From contig JAHEIH010000027.1 in NCBI GenBank assembly GCA_024639455.1, positions 178,822 to 242,821 on the forward strand: a stretch of 64,000 bases of DNA. The letters are read 5' to 3'. The stretch's first letter is position 1; every line of letters begins with the position of its first letter. Origin of the DNA: Cellvibrionales bacterium (lineage in GTDB: Bacteria > Pseudomonadota > Gammaproteobacteria > Pseudomonadales > JAHEIH01). Shown one piece after another: positions 1 to 64,000 of the stretch. Both the position numbers and the translations under genes were made by a program. The notes under the pieces were generated by a model that searched no databases, was not told where the DNA came from, and saw only the letters and a program-made list of their open reading frames with translations.

Positions 1-365
1 TTGCCCCATGCGCTATGGGTGCTGTGATCAATCCCTACAGCATCGACAAACTGCGCTGCCAGTCTATTGCTGGCGCAGCCAACAACCAACTAGCCACGCC
101 AGAGATGGGCGACCAACTGCATGAGATGGGCATTGCTTACGCCCCTGACTATGTCATCAACGCTGGCGGCATCATCGAAGTGTATTATCAAAACCAAGGT
201 ATTCTCGACGCCGATCGCGTGACCCAGCATGTGGATACCATCGGCGCTCGATTGCGTGATATTTTCCAGCGTGCCCAAGGCAACAATATGGCAAGTCAGC
301 GCATCGCCGATGCCATGGCCGAGGAAACATTTAGCGGCCGTGCCAAGCGACACTTAGCCGCTTAG
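1..365 (+). CDS. Leu/Val/Phe (ELFV-family) amino-acid dehydrogenase, C-terminal fragment; the 5' end lies upstream of the window
   Basis: The frame is open from base 3 (APCAMGAVIN...). The IAGAANNQL...YAPDYVINAGG motifs are typical of the NAD domain of leucine-type dehydrogenases. Stop codon at 363-365. Confidence 0.75.
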   Translation, partial: APCAMGAVINPYSIDKLRCQSIAGAANNQLATPEMGDQLHEMGIAYAPDYVINAGGIIEVYYQNQGILDADRVTQHVDTIGARLRDIFQRAQGNNMASQRIADAMAEETFSGRAKRHLAA

Positions 366-432
366 CCAGCGAGGCCAATTAATGGCCCCGCTAATGTGAC
401 ATTATTGACTGGCAAAACCAAATGCCTTTAGT

Positions 433-801
433 ATGCTGTTAAACGATAACAATAACAGTATTTCAATGACTCAATTTACTATCGCTTTAACGGACAAAGA
501 GCACTATCAATTGCTGTCATTGGCAGGACGCCTCGACCTTCGCAGCATTCACGTCAACTCGCTGGCCGTGAAAAATCTGCCATTACGCCACACACTTCTG
601 GACTGCAGCGGCATCGACTTTATCGACTCGTCGGGTCTGGGCATGCTGACCAGCATGCTGCAACGATTAAAGACAGAAGGAAAATCGATGGCACTCATCC
701 ATGTCCCAAAAACAATCATGGCTGTGCTGCAGCGCACCCGACTGGATACGCTGTTCCACATCGTTGAAAGCGAAACGCAGGCACTAAGCCACTTTGGTTA
801 A
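433..801 (+). CDS. STAS-domain protein (anti-sigma-factor antagonist family)
   Basis: LDCSGIDFIDSSGLGMLTSMLQRLK is the classic STAS/SpoIIAA-like core. An alternative start lies at ATG 466. No partner kinase or sigma factor is adjacent. Confidence 0.7.
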   Translation: MLLNDNNNSISMTQFTIALTDKEHYQLLSLAGRLDLRSIHVNSLAVKNLPLRHTLLDCSGIDFIDSSGLGMLTSMLQRLKTEGKSMALIHVPKTIMAVLQRTRLDTLFHIVESETQALSHFG

Positions 802-811
802 AGGCGTCGCG

Positions 812-1930
812 CTATAACTTAAGTGCTTCAAGCGCCTCAACGTAGGGGTGATTTAAAGCTTCAGCCACAGCGCAGTAGGTAATTTCCCCTTTGTGCACAT
901 TAAGACCGTTACGAAGATGCTCATCATCTAGCATCGCCTTTATGGGGCCATTATCCGCCAAAGCCAACACGAACGGCATGGTCGCATTCACCAGCGCCAT
1001 ACTTGATGTGCGCGCCACGCCGCCGGGCATATTACTAACACAGTAGTGAACCACGCCATCTACTAAGTAGGTGGGGTCCTGGTGACTGGTCGGTTTAGAG
1101 GTTTCAAAACAGCCGCCTTGATCAATGGCCACATCCACCACTACCGCGCCCTGTTTCATACGGGACAAGTGCTCGCGGCGCAAAAGTTTCGGCGCTGCCG
1201 CGCCTGGGATCAACACTGCACCTACCACCAAATCCGCCTCAAAAGCGTACTGCTCGACAGCTTCCGCTGTCGAATAGACACACTTTAAACGGCCGCGATA
1301 GCGCTGATCCAGCTCACGTAGTCGCGGTAACGAGCGGTCCAAGATGACTACGTCGGCACCCATACCCATGGCCATTTGCGCAGCGTTTTCTCCCACCACA
1401 CCGCCACCGAGAATCAACACTTTACCAGGAGCCACACCGGGCACACCCCCCAACAGCATGCCATTACCGCCCTGGGCTTTTTCAAGATGGTGCGCGCCCG
1501 CCTGAATCGACATACGACCCGCCACCTCGCTCATAGGGGCCAACAACGGTAGTGCACCGCTGGCAGAAGTCACCGTTTCGTATGCGATACAAGTTGCCTT
1601 TGATTCAACCAACAAATTAGTTTGCCGTGGATCGGGTGCCAGGTGTAAAAAGGTGAAAAGGCACTGACCTTCGCGCAGACGCCGGCACTCTTCAGGTTGA
1701 GGCTCCTTAACCTTAACCAACAAATCGCTATCAGCAAACACCTGCTCGGCGGTCGCCGCAATAACAGCCCCTGCTTCCAAATAGGCCTGATCATCGAAAC
1801 CCACGCCAACGCCAGCACTGGTTTCGACGAGTACTTCGTGGCCTCGATGACAGAGTTCACGCACGATTGCAGGGGTTAGTGCCACCCGGTACTCGTGATT
1901 TTTAATTTCTTTTGGCACACCTACGCGCAT
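812..1930 (-). CDS. ald: Alanine dehydrogenase
   Basis: [21 protein letters not shown]-terminus and a 372 aa length typical of Ald. I chose the ATG at 1930, preceded by GGAGGC, over the upstream-extended ORF that starts at 2005. Confidence 0.9.
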
Positions 1931-2144
1931 AATTGCCTCCAATGACAATTTATACACGCATATTAGGCCCATCTGCGGTACTTTTTCGCACGAAAAGCGA
2001 TCCAAATCGCATTTTTGTACCGTTTAAATTAACATCTGCGGGAAAATAAGAACATCACTCACGGTTCTTAAGAAGAGAGCATCGAGAGTCAAAAGTCATA
2101 CTGGAATTTAAGAAAAGTTTTTTACATTTTTCCAGCCAGTTTGA

Positions 2145-2173
2145 TTGACAGCGAGGGGCCAAATAAGCATAAT
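2145..2173 (+). promoter_or_regulatory. Sigma70-type promoter for tRNA-Leu(CAG)
   Basis: TTGACA (2145-2150), a 17-nt spacer, then CATAAT (2168-2173), followed by a GC-rich GCGCGCC discriminator. An A/T-rich UP-like tract lies upstream. Confidence 0.5.
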
Positions 2174-2246
2174 GCGCGCCACTTACAGGGTGCACCCTTC
2201 AGCGTTTTTTGCGAAGACCCCGTAAACGACCATTAGGTCTCAAAAT

Positions 2247-2333
2247 GCCCAGGTGGTGGAATTGGTAGACACGCTAGCTTCAGGTGCTAGTGCTCGCAAG
2301 GGCGTGGAGGTTCAAGTCCTCTTCTGGGCACCA
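2247..2333 (+). tRNA. tRNA-Leu, anticodon CAG (type II, long variable arm), with encoded CCA
   Basis: The GCCCAGG acceptor stem pairs with TCTGGGC. Anticodon loop is cttCAGgt, T-loop is GGTTCAAGTCC, and the 3' terminus is ACCA. Confidence 0.95.
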
Positions 2334-2878
2334 TATTTTAAAACCGAGCTTATGCTCGGTTTTTTTATGCGGCCAAGAAAGTCATTTCATTAACATTGAG
2401 CGCTATAAGAGACACGTCGATGCTGCGCACTGTGCGCTTTCATCGCCGAGAGGACTACTCCTGCCAGCATCGCAGATGCTGGCGTTCAACGGCTCATCGC
2501 GACGCGATTCGAAACCCCGTTTCACCCTCTCCTGGGCACCATATTTTAAAACCGAGCTTATGCTCGGTTTTTTTATGCGGCCAAGAAAGTCATTTCATTA
2601 ACATTGAGCGCTATAAGAGACACGTCGATGCTGCGCACTGTGCGCTTTCATCGCCGAGAGGACTACTCCTGCCAGCATCGCAGATGCTGGCGTTCAACGG
2701 CTCATCGCGACGCGATTCGAAACCCCGTTTCACCCTCTCCTGGGCACCATATTTTAAAACCGAGCTTATGCTCGGTTTTTTTATGCGCCCACGAAAGTCA
2801 TTTCATTAACATTGAGCGCTGTAAGAGACACGTCGATGCTGAGCGCCGTGCGCTTTCATCGCTTAGAGGACTATTCCT
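2319..2878 (+). repeat. tRNA-linked tandem repeat, 208-bp unit, about 2.7 copies
   Basis: Each unit starts with the tRNA 3' end (CTCT[T/C]CTGGGCACCA). The CCA ends fall at 2333, 2541 and 2749. Units 1 and 2 are near-identical and unit 3 is diverged. Each unit carries the terminator plus the hairpins CCAGCATC-gca-GATGCTGG and TGCGCAC-tgt-GCGC. Confidence 0.95.
2340..2366 (+). terminator. Rho-independent terminator after tRNA-Leu; identical copies at 2548..2574 and 2756..2782
   Basis: AAAACCGAGC-ttat-GCTCGGTTTT stem with a T7 run. It is repeated exactly with the 208-bp period. Confidence 0.85.
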
Positions 2879-4304
2879 TTGCTTTTTTGACCTTAAACTC
2901 CTCCGGAATCGGCATGCGGTTAAACGCATCCAAACCGGCGATTTTGTAGGCTTCGGCTAAGGTTGGGTAGTTAAAGGTGTTCTGCACAAAGTAGTCGACA
3001 GTCCCCTTGAGATTCATCACTGCCTGGCCGATGTGGATCAGCTCGGTAGCGCCCTCGCCAACAATCTGTACGCCGAGGATACGGCGGGTTTTGAGGCTCA
3101 CAAGCATCTTTAGCATGCCGTATTCCAAGCCCATGATGTTCCCGCGCGAAGTCTCGCGGAAGCGAGCCACACCCACTTCGTAAGGAATGCCGCGCTCGTG
3201 CAATTCTTCTTCGGACATACCACACGTGGAAATCTCGGGTACTGAGTAGATGCCGTAAGGGAACCAGGGACTCTCCTCCAACGTGGGGGTATCCATAGCA
3301 TGGCAAGCCGCCACACGGCCTTGCTGTAAGCTGGTCGAGGCGAGGCTGGGATGGCCGATGACATCGCCAGTGGCATAGATATTATCAATTGTGGTCTGAT
3401 AGGTTTTACGGTTCACTTCCAGGCGACCACGGTGATCGGTATTAAGACCAATATTTTCCAAGCCCAGCTGATCCGTAGCCCCCATGCGGCCCGCCGCAAA
3501 CAACAGCAGCTCGGAGCGCACCCGGCGGCCATTAGCGGTCGCTACTTCAACGTATTCACCGCCATCCTGAATGCTTTCCACTGCCGAGCCCAGGCGCAGA
3601 TCAACGCCGTTCTCACGGATTTGGTGGGCAAACTCTTCGATGGTCGCTTTATCGATAAAATCCAAAAAGCTATCGCGGGGCTCGATCAAGGTAACGCGTA
3701 TATCCAGCGCAGAAAACATGGTGGCGTATTCCACACCGATAACGCCGGCGCCGATCACAGTCAAACTACGCGGCAACTGGGACAGCTCCAAAAACTCGTC
3801 GGTATCAACCACCGTCCTGCCATTGAAAGGCACCCAGTCAGGGCGGAAGGTTTTGGTACCGGTGGAAATCAAGAATTTATCGCCGCGAATACGCTGGGCT
3901 TCCCCTGCATCAGTCGCCACTTCAATGGTATGGTTATCGATAAACTTCGCCGCACCGAGCAAGGTATCAACGTAGTTGCGGTTAAACTGGTGCTCCAACA
4001 CGTCGACTTCGTAATCCAGAGTCATATGCAAACGAGAGCGCAAATCTTCTGCCACAATTTCGTCTTTCACACGGTAGGAACGGCCATAGAAGGAACGCTC
4101 GCGCCAGCCAGTCAGGTTGAGCACTGTTTCGCGCAGGGTTTTGGAGGGAATCGTGCCGGTGTGCACCGAAACGCCACCCAGGCGATTTTTACGGTCAACC
4201 ACCAACACTTTACGCTTCAACTTGCCGGCTTGAATCGCCGCTGTGCGTCCAGAAGGGCCGCTACCAATAATAATCAGGTCGTAGTCGAAGGGTTTCTTAG
4301 CCAT
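2871..4304 (-). CDS. sthA: Soluble pyridine nucleotide transhydrogenase
   Basis: DYDLIIIGSGPSGRTAA FAD motif and GGVSVHTGTIPSK. The protein resembles SthA along its length and carries about 13 extra C-terminal residues. Confidence 0.9.
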   Translation of the reverse strand: MAKKPFDYDLIIIGSGPSGRTAAIQAGKLKRKVLVVDRKNRLGGVSVHTGTIPSKTLRETVLNLTGWRERSFYGRSYRVKDEIVAEDLRSRLHMTLDYEVDVLEHQFNRNYVDTLLGAAKFIDNHTIEVATDAGEAQRIRGDKFLISTGTKTFRPDWVPFNGRTVVDTDEFLELSQLPRSLTVIGAGVIGVEYATMFSALDIRVTLIEPRDSFLDFIDKATIEEFAHQIRENGVDLRLGSAVESIQDGGEYVEVATANGRRVRSELLLFAAGRMGATDQLGLENIGLNTDHRGRLEVNRKTYQTTIDNIYATGDVIGHPSLASTSLQQGRVAACHAMDTPTLEESPWFPYGIYSVPEISTCGMSEEELHERGIPYEVGVARFRETSRGNIMGLEYGMLKMLVSLKTRRILGVQIVGEGATELIHIGQAVMNLKGTVDYFVQNTFNYPTLAEAYKIAGLDAFNRMPIPEEFKVKKAKE

Positions 4305-4399
4305 GAATCTGCCTTGATATATAGAAATTCAAACAACCATTGTAACGTTACAAAGCACCAATGAACATGACAAAACGCGTCACAAAAGGCGGTGACATC

Positions 4400-6232
4400 C
4401 TAGCAACATATTATCACCGGGGCTTTAACATCCTCAGCATACAACTTCTGCAACTGATCATCGCGATTCACAATGGTGCCACGCTGATTCAAATACCCCT
4501 TATCGGTAATCTCGCCTTTCTCAAACGACGGCTGATCGGATAGTACAATCACACGTTTCACACGGCGCGATGAACCAGTCGCTTTGGTATTGTATTCTTT
4601 CATACGCCGCTCGATTTCAGCCACCAATCTAGGATGATTGCTGAGGTTATCGGTTGGCTCACCGACAAACTTAACCGCCTGTTTTTCGTTCAAGAACAGC
4701 ATCATCGTAACGTAGTTTTCATTGTGGCCACACACCACGCCGTCGCTGCACAGCGGCGCCAGGGCGTTGATCACCGCCAGGCGCAATTCGCCGACGTTAA
4801 CCCATGAACCCGACTGCAATTTAAAGTTTTCGCTGACACGACCCTTAAAGATCAAGCCCCAATTGGGCTCTGTTTCGTCAAACATGTCTACCGCGTCACC
4901 ACTGCACAAGTAACCCTCTTCATCGAAGGTCTCAGCTGTCTTTTCAGGGGCATTCAGGTAGTGGGTCATAATGTTAGGGCCCTTTACACGCAGCTCCAAC
5001 AGGTCGCCTACAGGGGCCAATTTGATTTTCAAGCCAGGCATCGGCACACCAATGCAATTGGGGATCTGGCGATCAAAGTGCGGCATGGTACACGCCGGTG
5101 CGGTCTCGGTTTGACCCCAGCTGCTTGTGAAAACCACCGGGTAGTTGGCGTACTGATCGATCAATGTCAACCAACGCGCCATCACGGGGCCCGCCAGGGT
5201 AGAACCGGCAAAAAACATCAGGCGCAAATTCTTGAAGAAACTCTTGGCCAGATCCTCGTCGTGCTCCAACTCGGTGGCCAACATTTCGTAACCGACCGCC
5301 ACGTTGAAGAAAATAGTGGGCGACACCTCCATCAGGTTGCGCAGGGTCTCATCCAACGCACCGGGCGCTGGCTTACCACCGTCGATGTACATCGAACCGC
5401 CGGCGCGCAACATCATGTTGAAATTGTGGTTGCCACCGAAGGTATGGTGCCAGGGCAACCACTCCAGCAGCTGGTGGCTTGCATCGTTAATAAAAGGCCA
5501 AATTGAGGCGATCATCTCCTGATTGCTGGCCATCATACGGTGCGAGTTCACCACGCCTTTGGGCATACCAGTAGAACCCGAGGTAAATAGAATCTTGGCC
5601 GCGGTGTCGGGGGTAATGTCAGCTGCTTTAAAATCATCGGCGATAGGCTTAGCCAACAGTTTGGGAATCGTCTCGGCGTCGCCATCCATCGCCGTTGCGT
5701 CGTTGGTAATCACCTTCAAACCACGCGCTTTCATCACCGCCAAAGCGCCGGCAAAGGGCGCGCCCTGCTCGGCATATACCGCCGCGGAATGGGTCAACTC
5801 CTGAATGTAGATCACCTTGTCGTAGGTTTTCGATAATAGCGAGTAGGCAGGAGACACAGGCACCACAGGCACACCAAGCAGATAACCCGCGAAGGTCATC
5901 AGCGCATTGGTGACGCTGTTGCCGCTAAGCAGCATCAATGGGCGATCGGCCGACAGCCCATAACCCTGCATGCCCGACGCCAACTGAGTCGCACGCTGTA
6001 AGAATTGACTGAAGGTCAGGGTGTCCCACTGGCTTTTATCCGCCACGTTGCGCTCGGCAATAAAGATATTATCCGGTGTCTGCTCGGCCCACTTGTACAG
6101 GTGCTCCAGCACACTGTTGGGATAGGACGGCTCAGCCATGTTCGATTCCAAGTAGTAACAGCCATCATCGGTCTTGCGCAGGCTGATATCGGGCTCAGCA
6201 AACAAGGGGGTAAGGCTGGTGTCGGTGGACAT
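4400..6232 (-). CDS. AMP-dependent acyl-CoA synthetase/ligase (feruloyl-CoA / aromatic acid-CoA ligase-like)
   Basis: FTSGSTGMPKGV AMP-binding motif. The protein is 610 aa. CAGGAG RBS upstream of the ATG at 6232. The gene sits in an aromatic-acid context. Confidence 0.8.
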   Translation of the reverse strand: MSTDTSLTPLFAEPDISLRKTDDGCYYLESNMAEPSYPNSVLEHLYKWAEQTPDNIFIAERNVADKSQWDTLTFSQFLQRATQLASGMQGYGLSADRPLMLLSGNSVTNALMTFAGYLLGVPVVPVSPAYSLLSKTYDKVIYIQELTHSAAVYAEQGAPFAGALAVMKARGLKVITNDATAMDGDAETIPKLLAKPIADDFKAADITPDTAAKILFTSGSTGMPKGVVNSHRMMASNQEMIASIWPFINDASHQLLEWLPWHHTFGGNHNFNMMLRAGGSMYIDGGKPAPGALDETLRNLMEVSPTIFFNVAVGYEMLATELEHDEDLAKSFFKNLRLMFFAGSTLAGPVMARWLTLIDQYANYPVVFTSSWGQTETAPACTMPHFDRQIPNCIGVPMPGLKIKLAPVGDLLELRVKGPNIMTHYLNAPEKTAETFDEEGYLCSGDAVDMFDETEPNWGLIFKGRVSENFKLQSGSWVNVGELRLAVINALAPLCSDGVVCGHNENYVTMMLFLNEKQAVKFVGEPTDNLSNHPRLVAEIERRMKEYNTKATGSSRRVKRVIVLSDQPSFEKGEITDKGYLNQRGTIVNRDDQLQKLYAEDVKAPVIICC

Positions 6233-6317
6233 GGAAAACTCCTGATAAATATCTATAAAAACCGCGTCATTGTATGACGCGATTTGTGTATTAACGCTTA
6301 ATTTCTATGCAATACGA

Positions 6318-7631
6318 CTAAGAGAGCACACGATCCTTGAGCATAAATACCGCCATCAAACTCAAGATCGAACCTCCTGCCATTAACAGTGCCACGGTAG
6401 ACAAGGTACCTCCGGCGGCGAACAAGAAACCCGCTACAATCGGGCTCAACGCCGCACCGCTGCGACCCACACCCAGCGAGAACCCTGTGCCGCTAGCACG
6501 CAACTCAGTGGGGAACTGAGTGGTAAACAAGTTATAGAAGCCAGAGATCGCCGCAATGATGACCAAACCCGCCATGAACGCGATGAATGACATCTGCGCA
6601 ATATCGCCTTCCAAGCGGCCAAACACGATGATCATCGCCGACGAGAATACCAACAGGATCATGGTTAGCGCGCGCACCGAAAAGAAGCGCGACAAAATGC
6701 CAAAGAACACCGCCCCCAACACACCACCTACGTTAGCCCACACCAATACTAAGCCGGCTTGCGCGGCGGGGTAACCCATGTCGACGACAATTTTCGGCGT
6801 CCACTTCATCAAAAAGTAGAAGGTCAACATTTGACCCACGTAGGCTAACGCCAAGCAAATGGTGGCGCGGATTTGATCGGGTTTAAACAGATCCATGAAA
6901 CGACCCTGCTTAGCGCGGTCCTCGACAGGGTTTTCGATATGGGGTAGTTCAGACACCGGCTGCAGCTTAATCTTGACCAAGGTCTTGTTCACTTGCTCAA
7001 GTGCATCTTCGGACTGCTTGCTTTGCAAGAAAGCAATTGACTCAGGTAACAGAAAATATACCAATGGAATGGCCGCGAGTGTCACCACCGAGCCAAACAC
7101 AAACACAGAGTGCCAGCTGTGGACTTGCAGTATCTGAGTCACCGCCATACCACCCACTACCGCGCCTAAAGGGAACCCCGAAGACATAAGGCTCACTGCC
7201 AGACCACGGCGCTTATCGTTTGAAAACTCAGGTACCACGGCAGTTACCGCAGGCAATAAACCTCCAATGCCGACACCTGTAATGACACGATAGATACACA
7301 ACGTGATCAAATCATCGACGGTAGCCGCCAAACCCATACCAACACCCATGATTGCCAGACAACCCAATATGGCTTTGCGGCGCCCTACTTTGTCAGCAAT
7401 ATTGCCGATCAGCACCGAACCGATCGACATACCGATCAGCTCCATCGCCAGGACAAAACCCAACGCCGCACGGTCGATACCCCACTCTTTGGCGATACCG
7501 GGTGCGGCAAAGCTGATGGACATCACATCAAAACCGTCGAGAGCGAACAACATGACCCCAAGTACAACAATGATAATTTGTCGAGCGCTCATCGGTGCGT
7601 CATTAATTTGTGCTAAAGCTACATTAGACAT
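6318..7631 (-). CDS. MFS transporter, aromatic acid/H+ symporter (PcaK-like) family
   Basis: 12-TM-like profile and the DKVGRRK MFS loop motif. It sits between the ligase gene and the MarR/monooxygenase genes. Confidence 0.85.
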   Translation of the reverse strand: MSNVALAQINDAPMSARQIIIVVLGVMLFALDGFDVMSISFAAPGIAKEWGIDRAALGFVLAMELIGMSIGSVLIGNIADKVGRRKAILGCLAIMGVGMGLAATVDDLITLCIYRVITGVGIGGLLPAVTAVVPEFSNDKRRGLAVSLMSSGFPLGAVVGGMAVTQILQVHSWHSVFVFGSVVTLAAIPLVYFLLPESIAFLQSKQSEDALEQVNKTLVKIKLQPVSELPHIENPVEDRAKQGRFMDLFKPDQIRATICLALAYVGQMLTFYFLMKWTPKIVVDMGYPAAQAGLVLVWANVGGVLGAVFFGILSRFFSVRALTMILLVFSSAMIIVFGRLEGDIAQMSFIAFMAGLVIIAAISGFYNLFTTQFPTELRASGTGFSLGVGRSGAALSPIVAGFLFAAGGTLSTVALLMAGGSILSLMAVFMLKDRVLS

Positions 7632-7713
7632 TGTTAAATCTCTTAATTGTTTTTATAGACATTGACTATAACGTTTTACTAAGAGGCTATCACCGCCCTT
7701 TAGTATGATTTAC

Positions 7714-8178
7714 CTAAAGCTTACCCGCCCTCACTGGCGCACGGCTGTTTTCATTATGGGCTTCGACAATTTTTTGCAGCATTCGCATGAACTCGGCTTG
7801 TTCGACCTTAGTCAGCGGTGATACTAATTCTTCATTCAAACTATCGACGCGGGGTTTAATCGTATCGATAAGCTCGGCGCCTTTAAGCGTAATATTGGTC
7901 AACTTAGCGCGGCGATTTTCAGGGTCGGGCGATCGCACCAACAAACCACGCGCTTCGAGTTTTTCCAACACCTTACCCATGGTCACCTTGTCGTAACCGA
8001 TGGAACTGGCGATGGTGCTCTGGTCGCTGTTCGGAAAACGCTGTATCGCCACTAGCGCAGCATACTGCACCGCGGTGAAATCGAACGCGCCGCACTCTCT
8101 GGCAAACAACGCATTAGATATCTGCTGGATGCGGCGAATGTAGTGCGCCGGGTATTTTTTTAACTTATCAACTAGCAT
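7714..8178 (-). CDS. MarR-family transcriptional regulator
   Basis: Winged-helix core FTAVQYAALVAI...DQSTIASSIGYDKVTMGKVLEKLEARGLL. I chose the ATG at 8178, 14 nt after the upstream stop codon. Confidence 0.85.
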   Translation of the reverse strand: MLVDKLKKYPAHYIRRIQQISNALFARECGAFDFTAVQYAALVAIQRFPNSDQSTIASSIGYDKVTMGKVLEKLEARGLLVRSPDPENRRAKLTNITLKGAELIDTIKPRVDSLNEELVSPLTKVEQAEFMRMLQKIVEAHNENSRAPVRAGKL

Positions 8179-8191
8179 CGTTGCCTCGTTT

Positions 8192-10117
8192 TTATTGTTG
8201 TTCGACCAATACTCCGGCAAAGAAACTCGCCAGTTCATCAAAGGCATTCAGCGGAAGAATGTTGGCCACGTATTGGTCTGGGCGCACCACAACCATACAT
8301 CCCTGTTCGCGGTCGATACCACGCATATCGAAGATGTCGCCCAAGCCTTTGTGGTCAACACAGAACACTTTCTCGTAATCCATCAGCCCCAGCTTACCTA
8401 GCTTGGGTTTCAACAGTGTCGGCATGTCTTCAAAGGCCAGTTCCTCAAAGGTTTGCTGGAAAATGGCGCGCACGTCGATGATCGCATCGACATCTTCCCC
8501 TATACGGGTGTATTTCACCACCGGTGACGCTGGGTCGTGCGCCAGCCAATCCGCCAAGTGGTGGATAGCGGAATCAGGATTAGACGTATCATTTTTGCCC
8601 GCAAAGGCGTAAATCCGCCACTTGCCATCGGCTTCCGCGGCGTGACCCAATTGCATTTGCTTGGCATCGGTTAAACGCACCACTGGGGCGGAATGAAAAC
8701 GTCGGCCGAGTCCTTCACCACTGGCCAGATGTTGATACTTGCCAGCAGCAGTTAACAGCGAAGGATCGTACACCACCGCGTTGCCGCCTGTGAACTCCAG
8801 GTTTTCTTTGAACTGACGAATCATGCGGGGCTCGTCACCGTCATCGATCTCCGACTGACCCGGTGGCGCCGACATGATGCGCGCCCACTTGTGGTCGGTT
8901 TCGACCAAGCGCTTGGCTTCCACCAAGCGCTCGGCACTGTAGGTGTGCAGCAAGCTCGCATCGGCGCGACCGGTCAACACATGCGCCAATTTCCAACCCA
9001 AGTTAAACGTATCTTGCATCGACACGTTCATACCCTGCCCCGCCTTCGGGCTGTGAGTATGACACGCGTCGCCCGCGACAAACACGCGCGGCATACGACT
9101 ATCGCGCTGGTCGTCGGGCACGTCGTCAAACTTGTCGGAAATACGATGACCAATTTCATAGATCGACCACCACACCACTTCTTTCACGTCGATCGTGTAA
9201 GGCTTGATGATGCGATTGGCGGCGGCGATCAAATCGTCGGCGCTGAAGCTGTTGCGGTCGAGGCGTTGACCATCTTGCAGCTTGTCCATTTCAACGTACA
9301 TGCGGAACAGGTAACCGCCTTCACGGGGTAGCAACAACACGTTGCCCTGAGTGGCCGAACCGATCAAGCATTTCTGGCGAATATCCGGGAAGTCAGTGTT
9401 GGCGAGGATGTCCATTACACCCCAGGCCTGATTAGCGGCGTCGCCCTCCAATTTACCGCCGATGGCTTGGCGAACATTCGAGCGCGCACCGTCGCAGCCC
9501 ACCACGTAGTTGGCACGCACGGTATAGGTCTGACCCCAATTAACGCCAGTGTCTTCTAGGGTCACGGTAACGGGGTGATCGTCAGTGGTGGGGTCGATCT
9601 GCACGTCCTTTACCGACAGACTGTAGTCGGGCACCAAGCGCGAGGGTGAGTTTTTCATGACGTCCAAAAACAGTTGGTGCAAGCGCGCTTGGTTGATCAA
9701 GATGTGGGGCATCTCAGAGCTATCATCGGCCACATCCTGCACACGCCCTACCCGTTTTATCGCGGCAGGGTTTTCAGGATCGGGCATCCAGAAGCTGGTT
9801 TGGTTAACCCAGTAGGTTTCGTGCTTCACCTTGTCGGCAAAACCAAACGCCTGGAACATTTCCATCGTGCGGGTGTTAATACCGTCAGCTTTACCCTTTT
9901 GGATATTGTAGGGGCTGGCCTCGACGATCAACGTGCTAATGTCAGGAAACTGCGACAGCTGCGCCGCCAAGCATAAACCCGCTGGGCCAGTGCCCGCGAT
10001 CAAAACATCGACTTTTTCGGGTAACTGACGGTACTGTGAATTAATATCGCGGCGACAGGGCGCAGCGTCTTTGATGTCGGGGTCACCTGGGCGAAAACCG
10101 TCTCTGTAGTATCTCAC
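8192..10117 (-). CDS. FAD-dependent aromatic monooxygenase of the phenol 2-monooxygenase / 3-hydroxybenzoate 4-monooxygenase (MobA-like) type, with a C-terminal thioredoxin-like domain
   Basis: 641 aa. DVLIAGTGPAGL dinucleotide fold and GDACHTHSPKAGQGMN FAD motif. GTG start at 10117 with an AAGGAA RBS. Confidence 0.85.
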   Translation of the reverse strand: MRYYRDGFRPGDPDIKDAAPCRRDINSQYRQLPEKVDVLIAGTGPAGLCLAAQLSQFPDISTLIVEASPYNIQKGKADGINTRTMEMFQAFGFADKVKHETYWVNQTSFWMPDPENPAAIKRVGRVQDVADDSSEMPHILINQARLHQLFLDVMKNSPSRLVPDYSLSVKDVQIDPTTDDHPVTVTLEDTGVNWGQTYTVRANYVVGCDGARSNVRQAIGGKLEGDAANQAWGVMDILANTDFPDIRQKCLIGSATQGNVLLLPREGGYLFRMYVEMDKLQDGQRLDRNSFSADDLIAAANRIIKPYTIDVKEVVWWSIYEIGHRISDKFDDVPDDQRDSRMPRVFVAGDACHTHSPKAGQGMNVSMQDTFNLGWKLAHVLTGRADASLLHTYSAERLVEAKRLVETDHKWARIMSAPPGQSEIDDGDEPRMIRQFKENLEFTGGNAVVYDPSLLTAAGKYQHLASGEGLGRRFHSAPVVRLTDAKQMQLGHAAEADGKWRIYAFAGKNDTSNPDSAIHHLADWLAHDPASPVVKYTRIGEDVDAIIDVRAIFQQTFEELAFEDMPTLLKPKLGKLGLMDYEKVFCVDHKGLGDIFDMRGIDREQGCMVVVRPDQYVANILPLNAFDELASFFAGVLVEQQ

Positions 10118-10272
10118 TGCTGTTTCCTTGAAATATTGTTATACGCAAGTTGATAAGCATACTTATTAATTTTAGGATTGTAAATACTCTAATGACCGCC
10201 CCCATGGGGTGCGTAATTTTTTCATTCAAAATAGCCCGCAGCCAACAAGCATACTTGCCAATTTTTAGACAC

Positions 10273-10300
10273 AAAAAAACCGAGCTTGGCTCGGCTTTTT
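10273..10300 (-). terminator. Rho-independent terminator downstream of pobA
   Basis: The minus strand reads GCCGAGC-caa-GCTCGGTTTTTTT. An A-run on the other side makes it potentially bidirectional. Confidence 0.75.
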
Positions 10301-10314
10301 CTTAATGGATTGAC

Positions 10315-11538
<1,224 letters not shown>

Positions 11539-11613
11539 TTATTACTTACAAGTGTAGAGAACAGCCGCCAAAAGGCGATGGACAAGTCTTGCTAATTCTT
11601 GTACTTTTCTTTC

Positions 11614-12474
11614 ATGAAAAAAGACATCCCGCTGTATGGACTGTATGGAGAAGAACGACAACGTTCCGAGCCAGGCCCCATTCATATTGAACGCATCATC
11701 GACCGTTCGAAGGAACACGGCTGGCACATCAAACCCCATCGCCACACCCATTTATTGCAGATTTTGCATATCGACAAAGGCCTCAAACAGGCCAGCTTTG
11801 ACGAACAGCACTTCGACAAAGACACCGGCAGTAGCTTCATCATTCCGCCTGGTATGGTGCACGAATTTCACTTTTCACCCAACTCGCAGGGTTATGTATT
11901 GTCCGTATCGCTAGAGCAATTGGCCACCCTCACCCGGCACGACATACAGCATTTTAGACACGCTCAATTCTGCCACTGTCGCTGGGGATGCGATGCCAGT
12001 TTGAAACCGCGCTTCGACTTCCTTTTGAATGAACTGGCACGGCACGGCGCCGGCGAACCGAGTAGTATCGATGCCCAGTTTTTGATGGTGTCGCTACTGC
12101 TTGAATGCATCGCCCAGCAGGCCCGCCTGCAAGTAGGGGACAGCAATAGCGAGCAGAGTTTATCGCAGCGATTTAGCTCCCTGGTAGACCAACACTATGT
12201 CGAGCACCTCAGCGTCGCCGACTACGCAGAACGGTTGAGCGTATCTTACCCCACCCTCAACCGTGCCTGCTTGGCCGAACTGGGAACCGCTCCCAAGACC
12301 GTGATTAGTCATCGTTTGCTGCAAGAAGCCAAACGTAAGCTGCTGTATACCAGCATGACCATCGATCAGATCTCACACTCTCTGGCGTTCAAGGATCCTG
12401 GGTACTTCAACCGCTTCTTCAAAAAGCATTGTGAGCAAACGCCCAAGGCTTACAGACAGCGCTCGCCGCGCTAA
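11614..12474 (+). CDS. pobR: AraC-family regulator (PobR-type), divergent from pobA
   Basis: C-terminal AraC helix-turn-helix (YPTLNRACLAELGTAPKTVISHRLLQEAKRKLLYT...FKDPGYFNRFFKK). The track ORF starts at TTG 11599. I prefer the ATG at 11614. Confidence 0.8.
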   Translation: MKKDIPLYGLYGEERQRSEPGPIHIERIIDRSKEHGWHIKPHRHTHLLQILHIDKGLKQASFDEQHFDKDTGSSFIIPPGMVHEFHFSPNSQGYVLSVSLEQLATLTRHDIQHFRHAQFCHCRWGCDASLKPRFDFLLNELARHGAGEPSSIDAQFLMVSLLLECIAQQARLQVGDSNSEQSLSQRFSSLVDQHYVEHLSVADYAERLSVSYPTLNRACLAELGTAPKTVISHRLLQEAKRKLLYTSMTIDQISHSLAFKDPGYFNRFFKKHCEQTPKAYRQRSPR

Positions 12475-12769
12475 ATCGTTGTTTGAATACCTCTATTGGG
12501 CGCTTTCTGGAACAGCAAGCGAACGCTCTGATTAATCGTCGATCAAATTCCCACAGCATCAAATATAGATCGCATCCCAATGATGGTAGATCTGAAATGG
12601 TATTGAGCGGTGGACGCTATGCAGCGCGCCCCAATGAAATAACGGGGGTTCCATGGCTAGCTTCTTTTGGAGACAGCATGGCAGGCACGGAGCGGAAATT
12701 TAACTGACCTACTGTAGGGTTTGGGGCAAGTGCCCGAACATTGCTCGGGCAGCATAACGCGCCGTTAAC

Positions 12770-14116
12770 TTAACTCCACGGGAAGGGGCTATTAGACACG
12801 GGGTGTAATTCCCCATTAGCAAAGCGTGAAAAGCTGAAAGGTTCCAACAAAGACGCTTTGTGGTTGCCGCAGATTGATTCGGCCACCAGCTTACCCACCC
12901 CAAGCATTTTGTAACCATGATTGGAATCAGCCAAAAAGAAACAGTTTTTTCGCATCAGATCAAACACGGGAAAACTGTCAGGGGTAAAGCAACCAATACC
13001 ACCGGAAGGTTCATCCTTATACTGCGGCATAGTGCCAGAAAAGCGCTTTTGGCAATGAGCTAAGGCCGATACCCACATATGGGCAAATTCAGGGCCCACA
13101 ATAAATTCAGGTGACGCCGGACCATAGGGGTCCACTTGGACGTGATCGGCGGGTTTATCAACAATAAACGGCGCGGCGCCACCCTGCACGCCACCAAAAT
13201 GGAAGTCAGGTTTGTAGTAAATGCCCCACATTTTGTCGGTAATCAACGACCCATCGACATCGGAGTATAACGGTGCATCGGTATCCACGTGAATAACCGG
13301 AGGCATGTCACCGTCGTTAGTGACTTGCATTTTGGGGTCAACCCCGAGGGTACCCTCCTGCAATGACCAGTAGACCCACATCGGAATATCGGTGGCGATA
13401 GAACCGTCAGCAGGGTTTTTAATATCCACCGTCTTGGGTAATTCGAGCATCTCCCAGAAAGACTTGGCCCATGGACCCGCTCCAATCACCACAAAATCAG
13501 TCTCAATATTGCCACGATTCGTTTGGACCGCGTTAATTGAGCCGTCGCTCGCTGAGGTAAACCCCGTCACCGTCACGCCGGTAATAATGCGCACCCCTTC
13601 CTTTTCAGCCTTGCCAGCTAAACCGTACATGGCTTTGGTATTGTTGGCGTAGCCGCCAGGCATCTCATGCAGTACCGACGTTATACCCTTGGCCTGCCAA
13701 TCGTGGAAAATACCCTGCATGTAGGTGGTACATTCTTTTTCACCCTCGATGAAGCGAGATTCATAACCAATCGCTTGTTGCTGTTCATAAATAGACGCCA
13801 CGTCAGCATGCATCGATTCAGGGCTGATCTGCATATAACCCACCGGGTGATAACTATATGCTTTTGGATCGCTTTCCCAAACACTCACACTATGAGCCAT
13901 CAATTCGCGCATAGCCGGCTGAAAATAGTTGTTGCGGATGACCCCGCAGGCGATCCCCGTCGCGCCCGCGCTAATACCCGACTTATCGAGTACAATAATG
14001 TCCCGGCCATCGCCTTTTCCTTGAGATTTTAATTGCACCGCCAAGTGGTAGGCGGTGGATAAACCATGAATACCTGCTCCCACAATGACGTAGGGTGAAT
14101 GGGTTGGAAAAGCCAT
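12770..14116 (-). CDS. FAD-dependent oxidoreductase (DAO / SoxB-related amine oxidase family), last gene of the sox-like operon
   Basis: YVIVGAGIHGLSTAYHL dinucleotide fold. ATG at 14116 with an AAGAGGA RBS. The gene starts 40 nt downstream of soxG. Confidence 0.75.
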   Translation of the reverse strand: MAFPTHSPYVIVGAGIHGLSTAYHLAVQLKSQGKGDGRDIIVLDKSGISAGATGIACGVIRNNYFQPAMRELMAHSVSVWESDPKAYSYHPVGYMQISPESMHADVASIYEQQQAIGYESRFIEGEKECTTYMQGIFHDWQAKGITSVLHEMPGGYANNTKAMYGLAGKAEKEGVRIITGVTVTGFTSASDGSINAVQTNRGNIETDFVVIGAGPWAKSFWEMLELPKTVDIKNPADGSIATDIPMWVYWSLQEGTLGVDPKMQVTNDGDMPPVIHVDTDAPLYSDVDGSLITDKMWGIYYKPDFHFGGVQGGAAPFIVDKPADHVQVDPYGPASPEFIVGPEFAHMWVSALAHCQKRFSGTMPQYKDEPSGGIGCFTPDSFPVFDLMRKNCFFLADSNHGYKMLGVGKLVAESICGNHKASLLEPFSFSRFANGELHPVSNSPFPWS

Positions 14117-14156
14117 CAATGTATCCTCTTAATGTGTCAGTTCACGGCAGCGTGCG

Positions 14157-14729
14157 CTAGCCTTGATTTACTATTGTCAGTAACTGTTCTCGTTCCATGC
14201 ATTGACCGCCAAACTCAGCCATCGCATCCAACATACAGCGGCGAAAATATTCTGCTGCCGCGCTGTCGCACAGCAGGTTAAAACAGGTGTCGTTACCGAG
14301 TGTTTGATGAACCACAATGGCATTCACCCTGGCTACGGACGTCTGTGCGATAGTCCCTGGTGGAAACACCACTGCACGTAAATCTACCCCGCAGACCTTC
14401 GCCATTACATCAGCAGCACGGTCGCCGACCAACCAAAACCAGGCATGGCTATCTCGACAAAATAAGCGGTACACATCCTGTGCAGGGAGTGCCGCATCCT
14501 GCACCTTGTCCAACGGCGAATCTTCAGCCAAAGGATGTTGTAGCAACCAAAATTCCTTTGGACTCAAACGCAACACCGCCAGTTCGTCGCCATACGTGGC
14601 TAGATTAGGTGTGTCCGGAATGTTTATACCTAGCCGCTGTAAATGTTTTTCAGCGGCCAAGCCTCTGAAGCCTGCTCTGGCAGAGTCGCTCAGCTCAATC
14701 AATACAGGGTGTTCAAATTTCGATGCCAT
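14157..14729 (-). CDS. soxG: Sarcosine oxidase gamma subunit family
   Basis: Its size (190 aa) and its position directly after soxA match soxBDAG operons. It resembles the GcvT-like SoxG fold family. Confidence 0.75.
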   Translation of the reverse strand: MASKFEHPVLIELSDSARAGFRGLAAEKHLQRLGINIPDTPNLATYGDELAVLRLSPKEFWLLQHPLAEDSPLDKVQDAALPAQDVYRLFCRDSHAWFWLVGDRAADVMAKVCGVDLRAVVFPPGTIAQTSVARVNAIVVHQTLGNDTCFNLLCDSAAAEYFRRCMLDAMAEFGGQCMEREQLLTIVNQG

Positions 14730-14738
14730 AACGCCCCC

Positions 14739-17651
14739 TTACAGTGCTTGACGCTGGTTGTCAGGATCAAAGAACGGCATCGCTACCACCTCGGCAAAAA
14801 TTCTCTTGCCACCGTCCACGCGAATAGGAAGTTTGCTCCCCACAGCGGCCTGGTCGATACCCACAAATGCCATACCAATGATGGCGTCCAAAGTGGGCGA
14901 AAACTCACACGAAGTGACATTGCCACTGATGTCATCACCCTGCAATACCAGGTGGCCTTCTTCAGGCTTGAGACTGTTAGCGGGCAGAGTAAAACCTACC
15001 AATTGGCGAGTCTGTGGCTGGGCCATCAAAATATCCACCGAGCGACGCCCCACAAAAAACGGCTTTTTATAATTCAACGCCCATGTCAGAGACAATTCCC
15101 CGGGATGGCTCATACCATCGGTATCCTGACCCACAATGATATGGCCTTTTTCCAGCCGCAACAGGCGTTGCGCCTCAACGCCAAAGGGCTTAATCCCTAG
15201 CGTTTTACCGGCACCCATCACTGCGTCCCACAGGGCTTCGCCAAAACGCGATGGCACGTGAATTTCATAACCCAGTTCACCGACAAAACCGACCCGCAGC
15301 AAGCGTGCAGGCATCCCAGCCAAGGTGCATTCACGGAACCCTAAGTAGGGAAAAGCCTCTGGCGAAAGATCAATATCCGCTCCCATGTCCAGCAGCACCT
15401 CTCGCGCCAAGGGGCCAGCCACGTTAACCGCAGCAAAGGCCGAAGTGACATTGGCAATGTCGACATTTAACCGCCACTGGGCGTTCCACTTCATCATATT
15501 GCGATAAACACCCTCGACACCGCTTGTTGTAGCCGTTACATAAAAGTGCTGATCGCTCAACCGACAAGCCACACCATCGTCCACGACCACGCCATGCTCA
15601 TTGGTCATCACCGCATAACGGGTTTTGCCCACCGGCTGCTTAGCAAATCCAAAGGTGTACATACGCTCCAAAAATTCCACAGCATCGGGCCCTCGCAGCT
15701 CGATACCGCCAAGTGTACTGACATCGATAACACCGACCTGATGTCGCACATGCCAGGCTTCATCGCGAATACACGCTTGCCGCTGGCTTGTTGTCCCGTA
15801 ATAGGCCGGGCGCTGCCAATTCCCGGCTGGCATCATTTGCGCACCGAGTTCGACATGGCGCTGATGCATGCGGGTGCGACGATAAGGGTCAAACATTCGC
15901 CCCGCGCTGTGAGCCAATTTTTCCGGCGCAAACGGCGGTCGAGCCGTCGTCACGCCAGTTTCTGTTACCGTACGGCCAGTCGCTTTAGCCACCAATCGGG
16001 CGGTTGCCAATGCCGAGTGCCGCCCCTGAGATGGCCCCATACCGACGGTTGAGAATCGCTTCACCAATTGGATGTCGCGATACCCCATGCGGGTAGCATT
16101 GATGATGTCCTTGGCCTGCAAGTCTTCATCAAAATCAACAAAGTCCTTACCTTTAGGGTGGCTAAAAATCGGCCAATCAAAATTCACTTGACGGCTGCAA
16201 AAGACATCCGAAGGTACCTTCTCAGACAAGCCGAGCTGGTGCAAAGCAACACGACCCGCGCGCTCACCATCCGCCAACACAGCAGATAACGCATGTCGGC
16301 CATTAACGGATCCTGCGATATGCAGGTGCTTCGGCAGGTTTGTTAACGTAAAGGCGGCACTTCCGTCGTGATAGTTCAACTGGCCGCCCGCCTGACAGAG
16401 CAACTGGTAGACAGGCATATAGCCAGATGACATACATACCACAACACAATCAATCGACTTGCCCTGTGAAGCCACCTTGCCTTGCCCAGTAATGGCACGC
16501 AACTCGGCGCCCCGAATGCCTCGATTGCCAGCACTTGGCAGTGCCTCATACACGGTGTGACCGGCATAGTGAGCAATACCCCGCGATTGCAAGGCAGCTA
16601 ACACGTCGGTTTGCTCTGGCTCGGCGCGCATATCGACCACCGCCGCCACCTCAATACCCGCCTCTTGCAGGTCGAGCGCCGTCATGTAGCCATCATCATT
16701 GCCGGTAAGACAAATCGCCCGCTGTCCGGGTGCCACGCCATACTGCTTGATCAATCGACTAGCGGCACTGGCCATCATCACGCCAGGTAAATCGTTATTG
16801 CGAAACACCACGTGTTGCTCAAACGCCCCCGACGCCACGATGCATTCTTTGGCGCGCACTTTGTACATCCGCTTGCCTTGAATGACGGGTAAAAAGTTAT
16901 CGGTAAACCACGCGTTGCACACCGCCTTGGTAAGCACCTGGATGTTGTTATTAGCCTCAACTTGGGCCACTAAATCCGCGCGCAGCTTATCCGCCTCGAC
17001 GCCGTCAATGTCAAAGCGATGGTAGGTCAGAGAGCCGCCTAATTGTGGCTGTTCGTCAACCAGTAGCACTGATGCGCCCCCATGAGCGGCGGTTAATGCG
17101 GCCATGAGACCTGCTGGGCCAGCGCCCACCACAACCACATCATGAAACAGAAAACATTTGTCATAGTACTCAGGGGTAAAAGCGAGATCTAGCACCCCCA
17201 GACCGGCCATTTTGCGGATCATCGGTTCCCATAGCGGCCACGTTTTAAACGATCTTAAGAAGGGTATTTTATAAAACGCTCGGTAATAAAACCCTACCGG
17301 CATAAAGCGTCCAAACCACCCCAATAATGAGGAGCGATCGTGTTGCAGCGAGCCGTTGTAATTTTGTCCCGTCACCGCCACCCCAGGCGTCAGAGGCAAT
17401 TGATCAGCCAGCACATTGGGTTCCCCCCCCACTTGCATGAGCGTGTTGGCATCTTGGCCCGCCATGGTTAATGGACCACGCGGGCGGTGGTATTTGAACG
17501 AACGAGACATCAAGGCCTCGTTATTCGCCATTAAAGCACTGGCCACGGTGTCGCCTTCAAATCCCGCTAGGCGGCGACCTTCATAGCTAAAGTCGATAGG
17601 CTTATCGCGGTTAATAAAAAGCCCGGCGGGAGCGGGAAGACGAGTCATCAT
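14739..17651 (-). CDS. soxA: Sarcosine oxidase alpha subunit family (heterotetrameric type)
   Basis: 970 aa. VVVVGAGPAGLMAAL NAD/FAD fold and a C-terminal aminomethyltransferase (GcvT)-like folate domain. Its start overlaps the soxD stop (ATGATGA). Confidence 0.9.
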   Translation of the reverse strand: MMTRLPAPAGLFINRDKPIDFSYEGRRLAGFEGDTVASALMANNEALMSRSFKYHRPRGPLTMAGQDANTLMQVGGEPNVLADQLPLTPGVAVTGQNYNGSLQHDRSSLLGWFGRFMPVGFYYRAFYKIPFLRSFKTWPLWEPMIRKMAGLGVLDLAFTPEYYDKCFLFHDVVVVGAGPAGLMAALTAAHGGASVLLVDEQPQLGGSLTYHRFDIDGVEADKLRADLVAQVEANNNIQVLTKAVCNAWFTDNFLPVIQGKRMYKVRAKECIVASGAFEQHVVFRNNDLPGVMMASAASRLIKQYGVAPGQRAICLTGNDDGYMTALDLQEAGIEVAAVVDMRAEPEQTDVLAALQSRGIAHYAGHTVYEALPSAGNRGIRGAELRAITGQGKVASQGKSIDCVVVCMSSGYMPVYQLLCQAGGQLNYHDGSAAFTLTNLPKHLHIAGSVNGRHALSAVLADGERAGRVALHQLGLSEKVPSDVFCSRQVNFDWPIFSHPKGKDFVDFDEDLQAKDIINATRMGYRDIQLVKRFSTVGMGPSQGRHSALATARLVAKATGRTVTETGVTTARPPFAPEKLAHSAGRMFDPYRRTRMHQRHVELGAQMMPAGNWQRPAYYGTTSQRQACIRDEAWHVRHQVGVIDVSTLGGIELRGPDAVEFLERMYTFGFAKQPVGKTRYAVMTNEHGVVVDDGVACRLSDQHFYVTATTSGVEGVYRNMMKWNAQWRLNVDIANVTSAFAAVNVAGPLAREVLLDMGADIDLSPEAFPYLGFRECTLAGMPARLLRVGFVGELGYEIHVPSRFGEALWDAVMGAGKTLGIKPFGVEAQRLLRLEKGHIIVGQDTDGMSHPGELSLTWALNYKKPFFVGRRSVDILMAQPQTRQLVGFTLPANSLKPEEGHLVLQGDDISGNVTSCEFSPTLDAIIGMAFVGIDQAAVGSKLPIRVDGGKRIFAEVVAMPFFDPDNQRQAL

Positions 17652-17953
17652 TGCTCCTCCTTATCGCTGCCAGCAACCATAAAATCGATGCGCTGCTGAA
17701 ACATGTCCGAGGCATCGTAGGTACGCACAATGTCATCGGTTACGGTGTGGCGCTCGGCGATAAACCAATACCCTGAGGGGGTATGCAGCCACCATTCGGT
17801 GACCACGCCGGCACGGTTATCGGCATAAAACACGTATTCCGCCCACGCCTTATCCGTGCATTCATCGGGTTGGGGCATTTGTCTAACATCGCCGCCGTAA
17901 ACAAACTCACTGATATTGCGGGGACCGTTAAGTGGGCAGTGCATAATTTTCAT
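17648..17953 (-). CDS. soxD: Sarcosine oxidase delta subunit family
   Basis: MKIMHCPLNGPRNISEFVYGGD is the characteristic SoxD N-terminus. 101 aa. Confidence 0.9.
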   Translation of the reverse strand: MKIMHCPLNGPRNISEFVYGGDVRQMPQPDECTDKAWAEYVFYADNRAGVVTEWWLHTPSGYWFIAERHTVTDDIVRTYDASDMFQQRIDFMVAGSDKEEQ

Positions 17954-17978
17954 GATCGCTTTCTCTTCTCACTCAACA

Positions 17979-19226
17979 TTAATGGCTCGCCGCCGTTGCG
18001 CCCATTTCGTTGACCTGCTTGAAGGTATCGAAACGTGACATGGCAAACGGTGCAATTAACTCTGGTACAACACCGCCACTGGCCACCAACTCAGCCATCG
18101 TCTTGCCGCAGATAGGCGTGGCCTTAAAGCCCCAGGTACCCCATCCTGCGTCCAAATAGTAATTTTCTACAGGACTCAAGCCCATGATTGGACTGTAATC
18201 CGACGTCATATCAGTGATACCGGCCCACTGCCGCAATAGTCGCAAATTGGCCATAAACGGGAACATTTCGATGGCATGGGCAAGCAGGCTCTCTTTCAAC
18301 TCCAAGGTTGAGCGGGTGTTGTATAGCGGATAGGGATCGGAACCCCCGCCAAACACCATTTCACCACGACTGGTTTGCTGTACATAGCAGTGCAGCGCCG
18401 AGGAACTGACCAGCGGATCCAAGAAAGGCTTAACCGGTTGCGTGACCATGGCTTGTAGCGGATAGGTTGTTATGGGCATTCTAAACCCTGCTTTAGCCGC
18501 CATTAACGAGCTGTTACCCGCCACGGCCTGTACCACACAGCCACAACTAATGTTGCCGCGATTGGTATGAACGCCGGTCACCCTGCCATTTTGAATATCG
18601 ACATCGGTTACCTCAGTTAATTGGTGTAATTCCACACCGCGCTGGGTCGCTCCTTTAGCGTAACCCCAAGCCACCGCGTCGTGGCGTGCTGTGGCGCCAT
18701 CCTTGTGCCAAAGACCCGCCAACACGGGTAAATGAGCGGGGTTCATATTCAAGGTGGGGACTAACTCGCGAATCTCTTGTGGTCCAATGAGTTCGGTGCG
18801 CCCCCCGAAGTGCTTGTTGACTTCAGCGCGCTGGCGAAAGGCACGCACAGTCGCATCCGTGTGCGCCAAGGTCAGCTGACCACGTTCAGAATACATAATG
18901 TTGAAATCAAATTCGTGCGACAAATTCTGGAACAGCTTGACCGATGCTGCATAGAATTTGACGCCTTGCGGTGTCATGTAATTTGAACGAATCACCGCGG
19001 TATTGCGGGCGGTATTCCCCCCACCAAGGTAGCCTTTTTCAAGCACGGCCACATTGGTAATGCCGTGGTACTTAGCAAGGTAATACGCTGTCGCCACCCC
19101 GTGGCCACCACCGCCGATGATAACAACATCGTAGTGACGCTTTAGCTCACTGGGCGGCGGTAGATCCGGGTCGTTTTCGAAGGGGTAATCGCTTTTTAAA
19201 CCGAATTTCAGAAGTGAAAATGGCAT
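17979..19226 (-). CDS. soxB: Sarcosine oxidase beta subunit family
   Basis: YDVVIIGGGGHGVATAYYLAK...GGGNTARNTAVIRSNY, at the typical SoxB length of 415 aa. Confidence 0.9.
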   Translation of the reverse strand: MPFSLLKFGLKSDYPFENDPDLPPPSELKRHYDVVIIGGGGHGVATAYYLAKYHGITNVAVLEKGYLGGGNTARNTAVIRSNYMTPQGVKFYAASVKLFQNLSHEFDFNIMYSERGQLTLAHTDATVRAFRQRAEVNKHFGGRTELIGPQEIRELVPTLNMNPAHLPVLAGLWHKDGATARHDAVAWGYAKGATQRGVELHQLTEVTDVDIQNGRVTGVHTNRGNISCGCVVQAVAGNSSLMAAKAGFRMPITTYPLQAMVTQPVKPFLDPLVSSSALHCYVQQTSRGEMVFGGGSDPYPLYNTRSTLELKESLLAHAIEMFPFMANLRLLRQWAGITDMTSDYSPIMGLSPVENYYLDAGWGTWGFKATPICGKTMAELVASGGVVPELIAPFAMSRFDTFKQVNEMGATAASH

Positions 19227-19238
19227 ATCGGAGCCCTC

Positions 19239-20666
19239 TTAAGCCTTCGGCACGCGGATCGCGACGTTTTTGGTACGCACATAGCTATACAGTGCTTGCT
19301 GGCCTTTTTCTCGACCAAACCCAGACAAGCCGATGCCGCCAAAGGGTGTTTCAATACCTCCAGCATACCACTCATTAACAAACACCTGACCCGCCTGAAG
19401 GGCACGACTTGCGCGCATGGCGCGACCTAAGTCGCGGGTAAAGACACCAGCGACTAAGCCATATTCCGTGGCATTTGCTAAGGCATAGGCTTCCTCTTCA
19501 CTATCAAAAGGCGTGATCGCCAACACCGGACCAAATACTTCCTGGCAAAACAATTCCGTGCCCGGTGCAACATCGGCAAATACCGTAGGCGCCACATAAT
19601 AGCCGTCGCCTATCTGTGCCTTGCCCCCCGTAAGCAGGCGAGCGCCGTCTTGGTTGGCCCGCTCGCACATGTCAAGCACGCGTTGCTGTTGCTGCGCGGA
19701 AATGAGCGGCGTGAAATTCACACTGTCGCTACCCATTTTTTCAGCAAACGTAATCACCCGAGCCAATACTTGATCATAGATATCACGCTGGACCAGCATG
19801 CGCGACATCGCCGAGCACACCTGACCGCCATTAAAGAAAATGCCCCAGCGCACACTGTCCATCAAGTTATCGAGATCCGCATCGGCAAACACCACCGCCG
19901 CAGATTTGCCGCCCAATTCCATGACGCAAGGCGTAGCGCGATCGGCAGCCGCCCGCAGAATTGCCTGACCCGTAGGGACGGAGCCGGTAAATACAATCTG
20001 ATCCACCTCGCGATGAGCGACCAAAGCGGCTCCCGTTTCGTGGCCATAACCGCACAGAATGCTCAACGCTCCCTCGGGTAAGCCAGCTCGCTGACACGCG
20101 GTGGCAATCATAGTGATTGCTAGCGGCGTATTTTCGGGGGATTTCACAACCACCGCACAACCCGCCGCCAAGGCAGGTGCCAAAGAGCGCGCGCAGATAT
20201 CGACCGGAAAATTCCAAGGCACAATCTGCACCGACACGCCCATCGGCTCATAGTAGGTAAAATCGACATAATCTTCCCCTAGCGGGATCGACGTGCCTTC
20301 AATTTTGTCGGCCATACCGGCGTAGTAATCGAAATAGCGTGCAGCGATAGCAAATTCTTCTTGGGCATCTGCCAGGCTTTTACCGTTTTCTCGCGCCAAC
20401 AACGCGCCGCCTTGCTCGACCATTTGTTCAAGCTCACGCGCAATACGGCGCAGTAAGGCCGCCCGCTCAAGCGGGCGATGGCGGGTTAATTCACCCTTAT
20501 TAACGCATGCACGAGCGGCTACCATAGCAGCATCGATATCGGTATCAGAGGCACAAGCGATTGAAGCAAACACCTTGCCCGAGGACGGATCTTCCACCTC
20601 AATATGACGCTCTGCATCAAGCCACTCGCCCGCCACGAAGTTAAGCCAGTGTGTTTTTTCAGACAT
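19239..20666 (-). CDS. NAD(P)-dependent aldehyde dehydrogenase
   Basis: VMELGGKSAAVVF (catalytic Glu region) and FFNGGQVCSAMSR (catalytic Cys). The ATG at 20666 overlaps the TGA stop of the upstream Rieske gene by 8 nt. Confidence 0.85.
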   Translation of the reverse strand: MSEKTHWLNFVAGEWLDAERHIEVEDPSSGKVFASIACASDTDIDAAMVAARACVNKGELTRHRPLERAALLRRIARELEQMVEQGGALLARENGKSLADAQEEFAIAARYFDYYAGMADKIEGTSIPLGEDYVDFTYYEPMGVSVQIVPWNFPVDICARSLAPALAAGCAVVVKSPENTPLAITMIATACQRAGLPEGALSILCGYGHETGAALVAHREVDQIVFTGSVPTGQAILRAAADRATPCVMELGGKSAAVVFADADLDNLMDSVRWGIFFNGGQVCSAMSRMLVQRDIYDQVLARVITFAEKMGSDSVNFTPLISAQQQQRVLDMCERANQDGARLLTGGKAQIGDGYYVAPTVFADVAPGTELFCQEVFGPVLAITPFDSEEEAYALANATEYGLVAGVFTRDLGRAMRASRALQAGQVFVNEWYAGGIETPFGGIGLSGFGREKGQQALYSYVRTKNVAIRVPKA

Positions 20667-21846
20667 TAGCGGCATCCTTAGCATACAAATTAGCTATCCA
20701 ATTGTGAAAATGGTGGGTCGGTCCATCCAGCACAGGAGAGAATACCCCCCCTTTGAACCCAGGGGATCGACGGCCGCGTTGCATGCCCTCAACCGCAAAT
20801 ACATCCTCGCCAAACACCACCTTCCAACTATTTAGCACCGCCGCTCGACAGGCCTCATAGGCATCGCCCACTGCCTCGCTGCCGACATATCCCAACTGGA
20901 GTTTTTCTAGCGTGCGATTATTGGCTTCAGGTTGCAAAATGATAGCGAAGAAATGGTCGGCTTGAACGCCGAGTAGGACATTGGGATAGAGCGAGATATA
21001 TTCCGCTTGGCGCAATTTTTCTTCAGGCCATTCGGGGAACTGGGGTAGCGATGTTCCGGCCACATCCGCCAAGTTATAGGTCAACGTCCCCTGGCCTGAC
21101 ATATTGTCATTTACGATCAGGTTGTAATGCTGATCAAGTGGCGAATAGGTATTCAACGCGGGGTGTACCCAAGGTAAGTGATAGGCCTCGCAGTAATTTT
21201 CAACCGCCAACTTCCAATTCGCATCTACCGTTAATTCCATGTGACTTTCAGTGTTGGCGACCCTAAGATGCTCCATACCGTGTTTACCGGTAAATTGTTC
21301 CCAACGCGCTTCTAAGGGTGCAATGAAGTCTGTGAATGTTTCGGCTGCGCCTGACAAGTTAATGAATACAATGTCATTCCACACCGCCGAACGCACTTCT
21401 TTAAGGCCATGCTTTTCGCAAGCAAAACCTTCTGCTTCGTGCTGGCCCACACCGCCAATATGAGGCGTCGCCACAAGGTGGCCATCCAGATCGTAACTCC
21501 AGGAGTGATAGGGGCAGCGAACCAAACGTTTCACCTCGGTTTCTTCACGCACCAAAATCATGCCACGATGACTGCAAATATTGTGGAACACCTTTAGCGT
21601 GCCCTCGCGGTTGCGCATCACCACTAAAGGCAAACCCATAAAGTCAATCGGCTTAGCAGCACCTACATTAGGGATTTCGCTGGCGAACAACAATCCTGCC
21701 CAGGCACGCCCCAACACATTATCGCGTTCATATTCAAACAACTGAGGATCATCGTAGGCGGCATTAGGCATACCATTGGCCATTTCGATGGGCGACCGAA
21801 CCGCATCCAGAGACACGAGAGGAATTTGATGTTTTGAAGACGACAT
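20659..21846 (-). CDS. Rieske [2Fe-2S] non-haem-iron oxygenase alpha subunit (GbcA / CntA / choline-monooxygenase-like family)
   Basis: Rieske motif CSHRG...CPYHSWSY and a C-terminal catalytic domain. I prefer the ATG at 21846 over the TTG at 21867. Confidence 0.8.
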   Translation of the reverse strand: MSSSKHQIPLVSLDAVRSPIEMANGMPNAAYDDPQLFEYERDNVLGRAWAGLLFASEIPNVGAAKPIDFMGLPLVVMRNREGTLKVFHNICSHRGMILVREETEVKRLVRCPYHSWSYDLDGHLVATPHIGGVGQHEAEGFACEKHGLKEVRSAVWNDIVFINLSGAAETFTDFIAPLEARWEQFTGKHGMEHLRVANTESHMELTVDANWKLAVENYCEAYHLPWVHPALNTYSPLDQHYNLIVNDNMSGQGTLTYNLADVAGTSLPQFPEWPEEKLRQAEYISLYPNVLLGVQADHFFAIILQPEANNRTLEKLQLGYVGSEAVGDAYEACRAAVLNSWKVVFGEDVFAVEGMQRGRRSPGFKGGVFSPVLDGPTHHFHNWIANLYAKDAANV

Positions 21847-21959
21847 AACCGAATAACCTAGTGGCAAGTTGTTTATAATTTGAACACATAGTATTGATAT
21901 TAAGATCTTGTCGACAAACGACTTTTTCGGCTATATGTTATGAAAAAAATTCATGCATA

Positions 21960-22883
21960 ATGGCCTCGATAATGAAACAACGACCACTGCCACCGCTAAA
22001 CAGTCTCGTGGCCTTTGAATCTGCCGCCCGGCTGCTCAATTTCACTCTAGCTGCGCACGAGCTAAGCCTAACTCAAAGCGCTATAAGCAAATCTATCCGC
22101 CAGCTTGAAAGCTACCTGGGTCGCCCGCTGTTTGTGCGCGAAAAGCGGGCGTTAGCGCTAACCCCAACCGGCATCAGCTACTACGACACAGTGCATCAAG
22201 CGCTGCTACAAATATCGCTGGCCACCCGCGACATTGTGCAGTGGCAAGGAGAGCAGCAAGTCACCGTCATGACCAGTAATGCCATGGCCTCGTTTTGGCT
22301 ACTCCCCAAAATTGGCGAGTTTCAAGATCAGCACCCTGATATTGAATTGCGCATCATGTCAACCGACTCGATGAGCAACGTACGATTCAGTGAATTTGAT
22401 GTGGCACTGTTCTATTGCCGAACACCCCCTGAGGGACTCGCCGCTACACCGCTGTTTAACGAAGCCGTGTTTCCAGTGTGCAGCCCTGGCTACAAGGAAA
22501 AAATTTCACCCTTAAACACGCCAGAAGACCTGTTAAAAGCCACATTGCTGTCGCTAGAAATCAATGAAGAATGGATCACATGGGGCGATTGGTGCAAAGA
22601 GACCATACCCAATTACGTCGCCAGCAAAACCCGCAACATCAACATGAACAACTACCTGCTGGTGATACAAGCCGCTCTCAACGGCCAAGGTGTTGCTCTA
22701 GGCTGGGAACATTTGGTTGATGATTACCTCGATAGTGGTTTGCTGGTAAAAGCTACCGAACAGCGCCTAATGACTCAATCTCAGTTTTATATGATTGAGC
22801 CGACCCTCGAAAGTCGACCAAAAGCCGGGGTGGAACAATTTAAGCGATGGCTTCTCTCTCAGCTAAAACACGACAAGCTATAA
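21960..22883 (+). CDS. LysR-family regulator (GcvA-like), divergent from the Rieske-sox operon
   Basis: LNSLVAFESAARLLNFTLAAHELSLTQSAISKSIRQLE helix-turn-helix. The start is ATG 21960 or ATG 21972. Confidence 0.8.
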   Translation: MASIMKQRPLPPLNSLVAFESAARLLNFTLAAHELSLTQSAISKSIRQLESYLGRPLFVREKRALALTPTGISYYDTVHQALLQISLATRDIVQWQGEQQVTVMTSNAMASFWLLPKIGEFQDQHPDIELRIMSTDSMSNVRFSEFDVALFYCRTPPEGLAATPLFNEAVFPVCSPGYKEKISPLNTPEDLLKATLLSLEINEEWITWGDWCKETIPNYVASKTRNINMNNYLLVIQAALNGQGVALGWEHLVDDYLDSGLLVKATEQRLMTQSQFYMIEPTLESRPKAGVEQFKRWLLSQLKHDKL

Positions 22884-22894
22884 TATTGGGCACC

Positions 22895-23782
22895 TTACCC
22901 TGCTTGCACCGACACTAAAAACGCTCTCGCCACCGGCGACAATGGGCGCGACTGCCGATAGACCAAGTACCAGCGACTTGAGATATCCAGCCCAACCACG
23001 TTGATCTGCGCTACACCTTCGCTGCCACCATGGCTAAGCACATGCTCACTAACAATACCTAGCCCCAAACCCGACATCACGGTGTGCTTGATCGCTTCGT
23101 TGCTCTCGATGGTCATGCGCACATTTAATTCAATACCGCGCTCGGCGCAAAACTGCTCGATAGATAGTCGGGTACCCGAGCCGGCTTCGCGCATCAGCAG
23201 CGGCTCTTTGCAAAACTCTTCTAAACTCAAATGCTGTCGTTTAGCAAAGGGGTGGTTCAACGGCGCAATCGCCACCAAACGGTTATTGAGCATAGGGACG
23301 GTGGCTAACTCGCTATCTTTGGGCGGATGGCTGAATACGTAAAAATCATCCATGTCGGCTGCGGCTCGTGCAATGATCTGTTGCCGGTTGCCTAGGTTGA
23401 ATTGAAACTCAATACTGGGGTGGGTCTCGCTAAACTCACCCACCATGTAGGGAATAAAATACTTAGCTGTGGTCACTAGGCCCAAAGACAGCGCTCCCTG
23501 TTCAATGCCTTTCAACTGGGTAACGCGCCGCCCCAAATCGTAGTAGTCGGTAAGCAGCCGGCGTGCGTGTTCCACTACCATTTTGCCGCCCTCGGTAAAC
23601 TTGATCTGCCGCCCTTGCTGGTAGGTCAGGTCAATACCCAGGGTTTCCTGCAGTTTATTAAGCTGCATGGTCACGCTGGGCTGGGTCAAAAATAACCTTT
23701 CCGAAGCGCGGGTCACGCTGCCCTCATCGAACACAGCCACCAAAATCTCAAATTGCCGTAGCGTTCCTAGATACTTATCCAT
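22895..23782 (-). CDS. LysR-family regulator, divergent from the SbtA-like/purEK operon
   Basis: LRQFEILVAVFDEGSVTRASERLFLTQPSVTMQLNKLQ helix-turn-helix. 295 aa. Confidence 0.85.
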   Translation of the reverse strand: MDKYLGTLRQFEILVAVFDEGSVTRASERLFLTQPSVTMQLNKLQETLGIDLTYQQGRQIKFTEGGKMVVEHARRLLTDYYDLGRRVTQLKGIEQGALSLGLVTTAKYFIPYMVGEFSETHPSIEFQFNLGNRQQIIARAAADMDDFYVFSHPPKDSELATVPMLNNRLVAIAPLNHPFAKRQHLSLEEFCKEPLLMREAGSGTRLSIEQFCAERGIELNVRMTIESNEAIKHTVMSGLGLGIVSEHVLSHGGSEGVAQINVVGLDISSRWYLVYRQSRPLSPVARAFLVSVQAG

Positions 23783-23783
23783 A

Positions 23784-23805
23784 ATTATTTATCTATACAA
23801 ATAAT
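23784..23805. promoter_or_regulatory. Candidate LysR-type operator (inverted repeat with a T-N11-A core) in the divergent intergenic region
   Basis: ATTATTT-N8-AAATAAT dyad immediately upstream of the LysR start, in a 90-bp A/T-rich region. Confidence 0.3.
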
Positions 23806-23872
23806 AGTAATTATTGATTTTTATTTATGTTTTGCAAGAGATAAATTAGTTTCTACAACATCGGAGGTCACT

Positions 23873-24058
23873 ATGAATACTCGCCAAATGCTTTTTTCAT
23901 TGTTTGTTGGTTTTGCGCTAGTATTGATCGGTTCGCAACTGAGCACTCTGGTTCCCGCGGTAAGTACTATGCAGTGGGCTGGTGCGGCACTGGTGGCGGC
24001 CACCGCTCTGAATGTTAGCTGGCAGTACTTCTCACCAGCCTTAGCGCGAGCGAAATAA
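23873..24058 (+). CDS. Small (61 aa) two-helix membrane protein, first gene of the SbtA-like/purEK operon
   Basis: GGAGG RBS 6 nt before the ATG. Two hydrophobic helices. The stop lies 3 nt before the next start. I recognise no family. Confidence 0.45.
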   Translation: MNTRQMLFSLFVGFALVLIGSQLSTLVPAVSTMQWAGAALVAATALNVSWQYFSPALARAK

Positions 24059-24061
24059 CCT

Positions 24062-24997
24062 ATGCAACTAGACATCGTCGTCGGATTTTTCATCTTCGGC
24101 GTGATCGCTGAGCTTCTTCGCAGCGATATGCGCCTCCCCGAATCCCTCTATAAGAGCTGCACCATCTTTCTACTGCTCGCCATCGGTCTAAAAGGGGGCC
24201 ACGCCCTCGCTGAAAGTGACTGGCGTGACGTCATCGGCAAATCCGCTCTAGTGATCGCCTTCGGCGCCATGCTTCCTCTGCTCGCCTTCCCCATCTTGCG
24301 CTATATCGGCGGCCTGCCACGCATTGACGCCGCCTCCACCGCCGCCCACTACGGCTCGGTGAGTGTCGCTACTTATGCGGTGGCCGTCGCGCTGGCCGAA
24401 TCCATTAACTTAGAATATGAGCCATATTTGCCGCTGTTTGTGGCGCTGCTAGAAGTCCCCGCTATTTTCACCGGCATCCTACTCGCCAAGCCCAATTTCT
24501 GGCGAGATGAGAACCGCGGCGAAGTGCTGCACGAGATCTTTTTGAACCAAGGTGTGGTGCTGTTAATCGGCGGAATTATCCTCGGCGCATGGGCCGGTGA
24601 TCGCATTGATCGCGTAATGCCGTTTTTCGGCGGGCTTTTTCACGGTATACTTGCTCTTTTCCTGCTGGAAATGGGTAGACAAGCCGCGACACGCCTAGAA
24701 GCTATAAAGCGCTACGGCCTGTTTTTAACGTCATTTGGTGTGTTTATGCCGCTAGTAGGAGCCAGCCTCGCTTGGGCATTAGCACAATTTATGAACCTCA
24801 GTGCTGGGGGAGCATTCCTATTGATGGTACTTGGCAGCAGTGCCTCGTACATCGCCGTTCCCGCCGCCATGAGAAGTGCACTCCCCAAGGCAGACGCTGG
24901 ATTAAGTATTACCGCCTCATTGGCGATAACTTTTCCGTTTAACGTATTGGTAGCCATCCCAGTCTACCTCGCCCTGGCAATGGGAGATATTCTATGA
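24062..24997 (+). CDS. Sodium-dependent bicarbonate transporter family permease (SbtA-like, Sbt_1/DUF897 type)
   Basis: 311 aa polytopic protein. The N-terminus [31 protein letters not shown]...[10 protein letters not shown] is typical of this family. Its stop overlaps the purE start (ATGA). Confidence 0.75.
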
Positions 24998-25485
24998 CAT
25001 CGCTTGACTTCGCCCCTGTGACAATCATCATGGGTTCGCGCTCTGACTGGCCCACTATGCAAGAGGCCACAAACCCCCTGCGCGAACTGGGCGTTGAATT
25101 TGCGACAAACGTGGTATCCGCGCATCGCACCCCCGACCGCTTAGCCCACTTCGCCAAGAGCGCCAAAGAGCAAGGTGTGAAAGTGGTAATCGCCGGTGCA
25201 GGCGGTGCAGCGCACCTACCAGGGATGGCGGCGGCTATGACCCCCTTACCCGTGCTCGGCGTGCCTGTAAAAAGTAAGTTTAATGACGGCCTAGACAGTT
25301 TGATGTCGATCGTGCAAATGCCCCGCGGTATTGCGGTAGGCACGTTGGCAGTAGGCGGCGCCGGTGCCTATAACGCTGGCCTGATGGCGGCGCAAATTCT
25401 TTCTTTGAGCGACCCTGCCTTGGCCGAGCGCCTCGACGCCTGGCGTCAAAAACAAACCGACGGTGTACCGGTCGAGGTTGAATAA
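24994..25485 (+). CDS. purE: N5-carboxyaminoimidazole ribonucleotide mutase (class I PurE)
   Basis: [12 protein letters not shown]...SAHRTPDRL...[12 protein letters not shown] motifs. Confidence 0.95.
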
Positions 25486-26591
25486 TGCACATTGCTGTCT
25501 ACGGCTGCGGCCAACTCGCACAAATGATGATCCAGGCTGCGCAACCGCTCGGCCACACGGCTAGCTTTATCCGCGAGGACGGCGAAGACACCGTTTGCGT
25601 GAAAGACCTGGGCAACATTGTGTTGCGCAGCGAATTAACTAGCGATGACGCCCTGAAGGCGTTTTTGGCCGACGTCGACGTGATGACGGTTGAAAAAGAA
25701 CAGGTCAACCTCGAATTCCTGCGCCGCTGCGCTCAATTCGTGACCGTGCACCCCAACCCCAACGCAGTAGAAATCTGTGGCGACCGCTGGAAAGAGAAGA
25801 GCACACTGCGCTCGCTCGACATCCCCGTCACTGATTTTTTCGACTACGCCAACCCACCGGTCGAACCCACCCATAGCCCCTTGGGATACATCGCCAAAAG
25901 CTGCCGCGACGGCTACGACGGTAAGCACCAACACCGAGTAAAAACGTGGGACGAACTGGCGCAACTGCCGCTGCAAGGGGTGGCCTTAGGCGACTGGATC
26001 GTCGAGGCCATGGTGCCGTTTGACTTCGAATTTTCGGTGGTCGGCTGTCGTGACCAAGCCGGCAACATCGCCATGTATTCGGCGATTGAAAACGAACACG
26101 TAGACGGAATTCTTCGCCGTTCAGTAACCCCATCCAACCGCCTACCTGTTGGCTTGCGACTAGAGGCTGAAACCTACCTCAGCCGCCTGCTCGACCACTG
26201 GGGCTACGTTGGCGTGCTAACCATGGAATGCTTCGCCGTTAATGGCAGCATGATGGTAAACGAACTGGCACCCCGCGTGCACAACAGCGGCCACTGGAGC
26301 ATGTTCAATACCGCCGCGTCGCAGTTTGAAAACCACATCCGCGGCGTCACGGGTATGATACTCACCGAACCCACCTACCAAGGGGTGCGGGGTATGCTCA
26401 ACCTGGTGGGCAGCGACGATATTCCCGCTGTAGCCAAAGATAACCCCGATATCAGCGTGGTACTGTACGGAAAAAGTGTTCGCCCTGGTCGAAAAGTGGG
26501 GCATATTAACGTGCAGAATGACGATCCTGGGGTGGTTAAAAAACTGCTAGATCAGCTTGAAGCGGCGGTTTATCCCTCAGCCGATGGTTAA
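25485..26591 (+). CDS. purK: N5-carboxyaminoimidazole ribonucleotide synthetase (ATP-grasp)
   Basis: ELAPRVHNSGHW motif. TAATG overlap with purE. 368 aa. Confidence 0.9.
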   Translation: MHIAVYGCGQLAQMMIQAAQPLGHTASFIREDGEDTVCVKDLGNIVLRSELTSDDALKAFLADVDVMTVEKEQVNLEFLRRCAQFVTVHPNPNAVEICGDRWKEKSTLRSLDIPVTDFFDYANPPVEPTHSPLGYIAKSCRDGYDGKHQHRVKTWDELAQLPLQGVALGDWIVEAMVPFDFEFSVVGCRDQAGNIAMYSAIENEHVDGILRRSVTPSNRLPVGLRLEAETYLSRLLDHWGYVGVLTMECFAVNGSMMVNELAPRVHNSGHWSMFNTAASQFENHIRGVTGMILTEPTYQGVRGMLNLVGSDDIPAVAKDNPDISVVLYGKSVRPGRKVGHINVQNDDPGVVKKLLDQLEAAVYPSADG

Positions 26592-26624
26592 TGATGCTTG
26601 TAGGCAAAGCGAGCGCTTTAAACA

Positions 26625-26999
26625 TTACGATACAGGGCTGAAAAACCGATGTAAGTGCGTTTGGCGAATGGCGAAGCGATACTTGCTCATTTCAGCCAGT
26701 CGCGTACTGGAAATAATGACACGGCAAAGTCGGTTATCACTCTCAACAATCGTCGCCACTTCAACGCCAATAAATTCACTACTCATCAGCAACTGAAAGA
26801 CCGCTTTACCGAGTTGGTATTCAGGTAGCTCGGGGGGCATATAATTCACAACCACGTCGGATGTTAAAGAACGGCCGCCCACTAAAAGCTGGTAAAGATC
26901 CGAGGCGACGTAACGTGCGATGGCACTAGGCCGATCGGTAATCCGGGTGGCGTTTTCAACACTTGCAACGATTGTATCTAAGGTTTCTGATGACCGCAT
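26625..26999 (-). CDS. Hypothetical protein (124 aa)
   Basis: The ORF is trimmed to the ATG at 26999 because the longer 186-aa form would overlap the ahpF 3' end. I recognise no motif. Confidence 0.35.
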   Translation of the reverse strand: MRSSETLDTIVASVENATRITDRPSAIARYVASDLYQLLVGGRSLTSDVVVNYMPPELPEYQLGKAVFQLLMSSEFIGVEVATIVESDNRLCRVIISSTRLAEMSKYRFAIRQTHLHRFFSPVS

Positions 27000-27153
27000 A
27001 AACCAACACCCTCTTCGTGTATATAACTTGATAGTAGACACGTTGAGGGGGGCTGGAAGATGAAAAACCCTGCACGCAGAGTTGGAAGGTTTAAGCGCTG
27101 CGGGAGCAAGCTGCACCAGCAAGCTCCCATAAGGTGTGGTAAATAACGCGTGA

Positions 27154-28737
27154 CTACGCCGCTTCTGCCTGCCCAGCAGGTTCATGCACAGGTGTCTTCA
27201 GCAGGTATTCAAACGCCGACAGTGAGGCTTTTGCACCTTCGCCCATGGCGATGACGATCTGCTTGAAGGGCACGGTGGTCACGTCACCGCAGGCGTAAAT
27301 ACCGTCAGCCGAGGTGTGGCACTTCTCGTCAATCACAATTTCACCGTGCTTGGTGGTGTCGACCACCTCTTTCACGAACTGGCTATTGGGCACCAGACCG
27401 ATCTGTACGAACACCCCGGCCAACTCAACGCGCTTGGCTTCGCCGCTGGCGCGGTCGGTGTAGTTCAATCCATCCACCATGCCGTTGGCCGCCGTTACTT
27501 CAGTGGTTTGGGCGTTGGTAATAATCGTGATGTTGTCACGCCTCTTGGCCTGATCAACCAGTACTTGATCGGCGCGCAAGGTATCGGCGAACTCGAGTAC
27601 GGTGACCGATTTCACGATACCCGCCAAATCCAGCGCAGCTTCGATACCTGAGTTACCACCACCAATCACAGCAACGTCTTTGCCTTTGAAGAAGGGGCCG
27701 TCGCAGTGTGGGCAGTACGCCACGCCGTTGCCGATATTTTCTTTCTCGCCGGGCACACCCAGCTCTCTCCATCGTGCGCCAGTCGCTAAAATGACGCTGC
27801 GGCTTTCGATCACTTCACCCGAACTAAGAGTAATACGCTTCAGATCTCCCTGCTCGATACTGTCCACCTTGAGGTGTTCGCGCAGATTAATATCGTAAGC
27901 TTCCATGTGCTCGCGCAGGTTGCCCGACAGTTTAGGGCCGGTGGTTTCTTTCACCGAGATCAAGTTCTCGATACCCATGGTATCTTTCAACTGGCCACCG
28001 AAACGGTCTGCCACGATGGTCACCTTCAGGCCTTTGCGGGCACTGTAGATCGCCGCCGCCACACCCGCGGGGCCGCCACCAATAACGGTGACGTCTTGCA
28101 TAGGCAGGCTTTCTTTAGGGGCCGCTTTGACAGGGGCTACCGCCATAATTTTTTCTACCAACATGGCAGTATCGACCTTACCGTTGGCGAACAGTTCACC
28201 GTTCAGGTAAACCGCGGGCACGCCTTGCAAGTCGCGCTTTTGCACTTCATCTTGGAAAAGGCCACCGTCGATCATTTCGGAACGTATACGGGGATTCAAC
28301 AAGGCGAACTGATTAAGCGCCTGCACAACGTCGGGACAGTTATGGCAACTGAGGCTGACAAATACCTCAAAGTGCATGTCCTGCTCAACACCTTTAACCA
28401 ACTCGGCGACACTGGCATCAATTTTCATGTCTCGCCCACCGGCGTGCAGCATAGCTAACACCAGTGAGTTAAATTCGTGGCCGCCTGGAATACCCGAAAA
28501 GATCACACCGGTGGGTTGGCCATCGGCCAACAGGGTGAAACTAATGGGGCTGCGCAATGTGTCGGCCATATCGCGCTCTTCGAATGTCAGTTTATCTGAC
28601 ACGCTGCAAATCTTTGCTAAAAAATCGACCAACTCTGCGCGCTTGCTGTGGCTGCCTGTTTGCAGCACGAAGCTGACCGATTGTGTCATGCTTTCGGCAT
28701 AACTGGTTAAGGCTTTCAAAATATCGTTGTTCAACAT
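27154..28737 (-). CDS. ahpF: Alkyl hydroperoxide reductase subunit F
   Basis: N-terminal thioredoxin-like [21 protein letters not shown], and the redox CPHCDG. The start was moved to the ATG at 28737 ([10 protein letters not shown]), giving 527 aa. Confidence 0.92.
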
Positions 28738-28767
28738 GCTAAACGCTCCTATTGCTTTGTCGACGTT

Positions 28768-28785
28768 GGGGTGCCGAAGCACCCC
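28768..28785 (-). promoter_or_regulatory. Intercistronic hairpin between ahpC and ahpF
   Basis: GGGGTGC-cgaa-GCACCCC perfect 7-bp stem. No T-run follows, so it is likely an attenuating or processing hairpin rather than a full terminator. Confidence 0.35.
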
Positions 28786-28802
28786 GAGGGAAGTCGTTGG
28801 GC

Positions 28803-29366
28803 TTAGATTTTGCCAACCAGGTCCAATGAAGGCGCCAGGGTCGCTTCGCCTTCTTTCCATTTCGCAGGGCATACTTCACCGGGGTTGGCGGCTACGTACT
28901 GCGCTGCTTTAACTTTGCGAACCAGTTCGCCGGCGTCACGGCCTATGCCTTCAGCGGTGATTTCCATCGCTTGGATCACGCCTTCTGGGTCTACAAGGAA
29001 GGTACCGCGGTCAGCCAAACCTTGGTCTTCGCGCATCACTTCGAAGTTGCGAGTGATGGCACCAGTAGGGTCGCCGATCATGGTGTACTTGATCTTGCCG
29101 ATAGTCTCAGAAGTCTCATGCCATGCTTTGTGGGTGAAGTGGGTGTCAGTTGAAACTGAGTACACTTCTACGCCACGGCTTTGGAGTTCTTCGTAGTAGT
29201 CAGCCAGATCGCCCAATTCAGTGGGGCATACGAAAGTGAAATCAGCGGGGTAAAAGAAGAAAATGGCCCACTTACCTTTCACATCGGCCTCGGTCACTTC
29301 GATGAACTCGCCATCGCGGAAAGCTTGTGCTTTAAAAGGTTTAATTGCTGTATTGATCAGTGCCAT
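28803..29366 (-). CDS. ahpC: Alkyl hydroperoxide reductase subunit C (2-Cys peroxiredoxin)
   Basis: [16 protein letters not shown] peroxidatic Cys motif and the C-terminal EVCPAKW resolving Cys. Confidence 0.95.
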
Positions 29367-29507
29367 TGGAAAGTCTCCTCGGATAAATGACAGTTAGTAA
29401 AAAGTCGTTAATGACTTGATGAGTTGTATATTAATGATCTTGTACCGATTGATAAATCTTGTATTATCTAACTTAATCTTCGGAAAAACCTATCAAAGGG
29501 ATCTTGC

Positions 29508-30407
29508 ATGATTTCGTTAAAACAGATCAAGTACGCACTTGCCGTTGGCCGCACACTTCATTTTCGCCGAGCTGCGGAGGAGTGCAACATCTCGCAATCG
29601 GCGTTGAGCACGGCCCTGCAAGACATGGAGCAGCAATTGGGATTTGCGGTATTTGAGCGTGATAATAAGAAGGTGCTGGTGACCCCGCTTGGGCAGGAAG
29701 TGCTCGACAAAGCCAGTAGCATTCAAGTACAGATCGAAGACATCATGCGACTTGGCCAAACCCACGGTAAGGTCTTGAGCGGCCCGCTAAGCATGGGCAT
29801 GATTCCCACTATTGCCCCCTATTTATTACCGCGCCTGTTGCCCGGTATCGGCGCCGACTACCCCGATCTGCAGTTGAGTGTGGCAGAGGAGCAGTCGCAT
29901 GTATTGGTCGACAAGGTGCGCCGCGGCGAATTGGACTGTGCCATACTTGCCCTACCCTACGATTGTGATGGCCTTTTAAGCTTTAGCTTTTGGAAGGAAA
30001 ACTTCTACTGGGTCAGCCACAGTGACTTAGCGCCCGCAAGCCCGGTGATGCACGCCGAGGAACTGATTGATCATCAACTGATGCTCCTAAGTGAAGGCCA
30101 CTGCTTAAAAGACCACGCCTTGGCAGCGTGTAAGTTAGACAGCCACGCCACCCACTCGCTCAGCGCCACTAGCCTAACAACGCTGATCCAACTGGTAGTC
30201 GGTAAAATGGGCAGCACCTTGGTGCCAGAGATCGCGGTCGATCAGTTGGTCGATATTCATCCGGAGTTGGTAAAACTACCGCTAGACGAACCCGGCCCAC
30301 ACCGCGAACTGGCCTTTATCATTCGCCCCAACTATCCCAACATCAAGAACATCGAAGCATTGATGGCCTTGGCATCGAGGGATTTACGGCTGCAATTTGG
30401 GGGCTGA
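29508..30407 (+). CDS. oxyR: Hydrogen-peroxide-sensing LysR regulator OxyR
   Basis: Divergent from ahpC. The LLSEGHCLKDHALAAC segment carries the two redox Cys at OxyR-like spacing. Confidence 0.85.
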   Translation: MISLKQIKYALAVGRTLHFRRAAEECNISQSALSTALQDMEQQLGFAVFERDNKKVLVTPLGQEVLDKASSIQVQIEDIMRLGQTHGKVLSGPLSMGMIPTIAPYLLPRLLPGIGADYPDLQLSVAEEQSHVLVDKVRRGELDCAILALPYDCDGLLSFSFWKENFYWVSHSDLAPASPVMHAEELIDHQLMLLSEGHCLKDHALAACKLDSHATHSLSATSLTTLIQLVVGKMGSTLVPEIAVDQLVDIHPELVKLPLDEPGPHRELAFIIRPNYPNIKNIEALMALASRDLRLQFGG

Positions 30408-30510
30408 AAATACCCCCCCAAAACGTGCAAAAATTTTGCATTTTAGACAATTGACACGCTTTGTTTTTGATCCATACTTTGCGCATCTTACCCCTCCTTA
30501 GGATCACTCC

Positions 30511-31959
30511 GTGAGCAAAACCCTGATTGTCGTTGATAACGACGAAATCGCCTATGGCCAACCCCAGGCCACCATTAGTTTCGAGCAGTATTTACGCGAC
30601 TACCCCAAGCTAAATGAGGGCACCACCCGTATCATTAATTTGTGCGATACCGAGCACTATTTGAGCCGCGGCTATTACTGTTCGCTGCTGGCTGAAGCAC
30701 GCGAACACCGCGTACTGCCCAGCGTTCGCAGCATAAACGCACTTCGCGGTAGCGACGGCGATGTTGAGTTTCGCCTCTCGCGAATGGAAGCCAACCTACC
30801 CGCCGGGAGTGACATCGCCGACGGCGAGTACCCAGTGTACTTTGGCGCCTGTGCACTCGAGCCCCTGCAAAAGCTCGCCAAGCGAATGTTTCAACAGTAT
30901 TCCAGCCCGGCCTTGATGATGACCCTCAAGAGCCACAGCGGGAAGTACCACGTGCGACTGCATGCTTTGTCGCCCTCCGACTTACTAGGAGAAGAAAAAG
31001 CGCGTTTTGATGAAGCGTTAGACAACTTCACCCGCGTGGTGTGGAAAACCAGTAGTACCAAGAAGGCCCGCTGGAACATGGCGATTTTGGTCAACCCCGA
31101 AGAAGCCCTGCCGCCGTCAGACAAGGAGGCAATAAGCCGCTTTGTTCGGGCTGCCCGTAAGTTGGGTATTGCGGCGGAAACCATCGCGGCTGAAGACCTG
31201 CAAAGCATCGCCAACTACGACGCATTATTCATTCGTGAAACGACAGCCATCGACCACCACACCTATCGCCTGGCGGCCAAGGCCGAGCGCGAGGGCTTGG
31301 TCGTCATGGATGACGCCTCGTCGATCCTGCGCTGCTGCAACAAAGTCTACTTGCAAGACGCCTTTAGCTACCACAAAGTGCCCTGTTTGAAGACCGAGGT
31401 GATCAGCGACGCGAGTGATACCACCCTAGCCCACCTAGAAAGTGTATTTGGCTATCCACTTGTCTTAAAAATGCCCGAAGGGTCTTTCTCACGCGGTGTT
31501 TACAAGGTAAAAACGCGTGATGAATTGGCCGAACACTTAGCGCAGCTCTTCAATGAAACCGCGTTGGTATTAGCGCAGGAGTTTATGTACACCGACCACG
31601 ACTGGCGTATCGGTGTCTTGAACGGTCGCGCCTTGTACGCCTGTAAGTATTACATGGTGCGTAACCACTGGCAGATTTACAACCACGGCAAGAAGCGCAG
31701 TCAGTCAGGCGGTTTTGAAACTCTACCGACCTTTGAGGTGCCAAAAGGGGTGCTGAATGCAGCGCTTAAAGCCGCCAAAGTCGCGGGCAATGGCCTTTAT
31801 GGGGTAGACATTAAATACCGTGAAGGCAACGCCTACGTGCTAGAAGTGAACGACAATCCCAGCCTCGACCACAATGTGGAGGACGTTTACCTGGGCGACG
31901 AGCTATATATGCAGATTATGTCGGAGTTTTTGCGCCGCCTAGAATTGCGCGGAAAATAA
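30511..31959 (+). CDS. RimK-like ATP-grasp protein with an N-terminal RLAN-type domain
   Basis: The C-terminal half has an ATP-grasp signature (PLVLKMPEGSFSRGV...GVDIKYREGNAYVLEVNDNPS). The N-terminus INLCDTEHYLSRGYYCSLLAEAR is typical of the RimK-like N-terminal domain. GTG start. Confidence 0.7.
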   Translation: MSKTLIVVDNDEIAYGQPQATISFEQYLRDYPKLNEGTTRIINLCDTEHYLSRGYYCSLLAEAREHRVLPSVRSINALRGSDGDVEFRLSRMEANLPAGSDIADGEYPVYFGACALEPLQKLAKRMFQQYSSPALMMTLKSHSGKYHVRLHALSPSDLLGEEKARFDEALDNFTRVVWKTSSTKKARWNMAILVNPEEALPPSDKEAISRFVRAARKLGIAAETIAAEDLQSIANYDALFIRETTAIDHHTYRLAAKAEREGLVVMDDASSILRCCNKVYLQDAFSYHKVPCLKTEVISDASDTTLAHLESVFGYPLVLKMPEGSFSRGVYKVKTRDELAEHLAQLFNETALVLAQEFMYTDHDWRIGVLNGRALYACKYYMVRNHWQIYNHGKKRSQSGGFETLPTFEVPKGVLNAALKAAKVAGNGLYGVDIKYREGNAYVLEVNDNPSLDHNVEDVYLGDELYMQIMSEFLRRLELRGK

Positions 31960-32045
31960 CCAAAAAAAGCTATTTGTCAAGACTGTACAACACAGCGTGC
32001 ACTGTTAATATGCACGCTGTGTATAACGATTAGGTAGCAACCATC

Positions 32046-32720
32046 ATGAGAAGTACAGTCTCTGATTTGTTTGGAAAATCTCCCATCAAACCCCTTCAGC
32101 AACACATGACCGCCGTCATCACGTGCAGTGACGAACTAAGCAACTTCATCGAGGCCGCCATTGCGGGCGACTGGGCTAAAGCCGAAGCCTCCTACAACAC
32201 TATCCGCGATTTAGAGCACAATGCCGACGACCTAAAACGTCAATTCCGTCTCGACCTACCCTCGAGCCTATTTCTTCCCGTGCCGCGCACTGACTTGTTG
32301 GAAATGATTACCCTGCAAGACAAAATTGCCAACGGCGCGCGCGACATTGCCGGCACTATGCTGGGTCGAAAAATGGAAATCCCCGCTGCGATTAGCGAAG
32401 ATTTTGTCAATTTCGTTGCGAGTTCGTTGCAAGTTGCGCACCACGCCCAAAGCGCTATTAACGAGTTGGACGAATTGTTAGAAAGTGGATTTAAAGGTAA
32501 GGAAATCACCATCATCACCGAAATTTTGGACCAACTGGATTCGAAAGAAGGTTTGGCGGATGACGCCGAGCGCGCGATCCGCGCCAAATTGTTGGCCATT
32601 GAGGAAGATATTCCCGCGATTAAAGCGATGTTCTTGTACAAGATCATCGACAAAATTGGTGACTTGTCCAACCGTGCTCAGCGCGTTGGTAGTCGCATGC
32701 AACTGTTTATGGCTCGATAA
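32046..32720 (+). CDS. DUF47 / PhoU-like phosphate transport regulator family protein
   Basis: 224 aa helical protein located immediately upstream of the Pit transporter, which is the conserved DUF47-Pit pairing. Confidence 0.8.
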   Translation: MRSTVSDLFGKSPIKPLQQHMTAVITCSDELSNFIEAAIAGDWAKAEASYNTIRDLEHNADDLKRQFRLDLPSSLFLPVPRTDLLEMITLQDKIANGARDIAGTMLGRKMEIPAAISEDFVNFVASSLQVAHHAQSAINELDELLESGFKGKEITIITEILDQLDSKEGLADDAERAIRAKLLAIEEDIPAIKAMFLYKIIDKIGDLSNRAQRVGSRMQLFMAR

Positions 32721-32760
32721 GCGCCGCTTATCTAGATCAACGCATTAAGAGTACGGAACT

Positions 32761-34038
32761 ATGGATATTTTAAGTCAATACAGCATGATTTTGCTTGCAC
32801 TTGCGTGCATCTTCGGCTTTTTCATGGCTTGGGGTGTAGGTGCCAACGATGTCGCGAATGCGATGGGAACGTCGGTTGGATCAAAAGCGATAACCGTTAA
32901 ACAAGCGATCCTTATCGCGATGATATTTGAGTTTCTCGGCGCCTATTTAGCCGGCGGCGAGGTCACTTCAACCATTCGCAAGGGCATCATCGATCCCATG
33001 ATCATGGCCGAAACACCGCACTACCTGGTGTATGGCATGTTGGCGGCATTGCTGTCGGCGGGTACCTGGTTAGCGATTGCCTCGGCGCGTGGCTGGCCGG
33101 TATCGACCACCCACTCCATCGTAGGTGCGATTGTAGGTTTCGCCGCCTTTGGTATCGGCTTCGACACGGTGAGCTGGGGTAAAGTTGGTAACATCGTGAT
33201 GAGCTGGGTGGTATCACCGGTGCTCGCGGGCACGATTTCTTACATGTTGTTTGTCAGCGTTCAAAAGCTGATTCTGCAACAAGAAAACCCCTACGAGCGC
33301 GCCAAAAAATACATCCCCTTCTACATGTTCGCCGTCGGCTTCCTGATTTCCATGGTGACCTTCCTGAAGGGCCTGAAGCACGTCTTTAAAGACATTGGCA
33401 TGAAGCTGAGCATGGGCGAGTCGATGTTCTACTCGGCCATCGTAGGTGTCATTGTAGCCATCTTTGGCGCTTACCTACTGAGCCGCATCAAGCGCGACGA
33501 GAGCAAAGAAGGCGCGGACCGCTTCTACAACGTTGAGCGCGTGTTCGCTATCTTGATGGTGTTTACCGCCTGTGCCATGGCCTTCGCCCACGGTTCTAAC
33601 GACGTGGCTAACGCCGTAGGTCCATTAGCCGCTGTTGTTAATGTCGTCTCTACCGGTGTGGTCGGTGCCAAGTCTACTATGCCTTCTTGGATTTTGTTGC
33701 TCGGTGGCTTAGGTATTGTGGCCGGCTTGGCGACCTTTGGTTTCAAAGTAATGGCGACCATTGGCAAGAAAATCACCGAACTTACGCCTAGCCGTGGTTT
33801 CGCGGCCGAACTAGGCGCAGCCTCTACTGTGGTAGTAGCCTCTTACTTCGGCCTGCCTATTTCAACCACTCACACCTTGGTGGGTGCGGTATTGGGTGTA
33901 GGTCTGGCGCGAGGTATTGGCGCGTTGAACCTGAACGTGATCGGCGGCATTTTCTTATCGTGGTTGGTAACACTGCCCGCGGGCGCGATTATGGCGATCA
34001 TCTTCTTCACCATCTTCAAGGCGGTCTTCGGCGCGTAG
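32761..34038 (+). CDS. pit: Inorganic phosphate transporter, PiT (PHO4) family
   Basis: Duplicated GANDVANAMGT and GSNDVANAVGP signature motifs. Confidence 0.9.
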   Translation: MDILSQYSMILLALACIFGFFMAWGVGANDVANAMGTSVGSKAITVKQAILIAMIFEFLGAYLAGGEVTSTIRKGIIDPMIMAETPHYLVYGMLAALLSAGTWLAIASARGWPVSTTHSIVGAIVGFAAFGIGFDTVSWGKVGNIVMSWVVSPVLAGTISYMLFVSVQKLILQQENPYERAKKYIPFYMFAVGFLISMVTFLKGLKHVFKDIGMKLSMGESMFYSAIVGVIVAIFGAYLLSRIKRDESKEGADRFYNVERVFAILMVFTACAMAFAHGSNDVANAVGPLAAVVNVVSTGVVGAKSTMPSWILLLGGLGIVAGLATFGFKVMATIGKKITELTPSRGFAAELGAASTVVVASYFGLPISTTHTLVGAVLGVGLARGIGALNLNVIGGIFLSWLVTLPAGAIMAIIFFTIFKAVFGA

Positions 34039-34067
34039 GTTTTTCCTTGTCGCCATCTCTGCGAGAT

Positions 34068-34111
34068 GCCTCCTACCATGCGTAACACTGCATTGTAGGG
34101 GGCTTTTTTTT
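34068..34111 (+). terminator. Rho-independent terminator after pit
   Basis: GCCTCCTACCATGC-gtaacact-GCATTGTAGGGGGC (two mismatches) followed by T8. Confidence 0.75.
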
Positions 34112-34132
34112 GCCTCATCGTCGAGGAGACTA

Positions 34133-34795
34133 TTACACCGCTAAGAGCAGCGGCCCATGTTGTTTTAGCCAGGCACAATGCGCCTTGTAATTCGGTACCC
34201 AACTGGCCACTTCACGCCAAAAATGCGCCGAATGATTCATCTCTACCATGTGCGCCAATTCATGAAAAATCACATAATCACGTACCTCAGGGGGCGCCAT
34301 AATCAAACGCCAATTGAATTTGATGACGCCCTTGCTGTCGCAACTCCCCCACCGGGCCGTGAAACTTCGCACATTGATCTGCGACGGTTTGCGGCCGACT
34401 TGTGCCGCCAATGTTTGGCAACGCGCGGTGAGCTCCTTTACGGCTCGTTCACGTAGAAACTTGGCGAGCGCTTTTGCCGCCGCCTGCTCATTGCTGACAG
34501 GTAGATAGATGATATTCTCAACGAGGCAAACATCGCCGCGCCCCTGCGGGCGATACCAACGCAGTGTATGGGCATCGCCGTACATCATAACGGTGGCGCC
34601 ATCGTGGTAAGCCATCGGTTCGGGACACGAGGCCAACATTCGGTGCAACCAGGCTTCACGTTTTTTGAGCAGGGCCGACAAGTAGTCATCAGACACCCAT
34701 TGCGGTGCGCGTAATTCTACCGTGCGGGAATTGATAATGCGCAGTGCCACGGTCTTACGACGAGAGCTGCGCTTGATGACGAGATCGTATTGCAC
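34133..34795 (-). CDS. YgjP-like (DUF45 / M48-related) metal-dependent hydrolase
   Basis: HELAHMVEMNHSAHFW zinc motif near the C-terminus. 220 aa. Confidence 0.8.
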   Translation of the reverse strand: MQYDLVIKRSSRRKTVALRIINSRTVELRAPQWVSDDYLSALLKKREAWLHRMLASCPEPMAYHDGATVMMYGDAHTLRWYRPQGRGDVCLVENIIYLPVSNEQAAAKALAKFLRERAVKELTARCQTLAAQVGRKPSQINVRSFTARWGSCDSKGVIKFNWRLIMAPPEVRDYVIFHELAHMVEMNHSAHFWREVASWVPNYKAHCAWLKQHGPLLLAV

Positions 34796-34932
34796 GGTTT
34801 TCCTTTATTCTGAACTTGTCATTATGCCGTATGTATTGAAACGACAAAAGAATTTCAAAAATAAGCTAGCGATTTAATTGAGCTTTGCTAGAATTTGCTG
34901 ACCACTAAAAAAAACCAAAAAAGGGATGGGGT

Positions 34933-35685
34933 ATGGATTTCTCGATTGGCAAAGGATTGTCCGTCTTAGCTGTCACTGTAGCGTGTACATTGTCGCCTCT
35001 TGCCCAAGCCGACACATTGATTGGCTTGTATATCGGTTCCGATTATTGGAAGACCTCTACCAGCGGTTCACTGAGTAGCCTATCAAGCGATAGTAGCACT
35101 GAGTTCGATAGCAATAGTCCTGCGGTTAGCTATTTAGCTTTTGAACATCCCATCCCCTTGCTGCCCAACCTGATGCTGCGCAACACTTCGCTCGACCTTC
35201 AGGGCAACAATGTCACTGGCATTAATGTCTACAATGGCTCCAACCTGACGAGCGCCGCAGCTAACATCGATCAAACTGACGTTGTGATGTACTACGAACT
35301 GCTCGACAATGGTTTGATCAGTTTGGATTTAGGCCTAAACATCCGCAAAGTGGATGGTGATTTCAGCGTCTATTCGAGCACCGATGTACTGGTCGAAGAA
35401 ACCACCTTCTCGGGATATATCCCTATGCTGTACGCCGCCGGCGAAATTGGCATCGTATCAACCGACCTCTCGGTCTATGGTGATTTCAATGCACTCAGCG
35501 TGGGCGACCATAGCTTGCGAGACTTTCAAGCGGGTGTCGCCTACCAATTCATCGACAACGCGGTAATAGACATGAGTGCACGCCTAGGCTATCGCAAATT
35601 AACGATTGAATTAGAAGATTTGGACGGTATCAATTCAAATATAAGCGTTGATGGCGTTACCGCCGGCCTGCGGGTTCACTTCTAG
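34933..35685 (+). CDS. Outer-membrane beta-barrel protein (family uncertain)
   Basis: Signal peptide ending ...SPLAQA/DT. Alternating beta-strand pattern. C-terminal LRVHF with a terminal Phe. Confidence 0.6.
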   Translation: MDFSIGKGLSVLAVTVACTLSPLAQADTLIGLYIGSDYWKTSTSGSLSSLSSDSSTEFDSNSPAVSYLAFEHPIPLLPNLMLRNTSLDLQGNNVTGINVYNGSNLTSAAANIDQTDVVMYYELLDNGLISLDLGLNIRKVDGDFSVYSSTDVLVEETTFSGYIPMLYAAGEIGIVSTDLSVYGDFNALSVGDHSLRDFQAGVAYQFIDNAVIDMSARLGYRKLTIELEDLDGINSNISVDGVTAGLRVHF

Positions 35686-37046
35686 GGAATCCATACATTC
35701 GCATCAGGCAAGCGTTGCTGAATTGCCTTCTGCAGTGACAACTTGGCGCTGTCATCGCCATGTACAATTCGCACTTCTTTTGGCGACTCTGTAATACCAT
35801 CAACAAATTTTAACAAACCATGCTTATCGGCATGAGCTGAAAACCCATTGATGGTGTGAACCTTGGCACGTACTGGAATTTTTTCACCATCGATAAATAC
35901 CGAATTTACCCCTTGCTGTAATTTTCGCCCGACTGAATCACCGCTTTGATAACCGACAAACAGCACGTCGGTGCGGGGATCAGGTAACAGAGCCTTTAAA
36001 TAATTAACGATACGACCACCGTTACACATACCGCTGGCCGAAATCACAATCGCCGGACGAGCGGTTTGTCGCAAGTGCTCAACCACTCGCTCGTGGGCTT
36101 GATGGTTGTCGACGGTAATCATCTTGCTGAAGTTCAACGGTCTTCGGCCGCGCTCCACCAACTGCTTTGCCTCGTCATCCCAATACGGTTTGAGTCGCCG
36201 ATATATTTTGGTGAACGTTGCTGCCAAAGGCGAATCTACGATCACAGCAATATCCGACCATGCCCCTCGCGTCTCTTCCAAGTGAATACGCTCAGTAAGG
36301 ATGGCTTCAATTTCGTAAAGTAGCTCTTGGGTTCTTCCCAGACTGAAAGCGGGAATCAGTATAGCGCCGAGATCTTCAACGGCACGCTCAATACAGGCTG
36401 CAAGATGCTCGCGACGGGCGGCACGATGTTCATGGTAACGGTCGCCATAGGTCGCTTCAATCACTAGACAATCCGCTTTTGGAGGACTCTTGGGCTCGGG
36501 CAGTAGCACCGCATCATCACAACCAAGGTCGCCCGAAAAAACCAACCTACCTTGGCCTAAAATACTGCATTCTACGAACGCCGATCCTAGGATATGCCCC
36601 GCGGGCTGCAAACGGATCGAAACAAGCGGATGAATCAACGCCCAAGCGCCGTAACTGAGGGGCCTCAATTGTTTTTCTATCTTTTCGACAATGGCTTCAA
36701 TGTGGTCTTTATTACGAATACCGCTCATCTTTACTGCTTCGCGCAATACTTCAGGCAGCAAAATGGCACTCGGAAAACTACAGTAGATGGGGCCATCAAA
36801 ACCCGCCGCCACCAAGAAGGGTAAACGGGCTATGTGGTCAGTATGAACATGGGTACACACCAGCGCCACGACCCCTTCGATATCAAAATCGATGGCGACA
36901 TTATTTTCATCGGAGCCATAGGGAGAACTGTCACTGCCTTGAAAAAGACCACAATCGATCAGCAACGACTTACCGTCAGCAAACATGAGCTGATGACAGG
37001 AGCCTGTAACGCCGTCGACGGCGCCGTGATGACGAATATCAAACAT
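35682..37046 (-). CDS. MBL-fold metallo-hydrolase with beta-CASP / RNA-metabolising domain
   Basis: CTHVHTDHIARLP (HxHxDH) motif. 454 aa. Matches the beta-CASP architecture. Confidence 0.8.
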   Translation of the reverse strand: MFDIRHHGAVDGVTGSCHQLMFADGKSLLIDCGLFQGSDSSPYGSDENNVAIDFDIEGVVALVCTHVHTDHIARLPFLVAAGFDGPIYCSFPSAILLPEVLREAVKMSGIRNKDHIEAIVEKIEKQLRPLSYGAWALIHPLVSIRLQPAGHILGSAFVECSILGQGRLVFSGDLGCDDAVLLPEPKSPPKADCLVIEATYGDRYHEHRAARREHLAACIERAVEDLGAILIPAFSLGRTQELLYEIEAILTERIHLEETRGAWSDIAVIVDSPLAATFTKIYRRLKPYWDDEAKQLVERGRRPLNFSKMITVDNHQAHERVVEHLRQTARPAIVISASGMCNGGRIVNYLKALLPDPRTDVLFVGYQSGDSVGRKLQQGVNSVFIDGEKIPVRAKVHTINGFSAHADKHGLLKFVDGITESPKEVRIVHGDDSAKLSLQKAIQQRLPDANVWIP

Positions 37047-37101
37047 GACACCATTTTAGTACAACCAAGTTACAAAAAAACACATAATTGTAACAAAAAA
37101 A

Positions 37102-37785
37102 TCAAAAACCTGACTTTTTAAGAATTTCTTTTAGCATGGCCCGATGGCCAAGGTAGGAAATCTGTGCCTGCAGCAGCTCTAGGGTCGCGAGGGCGTCACT
37201 GAGGGCGTTGTGGATAGGATAGTCGGGCAAGTTATAGCGTCGACGACAGGCGTGCAACCTTAATGTGTCGGTAGGGATATGGTGGTAACGCTTAAGAATT
37301 TTACTCTTTTCCCATTGCAGTGTATCGACAATCGGGGCAGCTAATGGCGCACCGATAAGCCGACGTGACAACTTATTTAAATAGCCCATATCGATCTGCG
37401 CATTGTGAAATACCAACACACGGCCATTGGCAGCGCGCATCAACTGCCAAAACATCTCGCTAGCGCGTTCGCCATAGGTAAGCTCTTCGTCACTGATATT
37501 GTGAAATACAGCGCTTTGCCCCACCTCACGGCGAATACTTACCACAATATGACGCGACTCTTTTAATACCACGCTACCATTGATGAGCGGCACCCAACCG
37601 ATACTGACAATTTCACCCTCGTCGGGCTTAAGCGAAGTGGTCTCTATATCAATCGCCAGAAATTCAACGTCGTCACTAAAAGCATTAAGCGTTGGCAGTG
37701 CAGCATCGAAAAAAGCATGTACTTGATAGCCACGAAGTTTGCGAGCGTACCAAGCACGCTTTAGCGCCAAATACCAGTAGCGCAT
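37102..37785 (-). CDS. DEDD-family 3'-5' exonuclease (DNA pol III epsilon-like)
   Basis: AIDIETTSL (ExoI), FHNAQIDMGYL (ExoII) and HNALSDALAT (ExoIII) motifs. TAATG overlap with the upstream DUF294 gene. Confidence 0.8.
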   Translation of the reverse strand: MRYWYLALKRAWYARKLRGYQVHAFFDAALPTLNAFSDDVEFLAIDIETTSLKPDEGEIVSIGWVPLINGSVVLKESRHIVVSIRREVGQSAVFHNISDEELTYGERASEMFWQLMRAANGRVLVFHNAQIDMGYLNKLSRRLIGAPLAAPIVDTLQWEKSKILKRYHHIPTDTLRLHACRRRYNLPDYPIHNALSDALATLELLQAQISYLGHRAMLKEILKKSGF

Positions 37786-39653
37786 TAGGCAAGACCAGAG
37801 CGATAACGCGTTTTGATAAAGCCTTGTGCGTCGTGCACTACCTCAAAGGCATCTTTAAGGTGGCGCCGTTTAACGTCGGGTAGTTTATCCGGGTCAAGAT
37901 AATTGTCGACGTGGCTAGCCCCCTCGTGCTGGATGGTGGTCGCCATATTTTCCACTCGCAGTTGCATGATGTAGTCAAACGCATCCTGCATATTACGACC
38001 ATCTTTTACCGTCATCACCTTGGCCTTGATCAAGGCGTTAATTCGGTCGGTGGTGTTCACCGCGTTTATGTGGTTGGCCAGCGAGTGGATTCGCATCATA
38101 TCGATAATGGGAATCACGCCGCGCTTTTTAAGATTGAAGCTATCTTTATGCTCGCCGTTGCGCTCTACCACAAAGCGCCTAAATACACCCAGTGGTGGAC
38201 TGTATTGCAATACGTTGTCCGCCAGAGCCGATAGAAAAATACTGTTGCGACTCGTGCGATCAAGCATGTGATTCTGCAACGTCTGTGTCAGTGATTCGTC
38301 GCCGTAGATATGGCGAATATCGAAAAAAATACTGACCCGCATCACCGCATCTGGAGTGGGTTGGTTGGTCCAGCCATCCACGGTGTAACACCAGCCCTTT
38401 AATGGCATACGCCAGGTATCGGTCATGGCCATGATCTTGCCAGGGCAGTAAACGTAACCGCAGGCATCCAAACCATCACAAACGAAGGTGGCAAGCTTTT
38501 TAAAGTAGTCCGCCTGCTCCGGCTTCATACTATCGTGAATGACCATACCGTTATCTTGGTCAGCATTAATCAGCTGCTCTGCCCTGCCCTGGGAGCCGAA
38601 ACCCAACCAAGCAAAAGGCACTGGAGATGGACCTAATTTTTCCTGTCCGAGCTCGATCAAACGCTTTGTGACCGCATCGCTGATGGCAGTAAGGAAATGG
38701 CTAATCTGGTTGGATTTAATACCGGCACCCACCCACTCCGTCATGGTCACGGGCAGACTGTCGACTACCGCGCGCATGGCGTCAATATTCAAGGCCCGAC
38801 TCAGGTGCTGTACTAGATTCACCGGATCATCTTGGCGGGCCAACATCAGGTCGGAGGTGGTGACAATCCCAAGTACCGTGCGATCGTCGCTCGCCGCCAC
38901 AATGGGCAGGTGGTGGATTTTGTTGCGCACCATAAACAAGGTCACGTCAAACACTGTAGCGTCCACATGCATCGCTTTAGGTGCAATGGTCATAATGTCT
39001 TCCACCGGGGTCGTCACGTCTAACCCCTCGGCGACAACCCGGCTCCGAAGATCTCGATCGGTAATGATTCCCACCAACACGCCATCAACAGAAATGAGCC
39101 CAGAAGACACGCGCCGTTCCGACATCACCCTAGCAACGTCTTGGATGGTTTGACTGGGCGTAAAACTGAGCACTTCACGCGTCATTACGCTGTCGACACG
39201 GCGCATCAGATTGTTAGGTTCTGGCGTGTAGCGTGCAGCCCGCCGCAGGCGGCGGTGCAACTGCCGATGGTAGTGGCGGTCAACGTCGCGATGGTTTGAC
39301 GACAATTCCTTAAATATGGCTTCGGGAACCGTGTAAACCAAGGAATCTTCGTAAAGGATGACTGTCAGATCGGGGTTCTCGCGGTACATCTCTGACAAGA
39401 TGTAACTCTCCCCCGCCCCCATACGGTCTAACAGACGCTTATCGTCGGCGATAATATCAATCGCCCCGCTGCGAATGACCCGAAGGTCAGCGGGATTCTT
39501 GGAACCACAAACATGGCCGCGGCGGTAATAATTGATTTCAATATTTTGCGCCACTCGATGCAGAATGGATTCCTGCAGAAGGTCGAAGGGAGGACAGGTC
39601 GCCAAGAATTCGACGACCATCATTAATTCGGGGCTAAGCTCCTGCTCGCTCAC
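37785..39653 (-). CDS. Cyclic-nucleotide-binding + tandem CBS + DUF294 putative nucleotidyltransferase
   Basis: 622 aa. N-terminal cNMP-binding-like region, then CBS pairs (VMTREVLSF..., IMTIAPKAM...), then a nucleotidyltransferase core WLGFGSQGRAEQLINADQDN. GTG start at 39653. Confidence 0.85.
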   Translation of the reverse strand: MSEQELSPELMMVVEFLATCPPFDLLQESILHRVAQNIEINYYRRGHVCGSKNPADLRVIRSGAIDIIADDKRLLDRMGAGESYILSEMYRENPDLTVILYEDSLVYTVPEAIFKELSSNHRDVDRHYHRQLHRRLRRAARYTPEPNNLMRRVDSVMTREVLSFTPSQTIQDVARVMSERRVSSGLISVDGVLVGIITDRDLRSRVVAEGLDVTTPVEDIMTIAPKAMHVDATVFDVTLFMVRNKIHHLPIVAASDDRTVLGIVTTSDLMLARQDDPVNLVQHLSRALNIDAMRAVVDSLPVTMTEWVGAGIKSNQISHFLTAISDAVTKRLIELGQEKLGPSPVPFAWLGFGSQGRAEQLINADQDNGMVIHDSMKPEQADYFKKLATFVCDGLDACGYVYCPGKIMAMTDTWRMPLKGWCYTVDGWTNQPTPDAVMRVSIFFDIRHIYGDESLTQTLQNHMLDRTSRNSIFLSALADNVLQYSPPLGVFRRFVVERNGEHKDSFNLKKRGVIPIIDMMRIHSLANHINAVNTTDRINALIKAKVMTVKDGRNMQDAFDYIMQLRVENMATTIQHEGASHVDNYLDPDKLPDVKRRHLKDAFEVVHDAQGFIKTRYRSGLA

Positions 39654-39658
39654 CAGCG

Positions 39659-40156
39659 TTATTCCTTCCTGAAGTCTTTGTGATACGAGGTTTCGTAATC
39701 GAAAAAGGCAGCAGTGGCTTCACCAAAATACAAGCTATCATTAATCGAAGCGACCACGTGGATCGTTTCGTCCGCCGCGGGGTGATAGTTCAAGGGCGCG
39801 CTCCACTCTAGCGGATTCCCCTCACTCATCACCAGATCCATTGGCAAAGTTTGGTTGGGATCCCCAAAAGCCATCTTTATACCACTTAGCGGCAGCCTCT
39901 TGGAGATAACTTTGACAACACCGTAGCCACTATCCTTGCCTTCCCAAAAAATATCGAATTCCACATCGCCATTAAAAAAACCGCACATGCCACTTTTATG
40001 TAAACAATTTGGGCGCGTAGCCAATTTGTAGTTGGCGCCCTTCTGCGCCACCTGGGGCTTTTCAGCTACCACGTAGTCAACCGCATAATAGGTAATAACC
40101 GCTAAAATTGGCGCGACGATGAATGCCACAATCACGTGTTTGTTGGTAAACAGCAT
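39659..40156 (-). CDS. Hypothetical membrane-anchored protein (165 aa)
   Basis: N-terminal TM helix VIVAFIVAPILAVITYYAV. The stop lies 5 nt before the DUF294 start. I recognise no family. Confidence 0.5.
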   Translation of the reverse strand: MLFTNKHVIVAFIVAPILAVITYYAVDYVVAEKPQVAQKGANYKLATRPNCLHKSGMCGFFNGDVEFDIFWEGKDSGYGVVKVISKRLPLSGIKMAFGDPNQTLPMDLVMSEGNPLEWSAPLNYHPAADETIHVVASINDSLYFGEATAAFFDYETSYHKDFRKE

Positions 40157-40268
40157 AGGTCTCTTCTTCTTGTTGTTGTGATGAAATGGAAAGCCTGACT
40201 ATAGCACGACAAACAGGCGGTTCAGATACGACCTTGGTCAAAGTTAGTGGTTTTTTATTGCTGTGGGA

Positions 40269-40350
40269 CCTTGTTTTAACGTCCGTGCAATCTTGTTTAA
40301 ACAACCGTGGGACCTTGTTCGAAAAACAAGGGGACTGTTCGAAAATCAAC
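40269..40350. repeat. Cluster of related palindromes and direct repeats (half-site TTGTT...AACAA)
   Basis: GTGGGACCTTGTT occurs twice (40263, 40307). Also TTGTTTAAACAA (40293-40304, perfect), CCTTGTTCGAAAAACAAGG (40313-40331) and CTGTTCGAAAATCAAC (40335-40350). Confidence 0.6.
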
Positions 40351-40359
40351 GTAATCCTG

Positions 40360-40460
40360 ATGCTGCCACATACTCAGCCGAACCGCCGAAAATCCATCCA
40401 TGGAGGCTAAACGTCAGCATCCATGCTTCCGATTTTCGGCTTGAGTATGATGACAGCATC
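40360..40460. other. Long imperfect inverted repeat (about 100 nt; potential structured RNA or MITE-like remnant)
   Basis: The left arm GATGCTGCCACATACTCAGCCGAA..GAAAATC pairs with the right arm GATTTTCGGCTTGAGTATGATGACAGCATC. The loop is about 37 nt. Confidence 0.5.
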
Positions 40461-40623
40461 TTGAAACATCGTGCCGCGAAGAGAAAAACATTACCTTGAG
40501 CGTTAACGAGGCAGCTATAACGAAGAAGGGCAAAATGTTGTGGGGAAGTTTACTGTAGTAAATGACTGATCAATATCTTGCCATGATGACGTTAGAGCCA
40601 CTCAGTTAGCTCAACACCCGCCC

Positions 40624-40650
40624 AAAAAAAAGGGCGCCACTGGCGCCCTT
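40624..40650 (-). terminator. Rho-independent terminator after the symporter gene
   Basis: The minus strand reads GGGCGCC-agt-GGCGCCC followed by T8. Confidence 0.85.
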
Positions 40651-40674
40651 CCGACATTATCTAATTATTGCTAA

Positions 40675-42447
40675 TTAGTGGTCTTGTGCAGCCGCCACAC
40701 CAGAAGGTACGCGGATATGCTCAACCATGTCTTGTACGTCTTGCGGTACAGGCTTGGTCATACCAGTCACAATGTTGGCAACGATGAAGTTAACCACAGC
40801 ACCCACGGCGCCGAAGGCATTAGCTTCAATACCAAAGAACCAGTTAGAACCCAAGCTTTCGAGGTATTTCCAGTCACCAACGAACAGGAAGCCTTTGTGC
40901 TGGAACACGTAGAACAGGGTGACTACGATACCTGCGATCATGCCGGCAATAGCGCCTTCTTTGTTAATGCGCTTGCTGAAGATACCCATCATCAACGCGG
41001 GGAAGATAGATGAGGCCGCCAGACCGAAGGCCAATGCCACAGTACCCGCCGCGAAGCCTGGAGGATTAAGACCGAGGTAACCTGCCACCATAATGGCACC
41101 GGCCATGGCAATACGGCTGTACATCAACTCAGACTTTTCATCCAGATCAGGTCTGAAAACACCTTTCATCAAATCGTGAGAAATTGATGAAGAGATCGCC
41201 AACAACAGGCCCGCTGCTGTAGACAATGCCGCTGCCAGACCACCGGCCGCTACCAGAGCGATAACCCAGTTAGGCAGTTGCGCGATTTCGGGGTTAGCCA
41301 ATACCAAGATGTCGTTATCCACTTTCAGCTCGTTGCCTGCCCAGCCTTTTTCGGCTGCCAGTGCTTGGCCAGCTGCAGATTTGTCATTGTAGTATTGGAT
41401 TTTGCCGTCGCCGTTCTTATCTTCAAACTTCAACAGACCGGTTTTTTCCCAGTTAGAGAACCAAGCAGGTGCATCTGCATACGCCAGGTTTTCACCGGTA
41501 GCAGCAGGCTGGATGGTTTCGTGCAGGTTCAAGCGAGCCATAGCTGCAACTGCAGGAGCAGTGGTGTACAGAATCGCGATGAATACCAGCGCCCAACCCG
41601 CTGAAGAACGTGCGTCCTTAACAGTTGGTACAGTGAAGAAGCGGATAATGACGTGGGGCAGACCCGCGGTACCGATCATCAGAGACATGGTGTATACGAA
41701 CATATTCAAAGTGCTCAGACGAGGACCCGTGGTGTAGTTCGCAAAACCGAGGTCGGTAACCACCTGGTCAAGGCGAACCAACAGTGGTGTGCCGTCAGCC
41801 AGTGAACCACCCAGACCCAATTGGGGCAGAGGGTTGCCAGTCAGTTGCAGCGAGATGAAGATCGCAGGAATGGTGTACGCCAGAATCAGTACACAGTATT
41901 GAGCGATCTGAGTGTAAGTAATACCTTTCATACCACCGAATACCGCGTAAATGAATACGATGGTCATACCAATGTACAGACCTGTATCGTAATCAACTTC
42001 GAGGAAGCGAGAGAACGCTACACCCACACCTTTCATCTGACCAATAACATAGGTCACTGAAACGATGATCAAACATACTACTGCTACAACGCGAGCAGTG
42101 TTTGAGTAGTAGCGGTCGCCGATGAACTCAGGCACGGTAAACTTGCCGAACTTACGCAGGTAAGGAGCAAGTAACATTGCCAGAATTACATAGCCGCCGG
42201 TCCAGCCCATCAAGAACACAGAACCGCCGTTACCGCCGTATGACATAGCGATCAAGCCAGCCATTGAAATGAATGATGCTGCTGACATCCAGTCAGCCGC
42301 CGTTGCCATACCGTTAGCTACGGGGTTAATACCGCCGCCAGCGACATAGAACTCTTTGGTTGAGCCCGCTTTGGCCCAGATCGCAATACCGATGTATAGG
42401 GCGAAGGTAAAGCCCACAACGATATAGGTGATTGTTTGCAGATCCAT
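40675..42447 (-). CDS. Sodium:solute symporter, VC_2705 subfamily (ActP-related cation/acetate symporter-like)
   Basis: 590 aa SSS-family polytopic protein. It is paired with the upstream DUF4212 small subunit. Confidence 0.88.
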   Translation of the reverse strand: MDLQTITYIVVGFTFALYIGIAIWAKAGSTKEFYVAGGGINPVANGMATAADWMSAASFISMAGLIAMSYGGNGGSVFLMGWTGGYVILAMLLAPYLRKFGKFTVPEFIGDRYYSNTARVVAVVCLIIVSVTYVIGQMKGVGVAFSRFLEVDYDTGLYIGMTIVFIYAVFGGMKGITYTQIAQYCVLILAYTIPAIFISLQLTGNPLPQLGLGGSLADGTPLLVRLDQVVTDLGFANYTTGPRLSTLNMFVYTMSLMIGTAGLPHVIIRFFTVPTVKDARSSAGWALVFIAILYTTAPAVAAMARLNLHETIQPAATGENLAYADAPAWFSNWEKTGLLKFEDKNGDGKIQYYNDKSAAGQALAAEKGWAGNELKVDNDILVLANPEIAQLPNWVIALVAAGGLAAALSTAAGLLLAISSSISHDLMKGVFRPDLDEKSELMYSRIAMAGAIMVAGYLGLNPPGFAAGTVALAFGLAASSIFPALMMGIFSKRINKEGAIAGMIAGIVVTLFYVFQHKGFLFVGDWKYLESLGSNWFFGIEANAFGAVGAVVNFIVANIVTGMTKPVPQDVQDMVEHIRVPSGVAAAQDH

Positions 42448-42457
42448 GATTATTCTC

Positions 42458-42724
42458 CTATTCGCCGTCTACGCCGTATTTAGCGTCCAATTTCCCCATC
42501 GCCTTGGCGTAGTAGAAAATCAAAATCAAGAACGCATAAATAGAACCTTGTTGTGCGAACCAGAAGCCCAACTTGTATCCACCGATCTGGATAGTGTTGA
42601 GAACATCTGCCAGTAAGATGCCGCATCCGAAAGAAACAACAAACCAAATGACCATTAATTTGATCATCAGGCTGACGTTTTCCGACCAATATGCCTTGGC
42701 GTCGTCTTCACTCTTGAAAGCCAT
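42458..42724 (-). CDS. DUF4212 small membrane protein (putative solute:sodium symporter small subunit)
   Basis: 88 aa with two TM helices. The stop lies 10 nt before the symporter start, which is the characteristic pairing. Confidence 0.8.
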   Translation of the reverse strand: MAFKSEDDAKAYWSENVSLMIKLMVIWFVVSFGCGILLADVLNTIQIGGYKLGFWFAQQGSIYAFLILIFYYAKAMGKLDAKYGVDGE

Positions 42725-42795
42725 GGTAGACCCTCCATTTATTAATATTATTTAATGATGTGGCCGGGGATTAGCCGGCCGTGTAACGTAAAGTC

Positions 42796-43893
42796 TTACA
42801 AGCCGAACTTAACCATCAACTGCAGGTACTTAGAGCTGTCGTTTCTGTCACCATCGCTAACAGTGTAACGACCTACTTCTACACCACCGGTAATACCGGG
42901 AGCGATAGTAGTCATGACGTTGGCGCCAAAGTGGCTGCGCGAACGATCTGATTCATCACCTTCCATGCCGCCGTAGTAGACGTTGGTGCGCCAGCCATCA
43001 CCCATCACGTGACGGTAAGCAATGGTGTATGCGATGGTTGAATCCATTTCCATGTCACCGTCGCCATCGAAGTCTGCCATTTCAACGCCTTGACCAGCGC
43101 CGATGTAGCGGCCCCACTCACCCACGTTCAACTGCATGCGTACGTCGTCTTGACCGAACTTCAATTTCGCTGCCGCACCGAAGGCTTTTGCTACGTGGTC
43201 TTTGCCGCCAACAGATACGTTGCGCACAATAGCGTTAGCTTGGACGTTACCCCAGTCACCTTTAGTAGCGTATGAACCAATGAAATCAGGGATTGATTCG
43301 TCTGGGTTAGAAGACGTGGTACCTGCACCGTTTGAACGAGTAGCGATAACACCGCCGGCGTAGGTTTCGGGGTTTTCAACCGAGAACGACCAGTTACCAC
43401 TGGTGTAGCTGATTTGAGGCTGACGAACAAACACTTGACCAACCAGAGGACCCGCAAAGTCAATGGCTTCAGGGATGGCGATCAGGTTAACCGCTTTTGA
43501 CCACGCTTGACCTACTTTCCAGCCGTTGTAGCTGATGAAAGCCTGACGCAGACGCAGTTTTTCTGAGTTAGATACCACTTCGTTGCCGTCAGAGGCACCG
43601 TACAGGTCGAAGCCCACGTAGGCAGTGACACCATTGCGCTTGTAGGTAGTGGTCAAACGAGACTCTTTCATTGAGAAAGCCGTCTGAGAAAAATCGCCAG
43701 CAGCGCTTGCTTGGCTGCGCCAGTAATCAGTGTAAGGCAGGTCACCAGACACGTGACGCATATCCATTTTGATGTAACCGCCGAATGAAATGCTGCCTTG
43801 ATCTCCCAGATCCACAGTAAATGCCGCCATAGATGGAGCAGCAAAGGCTAAGGCTACCGCACCTGCGAGCAAGCTTTTCTGTACTGTTTTCAT
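42796..43893 (-). CDS. Outer-membrane porin (possibly DcaP-like)
   Basis: Signal peptide ...AFAAPSMA/AF. Beta-strand-rich. LRQAFISYNGWKVGQAWS segment. 365 aa. Confidence 0.65.
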   Translation of the reverse strand: MKTVQKSLLAGAVALAFAAPSMAAFTVDLGDQGSISFGGYIKMDMRHVSGDLPYTDYWRSQASAAGDFSQTAFSMKESRLTTTYKRNGVTAYVGFDLYGASDGNEVVSNSEKLRLRQAFISYNGWKVGQAWSKAVNLIAIPEAIDFAGPLVGQVFVRQPQISYTSGNWSFSVENPETYAGGVIATRSNGAGTTSSNPDESIPDFIGSYATKGDWGNVQANAIVRNVSVGGKDHVAKAFGAAAKLKFGQDDVRMQLNVGEWGRYIGAGQGVEMADFDGDGDMEMDSTIAYTIAYRHVMGDGWRTNVYYGGMEGDESDRSRSHFGANVMTTIAPGITGGVEVGRYTVSDGDRNDSSKYLQLMVKFGL

Positions 43894-44089
43894 GTTTTTC
43901 CCCTCGTGAGAATTATTGTTTCTTTTGGTTATTACCGAGGCTTAGACTGCAACATGAGGACTTGTAAACCTATTAGCCATTAGTCTATATTCGACCAAAG
44001 TCTAACCAGATGTCGACAAGGCTTTCAGAACCAGATAGATCGTGCCATCATAAGCATGCTTACAAAACGATAAAAATGGAGTTACCCTT

Positions 44090-44755
44090 TTGCCTAACCC
44101 CGCAAAACTTGTCATTGCCGATGATCACCCGCTGTTTAGGGTGGCGCTTACGCAGACCATTGCACAACACAACCGCGATGACTCTCAGATTCTCGAGGCA
44201 TCTGACATCAGTGCGCTGCAGGACATCTGCCAGCGAGAGGACAACATTCAACTGGTGTTATTAGATCTACACATCCCCGGCGCCAAGGGCTTAAGTGGTC
44301 TCATTTATTTGGTGAACAACTTCCCCCAAATTCCGGTCATGATGATCTCGGCCAACGATGGCGACGACATTATCGGCAAAGCGATAAGCCAGGGCGCGGC
44401 GGGGTTCTTATCTAAAAGTGCTGAACCGGCGGAAATTGCTCGCGCCTTGGACGTCGTCAAAATGGGAGACATCTACCTGCCACCGCACTGCAACGTCGAT
44501 TTACAAGCCCTGGATGAAGTAGAAGACACAGACATCAGCCAACTGATGTCGCAACTGACACCACAGCAGTTTAAAGTCGCCGTGATGTTGGCCGAAGGCC
44601 TGCTCAACAAGCAAATCGCTTACGAACTGAACGTGACCGAAGCCACCGTTAAGGCGCACGTGACTGAAATTTTCCGCAAACTCGGCGTGAGTTCACGCAC
44701 CCAAGCGGTACTGATGATCAGCCAACTCGATATTCAAGCGCCCAGTTTGAGCTAG
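44090..44755 (+). CDS. LuxR/NarL-family response regulator (CrbR-like)
   Basis: REC domain (VIADDHPLF...LLDLHIPG) plus the C-terminal helix-turn-helix LLNKQIAYELNVTEATVKAHVTEIFRKLGV. TTG start. Confidence 0.8.
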   Translation: MPNPAKLVIADDHPLFRVALTQTIAQHNRDDSQILEASDISALQDICQREDNIQLVLLDLHIPGAKGLSGLIYLVNNFPQIPVMMISANDGDDIIGKAISQGAAGFLSKSAEPAEIARALDVVKMGDIYLPPHCNVDLQALDEVEDTDISQLMSQLTPQQFKVAVMLAEGLLNKQIAYELNVTEATVKAHVTEIFRKLGVSSRTQAVLMISQLDIQAPSLS

Positions 44756-47700
44756 GCGCGCTTACTCTGGCGAATCAAGCCACGCATAGTGGCGCGCAGT
44801 GATGCGGCCGGCACCGGCTTGGACAAATAATGAATCCCCAACTGTTTAACGTGCTCGCGCACCGCTTCGCTGTCGTCCGCTGAAATCACAATTGACGGCA
44901 GCGCAACCTTCCAGTGCAGTCGCAAGGTCTCCACCAACGCGGTACCCAACTCACCATCGTCTAGGTGATAGTCCACGATGATCATGTCAGGCGGTGACGA
45001 TAACGTCCAATTTTCAAGCGATTCGCGCAAGTTAGCCGCCGTGACTACGTGACAGCCCCACTGCTCCAACAAAGCACGCATACCACGCACAATGTGCATT
45101 TCGTTGTCTACACACAACACTGTTACCCCAGCAAGATCACCCATGACCTTGGGTTTAGGTGATTGTTTCGCTACTGCCTGGCCATAGGGCACGTCGATAG
45201 CAAACATCGAGCCATTGCCAAGCTCACTTACGACAACCACTTCATGGCCCAACACCTGGGCGATACGCTGCGATATCGACAGCCCTAAGCCAAGGCCCTT
45301 TTGGCCTTCGATGTTGCGGGTATCAGACAGGCGCTCAAACTCTTTAAAAATTCGCTGCATGGCGTCGCCGGGGATACCAGGACCGGTGTCGATAACCTGA
45401 ATTTGCAGACCACCTTTACGGCGGCGACAACCAAATAAGATTCTCCCGCTGTTGGTGTAGCGCACCGCATTGGCAAGGAAATTTTGCAGCACGCGTCTCA
45501 GCAGCGCGGGATCGGAATACACCCAAGCCTTGCTAGACACATAGTCCAGTTGCAGACCCTTTTGTTCGGCAAACAACGCAAACTCTCGGGTCAGGGTTTT
45601 CATCAACTCGTCGATGCTAAAGTTTTCTCGCTTGGCACTGAGCTTGCCCGAATCCAAACGCGCCATTTCGCGCAGCGCATTGATCAAGTTCTCTGCGCCC
45701 GACAGCGCGTCGTCGATATGGCTTACTTCCTCTCGCAGCGTATCTGCCGCCGTCACTTCGGGGCGCGCCTGCACTGCACTGACAAATAAACGCGCTGCAT
45801 TAATCGGCTGCAGTAAGTCGTGGCTCGCGGCGGCAAGAAACTGCGTTTTAGACGCGTAGGCTTCGTTGAGCTCTTTCTCTAACCTCGCCCGCAGCTTGTT
45901 TTCTTCTCGCATCGACTCGTTAGCGGCGGAAAGCGCCTGTGTGCGCTCCTGCACCCGCTGCTCTAGCATGGCCTTGGCGCGCTCTAGTTCATCCAAAACA
46001 TTGCGGTAGTCGGAAATATCGGTGTACGTTGTCACATAACCGCCATCACCCAGCGGGGTACCCCGAATCTCTACCACCGCCCCATTGGGCAATTCGCGTT
46101 CAATACGGTAGGCGTCACCCGCTTTCAACAAATTGAGTCGTTTGCTTACTAGCACCTCTACATCGTCGTGGTCACTGCCCAACATGCCTCGACCGGCGTT
46201 AAATTTGTAGACGCGATCGATGGGGCATCCGACATAAAGCAGCCGCGGCGGGAAGTTAAACATACGCTCATACTGCTTATTCCACGCCATCAAGTTGAGC
46301 TCTTTATCTACCACCGAAATACCCTGCGGCATATTCTCTAACGTGGTCTGCAGCAGGTCCTGCGAGAAGCGAGCCACGCGGTTACTACCGCCGATAAAGC
46401 TGACAAAATCTTCGATTTGCATCGGCTCTTGGCGACGCAACAGCTCAATGACTCGGTGGGCTGAAACCGCACCGATAATCCTCGCCAAGCTGGTCTCGAC
46501 ATCTTGCACCACAAAGCGAGGCACTTTGTCGTGTGGAAGTAACCGGTGCCCTAAGCGCTGTTCAAAATCATTCCAAAGATTGCCGCTGCGGGTTTCACCC
46601 AGAAGTGGGTCGAGTACGGCTTGCAACTGGCGGCTTTCAATCGAGGTTAACTCAAAATCCTGCTGGCGGAAGTTAAACTGCGAACGTAAATTAGTGAAGG
46701 CCTCGGCTTGGCGGAAGTCCAAGGTGTTAAAACGGCTGCGGCGTGACAACCAATAAAACACCGACACATTCACGACTAAACTCCAGAACACACCATGGGT
46801 TAAGGGGTCTAGGAAGGATAATCCAAACAATTTATAGGGTGCCAACATCGCCACCCCCCAAGGGCCATCGGTCATCAATGTATGATGTGGGCCGAGGAAG
46901 GCGGGAATAAACAACGTATACGCCCACACCAAAATACCGAACAACATACCCCACAACACCCCGTTGCGGTGCGCGCCTGGCCAATACAGACCGGCCACAA
47001 TAGCGGGCATAAACTGTGCAGCGGCAGCAAAACTGATCAAACCTAGAGACGCCAAGCCGCCGGGCAACTGTAGTGACGTTTCCGCCCACCAAGCGAGCAC
47101 CATCACCACCACGATGGTCACGCGGCGCACCATGCGCAAGTCACCGGCCATACGGCGCGGCAAGTTACCGCGACGCCCGAGGTTAAGCAGCAGTGGCACG
47201 ACTAGCTCGTTGGATATCATGATGGACAGCGTCACACTCGCCACCACGATCATGCCCGTCGCGGCAGACAAGCCACCAATGAAAGCAATGGCCGCAAGAT
47301 TGTTTTCACCTACAAACATCGGCAGTTGAAGTACGTAAAGATCCGAGGGCACTGACGTCCCCACAAAAAAGTGCGACCCCGCCACCGCAATCGGCATTAC
47401 CATGAGAGAAAAGATCACCAAATACATAGGAAATGCCCAGCGCGCGGTGCGGATATCGCGCCGGGTGTGGGGCTCTACCACCATCACGTGAAACTGTCTA
47501 GGCAGACAAACAATAGCAATCATGGCCAGAACGGTTTGAGTAATAAACGTTGAGCTTGGCAATTTATCGGTGGCAGAAAAATAACGCGAGATATCCGACA
47601 CCGGGTTAGGGAGCAATTGCCACGCCATCACCCCCACCGCAACGAAGGCGCCCAACTTGACCACTGACTCGACGGCCACCGCAGAAATAAGACCGCGCAT

Positions 47701-48258
47701 TCTATTATTGGTATCAGTCACACGAGTACCAAACAGAATCGCGAACCACGCCATCACTATCGCACTAATAAAGCTGGTACCCGAACCCACCCGCAAGACT
47801 TCGCCAGGGGGCGTGTCGATAGCCGCCCATGCCAGTGATACCGCACGCAATTGCAAGGCAATGTAGGGTAAGGTGCCCACCACAGCAATAATGGTCACAA
47901 GTGACGCCAATACTTGTCGTTTACCGAAGCGTGAGCCGACGAAGTCGGCTATAGAGGTCACCTTGTTACGGTTGCTGAAGATCAATAGCCGACGCAGAAA
48001 TGGCCAGCCGAGCAGAAAGAGCAAGATGGGACCGAGGTAAATGGCGAAGTAACCCCAACCGTTGTTAGCCGCCACCCCCACCGCGCCAAAGAAGGTCCAT
48101 GAGGTACAATACACGGCCAACGACAAGCTGTAGACAGCTCGCCCCATCCATCGCGGAGGTCGCTTGACACGCTCCGCTCGCGCCGCCGCCAGAAACAAGC
48201 CACCGGCATAGAGAAACGCCAGCAGAATAAGGTAGTTGGTCTGCATGTATTGCAGCAT
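44752..48258 (-). CDS. Hybrid sensor kinase with an N-terminal SSS-transporter-like domain (CrbS/CbrA-like): SLC5-like TM domain, PAS, HisKA, HATPase, REC
   Basis: 1168 aa. About 500 aa of TM region, an H-box [12 protein letters not shown], an ATPase region with a G-box (DTGPGIP...GLGLGLSI), and a C-terminal REC (VLCVDNE...[10 protein letters not shown]). Confidence 0.85.
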
Positions 48259-48429
48259 GGGTGGACATCCTTATTTTTTCTAGCACTTTACCACTTGCGC
48301 TACGGCCTGCGTAGCCCCAGGAGCATTGCATTTTTAGAAATGTTAAGTTTCGAATATTTCATTTTACGCAACAAAGTAAACCCCTTAGAATGCCACCCAC
48401 GTTTTATAAATCACTATATGGAGTACCCC

Positions 48430-49905
48430 ATGGGACAAAATTACTTCAACACGCTGCCCCTGCGTGTTCAATTGGAAGAGCTCGCCAAGTGCCGCTTCAT
48501 GGACCAATCAGAATTCGCTAATGGCTGCGAATACTTGAAAGGCAAAAAAATCGTTGTTGTTGGCTGTGGTGCACAAGGTCTGAACCAAGGTCTTAACATG
48601 CGCGACAGCGGCTTGGACGTTGCCTACGCGCTGCGTGCTGAAGCGATCGCTGAAAAGCGTCAGTCCTGGAAGAACGCTACCGAAAACGGTTTCACCGTAG
48701 GTACTTACGAAGAACTGATCCCCACCGCTGATGTAGTAATGAACCTGACGCCCGACAAGCAGCACAGTGCAGTCGTTAGCGCGGTAATGCCTTTGATGAA
48801 AGAAGGTGCGTGCTTGGATTATGCTCACGGCTTCAACCTGGTTGAAGAAGGCATGCAAATCCGTAAGGACTTGACCGTGACGCTGATGTGCCCCAAGTGC
48901 CCCGGTTCAGAAGTTCGCGCCGAATACGTGCGTGGATTCGGCGTACCTACCCTGATCGCTGTTCACCGTGAAAACGACCCCAAAGGCGAAGGCATGGAAA
49001 TCGCTAAAGCTCTGGCCTCTGCTACTGGCGGCGACCGCGCTGGCGTACTGGAATCTTCACCTATCGCTGAAGTAAAGTCTGACCTGATGGGCGAACAAAC
49101 CATTCTGTGTGGCATGCTGCAAACCGGTTCTATCTTGTGCTTTGACAAGATGATCGCCGAAGGCATTGACGCGGGTTACGCGTCTAAACTGATCCAATAC
49201 GGCTGGGAAACCGTCACCGAGGGTCTGAAACACGGCGGCATCACCAATATGATGGATCGTCTATCTAACCCTGCGAAGATCGTAGCGTTTGAATTGGCGC
49301 AAGAGCTTAAAGACATCATGCGTCCGCTGTTCGAAAAACACCAAGACGACATCATGTCTGGCGAATTCTCTCGCACCATGATGGCCGACTGGGCGAACGA
49401 TGACAAAAACCTGCTTACTTGGCGTGCAGCTACCGCTGAAACCGCATTCGAGAAGACCCCTTCTGGCGATGTTGAAATCAGCGAGCAAGAGTTCTACGAC
49501 AACGGCATATTGATGGTAGCGATGGTAAAAGCGGGTGTTGAGCTAGCGTTTGAAACCATGGTTGCAGCAGGCATCGTTGAAGAGTCGGCTTACTACGAGT
49601 CACTGCACGAAACGCCACTGATAGCCAACACCATTGCGCGCAAAAAACTGTACGAAATGAATGTGGTGATTTCAGATACCGCTGAGTACGGCTGCTACCT
49701 GTTCGACCACGCTTGCCGTCCGCTGCTTACTGAGTTCATGGAAAAAGTGGGCACTGACGTGATCGGTAAAGGTCTGGGTCTAGACGACCTTGGCGTCGAC
49801 AACCGCAAACTGATCGATGTTAACGCTGAGATTCGCTACCACCCCGTTGAAGTGGTGGGTGAAGAACTGCGCGGCTACATGACAGCCATGAAGTCGATCG
49901 TTTAA
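48430..49905 (+). CDS. ilvC: Ketol-acid reductoisomerase, class II (long form)
   Basis: [19 protein letters not shown]-terminus and [20 protein letters not shown]. 491 aa. The ORF was trimmed from 48250. Confidence 0.95.
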
Positions 49906-49920
49906 TCGACGGATGAATAC

Positions 49921-49946
49921 AAAGGGGCGCCATGGCGCCCTTTTTT
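49921..49946. terminator. Bidirectional rho-independent terminator between ilvC and the acyl-CoA dehydrogenase gene
   Basis: AAAGGGGCGCC-at-GGCGCCCTTTTTT palindrome flanked by an A-run and a T-run. Confidence 0.8.
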
Positions 49947-49985
49947 GTGCTCACCCTCCCACACCCCTGGGATGGCAATAAAAAC

Positions 49986-51170
49986 TTATTCGACCTCGAT
50001 GTCTCTATCAGTGAAGTCCACCCGCTCACCGGCCAACATGTCGCGCGAAATAATCAACTGCATCACTTCACTGGAACCGGCGTAAATACGCCCCACACGA
50101 ATATCGGTATACATCCGTGAAATCGGATACTCGTCCATGTAACCGGCGCCACCGTGCAACTGCAGACAGTCGTCGATACAACGACAGGCAAACTCGGCTG
50201 TTAAATACTTGGCCTTAGCGGCGTCTACCGAAGTAAATTCATCGGCGTTGAACGACTCGACGCAACGATCGACATACACCTGCAGGCTATCCGCTTCGGC
50301 TTGCAGCTTCGCGAGTTTGAATTGGGTATTTTGGAATTCAGCCAAGGTCTGGCCAAACAACTTGCGCTGTTTTACGAAATCAACGGTAATGTCCAAGGCT
50401 TTCTGCGCGCGGGTAATATACTCCACCGTGCCCAACAGACGCTCTTCCGCAAGGCCCTCCATCAAATAGTGCATGCCCTTGGCGGGATCACCCAGCACGT
50501 TGGCCTTGGGCACTTTAACATTATTGAAGAACAGCTCGGCCGTGTCCTGCGCCTTCTGGCCAAGTTTTTCCAAATTGCGGCCGCGCTCGAAACCTTCCAT
50601 GCCGCGCTCGACAATAAACAAACCAATCTGCTTGGGATTGTTAAGATGGTCAGACTTGGCCGCCACGATCACCACATCGGCGTTAATGCCGTTGGAAATA
50701 TAGGTCTTGCTACCGTTTAAAACGTAGTGATCCCCCATATCGACCGCGGTGGTACGCATGCCGCGCAGGTCACTGCCAGCATCTGGCTCGGTCATTCCGA
50801 TCGCCAAGACCGATTCGCCAGACACGCATTTAGGCAGGAAGCGCTGTTGCTGTTCTTCGTTACCAAAGCGGGTGAAGTAAGGGCCTACCAAACGGCTGTG
50901 TAAGGTGGCGTACCAGTCGCCTGTGTGGGCGTAAATGTTTTCTTCTATAATGATTTGTTCAAAACGGAAATCGTTGTCGCCCATACCGCCGAATTGTTCG
51001 TCAGGCCAGACCATCAAAAAGCCCAATTCGCCGGCTTTACGGAAGATCTCGCGGTCGACAATACCAGCGTTGCGATACGCTTCCATGTTCGGCACGAGTT
51101 CGTCTTGCAAGAACTTGCGATAGGCCTCGCGGAACATCTGTTGCTCTTCAGTAAAGCGACGTTTTAACAT
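49986..51170 (-). CDS. Acyl-CoA dehydrogenase
   Basis: LAIGMTEPDAGSD and QLHGGAGYMDEYPISR motifs. ATG at 51170 with a TAGGAG RBS. Confidence 0.9.
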   Translation of the reverse strand: MLKRRFTEEQQMFREAYRKFLQDELVPNMEAYRNAGIVDREIFRKAGELGFLMVWPDEQFGGMGDNDFRFEQIIIEENIYAHTGDWYATLHSRLVGPYFTRFGNEEQQQRFLPKCVSGESVLAIGMTEPDAGSDLRGMRTTAVDMGDHYVLNGSKTYISNGINADVVIVAAKSDHLNNPKQIGLFIVERGMEGFERGRNLEKLGQKAQDTAELFFNNVKVPKANVLGDPAKGMHYLMEGLAEERLLGTVEYITRAQKALDITVDFVKQRKLFGQTLAEFQNTQFKLAKLQAEADSLQVYVDRCVESFNADEFTSVDAAKAKYLTAEFACRCIDDCLQLHGGAGYMDEYPISRMYTDIRVGRIYAGSSEVMQLIISRDMLAGERVDFTDRDIEVE

Positions 51171-51274
51171 GCACAACTCCTATTATTTTTGTTCGCATTG
51201 ACGCGATGTGATCGCCTCTTCTGCATCATTTCTGTCTAAGATGAGAATCATTTTATGCCAAAAGGAAAACTATC

Positions 51275-52087
51275 ATGAGCGTGATTTCCTGCCACATCGA
51301 GCACAATATTGCCAAGGTGACTCTCACCAACCCCGCCGTGGGGAATGCCCTTGGGAGAGCCTTCTGGGATGAATTTCCGGCGCTCATCGAGGCATTACAA
51401 CACAATCCCGAGGTACACGTCCTCGTCTTAACCGCCGAGGGTAAACATTTTTGTGTTGGTATCGATTTGCCCTTCGCGCAATCGGAGTTCCTTGGCCCTG
51501 GCGACGAGACGATTCGGCAGCATCGCATCGATGAAATCATCGCCATGCAAGACGCCTTTCAAGCATTGGAAACACTCGACGTTCCTGTCATTGCCGCCAT
51601 ACACGGTGCTTGCATCGGCGCGGGCATAGAGTTAGCCAGCTGCGCTGACATTCGGCTTTGCTCACAGGATGCCATGTTCGCCTTAAAAGAAATTCAACTC
51701 GCCATTATTCCAGACCTCGGTGGCCTGCAGCGCTTACCGCGGCAACTCCCCCAAGGCGTAGCACGTGAACTCGCACTCACTGGTCGCAATTTTAGCGCCA
51801 CCGACGCGCAACAATGGCATTGGGTTAACCAGTGCCTACCCGACCGAGACAGCTTGCAAAGCGCCGCGCTGCAAATGGCCAAGCAAATGGCGGCCTTTGC
51901 CCCGCGTGCTATGCGCCACATCAAGCGCAGCATGGTCGAAGCTGATGCCGCTAACGATTTGCGGGCCATGCGTGACTTGATTGCACCACAGGTAGATGAG
52001 TGTATTTCGGTAGACATGCGCGAGGCCTTACAAGCAGCCGCTGAAAAGCGACCTGCGCAATTTCCCAAAAGGCCTGTAAACAGTTAA
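51275..52087 (+). CDS. Enoyl-CoA hydratase/isomerase (crotonase) family
   Basis: FCVGIDL...AAIHGACIGAGIELASCADIR crotonase signature. AAGGAA RBS. Confidence 0.85.
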   Translation: MSVISCHIEHNIAKVTLTNPAVGNALGRAFWDEFPALIEALQHNPEVHVLVLTAEGKHFCVGIDLPFAQSEFLGPGDETIRQHRIDEIIAMQDAFQALETLDVPVIAAIHGACIGAGIELASCADIRLCSQDAMFALKEIQLAIIPDLGGLQRLPRQLPQGVARELALTGRNFSATDAQQWHWVNQCLPDRDSLQSAALQMAKQMAAFAPRAMRHIKRSMVEADAANDLRAMRDLIAPQVDECISVDMREALQAAAEKRPAQFPKRPVNS

Positions 52088-52152
52088 AAAAACTAGTATT
52101 TCCTCAGTGATTTGCACTATATTTGTTACAAATAAAAACACAGGTGTATATC

Positions 52153-52689
52153 GTGAAAGGCGTTGTTTTTAATATTCTAGAAGAATTAGTCATCGAAACC
52201 GCCGGCATAGCCGGCTGGAACAGTATCCTTGAAAAGACCGGAAGTGATGGAATTTACACCTCAGGCGAAAGCTACTCCGATGACGAATTATTCGCCCTAG
52301 TCAGCGAAATTTGCATCGCACTGGATATGCCCGCAGAAAAAGTGGTCGGTATTTTTGGGGAATACCTGTTTGAACAGCTCAACGCTAGACACCCCACATT
52401 TACCGCCAGCGCCACGGATCTTAAAACATTTTTATTCAGCGTCGACACGGTCATTCATGGCGAAGTACTCAAATTGTACACCAACCCAAACCTACCACGC
52501 TTTGAGTACCAGGATAGGGGCGACAATCAGCTGACGATGTTATATCGATCGCCCCGTAAACTCTGTATTCTTGCTGAAGGTCTGGTGAGGGGCGCGGCCA
52601 AACATTATGGTAAAGAGGTTAGCATTGACCACCCCGTCTGTTTGCACAACGGCGCCGACCATTGCCAATTGGATGTGAGTATTAAATAG
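52153..52689 (+). CDS. hnoX: H-NOX (haem NO/O2-binding) sensor protein
   Basis: VKGVVFNILEELV N-terminus (GTG start), candidate proximal His in VDTVIHGEV, and the YxSxR haem-contact motif (YRSPR). Confidence 0.85.
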   Translation: MKGVVFNILEELVIETAGIAGWNSILEKTGSDGIYTSGESYSDDELFALVSEICIALDMPAEKVVGIFGEYLFEQLNARHPTFTASATDLKTFLFSVDTVIHGEVLKLYTNPNLPRFEYQDRGDNQLTMLYRSPRKLCILAEGLVRGAAKHYGKEVSIDHPVCLHNGADHCQLDVSIK

Positions 52690-53663
52690 TGAGCGAATCC
52701 TCGTCTAACCCTTTTGAAGTTGCCTACCATCGCGAGCGTAAGATTCGCCGAGCGGCGGAGCAATTACTAGAAGATAAGACGCGCCTTTTGCACCAACGCA
52801 ATATCGAGTTAAGCAGGACCAATGAGCGCCTCATTGAGCAACAAACCAATATGCTCAAGCAAGAAAAGTTAGCTACGTTAGGCACATTAGCGGCGGGCGT
52901 CGCCCACGAGATAAACAACCCTCTGGCATTTGTCACTAGCAATATGTCGGCATTGGATGATTACCACAATGCCTATCACGAAATGTTTCAATTCGTTAAA
53001 AACATGCGCGAACGACTCAGTGAAGACAAAACTGCAGACCTCGATGTAGCAATAAAAAAGCTCGACTTAGAGTACCTTGATCACGACCTGCCCATGCTCA
53101 TGAAAGAAACCATGGAAGGCTTGGATAGAGTGAAAAAGATCGTTCTTAGCCTACGCAACTTTGCCCGTTCACAAGAAGGGGAAAGAGCTTACATCGATAT
53201 CAACGAAGGCATCAACAGCACGCTTCGCTTAATCCAATCGGAGATTAAGCGGGGCATCGAGTTAAAACTAGAATTACAAGATGGTTTGCCAAAGGTTAAC
53301 TGCAATCCCAGCGAAATCAATCAGGTTATATTGAATATTATTGTTAACTCCGCACATGCTACGAAAGATGAGCAACACCCCTTAATTCGTATCGCTAGCT
53401 TCGCCGAGGAGAAATATGTGTGTCTTGCGATCGAGGACAATGGTTACGGCATGTCACAACACACTATCGACAACCTTTTTGTCCCCTTTTTCACCACCAA
53501 ACCCATTGGTGAGGGTACCGGCATGGGTATGGCGATTGTTCATAAAATCATTGAAGATCATGGTGGTGAGATGCATGTAAACTCAGAAGAAGGTAAGGGC
53601 AGCCGATTTACCATTAAGCTGCCTGTCTCGCTAGATCATAAGGAACAGATCTACACCGGCTAG
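52689..53663 (+). CDS. hnoK: H-NOX-associated histidine kinase (cytoplasmic; no receiver domain)
   Basis: TAGTG overlap with hnoX. H-box GVAHEINNPLAF, N-box NIIVNSAHA, G-boxes EDNGYGM and GTGMGMAI. Confidence 0.85.
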   Translation: MSESSSNPFEVAYHRERKIRRAAEQLLEDKTRLLHQRNIELSRTNERLIEQQTNMLKQEKLATLGTLAAGVAHEINNPLAFVTSNMSALDDYHNAYHEMFQFVKNMRERLSEDKTADLDVAIKKLDLEYLDHDLPMLMKETMEGLDRVKKIVLSLRNFARSQEGERAYIDINEGINSTLRLIQSEIKRGIELKLELQDGLPKVNCNPSEINQVILNIIVNSAHATKDEQHPLIRIASFAEEKYVCLAIEDNGYGMSQHTIDNLFVPFFTTKPIGEGTGMGMAIVHKIIEDHGGEMHVNSEEGKGSRFTIKLPVSLDHKEQIYTG

Positions 53664-53900
53664 CGCCAGTACTGCTCGCATTAACAACTTTGTGCGTTTG
53701 TCCATAGCGGCATATTCACTTTTCAATTCTTTCAGTTCATCACGCATGGCCTCATTGGCTTTTTGCCACTGTGAATCCATAGCAGCCGCTGTTTGTTGCC
53801 AGTGGTTGTCGACAGCATTGGCGGTTTGAGCAACCACTGCGCCAGCCGTTGCCGCCGTGGCATAGCGCGAGGCGCGATTTAAAAATTGTCTTCTATCCAT
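53631..53900 (-). CDS. Small hypothetical protein (89 aa) with a Tat-like N-terminus and a C-terminal hydrophobic helix
   Basis: GGGAGA RBS. MDRRQFLNRASRYATAATAGAVVAQTANA resembles a twin-arginine signal. The 3' end overlaps the hnoK 3' end by 33 nt (convergent). Confidence 0.4.
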   Translation of the reverse strand: MDRRQFLNRASRYATAATAGAVVAQTANAVDNHWQQTAAAMDSQWQKANEAMRDELKELKSEYAAMDKRTKLLMRAVLALAGVDLFLMI

Positions 53901-54032
53901 AGCATTCTCCCGATAGATCTCTATTTGACCACATTGCGAGACGGAGTTCCTATTCACTGCTTATTCTAATTAGGCATATAAAAACCATTCATGCCTTGTG
54001 TGATTTTTCTGGCATTGTTTCCAAACTGGCTC

Positions 54033-54489
54033 TCTCATCAAGTCCTGGGAATACTCCCAACAAACAAAAAGGCCCTCGTCTTTCGATGTTGTTGAAGCGA
54101 TATACTCAAGTCTCAAGGTAGCACCCATACAAACAAAAAGGCCCTCGTCTTTCGATGTTGTTGAAGCGATATACTCAAGTGCATCCATGCACTTGACCGC
54201 TTCGCGGCGCCTACGGCGGTACTATTCGTTCCAGACGAATAGTCGAACGGAGGCGTTCTCATCAAGTCTCAAGGTAGCACCCATATAAACAAAAAGGCCC
54301 TAGTCTTTCGATGTTGTTGAAGCGATATACTCAAGTGCATCCATGCACTTGACCGCTTCGCGGCGCCTACGGCGGTACTATTCGTTCCAGACGAATAGTC
54401 GAACGGAGGCGTTCTCATCAAGTCTCAAGGTAGCACCATACAAACAAAAAGGCCCTAGTCTTTCGACTAGGGCCTTTTTGTTTGTATGG
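54033..54489. repeat. Composite tandem repeat array distal to tRNA-Arg (156-bp unit, with a shorter variant)
   Basis: A 51-nt core CAAACAAAAAGGCCCT[C/A]GTCTTTCGATGTTGTTGAAGCGATATACTCAAGT occurs at 54061, 54130 and 54286. A module of about 101 nt occurs at 54181 and 54337 (offset 156) and contains the hairpin CTATTCGT-tccag-ACGAATAG. The array ends in the terminator palindrome. Confidence 0.9.
54436..54489 (-). terminator. tRNA-Arg terminator: 25-bp perfect inverted repeat with a 4-nt loop
   Basis: CCATACAAACAAAAAGGCCCTAGTC-tttc-GACTAGGGCCTTTTTGTTTGTATGG. The right end overlaps the tRNA CCA. On the minus strand the GC core is followed by TTTTTGTTTG. Confidence 0.85.
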
Positions 54490-54563
54490 CGCACCCGGAG
54501 CGATTCGAACGCCCGACCTACTGGTTCGTAGCCAGTTGCTCTATCCAGCTGAGCTACGGGTGC
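54487..54563 (-). tRNA. tRNA-Arg, anticodon ACG, with encoded CCA
   Basis: The minus strand reads GCACCCGTAGCTCAGCTGGATAGAGCAACTGGCTACGAACCAGTAGGTCGGGCGTTCGAATCGCTCCGGGTGCGCCA. It folds into a cloverleaf with acceptor GCACCCG/CGGGTGC. Confidence 0.95.
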
Positions 54564-54574
54564 GAAGAGCGCGT

Positions 54575-54603
54575 ATAATAGTGATCCACCCCCAGTGAGT
54601 CAA
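54575..54603 (-). promoter_or_regulatory. Sigma70-type promoter for tRNA-Arg
   Basis: The minus strand reads TTGACT, a 17-nt spacer, then TATTAT and a GC-rich discriminator. It ends about 12 nt upstream of the mature 5' end. Confidence 0.55.
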
Positions 54604-54795
54604 CACTTGAACGCAAAAAAAACATGAATAAATATACCACTGCATAAGGCTTGATCAATGTGGTGAAATTTTACCCAGCACGAGACTTGATATCGATCAA
54701 AGCACCCCCATAGTTAGTTATGTAGTATCACATCATAGAGTGATTCATCTCCACTCTAGTCTGAGAGCATTGGATAGACATATCCACCCAGTTTC

Positions 54796-54821
54796 GAGGC
54801 CCCACGTAGGGCCTTTTTTTT
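54796..54821 (+). terminator. Orphan plus-strand intrinsic terminator about 70 nt upstream of azlC
   Basis: GAGGCCC-cacgta-GGGCCT followed by T8. The nearest plus-strand gene upstream ends at 53663, more than 1.1 kb away, with a minus-strand tRNA in between. Confidence 0.6.
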
Positions 54822-54891
54822 GGCCGGTGCCCACCCTTGCTGATTTTAGCGCGGATCATTAAGCTAGTTGCTTTCTGTTGCGTTGAACTCC

Positions 54892-55590
54892 ATGACTAAA
54901 CACCGTTCACTCGCGCTGTGGCGCGGCACACTCGATATGCTCCCCCTCAGTTTGGCCGTCATGCCGTGGGGTATTCTGTTTGGCTCGTTGGCTATACAGC
55001 GGGGCTTTAGCGCCTGGGAAACGCAGGCAATTTCGGCGCTAGTGTTTGGTGGTGCGGTACAAATTGTATCGATTGAACTACTTGCCCAAGGCACTCCTTT
55101 AACCGCCGTATTATTCAGTGCGTTTGTTATTAGTTCGCGCCACTTTCTCTACGGGCTGCACCTGCGCGAGCGCATGGCATCCCACCCTTTGCGCTGGCGG
55201 ATCGGGCTAGGCTTCTTACTCACCGATGAATTATTCGCGCTCTCTGGAGACCGGCGCGCCTACCGTCGTCACTACCGCCTTTGGTATGCCCTAGGTGCTG
55301 GGGGGAGTTTTTATCTAGCGTGGAACTTGTGGACCGCCATTGGTATTGTCGGTGGTGCCACCCTGCCCGATCTGAGTCAACTCGGTGTGGAATTTGCCAT
55401 CGCTGCCATATTTATCGCGCTCGTCGTGCCCAACCTCAAAGACCTTGCCAGTACCACCAGCGTGCTAGTCGCTGCCATTGTGGCCGTTTACTTGGCAACC
55501 ACTGATAGCCAAATTGGTCTCATCATCGCGGCTAGCGCCGGCATGGCCGCAGGCTACGCCGTGCAAACACTACAGGGGTATCGCGGATGA
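54892..55590 (+). CDS. azlC: AzlC-family branched-chain amino acid exporter subunit
   Basis: Polytopic protein with the AzlC-like N-terminus LPLSLAVMPWGILFGSLA. It is paired with azlD through a 4-nt overlap. Confidence 0.85.
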   Translation: MTKHRSLALWRGTLDMLPLSLAVMPWGILFGSLAIQRGFSAWETQAISALVFGGAVQIVSIELLAQGTPLTAVLFSAFVISSRHFLYGLHLRERMASHPLRWRIGLGFLLTDELFALSGDRRAYRRHYRLWYALGAGGSFYLAWNLWTAIGIVGGATLPDLSQLGVEFAIAAIFIALVVPNLKDLASTTSVLVAAIVAVYLATTDSQIGLIIAASAGMAAGYAVQTLQGYRG

Positions 55591-55895
55591 TCGCCACTAT
55601 TCTTGCACTAGCCGCGATTACTTTTTCTACCCGCTATCTTTTTTTGGAAAAGCACCTGCCGCTGCGTCTAGGCCCCAATCTTAAACGGGCACTGAGCTTT
55701 AGCGGCCCGGCGGTTTTGAGCGCTATTACCGCGCCAATATTGTTGGTTCACCAAGGTCAGCTTGATCTCGATCCTTACAGTCCCTATCTATGGGGTGGTT
55801 TAGCTGCCGTCATCACCGCGCGGCTAAGTGGCAACGTCTACGCCACCATGATGGCGGGGGGTGCCTTATTCACTGTCATTGAATTAATAACTTAG
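55587..55895 (+). CDS. azlD: AzlD-family small membrane protein
   Basis: 102 aa. LAAITFSTRYLFL motif. ATGA overlap with azlC. Confidence 0.8.
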   Translation: MIATILALAAITFSTRYLFLEKHLPLRLGPNLKRALSFSGPAVLSAITAPILLVHQGQLDLDPYSPYLWGGLAAVITARLSGNVYATMMAGGALFTVIELIT

Positions 55896-55955
55896 GCTTA
55901 AGTTATCCCCGCCGGCGCCGACAAATTTTCCATCAACGACGTTGGAGAAATAGCC

Positions 55956-57566
55956 ATGTTTGGTGCAACACTCATCACAAGATTCAAAGTTTTGTCGGCA
56001 ATACTCGCCGCCGTGGTTATCTTGCAGGGCGCTTTTGTGCTCTATAACTCAGGCAGTACCAACGCCAGTATCGAAGAAATGGCAGGGCGCCAATTGCCCA
56101 ATTTGAATGACGCCCACGAACTAAAATACTCTGTCGCCCAGGTACAGCAATGGCTACAAGACATTGCGGCAACGCGGGGTTTTGATGGTTTAGATGACGG
56201 CTTTGATAACGCCGAAGAGTATGCCCAGCACTTCTACACCATCGCCGAACGCCTTGCACGCAACGATCCAGAGCACGCCAAAAGCTACCGTGACATGGTG
56301 CCTGTATTTGAAGCGTTTTACAGCACGGGGAAAGAAATGGCCGAAGCTTACGTTGAGATGGGTCCCGCTGGTGGAAACCCGTTGATGAGTGGTTTTGATG
56401 AAGTTGCCGAGGAAATGACCACCGAAGTTGAGTCCATGCTTAACCGCATCATTAACACCGCTCGAAACACCGCCAGAAGCCAAGAGTCTCTTTCGAACAG
56501 CACAGTTTGGTCAGTAGTCATCGGTTCGGTCTTGGTATTGGTTGGCGTAGTAATTTTATTCTTAAGCATCACAAGTAGCTTGCGCTTCCTACCTAATCTA
56601 ATCGAAGAAATGGACAAAATCGCCAGTGGGAACCTAACTTCGAAAATCAACAATGATCGCGAGGACGAATTTGGTCAATTGGCGAACAGCATGAACGCCA
56701 TGCAGCAGAAGCTACAAGGCATGATAAGTAAAATCATGGATATGACCAGCCAACTCAGCGCCACCAGCGAAGAAATGTCGGCCACCATGACCGAATCGAG
56801 TCAGAATATTCGCACCCAGCAAAACGAAACCGACCAAATGGCCACCGCCATGATGCAGATGTCACAATCGGTCATGGAAGTAGCGCGCAATGTTGCCGAA
56901 ACCGCCAACGCGGTGAACTCAACCCGCAGTGAAACAGAACACGGCAAGCAGGTTGTTGACCAGACCCTGCACGGCATTCGCAACCTTTCACAACAGATAG
57001 ATAGCACCGCCAACGTTATTTCTAAAGTCGGTCAGGATAGCGAAAATATATCCACAGTACTGGATGTCATCAAGAGCATCGCCGAGCAGACCAACTTACT
57101 GGCTTTAAACGCTGCGATCGAGGCCGCGCGGGCAGGTGAACAGGGTCGAGGCTTTGCAGTGGTGGCCGATGAAGTTCGCACCCTTGCCGGTCGCACGCAG
57201 GATTCCACTCAAGAAATCAACGCCATTATCGAACAATTACAAAGCGGTGCACGCCGAGCGGCGCAATCGATGAACGACTCACGCGAGCAAACCAACAGCG
57301 TTGTTGACCAAGCGACCCAAGCCGGAGAGTCACTTGGCGTGATCGCTGACTCGATTACCCAAATTGACTCGATGAGCAGCATGATTGCCGCCGCCACCGA
57401 AGAACAAAACGCCGTGGCTGATAACATGCAGTCCTCGGTGTCGCAGATCAACCAATCAATCCACGGCAGCGCCACCAGCGCCGAACAAACCGCCGTCGCC
57501 GCCAATGAGTTAGCAAAAATGGCCACGACATTACAGGGAATGATGCAGCAGTTCCGCGTGCGGTAG
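55956..57566 (+). CDS. Methyl-accepting chemotaxis protein
   Basis: N-terminal TM helix, periplasmic helical domain, second TM helix, HAMP, and the conserved signalling hairpin [37 protein letters not shown]. Confidence 0.9.
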
Positions 57567-57594
57567 ACTAAAGTTAACGCATCAAGGAGCCCCT

Positions 57595-58680
57595 ATGCGC
57601 AAACTCATACCATTGTTCTTGTGTTACGCGACCGGCACCCAAGCCGAGCTTAGCGCCATGTACACCAGCGATATTGCCTCGGTAATCGATGGCGGTCTCA
57701 AGCGCGGAACGGCGTATTTAGATAATGTTGAACTTAATGCCAACGGCACTTCGTCGCAAGGCGAGTGGAACGGCACCCTGCTCTATACCAACAACAACAC
57801 CTTCTCCGATATGTATTCCGGAGATGGCCAAGTCGCCAGTAACATTGACAACACAAGCATGATCCGGATTTACGAGCTGTGGTACCGCCATGATCTCGAA
57901 CAACAGTCGTGGCAGCTTGGTCTGATTGATTTAAACGGTGTATACGACGCCATCGACACCGCAGGTCTTTTTTTGAACTCCTCCCATGGTATTGGGCCGG
58001 ATTACTCGCAGTCAGGTGCCAATGGTCCCTCCATCTTCCCGGTCACATCGCTGGCTGTTAACTGGCAATGGCAAGTTAATGACGACCTGCATTGGCAGGT
58101 AGGTGTGTTTGACGGCGTTCCAGGCGACCCAAGTAATTCTCATGCCAATACCATTTCACTTGGCGGCAATGACGGCGCCCTGATAACCAGCGAGCTCAAT
58201 CTGCAGCAGAATGATCTTCGCTACGCGGTTGGCGCCTGGCGCTACACCGCTAGCAGCGAATTTAGCGATGGCAGCGGCAGCGCCAAAAACGACGGTTTGT
58301 ATGCCATTGTTGAACACGCCGCTGGCGAGCACGATAATGCGATGGGTTGGTGGCTACGCGCAGGCTTGGCTGACAGAGACATCAATGCGGTAGAGAACTA
58401 TGTGGGGGCAGGTGTCACATTGCAGAACGTCAATGCTGATCGGCCCGATGACGTTATAGGAGTGGCCATAGCTTACGCCGGCAGCGCTGATCGATGGCGC
58501 GCCAATGAAGGTGCTGGCGGAGCAGAAACCGCCTTGGAGCTGACTTACAGCACCCAAGTAACCGATTGGTTAAGACTTCAACCTGACCTGCAATACGTCA
58601 TATCACCGAGCGCCGACAACGGTATCAAGAATGTAGTGATATTTATTTTGCGCGTAGAAATAGATCTGATGGCATTTTAG
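57595..58680 (+). CDS. Carbohydrate-selective porin, OprB family
   Basis: Signal peptide followed by the OprB-like C-terminal region LELTYSTQVTDWLRLQPDLQYVISP. Confidence 0.75.
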   Translation: MRKLIPLFLCYATGTQAELSAMYTSDIASVIDGGLKRGTAYLDNVELNANGTSSQGEWNGTLLYTNNNTFSDMYSGDGQVASNIDNTSMIRIYELWYRHDLEQQSWQLGLIDLNGVYDAIDTAGLFLNSSHGIGPDYSQSGANGPSIFPVTSLAVNWQWQVNDDLHWQVGVFDGVPGDPSNSHANTISLGGNDGALITSELNLQQNDLRYAVGAWRYTASSEFSDGSGSAKNDGLYAIVEHAAGEHDNAMGWWLRAGLADRDINAVENYVGAGVTLQNVNADRPDDVIGVAIAYAGSADRWRANEGAGGAETALELTYSTQVTDWLRLQPDLQYVISPSADNGIKNVVIFILRVEIDLMAF

Positions 58681-58691
58681 GAACGATGTAT

Positions 58692-58776
58692 TGGTGCCCG
58701 AGGGGAGACTCGAACTCCCACACCCGAAGGCGGCGGATTTTGAATCCGCTGCGTCTACCAATTCCGCCACTCGGGC
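58692..58776 (-). tRNA. tRNA-Leu, anticodon CAA (type II), with encoded CCA
   Basis: The minus strand reads GCCCGAGTGGCGGAATTGGTAGACGCAGCGGATTCAAAATCCGCCGCCTTCGGGTGTGGGAGTTCGAGTCTCCCCTCGGGCACCA. Confidence 0.93.
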
Positions 58777-58850
58777 ACAACCAAGACATCGATGCTATCT
58801 AGAAGCAGACTGCTGTAACAATAGCCGATCACAACAACCAAGAGGCGCGC

Positions 58851-58878
58851 ATTATAGCAATCTAACAACTTGGCGCAA
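58851..58878 (-). promoter_or_regulatory. Candidate sigma70 promoter for tRNA-Leu(CAA)
   Basis: The minus strand reads TTGCGC, a 16-nt spacer, then TATAAT and a GCGCGCC discriminator, the same discriminator as at tRNA-Leu(CAG). Confidence 0.45.
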
Positions 58879-58957
58879 GCCAAAATTGACAATTTTTTAA
58901 AGACCTGCGAAAAAGGCATACCTGCGTAAAAGGAACCTCCAACCACAAGGAAACACC

Positions 58958-60616
58958 ATGTCTAAACGCACCCTTTTTACTATCGCAATTATGAGCTTTG
59001 GCCTGCTAGGATGTAGCAATGACACGCCGCCTGAGTCCGCGGCAGATCCAAGTTACAGCGCTGTGAGTGGCAGTGAAAAGCGCTTCGATATCTATAGGCG
59101 TGTACCACTGACCGCCGACATTGCTCACCTAAGTAAAGATCAGCGCCACATGCTAAAAGAGATGTTTGCCGCAGCGCGTATTATGGATCAGCTGTTTTGG
59201 CTACAATCCTACGGCAATCCGGACTTTTTGATGCCCTATGTGAAAGGCACGAATGCGGCTATGTTTACCGACATTAACTATGGTCCCTGGGACCGCTTAG
59301 ACAACAATACCCCGTTCTTGGAAGGCTTTCAGAAAAAGCCACTGGGCGCCAAATTTTATCCTGCTGATATGAGTAAGGAGGAATTTGAGGCCTGGCAACA
59401 AATCGGTAAGGACGGTCTGTACAGCATTGTTACCCGTCGCGACGACGGCAGCCTTATGCTAACCCCCTATTCTAATGCCTATGGACCACAACTCACCCGC
59501 GCAGCAGAACACCTGCGCAAGGCCGCTGAATTGGCCGAGGATCCCATTTTTGCCGAGTACCTGACGCTGCGTGCTGATGCGCTGTTAAGCGATGATTACC
59601 AACCGTCTGACAGGCGTTGGATGGATATGACCGGCAACAAAGTCGACTTCGTGGTTGGACCGATTGAAACCTACGAAGATAGGCTGTTTGGTTACCGCAC
59701 GGCGTTTGAAGCCTACATTTTGATCAAAGATCTCGCCTGGTCTGAACGCTTGAGCCGCTTTGTGCAATACCTGCCCGAGTTACAGCGTAACCTGCCAGTA
59801 CCCGAGCAGTACAAACAAGAGGCGGTTGGCGGCAATTCGCAATTGAATGCCTACGACGTGGTGTACTACGCCGGCCATTCCAACGCCGGCTCAAAAACGA
59901 TTGCGATCAACCTGCCCAACGATGAAGAGGTACAACTGAGCAAAGGCACCCGCCGTTTGCAGCTAAAAAATGCCATGCAGGCCAAATTTGAGCATATTTT
60001 GCTTCCCATTGCCGACGTGCTGATCGCCCCCGCCCAACGCCAACACATCACCTTCGACGCCTTCTTTGCCAACACCATGTTCCACGAAGTGGCACATGGC
60101 CTTGGCATTAAAAAGACCATCGACAGCGGTGACAACGTGCGCACAGCCCTGCGGGAAACCGCTTCCGCCATTGAAGAGGGCAAGGCCGATATTTTGGGGC
60201 TGTACATGGTGACTCAGTTACACGCCAAAGGTGAACTTGGCGACGCCGCACTGGAAGATTTTTATGTTACTTTCATGGCTAGTATCTTCCGCTCAGTGCG
60301 CTTTGGCGCTGCGAGCGCGCACGGCAAGGCGAATATGATTCGCTTTAACTATTTCCTTGAAAATGGCGCGTTCGTTCGTGACCCTGACAGCGGCACCTAT
60401 CGTGTGAATATGGTAGGTATGCGCGAGGCGATGGCGAATTTGTCGCGTTTGATTTTGACCATTCAAGGCGATGGCGATCTGTTGGCGGCCCAGCGCTTGC
60501 TGGCCGATAGAGGCATCATTGGCGAGCAATTAGCGGCCGATTTATCGCGCTTGGCCGAGGCGAATATTCCTGTGGATGTGAGTTTCGAACAGGGCGAAAA
60601 ACAACTTGGCTTGTAA
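58958..60616 (+). CDS. Lipoprotein, zinc peptidase of the dipeptidyl-peptidase III (M49)-like family
   Basis: Lipobox FGLLGC. HEVAHG zinc motif followed by the second motif AIEEGKAD. Confidence 0.7.
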   Translation: MSKRTLFTIAIMSFGLLGCSNDTPPESAADPSYSAVSGSEKRFDIYRRVPLTADIAHLSKDQRHMLKEMFAAARIMDQLFWLQSYGNPDFLMPYVKGTNAAMFTDINYGPWDRLDNNTPFLEGFQKKPLGAKFYPADMSKEEFEAWQQIGKDGLYSIVTRRDDGSLMLTPYSNAYGPQLTRAAEHLRKAAELAEDPIFAEYLTLRADALLSDDYQPSDRRWMDMTGNKVDFVVGPIETYEDRLFGYRTAFEAYILIKDLAWSERLSRFVQYLPELQRNLPVPEQYKQEAVGGNSQLNAYDVVYYAGHSNAGSKTIAINLPNDEEVQLSKGTRRLQLKNAMQAKFEHILLPIADVLIAPAQRQHITFDAFFANTMFHEVAHGLGIKKTIDSGDNVRTALRETASAIEEGKADILGLYMVTQLHAKGELGDAALEDFYVTFMASIFRSVRFGAASAHGKANMIRFNYFLENGAFVRDPDSGTYRVNMVGMREAMANLSRLILTIQGDGDLLAAQRLLADRGIIGEQLAADLSRLAEANIPVDVSFEQGEKQLGL

Positions 60617-60626
60617 CTAGAATCGC

Positions 60627-60657
60627 GTGAGAGCTTGTTCGCAGCACCAGCTCTCAC
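60627..60657. terminator. Hairpin between convergent genes (possible terminator)
   Basis: GTGAGAGCT-13 nt-AGCTCTCAC, a 9-bp perfect stem. No clear U-tract. Confidence 0.35.
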
Positions 60658-60662
60658 AGTTG

Positions 60663-60989
60663 TTAATGCCTGACAGCGCAGGTAATACACAGCGTGGCGT
60701 AGGGAATCGCCTCTAAACGGCGCTCTTCAATCAGCTCACCGCAGCATTCACAACGACCATATTCGCCACTCACAATGCGCGTCAGCGCTTTACTGACCTG
60801 GGCAATTTCTTGCTGGGTTTCAAGCTCAAGCGAGTGCAAAATATCATCGTCTTCACGCTCCTGACTCTGCTCTTCAGCATCGCTGGAATGCGCTATATGA
60901 AGCTGGTGCTTGATGCTAGCAAGGCGCTCAAACAACGCCGCCCGCACCTCAATCAACGCCACTTCTACATCGTTGACATTGATGCTCAT
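60663..60989 (-). CDS. DksA/TraR-family C4 zinc-finger protein
   Basis: CECCGELIEERRLEAIPYATLCITC four-Cys finger. 108 aa. Confidence 0.8.
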   Translation of the reverse strand: MSINVNDVEVALIEVRAALFERLASIKHQLHIAHSSDAEEQSQEREDDDILHSLELETQQEIAQVSKALTRIVSGEYGRCECCGELIEERRLEAIPYATLCITCAVRH

Positions 60990-61228
60990 TAAGCACTCCG
61001 TTTTAGCATAGACACCATTTCATCTTTCAGCAGCAGGCGCTTTTTCTTAGTCTCTTCCTCGGTCATGGTGGTGACGGGAGTAGCCTCGTCTTCCATGGCT
61101 TCGATCGATTTGGTGAGATGGTGGTATTCCTCGAACAGGCGCTTGAAATGAGCATCGCTCATTTTCATGCTGTGGATCGCATCGCGGTATTCGGGCAGTT
61201 CGTGGATCAAATCATGGTGCTCTGTCAT
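60989..61228 (-). CDS. DUF465 (YdcH-like) small protein
   Basis: HHDLIHELPEYRDAIHSMKMSDAHFKRLFEEYHHL is typical of DUF465. TAATG overlap with the downstream DksA/TraR gene. Confidence 0.8.
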   Translation of the reverse strand: MTEHHDLIHELPEYRDAIHSMKMSDAHFKRLFEEYHHLTKSIEAMEDEATPVTTMTEEETKKKRLLLKDEMVSMLKRSA

Positions 61229-61347
61229 ATCAACTCTCCTTGGTTTGATAGGAGTGTATGTCAGGGCAAAAAAGCTGCTTTGATTTGCATCATCTTTTCA
61301 TCAGATCACGACGCTAGCGGCTATACTTGCGGCAAAAGGAGATACCT

Positions 61348-62004
61348 ATGCAATTGGTTATAGGCAATAAAAACTACTCATCATGGTCCTTACGCCCGTG
61401 GTTACTCTTGCGTCATTTCGGTGTCGACTTCACCGAAGTCAACGAGTCGTTGCGCGCCGACGGGTTGTCGCAGCGGCTTAATCACTACTCCCCCACCAAC
61501 CGTGTACCTGTTCTGATCGACGGCGAAAACTCGGTGTGGGACTCGCTCGCGATTGCTGAATACGTCAACGAACAATATCTGCAGGGGGCGGGTTGGCCAG
61601 AATCGCCCCATCTGCGCGCCTACGCTCGTAGCTTGGCCGCCGAAATGCACTCGGGGTTCAGCGCACTGCGCAACGCCATGCCGATGAATATTCGTGCCAC
61701 TCGTCGAATAGTCATTACCCCTGCCGTTCAGCGTGACTTAGATCGCATAACACACATCTTTGGCGAGGCGCGCTTAGCTCATCATGCCAATAGTCCTTGG
61801 TTGGCGGGGCGCTTTTCCTTCGCCGATTGCATGTATGCCCCTGTGACTAGCCGGCTAACAACTTACGGCGTGTCGCTCGGCAGCGCTGCCGATGAGTACG
61901 TAAAAATGATTCACGACCTTCCCGCCATGAAATGCTGGATTGCCGACGCCATGCAAGAAACTGACATTGTGCCCGAAGATGAGGCCGGCGAGGACGTTGA
62001 ATAG
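61348..62004 (+). CDS. Glutathione S-transferase family protein (YfcF-like)
   Basis: MQLVIGNKNYSSWSLRPW N-terminus. AAGGAG RBS before the ATG at 61348. Confidence 0.85.
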   Translation: MQLVIGNKNYSSWSLRPWLLLRHFGVDFTEVNESLRADGLSQRLNHYSPTNRVPVLIDGENSVWDSLAIAEYVNEQYLQGAGWPESPHLRAYARSLAAEMHSGFSALRNAMPMNIRATRRIVITPAVQRDLDRITHIFGEARLAHHANSPWLAGRFSFADCMYAPVTSRLTTYGVSLGSAADEYVKMIHDLPAMKCWIADAMQETDIVPEDEAGEDVE

Positions 62005-62010
62005 GCAGTG

Positions 62011-63095
62011 TTAATCCTGATACGTCAGTGAGACATCATAAAATTGCTGCTGAATTCGGATAAAGGCATCGAACATATCAGGGTCGAAGTGACTGCCCCG
62101 CCCCTCTTGCATGATCGCCACCGATTCATCGTGCGGTATGGGTTCTTTGTAGACCCGGCGACTAATCAGCGCGTCGTAGACATCGGCGATTGCCATCAAG
62201 CGTGCAGAAACGGGAATAGCCTCACCGGCTAGCCCCTCGGGGTAACCGCTGCCATCCCACTTTTCTTGGTGAGAGAGCGTGATCTCTTTAGCAACAATGA
62301 GAAACTCACTGGGCTCGCTTAGTTTTGTCTCGGCGGCGGCGATGGCATCACGGCCATACACCGTATGCAATTTCATGATTTCGAACTCTTCAACCGTCAA
62401 CTTACCCGGCTTGAGCAGAATGGCATCAGGCACCACCACCTTGCCAATATCGTGTAATGGCGCCGCCTTAAACAACAGCGTAATTCGCTCGGGGGTCAAG
62501 TATTCAGCAAACTTGGGGTGGGTTCTGAGCTCTTCTGCCAACAACGCACGTAAAGTTGGGTGCGGCGAATATGGTTACCCGTTTCGGGGTCGCGTGATTC
62601 GGCCAAAGCCCCCATTGCCTCCATGGCCACATCCTGCAGTTCGCCTAACTTTTGCGTGCGATCGCGAACCTTCTCTTCCAGTACATCGTTTTGCCGTTGT
62701 AACTGGTCGCGCGCTTCTTTCAACATCAGATGGTTCTTCACCCGTTCAAGCACAATGGGTGGACTGACCGGTTTGGTAATATAGTCTACCGCACCCAGTG
62801 AAAGCCCGTGGGTCTCGTCTTCCACGGCCACCTTGGCAGTCAAAAACATGACCGGAATGTCTTTTGTTTGCTTGTCAGCTTTAAGTCGTTCGCACACCTC
62901 GTAGCCATCCATATCGGGCATCATGATATCTAACAAAATGATATCAGGGGCGGGATTTGCTGCTGCCAACTCTAGCGCTTTGGCACCATTAATGGCTATC
63001 TTAGTTCGGTAGGTTTCCTTCAAAATATTGTTCAATAACGACACATTTGCCGGGGTATCATCGACAATTAATACTGTTTTTTTATCACCCATCAT
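62011..63095 (-). pseudogene. Response regulator with an HD-GYP domain (RpfG-like), interrupted by a -1 frameshift near 62545-62560
   Basis: ORF 62496..63095 encodes the REC domain and the start of the HD domain, ending ...ETGNHIRRTQLYVR. ORF 62011..62544 continues in another frame with LLAEELRTHPKF...HDIGK...HQEKWDGSGYP. Restoring a single nucleotide in CGT(T)TGTTG would join them into a protein of about 361 aa. Confidence 0.8.
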
Positions 63096-63115
63096 TCCTC
63101 TTTCCTAAATAGCCG

Positions 63116-64000
63116 TTACGCATGCATCTGCTCTTCTACTAATGTTGCGGCAGTAGCAAAGTCAAAACCCTCGATGGCCTCAGCCAACGTACTCATCACA
63201 TCGCTAGGTAAATGCTGCTGCAATGCCACGCGGTGTTCATTGAACAGCCACTCAGCCTCACCGTCATCACTCACGAGTAACGCGTGTAAATCTCGCAACA
63301 AAGCCAACACATCCACCTCCGTTGCAGCCACCGACGAATCAACCGGATGCTGCTCAAAATAATGCACCACGTCGGACAGGGTGGTTTCAAGCCGTTCGCA
63401 AAACAGCGGCGTTAATCGATCCACATCCGCTAAGCGCTGTTCGGAAATCGCGCTTTCAAGTTGCTGTGCACTATCGCGCACAATATCCGCACAAAGGTTT
63501 CCAGCCACCCCTTTGGTGGTATGCACCAATCTTTCCGCCAGGGCCCAATCCTTTGCCTCAAAAGCATTGCGATATTCGACCAAGTTCACGGCCTCGTCTT
63601 TCACAAAACGACCTAATAGATCCAAATAGAGCGACAGATTCCCACCCAAGCGACGCAGACCAAGCTCGGTATCAATACCTGTAATCGCTGGCGCAGAGAA
63701 ATTTTGCTCCGGCTTTTTCAATAGATTTGGCGTCGCCTCACCCAACCCTTCGCGCGGTTTGATCCATTGTACCAAGGCAAGCATCAAGGCAAGCATCAAG
63801 GCATTAGGGTCAATCGGCTTGGCAATATGGTCCTGCATACCTACCGCTAAACAACGCTCTTTATCGGCATTCATGGCATTTGCCGTCATTGCAACAATGG
63901 GTAATTGATCAAGACCTGGGTGATTGGCACGAATCAATTGGGTGGCTTCATAGCCGTCCATGACAGGCATTTGAATGTCCATCAACACAATGTCATAGCC
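63116..64000 (-). CDS. C-terminal part of a hybrid sensor kinase (REC + HPt domains); the 5' end lies beyond the window
   Basis: [15 protein letters not shown]...AMTANAM...HIAKPI (REC), then an HPt motif [11 protein letters not shown]. The frame is open to base 64000. Confidence 0.75.

What the first reader, a model, noticed from the sequence alone, without database searches (positions are those of the whole stretch)
12770..22883. Atypical nine-kb operon: Rieske oxygenase, aldehyde dehydrogenase, soxBDAG and an extra FAD amine oxidase, with a divergent GcvA-like LysR
Seen in the sequence: seven co-directional minus-strand genes with tight junctions. The Rieske and ALDH genes overlap by 8 nt, ALDH to soxB has a 12-nt gap, and soxD and soxA overlap (ATGATGA). 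The Rieske gene carries CSHRG...CPYHSW, the ALDH has catalytic Glu and Cys motifs, and soxB/D/A/G look canonical. The terminal 448-aa protein is DAO/SoxB-related. Established knowledge: heterotetrameric SoxBDAG demethylates sarcosine. Rieske oxygenases of this family (GbcA, CntA, Stc2, plant choline monooxygenase) attack quaternary amines and need a reductase partner. Classical sox loci carry folate/C1 genes (glyA, purU, folD). Neither a reductase nor any C1-folate gene is present here. Inference: this is a self-contained pathway for an N-methylated osmolyte in which an aldehyde is an intermediate. One option is a plant-like route from choline to betaine aldehyde to glycine betaine. Another is a CntA-like cleavage that yields a semialdehyde. 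The second FAD oxidase could handle a dimethylated intermediate. The substrate cannot be read from the sequence.
Basis: partly seen in the sequence, partly recalled or inferred. Interest (0 to 1): 0.6.

Follow-up and report, generated by a model that had tools for sequence, protein, structure and literature searches.

The report
Fused betaine-type amine catabolic operon
This is a real seven-gene operon for breaking down an N-methylated, positively charged small molecule; it was formed by the fusion of two neighbouring operons and starts with an uncharacterised oxygenase family that databases label "choline monooxygenase", probably wrongly.

Summary
The seven co-directional genes and the divergent LysR gene are real. 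The Rieske protein belongs to the quaternary-amine "group V" oxygenases and has the Va signature (Tyr218, bridging Glu220). It forms a separate, uncharacterised lineage: 24% identical to spinach choline monooxygenase, about 25% to CntA, and missing three of four proposed choline-box residues. Rieske+ALDH is a module found in hundreds of genomes. It is normally followed by a rubredoxin-fused reductase, a PuuB-like oxidase and a cupin, usually with a BCCT transporter nearby. In an Amphritea relative this module lies just upstream of purU-folD-soxB (contig-sharing suggests the rest of sox and DAO448 follow). In the window's lineage the genes between ALDH and soxB are missing, which explains the absent reductase and C1 genes. 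Rieske and ALDH remain under strong purifying selection (dN/dS 0.03-0.05). The "sox" genes form a divergent clade, below all NCBIfam cut-offs and with two δ zinc ligands lost. The 448-aa flavoprotein family elsewhere accompanies betaine demethylases or gmaS-mgsABC. Best reading: the oxygenase makes an amino-aldehyde, ALDH makes an N-methyl amino acid, and the flavoenzymes demethylate it. The substrate is unknown; choline is unlikely.

The parts
21972..22883 (+). Divergent LysR-family regulator, GcvA/BetR-like. The alternative start at 21960 gives 307 aa.
   Evidence: Pfam HTH_1 + LysR_substrate. NCBIfam GcvA 267 bits (cut-off 288) and choline-sulfate regulator 250 bits (cut-off 325). Homologues at 48-64% identity, probably orthologues, flank the Rieske gene in most related loci. 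The 303-aa gene call in L178 supports the start at 21972.
21847..21971 (.). AT-rich divergent control region between the LysR and Rieske genes. It contains a perfect 10-bp palindrome TTGTCGACAA at 21908-21917.
   Evidence: Sequence read directly. The consensus promoter scan gave no more hits than shuffled sequence, so the promoters are inferred from the divergent gene arrangement only.
20659..21846 (-). Rieske [2Fe-2S]/mononuclear-iron oxygenase alpha subunit, 395 aa. It is group V, Va-like, and belongs to the 'bacterial CMO-like' family.
   Evidence: Pfam Rieske + Ring_hydroxyl_A. Cluster ligands are C91/H93/C111/H114; iron ligands are H223/H228 and D348; Y218 matches CntA Y203 and E220 matches CntA E205. 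The best solved relative is CntA (100 bits, full length). Identity to spinach CMO is 24%. In the NJ tree the family has 100% bootstrap, group V 90%, and family+CntA+CMO 67%. dN/dS is 0.03 against the 94% relative.
19239..20666 (-). NAD(P)-dependent aldehyde dehydrogenase, 475 aa. Its start overlaps the Rieske stop by 8 nt.
   Evidence: Pfam Aldedh 503 bits. Catalytic residues are Glu250 (ELGGK) and Cys284 (GQVCSA). NCBIfam BADH models score 403 and 390 bits, below cut-offs of 669 and 593. The best PDB match is 4ywe, an unnamed ALDH; true BADHs score 290-349 bits. An ALDH gene directly follows the Rieske gene in at least 59 of 69 loci. dN/dS is 0.05.
17979..19226 (-). Beta subunit of a heterotetrameric sarcosine-oxidase-like / N-methylglutamate-dehydrogenase-like enzyme, 415 aa.
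   Evidence: TIGR01373 scores 481 bits (cut-off 529). Identity to proven TSOX beta is 46%. The His aligned with the TSOX beta 'KHD' His (H182), which from memory is the FMN attachment site, is kept. It is 88% identical to the soxB gene of a purU-folD-sox-DAO448 operon in L088. Its clade is sister to gmaS-mgsABC-linked homologues.
17648..17953 (-). Delta subunit, 101 aa, with two of the four zinc-site ligands lost.
   Evidence: Pfam SoxD. TIGR01374 scores 70 bits (cut-off 116.5). The motif is CPLNG instead of CPxCG, and there is no Cys after WLH. This state is shared by the whole window clade and by gmaS-linked L116/L135/L147.
14739..17651 (-). Alpha subunit, 970 aa, with NAD/FAD-type Rossmann fold, SO_alpha_A3 domain and folate-binding GCV_T domains.
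   Evidence: Pfam. TIGR01372 scores 883 bits (cut-off 1164). There is no Cys in the first 110 residues, so the Fer2_4-like N-terminus cannot hold an Fe-S cluster.
14157..14729 (-). Gamma subunit, 190 aa.
   Evidence: A weak GCV_T hit. TIGR01375 scores 37 bits (cut-off 144). Its position and length are as in sox/mgd operons. It is 74% identical in L008.
12770..14116 (-). 448-aa DAO-family flavoprotein ('DAO448'), probably an N-methyl(ated) amino-acid oxidase/dehydrogenase.
   Evidence: Pfam DAO matches residues 10-229 only. The family is very conserved: 77-96% identity over the 120 best clusters. It is the last gene of purU-folD-soxBDAG in L088. It sits next to GbcAB-like genes plus TSOX-like genes in L096. 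It lies near an MTTB-family methyltransferase and GbdR-type regulators. It is the first gene of DAO448-gmaS-mgsABC in 33 of 80 metagenome loci. dN/dS is 0.016.
12731..12751 (-). Hairpin TGCCCGA-gcaatgt-TCGGGCA starting 18 nt after the DAO448 stop codon. It may mark the operon end, but it has no T-tract.
   Evidence: Read from the sequence. The terminator scan did not report it.

Best explanation
The locus is one LysR-controlled catabolic operon for a cationic, N-methylated small molecule (a betaine or choline-type osmolyte). It was created when two adjacent operons fused.

Step 1 (inferred from family signature and gene coupling). The Rieske oxygenase is a third lineage of the Va subgroup of quaternary-amine oxygenases. 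It holds the charged nitrogen against Tyr218 and hydroxylates a carbon next to, or near, that nitrogen, which yields an aldehyde.

Step 2 (inferred). The translationally coupled aldehyde dehydrogenase oxidises that aldehyde to an acid. Every architecture of this module continues with flavin amine oxidases, which cannot attack a quaternary nitrogen. The acid therefore probably still carries the nitrogen as a tertiary or secondary N-methyl amine, that is, an N-methylated amino acid. My preferred concrete case is oxidative opening of a cyclic betaine: proline betaine or N-methylproline hydroxylated at C5 gives N,N-dimethyl- or N-methyl-glutamate semialdehyde, then the acid. This is a hypothesis, not a result.

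Step 3 (inferred from homology and context). The 448-aa flavoprotein and the folate-dependent heterotetramer remove the methyl groups one after the other. The products are an ordinary amino acid (glutamate or glycine) and C1 units.

Shown here:
- gene content and junctions;
- family placement and signature residues;
- conservation of the Rieske-ALDH pair;
- the unfused state in relatives;
- strong purifying selection on all seven genes.

Not encoded in the window, so supplied in trans: the electron donor for the oxygenase, the uptake system, and purU/folD.
For: Group V/Va placement:
- Full-length similarity exists only to CntA and CMO. Aromatic dioxygenases match the Rieske domain only.
- The motif ENY/FCE-x-YHLPWVHP, with Tyr/Phe at CntA-203 and Glu at CntA-205, is present in all 13 family members aligned. 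The demethylases Stc2 and a GbcA-like protein have Asn there; BenA and AndAc have Gly and Val.
- These criteria come from PMC7948474.
- Bootstraps: group V 90%, family+CntA+CMO 67%.

Aldehyde step:
- An ALDH gene directly follows in at least 59 of 69 loci, here with an 8-nt overlap.

The amine product is oxidisable:
- Rieske-ALDH is followed by a PuuB/AmaA-like DAO plus cupin in 47 of 69 loci.
- It is followed by soxBDAG-like genes plus DAO448 in the window, L008, L178, Arenicella and a Chromatiales MAG.
- It is accompanied by DAO448 alone in Porticoccaceae/SAR92.
- It is followed by an 806-aa DAO+GCV_T enzyme in Phaeobacter.

Cationic substrate:
- A BCCT transporter is present in 43 of 69 loci.
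- GbdR-type regulators occur in 7 loci.

Fusion:
- The Amphritea MAG L177 has Rieske-ALDH-reductase-DAO ... IclR | purU-folD-soxB.
- L088 has DAO-EutQ | IclR | purU-folD-soxBDAG-DAO448, with SoxB 88% and DAO448 85% identical to the window.
- The window, L008 and L178 join ALDH to soxB with a 12-16 nt spacer.

Functionality without a local reductase:
- dN/dS is 0.03 for Rieske and 0.05 for ALDH at dS of about 1. There are no stop codons in L008 or L178.

Against canonical sarcosine oxidase:
- All four subunits score below the NCBIfam cut-offs.
- The clade is sister to gmaS-mgsABC-linked genes.
- Two δ zinc ligands are lost.
- A folD-linked sox-like cluster in Cobetia was assigned to N-methylglutamate dehydrogenase by phylogeny and induction on homarine, supported by R. 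pomeroyi mgd mutants (PMC13236597).
Against: - No member of this Rieske family has been assayed (PMC6157903; no hit in the literature searches). The substrate and the site of hydroxylation are therefore inferences.
- The Va grouping has only 67% bootstrap in a simple NJ tree, and identity to every characterised enzyme is 20-26%.
- The Cys pair found next to the iron site in CntA and Stc2 is absent (A221, L224).
- The ring-opening idea has no precedent that I know of for Rieske enzymes acting on proline betaine. The known route is N-demethylation by Stc2/HpbB1.
- Assigning the heterotetramer to N-methylglutamate rather than sarcosine is inconclusive, because gmaS-linked homologues fall on both sides of the SoxB tree.
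- The flavoproteins could belong to a separate regulon that was only secondarily joined to Rieske-ALDH.
- No electron donor was identified, so activity in this organism is not demonstrated.
Confidence: 0.55

Rival explanations
1. Plant-like choline route. The Rieske protein is a bacterial choline monooxygenase and the ALDH is a betaine-aldehyde dehydrogenase, so the pair makes glycine betaine. An unlinked methyltransferase (BHMT or MtgB) then makes dimethylglycine. DAO448 and SoxBDAG take that to glycine.
For: - Automatic names for the family are often 'choline monooxygenase'.
- The Va signature Tyr is shared with CMO.
- The ALDH partner scores best, though below the cut-off, against BADH models.
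- BCCT transporters resembling BetT or glycine-betaine importers are linked in relatives.
- The LysR resembles the choline-sulfate regulator.
- DAO448 lies near MTTB-family methyltransferases or GbcAB-like genes elsewhere, which fits a dimethylglycine role.
Against: - Identity to spinach CMO is only 24% (100 bits), the same score as to CntA. CMO itself is closer to CntA (139 bits).
- The family+CMO grouping has 2% bootstrap.
- Three of the four residues proposed to make a true CMO (Tyr295, Phe301, Glu346) are Leu, Leu, Gly in all 13 family members aligned.
- The ALDH is well below both BADH cut-offs and is closer to generic class 1/2 ALDHs in the PDB.
- No glycine-betaine demethylase appears in any locus of the Rieske-family survey, whereas the later oxidases are nearly always there.
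- Many hosts belong to genera (Pseudomonas, Halomonas, Acinetobacter) that, from general knowledge, typically carry BetAB. I did not check this here.
Confidence: 0.2
2. CntA-like cleavage. The oxygenase splits a linear betaine such as carnitine, gamma-butyrobetaine or beta-alanine betaine into trimethylamine plus a semialdehyde. The ALDH oxidises the semialdehyde to a central dicarboxylate. The flavoenzymes serve an unrelated or downstream methylamine function.
For: - The motif spacing is the same as in CntA (Y-x-E-x-x-H...H) and the alignment is full length.
- The layout LysR + BCCT + Rieske + ALDH resembles the Acinetobacter carnitine operon (PMC11353897 and PMC6562126, listed).
- A DddP-like M24 protein sits next to 13 loci.
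- DAO448 relatives head methylamine-assimilation clusters.
Against: - Trimethylamine is not a known substrate of Sox/DMGDH/DAO-type enzymes.
- None of the Pfam-annotated loci showed tmm, tdm or dmm genes, although I did not search for them specifically.
- The CntA Cys206/Cys209 pair is absent, and identity is 25%.
- The family+CntA grouping has 5% bootstrap.
- The reductase partner is of a different type (rubredoxin-fused NorW-like) in most loci.
Confidence: 0.12
3. Complete glycine-betaine demethylation pathway. The Rieske enzyme is a functional analogue of GbcA (glycine betaine to dimethylglycine plus formaldehyde). The ALDH oxidises formaldehyde. DAO448 converts dimethylglycine to sarcosine, and SoxBDAG converts sarcosine to glycine.
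For: - This would make the operon chemically complete.
- S-formylglutathione hydrolase and a class III ADH lie directly downstream of the module in Marinobacter.
- The linked BCCT scores best against the glycine-betaine importer model.
- DAO448 neighbours GbcAB-like genes in L096.
Against: - The GbcA model scores 127 bits (cut-off 670) and matches the N-terminal domain only.
- The demethylase signature Asn at CntA-203 is replaced by Tyr/Phe.
- The family+Vb grouping has 4% bootstrap.
- To my knowledge, an ALDH-superfamily enzyme dedicated to formaldehyde would be unusual.
Confidence: 0.08
4. Accidental fusion with a dead front end. The deletion that joined the two operons removed the reductase, so Rieske and ALDH are non-functional passengers, and the operon is effectively only a sarcosine or N-methyl amino-acid oxidase operon.
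For: - There is no reductase, transporter or C1 gene in the 64-kb window.
- The reductase and DAO448/Sox are almost mutually exclusive next to the Rieske gene: of the 10 loci with DAO448/Sox, only one also has the reductase.
Against: - dN/dS is 0.03-0.05 for Rieske and ALDH at dS of about 1. The ORFs are intact in three diverged genomes.
- All metal ligands are kept.
- The same reductase-less pairing recurs in Arenicella, a Chromatiales MAG, Porticoccaceae/SAR92, Rhodospirillales and Kiloniella.
- The LysR regulator found next to the full module in relatives, probably orthologous, is retained.
Confidence: 0.05

Closest known systems
Carnitine monooxygenase CntA/CntB (YeaW/YeaX) with malic-semialdehyde dehydrogenase, LysR regulator and BCCT transporter (Acinetobacter baumannii)
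   Same: - Homotrimer-type Rieske oxygenase with no small-subunit gene.
- Group V, with Tyr for a cation-pi contact and a bridging Glu.
- The product is an aldehyde handled by a linked ALDH.
- LysR and BCCT are linked in relatives.
- CntA is the best solved-structure match.
   Different: - Identity is only about 25%, and the family forms a separate lineage.
- The Cys206/Cys209 pair is missing.
- There is no CntB-type reductase: relatives use a rubredoxin-fused NorW-like reductase or a PDR-type one, and this window has none.
- The module is followed by N-methyl amino-acid oxidases, which make no sense after trimethylamine release.
Plant choline monooxygenase (CMO2 of Amaranthaceae) plus ALDH10 betaine-aldehyde dehydrogenase
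   Same: - Two-enzyme logic: a Rieske oxygenase followed by an ALDH.
- The Tyr281 equivalent is conserved.
- According to PMC6157903, 'bacterial CMO-like' proteins share the C-terminal catalytic-domain subfamily with plant CMO. That the window's family is that group was not checked against CDD.
   Different: - Identity is 24%.
- The bridging residue is Glu, not Asp.
- The Tyr295/Phe301/Glu346 equivalents are Leu/Leu/Gly.
- The ALDH is not a BADH by NCBIfam cut-offs.
- The context is catabolic, not biosynthetic.
Pseudomonas glycine-betaine catabolism: GbcAB, DgcAB, SoxBDAG with glyA, purU and sda, under GbdR
   Same: - A Rieske enzyme first, then stepwise demethylation ending in a folate-dependent heterotetramer.
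- GbdR-type regulators and purU/folD accompany the orthologous sox-DAO448 block in relatives.
   Different: - The Rieske enzyme here is Va-like, not the GbcA (Vb) type.
- An ALDH is inserted.
- DgcAB is replaced by an unrelated 448-aa DAO protein.
- There are no C1 genes in this window.
- The heterotetramer falls below the TSOX cut-offs.
N-methylglutamate dehydrogenase MgdABCD of the methylamine (gmaS-mgsABC) pathway and of homarine catabolism (PMC13236597)
   Same: - The four-subunit order is the same as soxBDAG.
- The window's clade is sister to gmaS-mgsABC-linked homologues and shares their δ subunit lacking two zinc ligands.
- The orthologous block in relatives is folD-linked, like the Cobetia mgd cluster.
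   Different: - There are no gmaS or mgsABC genes in the window.
- Other gmaS-linked homologues group with proven sarcosine oxidases, so sequence alone does not decide.
- No reference Mgd sequence with proven activity was available to me.
Proline-betaine / hydroxyproline-betaine catabolism (Stc2-Stc4, HpbB1/C1, HpbA; PMC3950512)
   Same: A betaine imported by BCCT- or ABC-type systems is attacked first by a group V Rieske enzyme and then by a flavin N-methyl amino-acid demethylase.
   Different: - Those Rieske enzymes are Vb demethylases (Asn at the signature position; Stc2 is 23% identical).
- No obligatory ALDH follows them.
- The ring-opening chemistry proposed here would be a different route.

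Membership tests
Group V (quaternary-amine) Rieske oxygenases | Rieske CxH...CxxH cluster motif and a 2-His-1-carboxylate iron site | tested here: met
   C91/H93/C111/H114 and H223/H228/D348. All are invariant in the 16-sequence family alignment.
Group V (quaternary-amine) Rieske oxygenases | Groups with CntA/CMO/GbcA/Stc2 and apart from aromatic ring-hydroxylating oxygenases | tested here: met
   In an NJ tree with BenA and AndAc as outgroup, group V has 90% of 300 bootstraps. In the PDB, only CntA aligns over both domains.
Group V (quaternary-amine) Rieske oxygenases | Bridging glutamate (CntA E205) between the Rieske cluster and the iron site | tested here: met
   E220 aligns with CntA E205. 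The criterion comes from PMC7948474.
Group V (quaternary-amine) Rieske oxygenases | Oxidises a quaternary ammonium substrate | not testable with these tools
   Indirect evidence only: BCCT transporters in 43 of 69 related loci.
Subgroup Va (CntA, CMO, OxyBAC: C-hydroxylation / C-N cleavage) | Aromatic residue (Tyr/Phe) at CntA position 203 | tested here: met
   Y218 in the window. All 13 family members aligned have Tyr or Phe; Stc2 and the GbcA-like protein have Asn.
Subgroup Va (CntA, CMO, OxyBAC: C-hydroxylation / C-N cleavage) | Cys-x-x-Cys pair next to the iron site (present in 'some' group V members) | tested here: not met
   A221 and L224 replace CntA C206 and C209. The papers do not treat this as a strict family criterion.
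Bona fide choline monooxygenase (CMO2) | Orthology to plant CMO | tested here: not met
   Identity is 24% (100 bits), equal to the CntA score. The family+CMO grouping has 2% bootstrap.
Bona fide choline monooxygenase (CMO2) | Choline box Tyr281/Tyr295/Phe301/Glu346 (PMC6157903) | tested here: not met
   The window has Y218/L231/L237/G293. The same residues occur in all family members apart from Phe for Tyr218 in one.
Carnitine monooxygenase CntA | Close similarity to CntA/YeaW and an adjacent CntB-type (FNR + plant ferredoxin) reductase | tested here: not met
   Identity is 25-26%. There is no such reductase in the window. Most relatives use a rubredoxin-fused reductase.
Glycine betaine monooxygenase GbcA | NCBIfam NF058607 at or above 670 bits | tested here: not met
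   127 bits, covering the N-terminal 210 residues only.
Betaine-aldehyde dehydrogenase | NCBIfam TIGR01804 at or above 668.6 bits, or PRK13252 at or above 593 bits | tested here: not met
   403 and 390 bits. The general ALDH catalytic Glu250 and Cys284 are present.
Heterotetrameric sarcosine oxidase (TSOX, SoxBDAG) | Four genes in B-D-A-G order with the expected domains, including the folate-binding GCV_T domain in alpha | tested here: met
Heterotetrameric sarcosine oxidase (TSOX, SoxBDAG) | Curated NCBIfam cut-offs for soxB, soxD, soxA and soxG | tested here: not met
   481 against 529, 70 against 116.5, 883 against 1164, and 37 against 144 bits.
Heterotetrameric sarcosine oxidase (TSOX, SoxBDAG) | Beta-subunit His for covalent FMN | tested here: met
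   H182 (ARHD) aligns with the KHD His of the 1x31 and 2gag beta chains. That this His is the FMN attachment site is recalled from memory, not shown by a tool.
Heterotetrameric sarcosine oxidase (TSOX, SoxBDAG) | Cys3His zinc site in the delta subunit | tested here: not met
   The second Cys is Asn (CPLNG) and the fourth ligand Cys is missing.
Heterotetrameric sarcosine oxidase (TSOX, SoxBDAG) | Activity on sarcosine | not testable with these tools
   No assay was possible.
N-methylglutamate dehydrogenase (MgdABCD) | Clustering with gmaS and mgsABC | tested here: not met
   tblastn found no gmaS or mgs homologue in the window.
N-methylglutamate dehydrogenase (MgdABCD) | Phylogenetic grouping with enzymes of proven or context-inferred NMGDH function | tested here: inconclusive
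   The window clade is sister to gmaS-linked L116/L135/L147. However, gmaS-linked L124 groups on the TSOX side of the SoxB tree (L151 was not in the tree; its SoxB-like gene is 45% identical). No biochemically proven Mgd sequence was available.
GcvA-type LysR regulator | NCBIfam PRK11139 at or above 288 bits | tested here: not met
   267 bits. This is close to the cut-off, so 'GcvA-like' is fair but membership is not established.

The most novel reading that the evidence does not exclude
The 'bacterial choline monooxygenase' family may be a third, unassayed lineage of quaternary-amine Rieske oxygenases whose real job is not choline oxidation. The family is widespread in marine and soil Proteobacteria and is counted as CMO in ocean metatranscriptomes. 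Together with its obligatory ALDH it may open or cleave a betaine so that the nitrogen stays on the acid product. One example would be proline betaine to N,N-dimethylglutamate, which is then demethylated by a new single-subunit flavoprotein (DAO448) and an N-methylglutamate-dehydrogenase-like complex. That would be a previously unknown route from an abundant osmolyte to glutamate. It would also be a second non-methylamine source of N-methylglutamate, after homarine.
Probability: 0.25. Interest if true: 0.8.

Novelty: new variant of a known kind. Interest (0 to 1): 0.55.

Why it matters
- Methylated amines and betaines are major carbon, nitrogen and energy currencies in the sea.
If the family acts on another compound, those inferences are wrong and a widespread catabolic route is missing from the maps.
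- The locus gives a compact, testable enzyme set: oxygenase, ALDH and two demethylating flavoenzymes under one regulator.
- It provides a natural experiment showing that the oxygenase is kept under selection without a locally encoded reductase.
- It points to a highly conserved 448-aa flavoprotein. That protein also heads methylamine-assimilation clusters and may be an unrecognised N-methyl amino-acid dehydrogenase.

Tried and rejected
- **Homarine operon (homABCDER).** I read PMC13236597. It has no Rieske gene, so it is not the same system. I kept only its point that sox and mgd are often confused.
- **Orthology to plant CMO.** I recalled a spinach CMO sequence from memory and used it only as a search probe. 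It hit the real protein (P0241) at 94% identity, and all comparisons then used P0241. Orthology was rejected.
- **Reductase inside the window.** Pfam was run on all ORFs of at least 150 aa except three near the 3' end (62011-63988). tblastn was run with the rubredoxin-fused and PDR-type reductases of relatives. Nothing was found. The two Pyr_redox_2 proteins present are SthA (646 bits) and AhpF.
- **SoxA N-terminal Fer2_4 domain as a hidden electron donor.** Rejected, because there is no Cys in the first 110 residues.
- **Structure of DAO448.** The AlphaFold model from a shallow alignment was poor (mean pLDDT 57; residues 248-381 below 50). I did not run a fold search.
- **Promoter/terminator consensus scan.** Hit counts equalled those of shuffled sequence, so the scan was uninformative.
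- **Organism name.** The nearest named genome is an uncultured 'Pseudomonadales' MAG.
- **Decaying remnant hypothesis.** Rejected on the basis of dN/dS.
- **Literature.** Ten full-text searches found no paper that assays a member of this Rieske family or of DAO448. The library does not cover most subscription journals, so absence is not proof.

Full report
**1. Observation.**
The region 12770-22883 holds seven co-directional minus-strand ORFs and one divergent plus-strand ORF. Pfam assigns:
- Rieske + Ring_hydroxyl_A;
- Aldedh;
- DAO (soxB-like);
- SoxD;
- the multi-domain SoxA architecture, including the folate-binding GCV_T domains;
- a weak GCV_T hit (soxG-like);
- a second DAO protein;
- a LysR regulator.

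Rieske and ALDH overlap by 8 nt (ATGTCTGA). The other junctions are ALDH-soxB 12 nt, soxB-soxD 25 nt, soxD/soxA a 4-nt overlap, soxA-soxG 9 nt and soxG-DAO 40 nt. Independent gene calls on identical contigs give the same seven genes with products of 395, 475, 415, 101, 970, 190 and 448 aa. The order is kept in relatives at 94% (L008) and 83% (L178) identity.

**2. Surroundings.**
- Below the operon lie pobR and pobA (4-hydroxybenzoate 3-monooxygenase, 639 bits), a phenol-2-monooxygenase-like gene, MarR, an MFS transporter and an AMP-dependent ligase. These are followed by the soluble transhydrogenase SthA and alanine dehydrogenase.
- Above it lie a second LysR gene, an SbtA-like transporter, purE, purK, ahpF and ahpC.
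- The rest of the window contains no FNR/PDR-type reductase, ferredoxin, rubredoxin, BCCT transporter, purU, folD or glyA. Pfam covered all ORFs of at least 150 aa except three near the 3' end. tblastn with the relatives' reductases, purU and folD covered the whole window.

**3. The Rieske protein.**
- Its best solved relative is carnitine monooxygenase CntA (100 bits), and the alignment spans both domains. Next come the betaine demethylases Stc2 and 4qup. Aromatic dioxygenases match only the N-terminal Rieske domain.
- The GbcA model of NCBIfam scores 127 bits against a cut-off of 670.
- To test the "choline monooxygenase" label that sources give to relatives, I retrieved the real spinach CMO (P0241). 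The window protein is 24% identical to it (100 bits). CMO scores 139 bits against CntA.
- I built an NJ tree with CMOs, CntA, YeaW, Stc2, a GbcA-like protein, BenA and AndAc. The window's family is monophyletic (100% bootstrap). Group V separates from the aromatic outgroup (90%). Stc2 groups with the GbcA-like protein (98%), and CntA with CMO (79%). The family joins CntA+CMO with 67% support. It joins CMO alone in 2% of replicates, CntA alone in 5%, and the demethylases in 4%.
- Quareshy et al. (PMC7948474) split group V in two. Va has Tyr/Phe at CntA position 203 and performs carbon hydroxylation or C-N cleavage (CntA, CMO, OxyBAC). Vb has Asn there and performs N-demethylation (GbcA/BmoA, Stc2). 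A bridging Glu205 is also characteristic.
- The window has Y218 and E220 at exactly these positions, with CntA's spacing. All 13 family members aligned have Tyr or Phe there. The Cys206/Cys209 pair of CntA and Stc2 is absent (A221, L224).
- Carrillo-Campos et al. (PMC6157903) proposed that true CMOs need Tyr281, Tyr295, Phe301 and Glu346. They noted that "bacterial CMO-like" proteins lack the last three and have never been assayed. The window family has Y/L/L/G at these positions.
- Conclusion: the protein is a group V, Va-like oxygenase of its own lineage. It is not an orthologue of CMO, CntA or GbcA.

**4. How widespread the family is, and what accompanies it.**
The 80 best loci come from Marinobacterium, Marinomonas, Marinobacter, Halomonas, Pseudomonas, Acinetobacter, Psychrobacter, Zobellella, Cupriavidus, Arenicella, Porticoccaceae and others.
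- I annotated the neighbours by BLAST against reference proteins and counted the 69 loci that had at least 6 kb of downstream sequence:

| Neighbour of the Rieske gene | Loci (of 69) |
|---|---|
| ALDH directly downstream | at least 59 |
| Rubredoxin-fused NorW-like reductase | 55 |
| PuuB/AmaA-like DAO oxidase | 47 |
| EutQ-like cupin | 46 |
| BCCT transporter | 43 |
| DddP-like M24 protein | 13 |
| DAO448 | 10 |
| soxBDAG-like genes | 4 |

- NCBIfam characterised the accessory proteins.
- Architecture A (with reductase) accounts for 54 loci. Architecture B (DAO448 with or without sox, no reductase) accounts for 9. One locus has both and five have neither.
- Architecture B occurs in the window's lineage, in Arenicella, and in a Chromatiales MAG. 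A reduced form (Rieske-ALDH next to DAO448) occurs in Porticoccaceae/SAR92, and a looser association in Rhodospirillales and Kiloniella.
- In Phaeobacter plasmids a 48%-identical homologue is followed by ALDH and an 806-aa DAO+FAO_M+GCV_T enzyme of the dimethylglycine-dehydrogenase type. A PDR-type reductase lies upstream and a BCCT gene nearby.
- Three kinds of electron donor are therefore used, including none locally. Yet the pair Rieske-ALDH is always continued by an enzyme that oxidises N-methyl amines.

**5. Origin of the atypical layout.**
- In an Amphritea MAG (L177; Rieske 74% identical) the order is: M24 <- | -> Rieske-ALDH-reductase-DAO, an unknown gene, IclR <- | -> purU-folD-soxB....
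- In L088 the order is DAO-EutQ, IclR, purU-folD-soxBDAG-DAO448. It is followed by a 2OG oxygenase, two GbdR-type regulators and a betaine-type ABC transporter. Its SoxB, SoxA and DAO448 are 88%, 72% and 85% identical to the window's.
- In the window, L008 and L178, ALDH is joined to soxB by a 12-16 nt spacer.
- The simplest reading is that the genes between ALDH and soxB were lost, which fused the two neighbouring operons. In L177 these are the reductase, the PuuB-like oxidase, an unknown gene, the IclR regulator, purU and folD, spanning about 8 kb.
- The fused genes are not decaying. Between the window and L008, dS is about 1 and dN/dS is 0.03 (Rieske), 0.05 (ALDH), 0.02 (soxB), 0.05 (soxA) and 0.016 (DAO448). 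There are no stop codons in L008 or L178.

**6. The "sox" genes.**
- All four subunits fall below the curated NCBIfam cut-offs.
- SoxB is 46% identical to the biochemically proven TSOX beta subunits of Corynebacterium U-96 and S. maltophilia. It is 60% identical to homologues that follow gmaS-mgsABC (L135).
- In the SoxB tree the window clade consists of the window, L008, L088, L052, L101, L121, L023, L094, L040 and L095, all of them linked to DAO448. This clade is sister to the gmaS-linked L116/L135/L147. The proven TSOX lie on the other side of the tree. One gmaS-linked sequence (L124) also lies on that other side, so the assignment is not decisive.
- The δ subunit of the window clade and of L116/L135/L147 has lost two of the four zinc ligands. 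It has CPLNG instead of CPxCG, and no Cys after WxH.
- The His aligned with the TSOX beta 'KHD' His (H182), which I recall as the covalent FMN site, and the folate domain of alpha are retained.
- The homarine paper assigned a folD-linked sox-like cluster of the gammaproteobacterium Cobetia to N-methylglutamate dehydrogenase, on the basis of phylogeny and induction on homarine and supported by R. pomeroyi mgd mutants.
- I therefore call the window enzyme [quoted passage not shown] and leave its specificity open.

**7. The 448-aa flavoprotein (DAO448).**
- Only its first 229 residues match the DAO model.
- The family is unusually conserved, at 77-96% identity over the 120 best 90%-clusters. Its only names are generic ones or "monomeric sarcosine oxidase".
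- I examined 80 metagenome loci. In 33 of them it is the first gene of a GntR <-> DAO448-gmaS-mgsA-mgsB-mgsC-137aa cluster. Only five of those have sox/mgd-like genes within reach.
- Other loci place it after soxBDAG, next to the Va Rieske gene, or next to GbdR-type regulators and an MTTB-family methyltransferase.
- In L096 it sits beside a GbcA-like oxygenase (495 bits), a GbcB-like reductase and TSOX-like genes.
- Rieske-linked copies mostly form one clade. The alphaproteobacterial Rieske-linked copies (L031, L035) fall elsewhere in the tree, so the association is not just shared ancestry.
- The common denominator is oxidation of an N-methylated amino acid: dimethylglycine-like after a betaine demethylase, or N-methylglutamate-like in the methylamine cluster.
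- The AlphaFold model was too poor to use.

**8. Mechanism.**
What is shown:
- gene content, coupling and signature residues;
- the conserved module;
- the fusion;
- purifying selection.

What is inferred:
- The oxygenase binds a cationic N-methylated compound through Tyr218 and hydroxylates a carbon, giving an aldehyde.
- The ALDH makes the acid.
- Flavin amine oxidases cannot act on a quaternary nitrogen, and one such enzyme follows in nearly every architecture. The acid therefore probably carries a tertiary or secondary N-methyl amine.
- DAO448 and the heterotetramer then demethylate it, the heterotetramer passing the methyl group to tetrahydrofolate.

A chemically complete example that uses every enzyme is C5-hydroxylation of proline betaine. 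This is CntA-type C-N cleavage, but within a ring. It would give N,N-dimethylglutamate semialdehyde, then N,N-dimethylglutamate, N-methylglutamate and finally glutamate. I give the general scheme a probability of 0.55 and this specific substrate about 0.15-0.2.

The choline/CMO reading (0.2), a CntA-like trimethylamine-releasing cleavage (0.12), a GbcA-like demethylase with ALDH acting on formaldehyde (0.08) and a dead front end (0.05) are treated as rivals, with their own evidence.

**9. Comparison with known systems and novelty.**
- The locus works like the Rieske-first betaine catabolic systems (CntAB + semialdehyde dehydrogenase; GbcAB-DgcAB-SoxBDAG; Stc2/Hpb).
- It fails the membership tests for CMO, CntA, GbcA, BADH and canonical TSOX.
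- It passes the tests for group V and the Va signature.
- The Rieske family probably corresponds to the "bacterial CMO-like" proteins described in the literature only as uncharacterised. RefSeq and NCBIfam give it generic names. My ten literature searches found no assay.
- I therefore class the finding as a new variant of a known kind. It is an unassayed third lineage of quaternary-amine Rieske oxygenases with an obligatory ALDH. Here it is fused to an N-methyl amino-acid demethylation block and has no locally encoded electron donor.
- Interest is moderate (0.55). The finding is not categorically new. But it affects how "CMO" genes are read in marine omics, and it offers a compact set of enzymes for discovering a betaine pathway.

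Noticed in passing
window 12770-14116; loci L114-L172: Homologues of the terminal 448-aa flavoprotein (66-74% identical) are the first gene of a conserved GntR <-> DAO-gmaS-mgsA-mgsB-mgsC-137aa cluster in 33 of 80 metagenome loci. Most of these have no mgdABCD within reach. The protein may be an unrecognised single-subunit N-methylglutamate (or related) dehydrogenase of the methylamine pathway.
   Followed up: partly
window 17648-17953: The sox delta subunit has lost two of the four zinc ligands of proven sarcosine oxidase delta (CPLNG instead of CPxCG; no Cys after WLH). The loss is shared by the whole window clade and by gmaS-linked homologues L116, L135 and L147.
   Followed up: yes
window 20659-21846 and the family in L003-L091: Sources label this bacterial family 'choline monooxygenase', and marine metatranscriptome papers count CMO transcripts (PMC12324868, PMC9321204). 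The family is only 24% identical to spinach CMO and lacks three of the four proposed choline-box residues. If those transcripts come from this family, such counts probably do not measure choline oxidation.
   Followed up: partly
window 4400-12474: The 8-kb aromatic-acid island (AMP-ligase, MFS, MarR, phenol-2-monooxygenase-like, pobA, pobR) lies between the operon and sthA here. In the 94% relative L008 it lies on the opposite (LysR) side of the operon. In the 83% relative L178 it is absent from the sequenced flanks, and sthA directly follows DAO448. The island therefore looks like a mobile or rearranged block.
   Followed up: partly
window 21908-21917: There is a perfect 10-bp palindrome TTGTCGACAA in the AT-rich region between the LysR and Rieske genes. 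It is a candidate regulator-binding site. Its conservation in relatives was not tested.
   Followed up: no
L008-L087 (genome loci): Next to the Rieske gene, the rubredoxin-fused reductase and DAO448/sox are almost mutually exclusive. The reductase is present in 55 of 69 loci and DAO448/sox in 10, with only one locus having both. The reason is unexplained. It could reflect repeated fusions by deletion, or a different way of supplying electrons.
   Followed up: partly
L006, L012, L021, L034, L039, L043, L044, L061, L063, L068, L177: A Peptidase_M24 protein recurs beside the Rieske-ALDH module in 13 of 69 loci. The copy scanned (from L006) scores 394 bits against the DMSP lyase DddP model (cut-off 600). 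Its role is unknown. It hints at an onium compound that can undergo elimination.
   Followed up: no
L003 14156-16175 (Marinobacter): S-formylglutathione hydrolase and a class III alcohol (formaldehyde) dehydrogenase lie directly downstream of the Rieske-ALDH-reductase genes. This suggests that the pathway releases formaldehyde in that organism.
   Followed up: no
window 44752-48258 and 52123-53663: Two sensor genes lie elsewhere in the window and appear unrelated to the finding. One is a 1168-aa sensor kinase with an N-terminal sodium:solute symporter domain, a PAS domain and a receiver domain, next to a LuxR-type response regulator. The other is an H-NOX (haem-NO-binding) protein followed by a histidine kinase.
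   Followed up: no

Follow-up and report, generated by a model that had tools for sequence, protein, structure and literature searches.

Introduction

Among the closest described systems to the locus analysed here is the cyanobacterial sbtA-sbtB pair (slr1512-13 in Synechocystis), which is controlled by NdhR/CcmR (sll1594), a regulator with the published motif ATAG-N8-CTAT. HCO3- is carried by SbtA1, SbtA2 and the Sbt proteins of proteobacterial autotrophs, as it is by every characterised member of the family, with SbtA2 energised differently, in a chloride-dependent manner. The Na+ site of SbtA lies at the TM4a/TM9a crossover and is coordinated via main-chain oxygens. SbtC, an 80-aa membrane protein encoded 5′ of cyanobacterial sbtAB, reportedly becomes part of the transporter complex and reduces the leakage of bicarbonate; it has one predicted transmembrane helix and two beta-strands, acts with SbtB and is reportedly restricted to cyanobacteria. 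In heterotrophs, a carbonic anhydrase or a bicarbonate importer is needed for PurK, acetyl-CoA carboxylase and carbamoyl-phosphate synthetase.

The locus lies within a 64-kb window (the whole stretch of DNA analysed) and resembles the Synechocystis system in the fold and Pfam family of its transporter, in which the Na+ site and two HCO3- serines are conserved, and in its regulator, whose closest solved homologue is NdhR/CcmR and whose putative operator is an instance of ATAG-N8-CTAT. It differs in lacking SbtB and the ~60-residue TM5-TM6 loop, in the replacement of Y140, S327 and D325, in its heterotrophic host, in the regulator gene lying divergently beside its target, and in having purEK in the operon with no carboxysome or RubisCO context. 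As with SbtC, a small membrane protein is encoded directly upstream of sbt, here across a 3-nt gap, but it is predicted to form a two-helix hairpin without strands and occurs in SbtB-less systems, which sets it apart from SbtC as described. The purEK portion shares with E. coli-type operons the same two enzymes in the same order, overlapping coding regions and the class I PurE plus PurK chemistry; unlike in those operons, two membrane-protein genes and a putative LysR operator of the inorganic carbon (Ci) type precede it, and no PurR box was found anywhere in the window.

Three further systems invite comparison. MpsAB/DAB-type Ci uptake (S. aureus, B. subtilis) likewise supplies heterotrophs with bicarbonate at air CO2, but the proteins are unrelated and a purEK linkage is not reported in the MpsAB/DAB papers. 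SO_3758 of Shewanella oneidensis, an Sbt-like protein, also comes from a heterotroph and shares the S-A-S motif at the TM9 crossover, but has been studied for formate tolerance only. The mammalian mTORC1-SLC4A7 axis raises bicarbonate import so as to sustain the de novo synthesis of purines and pyrimidines, but by an unrelated transporter family under translational control and with no operon. Our literature search found no paper describing an Sbt/purEK operon, just as an earlier sequence-only reading of this DNA had known of no Ci-uptake/purEK operon. With moderate confidence, we consider the locus to be best read as a Ci-responsive operon importing bicarbonate and feeding PurK.

Results

Organization of the locus

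A four-gene plus-strand unit with a divergent lysR gene had been proposed for this region, and all of its described features were found in place (positions are those of the window):

22895-23782, minus strand: lysR, 295 aa, NdhR/CcmR-like LysR-type regulator, divergent from the operon
23783-23872: A/T-rich intergenic region of 90 bp between lysR and the small ORF
23863-23867, plus strand: GGAGG ribosome-binding site of the small ORF by direct reading, 5 nt 5′ of the ATG at 23873
23873-24058, plus strand: small ORF, 61-aa two-helix predicted membrane protein
24062-24997, plus strand: Sbt_1-family permease gene, 311 aa, putative bicarbonate transporter of the SbtB-less clade A
24994-25485, plus strand: purE, 163 aa, class I N5-CAIR mutase
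25485-26591, plus strand: purK, 368 aa, N5-CAIR synthetase

The sequence confirmed the tight junctions claimed previously, namely a 3-nt gap (cct) between the small ORF and the permease gene, an ATGA overlap of the permease stop and purE start (24994-24997) and a TAATG overlap of the purE stop and purK start (25483-25487). Terminator-like sites were at background level in our scan. Gaps at clade-A loci range from 0 to 45 nt, with 10-45 nt between sbt and purE at loci other than the window's and overlapping coding regions in the window lineage, and GGAG-type sites occur 5′ of the small ORF at most clade-A loci. Neither a beta-carbonic anhydrase gene nor a second copy of purE, purK or sbt was found within the 64-kb window. 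The absence of SbtB, also noted before, was borne out, with no PII/SbtB homologue in the operon or elsewhere in the window.

Regulator and operator

The regulator contains HTH_1 and LysR_substrate domains. Its closest solved structures are 5y2v (E 5e-58) and CmpR (5z49, E 8e-46), the next structure following at 1e-26. Mapped by hand and given an 8-residue tag offset, all seven listed NdhR residues have a residue of the expected type at their place in 5y2v, which is therefore NdhR. CbbR gives the best NCBIfam match, but its 207 bits lie below the cutoff of 450, indicating a relative of CbbR and not an orthologue. The protein belongs nearest to the NdhR/CcmR-CmpR-CbbR group, and divergent LysR homologues (44-53% identity) are present in every clade-A locus, including L044. 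Five of the seven residues forming the 2-PG pocket of NdhR (T101, T102, H130, N164, R195, T201 and R267) are kept as T104, T105, N167, R198 and T204, while H130 is changed to R133 and R267 to S269, the latter with R270 adjacent; judging from this alignment, the ligand pocket looks anion-binding.

The region around the lysR start contains the following candidate elements:

23767-23782: operator-like site 0, CTAGATACTTATCCAT, inside the 5′ end of lysR, a match to ATAGAT-N4-ATCTAT
23781-23796: putative operator site 1, ATAATTATTTATCTAT, 10/12 to ATAGAT-N4-ATCTAT, one mismatch to ATAG-N8-CTAT
23784-23805: dyad ATTATTT-N8-AAATAAT, overlapping operator site 1
23810-23837, minus strand: promoter-like site for lysR from a consensus scan, TTGCAA-16-AATAAT, overlapping operator site 2
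23813-23828: putative operator site 2, ATTGATTTTTATTTAT, 13/16 to ATCTATTTTTATCTAT

In clade A, the conserved operator consists of ATAGAT-N4-ATCTAT, itself an instance of the NdhR motif ATAG-N8-CTAT, and, 32 bp on, ATCTATTTTTATCTAT. Site 2 of the window accordingly lies 32 bp after site 1 and 60 bp before the ATG of the small ORF. The core of site 1 reads ATAA-N8-CTAT, and the close relative L081 has a perfect ATAG-N8-CTAT core with 11/12 to the full palindrome. With up to two mismatches allowed, ATAGAT-N4-ATCTAT has four matches in the 64 kb including site 0, and three of the four cluster at 23767-23828. The exact ATAG-N8-CTAT motif was found upstream of sbt at 7 of 15 clade-A loci versus once in the ~156 kb making up the rest of the loci. 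The 32-bp start-to-start spacing appears by best match at 12 of 16 loci, with the window and L082 also fitting, and ATCTATTTTTATCTAT is matched at 13 or more of 16 positions at 14 of 16 loci versus 0.6% of shuffles. Judged by sequence, the clade-A upstream regions carry putative operators of the NdhR type. The dyad highlighted in the sequence-only reading does exist but is not the conserved element, as L081 does not retain it and L082 has a changed version. Promoter-like matches in the lysR region are at background in number (consensus scan); the overlap of the lysR promoter-like site with site 2 would fit autoregulation. The analogy with CbbR/CmpR-type Ci regulators drawn earlier proved stronger than claimed, given that NdhR/CcmR and CmpR are the best structures and that the operator fits the NdhR motif.

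The small two-helix protein

The small ORF is a real gene under purifying selection, with a dN/dS of 0.05 against L082 (30.5 synonymous and 9.5 nonsynonymous differences) and positional homologues at 14 of 15 clade-A loci. The 61-aa protein has no Pfam or NCBIfam match, and its AlphaFold model is a helical hairpin (H3-24 and H28-53, pLDDT 72). It founds an unnamed two-helix family with at least 150 clusters (57-99 aa) among the profile-search matches listed; the weak matches P0200, P0240 and P0277 are each encoded directly upstream of an Sbt_1 gene, and a local HMM found no other match among 4735 small ORFs. Among the matches listed and these 4735 ORFs, the family was seen solely directly 5′ of SbtB-less clade-A Sbt genes. 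The suggestion that a small membrane ORF sits in the place of SbtB therefore holds in that the gene is real and conserved, but not in its position, which is upstream of sbt, whereas that of SbtB is downstream.

The permease has the SbtA fold

The previous identification of a bicarbonate-transporter-type permease was supported at the levels of family and fold. Residues 6-306 cover positions 2-307 of the 308 in Sbt_1 (PF05982) with E 4e-103 and 345 bits (Pfam cutoff 27), and SbtA (7cye) aligns over both inverted repeats (E 4e-23). The AF2 model (pLDDT 89.7) superimposes on the SbtA structures 7egl, 7egk, 8zor, 7cyf and 7cye with TM 0.86-0.89 and rmsd 2.5-3.6 Å, the next best folds being ASBT and NTCP (TM 0.55-0.65), consistent with a predicted SbtA fold of two inverted repeats with broken crossover helices. 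The cytoplasmic TM5-TM6 loop (SbtA residues 158-225) has no counterpart in the permease, which has 311 aa compared with 374 aa.

The Na+-site residues F110, G111, A112, A320 and S322 of SbtA correspond to Y97, G98, S99, G258 and S260, of which G98 and S260 are invariant in 81/81 sequences. Since coordination is via the backbone, side-chain identity carries little weight here, and the permease retains the Na+ site of SbtA. Besides G98 and S260, S101 and S262 are conserved. The latter two correspond to S114 and S324, two of the four HCO3- ligands proposed for SbtA1 (S114, Y140, S324 and S327), whereas the others are changed (Y140 to V127, S327 to A265) and D325 is replaced by Y263, all three substitutions being invariant in 81/81 sequences. 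The permease therefore lacks the four-ligand site of SbtA1. That site derives from a docking model, so these differences weaken the statement that the protein is an SbtA1, not that it carries bicarbonate.

They nevertheless leave room for a permease that carries another small anion such as formate, exports, or serves pH/anion homeostasis, with a link to purEK other than bicarbonate supply. In S. oneidensis, the A269T substitution in SO_3758, a protein with the same S-A-S motif (S260-A261-S262 here), confers formate tolerance, wild-type SO_3758 protects Zymomonas, its authors argue for efflux, and the energisation of SbtA2 shows that family members can already differ in this respect. On the other hand, the characterised Sbt proteins all carry HCO3-, clade B and C genes that neighbour SbtB and beta-carbonic anhydrase share this invariant signature, the recurrent partner is bicarbonate-using PurK and not formate-using PurT, and the regulator and putative operator are of the Ci-control type. 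We therefore regard a different substrate or direction as unlikely, though it is the strongest competitor of bicarbonate import.

Linkage of sbt and purEK across genomes

Adjacency to purEK proved to be conserved beyond the window, with purEK linked to sbt at 17 of 80 species loci, in two Sbt clades (8/14 clade-A species loci, plus the window, and 9/37 clade-B loci) and in four gene orders: small-sbt-purE-purK, sbt-sbtB-purE-purK, sbt-sbtB-purK-purE and purE-purK-sbt-sbtB. The first order was also found at the metagenomic loci L081, L082 and L084. None of the 15 clade-A loci encodes SbtB; it does occur in clades B and C, where genes for the PII-type SbtB and beta-carbonic anhydrase adjoin sbt, tying the wider Sbt family to inorganic carbon.

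It could be argued that the adjacency has no functional meaning, in that a housekeeping purEK with its own promoter in the 3′ end of sbt had an Sbt module land upstream and the arrangement was inherited. A weak promoter-like match at 25004-25031 and the occurrence of the LysR-small-Sbt core without purEK at 6 of 15 clade-A loci speak for this. However, the linkage spans several orders of Gammaproteobacteria and one betaproteobacterium, and its occurrence in two clades with four orders indicates repeated assembly or long retention; random placement would, by our estimate, give ~0.1 such loci in 80, and the short clade-A gaps, with overlapping frames in the window lineage, also oppose it. The association of sbt with purEK is not due to chance, and a meaningless adjacency appears a shade less likely still than a different substrate. 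The loci with the core alone show, therefore, that the coupling to purEK is facultative, and the earlier description of an importer "dedicated" to the purine step was overstated.

Identity of PurE and PurK

Profile scores confirmed the assignments of purE (class I) and purK. PurE scored 204 bits against TIGR01162 (AIRC, cutoff 149.6), with LarB at 39 bits, and contains GGAAHLPGM, a loop that we take to be a class I marker; with the adjoining purK, it is identified as a class I N5-CAIR mutase. PurK possesses all three Pfam domains (pre-ATP-grasp, ATP-grasp and PurK_C) and aligns with solved PurK proteins over their full length (best 3aw8, E 4e-62, residues 3-354), and this architecture and similarity establish its identity. 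Its scores are under the NCBIfam equivalog cutoffs (311 vs 326 for PRK06019, PRK06019.1-5; 287 vs 318 for TIGR01161). The shortfall is narrow; PurT scored 57 bits.

That the sbt-linked pair is a second, low-Ci-specific isozyme set with housekeeping purEK elsewhere, a variant of bicarbonate supply rather than its opposite, is the least probable alternative, for although PurK falls short of those cutoffs and is 35-41% identical among linked loci versus 57-70% for PurE, conservation is generally lower in PurK than in PurE, PurE is well above its cutoff, PurK aligns end to end with solved PurK proteins and the 64 kb hold no second purEK copy.

Discussion

A Ci-supply operon hard-wired to AIR carboxylation is, in our judgement, the fairly probable and best explanation of the locus in full. 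The LysR protein would control a promoter overlapping site 2 and respond to a small anionic metabolite reporting carbon status. By analogy with NdhR it may repress under carbon-replete conditions, activation being the alternative. A single mRNA would cover the four genes, and their translation would be coupled where the reading frames overlap (ATGA and TAATG). The small protein may assemble with the Sbt permease in an accessory role as do SbtB and SbtC in cyanobacteria, and the permease would take up seawater HCO3-, with an ion gradient as the probable driving force. PurK would then convert imported HCO3-, ATP and AIR to N5-CAIR, which PurE would rearrange to CAIR.

When inorganic carbon is scarce, purine synthesis breaks down first at AIR carboxylation, since purK mutants depend on high CO2. 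This requirement of purK mutants of a cyanobacterium, and the use of HCO3- by PurK, have been reviewed. The core of the system is the LysR-small-Sbt trio, whose role is probably the supply of bicarbonate more generally, and purEK is the passenger found with it most often.

Under this bicarbonate-supply reading, a marine bacterium would have joined a bicarbonate-transporter-type protein, a very small membrane partner and the two enzymes of the one purine-synthesis step that consumes bicarbonate in one operon, whose regulator and putative operator resemble cyanobacterial carbon-uptake control and whose layout recurs in many species.

Organization of the sbt-purEK locus

Direct reading of the sequence recovered every element listed in the sequence-only reading at its assigned position: a plus-strand unit of a small ORF, the permease gene sbt, purE and purK, with a lysR gene divergent to it.

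Features of the locus (window coordinates, strand, identity)
22895-23782, minus: lysR, with HTH_1 and LysR_substrate domains
90 bp between lysR and the small ORF: A/T-rich gap
23863-23867: GGAGG
23873-24058, plus: small ORF, 61 aa
24062-24997, plus: sbt, 311-aa ORF matching the PF05982 profile, 3-nt gap after the small ORF
24994-25485, plus: purE, AIRC/TIGR01162, ATGA overlap with sbt
25485-26591, plus: purK, three PurK domains, TAATG overlap with purE

In profile searches the permease matched the Sbt_1 model (PF05982) over the whole protein (E 4e-103), bearing out its proposed family, the purE product scored above the AIRC/TIGR01162 equivalog cutoff, the purK product showed the complete set of three PurK domains and the lysR product carried HTH_1 plus LysR_substrate. 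PurK also matched solved N5-CAIR synthetases end to end. No second copy of purE, purK or sbt and no beta-carbonic anhydrase gene was found in the 64-kb window, and SbtB is indeed missing as proposed, no PII/SbtB gene being present in the same 64 kb. Terminator counts between the operon genes equalled background. A riboswitch or leader RNA in the 5′ region was rejected, as Rfam at gathering threshold returned only three tRNAs in the whole window, and so was PurR control, no PurR box being found with 3 mismatches allowed.

The operon is neighboured by sarcosine oxidase, Rieske oxygenase, aldehyde dehydrogenase and AhpCF genes, a setting consistent with a marine heterotroph. A methylated-amine catabolism cluster at 12770-22883 (sarcosine oxidase alpha subunit, DAO oxidoreductases, aldehyde dehydrogenase and a GbcA-like Rieske oxygenase) has its GcvA-like LysR gene tail-to-tail with the NdhR-like lysR. 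On the other side, 27154-30407 contains minus-strand ahpF and ahpC together with a LysR gene divergent to them (29508-30407), in what resembles a peroxide-stress unit directly adjoining the operon; it is syntenic in the metagenomic relative L081 too. The purK-ahpF interval is a variable spot: its 186-aa ORF (26625-27185, minus), which has no Pfam or NCBIfam match, is missing from syntenic L081 and replaced by two other unannotated ORFs in a second metagenomic relative, L082. Between the window and L082, dN/dS was 0.035-0.05 along the whole locus (22895-26591) and dS was uneven (lysR 1.13, small ORF 1.47, sbt 0.32, purE 0.47, purK 0.89), which could reflect recombination inside the operon or codon-usage constraint. 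In L082 a Y1/IS200-type transposase gene (L082 positions 4176-4631) adjoins lysR, and synteny upstream of lysR is gone.

Linkage of sbt and purEK across species

A single scan of one genome per species yielded 80 loci with an Sbt homologue, and linkage was scored by tblastn and ORF clustering when both purE and purK lay on the same strand within 1.6 kb of sbt. The adjacency is kept in relatives: 17 of the 80 loci are linked, a contig-edge fragment (L025) is an eighteenth, and random placement would by our own estimate give about 0.1 linked loci in 80. Three clades were resolved when the Sbt proteins were placed in a neighbour-joining tree. Clade A groups the window with 14 marine gammaproteobacterial species; its loci lack SbtB and have a divergent LysR gene at a distance of 280-516 bp upstream, and in 9 of 15 of them (window included) purEK follows sbt directly. 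Clade B loci have the pair sbt-sbtB, to which purEK is joined in 9 of 37. Clade C, made up of Alphaproteobacteria and cyanobacteria, has sbtB, frequently with a beta-carbonic anhydrase gene and in no case with purEK (neighbour clusters were assigned as PII and Pro_CA by Pfam). Four gene orders occur, namely small-sbt-purE-purK, sbt-sbtB-purE-purK, sbt-sbtB-purK-purE (L020) and purE-purK-sbt-sbtB (L046), and the order of the window is repeated in the metagenomic loci L081, L082 and L084. The scattered occurrence in several arrangements indicates either repeated assembly of the linkage or its long retention under selection.

Other bicarbonate-using enzymes were considered as partners of sbt in the clade-A loci lacking purEK and were set aside, the genes 3′ of sbt looking unrelated (acetyltransferase-, deacetylase- and endonuclease III-like, judged by eye). 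Some clade B and C loci have a beta-carbonic anhydrase gene no more than about 1.4 kb 3′ of sbt, mostly right after sbtB: L019, L024, L032, L033, L036, L048, L052, L056-L058, L060, L061, L065, L069, L073, L078 and L080, which include Pseudomonas/Stutzerimonas, Polaromonas, Sphingomonadales and cyanobacteria. The metagenome bins that supplied two sbt-sbtB-purEK loci, L022 and L041, bear the labels Klebsiella pneumoniae and Desulfovibrionaceae; since the tree places their Sbt proteins with those of other Gammaproteobacteria, either mislabelling of the bins or gene transfer is possible.

The permease

Among named organisms, Microbulbifer (70%), Motiliproteus and Neptuniibacter have the proteins most closely related to the permease. 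SbtA was its sole solved-structure match by sequence (E 4e-23, both repeats), and its AlphaFold model (pLDDT 89.7) superposed on five SbtA structures with TM 0.86-0.89 and rmsd 2.5-3.6 Å, the next-ranking folds being ASBT and NTCP (TM 0.55-0.65). When the published SbtA1 sites were transferred through sequence alignment, the Na+ crossover G111/S322 corresponded to G98/S260 and the HCO3- ligands S114/S324 to S101/S262, whereas Y140, S327 and D325 of SbtA1 were changed to V127, A265 and Y263, respectively; two proposed HCO3- ligands differ, and the cytoplasmic loop of some 60 residues in SbtA1 has no counterpart. The motifs YGSVS (TM4) and S-A-S-Y-I-A-V-P (TM9) are invariant in all 81 Sbt proteins (the 80 species loci plus the window), while the corresponding segments of solved SbtA1 read FGAVS and S-S-S-D-I-S-G-P. 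These site differences, the missing loop and the invariant motifs argue that the permease belongs to a distinct ~310-aa subfamily and is not SbtA1. In Shewanella, an A→T change at the A of S-A-S is reported for formate tolerance, and the S. oneidensis homologue SO_3758, which influences formate tolerance, is a possible exporter, a rival to the proposed bicarbonate import. As SbtA2 illustrates, energisation varies across the Sbt family.

An NdhR-like regulator and its putative operator

The top NCBIfam match of the LysR protein was CbbR, with a score under cutoff, and among solved structures it matched 5y2v best (E 5e-58), followed by CmpR (E 8e-46) and the next at 1e-26. All seven 2-PG ligand residues of NdhR listed in a 2026 review fall on matching positions in 5y2v if a tag offset of 8 residues is taken into account, so 5y2v can be identified as NdhR/CcmR, which represses sbtA/B. 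In the window LysR, five of these seven ligands, mapped by hand, are conserved.

The clade-A intergenic regions between lysR and the small ORF share two elements, the palindrome ATAGAT-N4-ATCTAT and ATCTATTTTTATCTAT. When the best match in each locus is taken, the second lies exactly 32 bp downstream of the first in 12 of 16 loci, and the sequences of the window and L082 are compatible with this spacing as well.

Operator-like elements (window coordinates)
23767-23782: third operator-like copy
23781-23796: site 1, operator-like, the conserved palindrome
23813-23828: site 2, operator-like

These make up three of the four operator matches in the whole 64 kb. Site 2 was matched at 13 or more of 16 positions in 14 of 16 loci, versus 0.6% of shuffles. 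The palindrome conforms to the published NdhR motif ATAG-N8-CTAT. In 7 of 15 clade-A loci the exact motif was present 5′ of sbt, compared with a single occurrence in about 156 kb of sequence flanking these regions, and no clade B or C locus had it upstream of sbt. The dyad ATTATTT-N8-AAATAAT (23784-23805), noted in the sequence-only reading and considered here as the LysR site, is present and overlaps site 1, but it is unconserved in L081 or L082 and gives way to the conserved two-site operator. The operator is also found in clade-A loci without purEK, which makes LysR-small ORF-Sbt the core module.

A small membrane protein family upstream of SbtB-less sbt genes

A small ORF of 61-83 aa with a GGAG-type ribosome-binding site was found in 14 of 15 clade-A loci, ending at the sbt start or a few bases away. 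The sole exception is L044 (an Alcanivorax MAG), whose sister L015 has one, an assembly error or frameshift being possible. The proteins align without gaps across two hydrophobic helices, with a nearly invariant F8 and a polar C-terminal tail, and the model of the window protein is a helical hairpin. Compared with its closest relative in L082, the small ORF showed 30.5 synonymous and 9.5 nonsynonymous differences (dN/dS 0.05), in the same range as sbt and purE. It had no match in Pfam or NCBIfam, and NCBI labels its relatives 'hypothetical protein'. A profile search against 1.84 billion cluster representatives returned at least 150 proteins of 57-99 aa, nearly all aligning from residue 1 among the matches listed; three weak matches with enough contig (E 3e-5 to 1e-3) each lay directly upstream of an Sbt_1 gene, one within a complete LysR/small/Sbt/PurE/PurK layout. 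Searched with a local HMM of the family, 4735 small ORFs from 89 loci gave no other match, those of clades B and C included. A leader peptide or chance ORF is ruled out by the dN/dS of 0.05, the family size and the exclusive position; together with the HMM exclusivity, these argue for a real, unnamed family tied to SbtB-less Sbt genes. The nearest analogue is cyanobacterial SbtC, a membrane protein of 80 aa whose gene precedes sbtAB; it enters the SbtAB complex and has been reported from cyanobacteria only, but its predicted topology is unlike the hairpin.

Proposed mechanism and implications

The analysis directly establishes what the genes are and how tightly they are packed, that both the linkage and the operator are conserved, and that the small gene is under purifying selection. 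In the mechanism we propose, LysR would control a single transcript whose genes would be translationally coupled, the small protein and Sbt would form a complex, the permease would import HCO3- in an ion-driven manner, and the imported HCO3- would be consumed by PurK. The substrates of PurK include HCO3- and ATP. Cyanobacterial purK mutants require high CO2 according to a review, and at air CO2 heterotrophs depend on carbonic anhydrase or a bicarbonate importer; the logic of the mechanism is built on established knowledge of this kind. In mammals, increased bicarbonate import by SLC4A7 supports nucleotide synthesis.

The families to which the parts of the operon belong are already known; what is new is the operon itself, the presumed control of NdhR type in organisms other than cyanobacteria, and the family of putative small subunits. 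A literature search pairing SbtA or bicarbonate transporters with purE, purK, purEK or N5-CAIR found no paper describing the linkage, and a 2024 review of DIC toolkits treats PurK and SbtA separately. The locus takes the NdhR/CcmR regulator-operator pair beyond cyanobacteria, and the unnamed small membrane protein family is likely a transporter subunit. Heterotrophs commonly carry Sbt-family genes, for which a conserved sbt-PurK operon offers a concrete, testable physiological reason, with a bearing on dark inorganic-carbon uptake in marine heterotrophs. We tentatively suggest, as a possibility somewhat less likely than not, that marine heterotrophic Gammaproteobacteria possess an unrecognised three-part Ci-acquisition module (a regulator of NdhR type together with the operator ATAG-N8-CTAT, a novel membrane subunit of two helices, and an Sbt permease that has no SbtB) that has a regulatory ancestry in common with the cyanobacterial CO2-concentrating mechanism and was repeatedly fused to purEK; if this is true, purine synthesis in the sea would be limited by bicarbonate supply, and the AIR-carboxylation step would be under direct carbon-status control.
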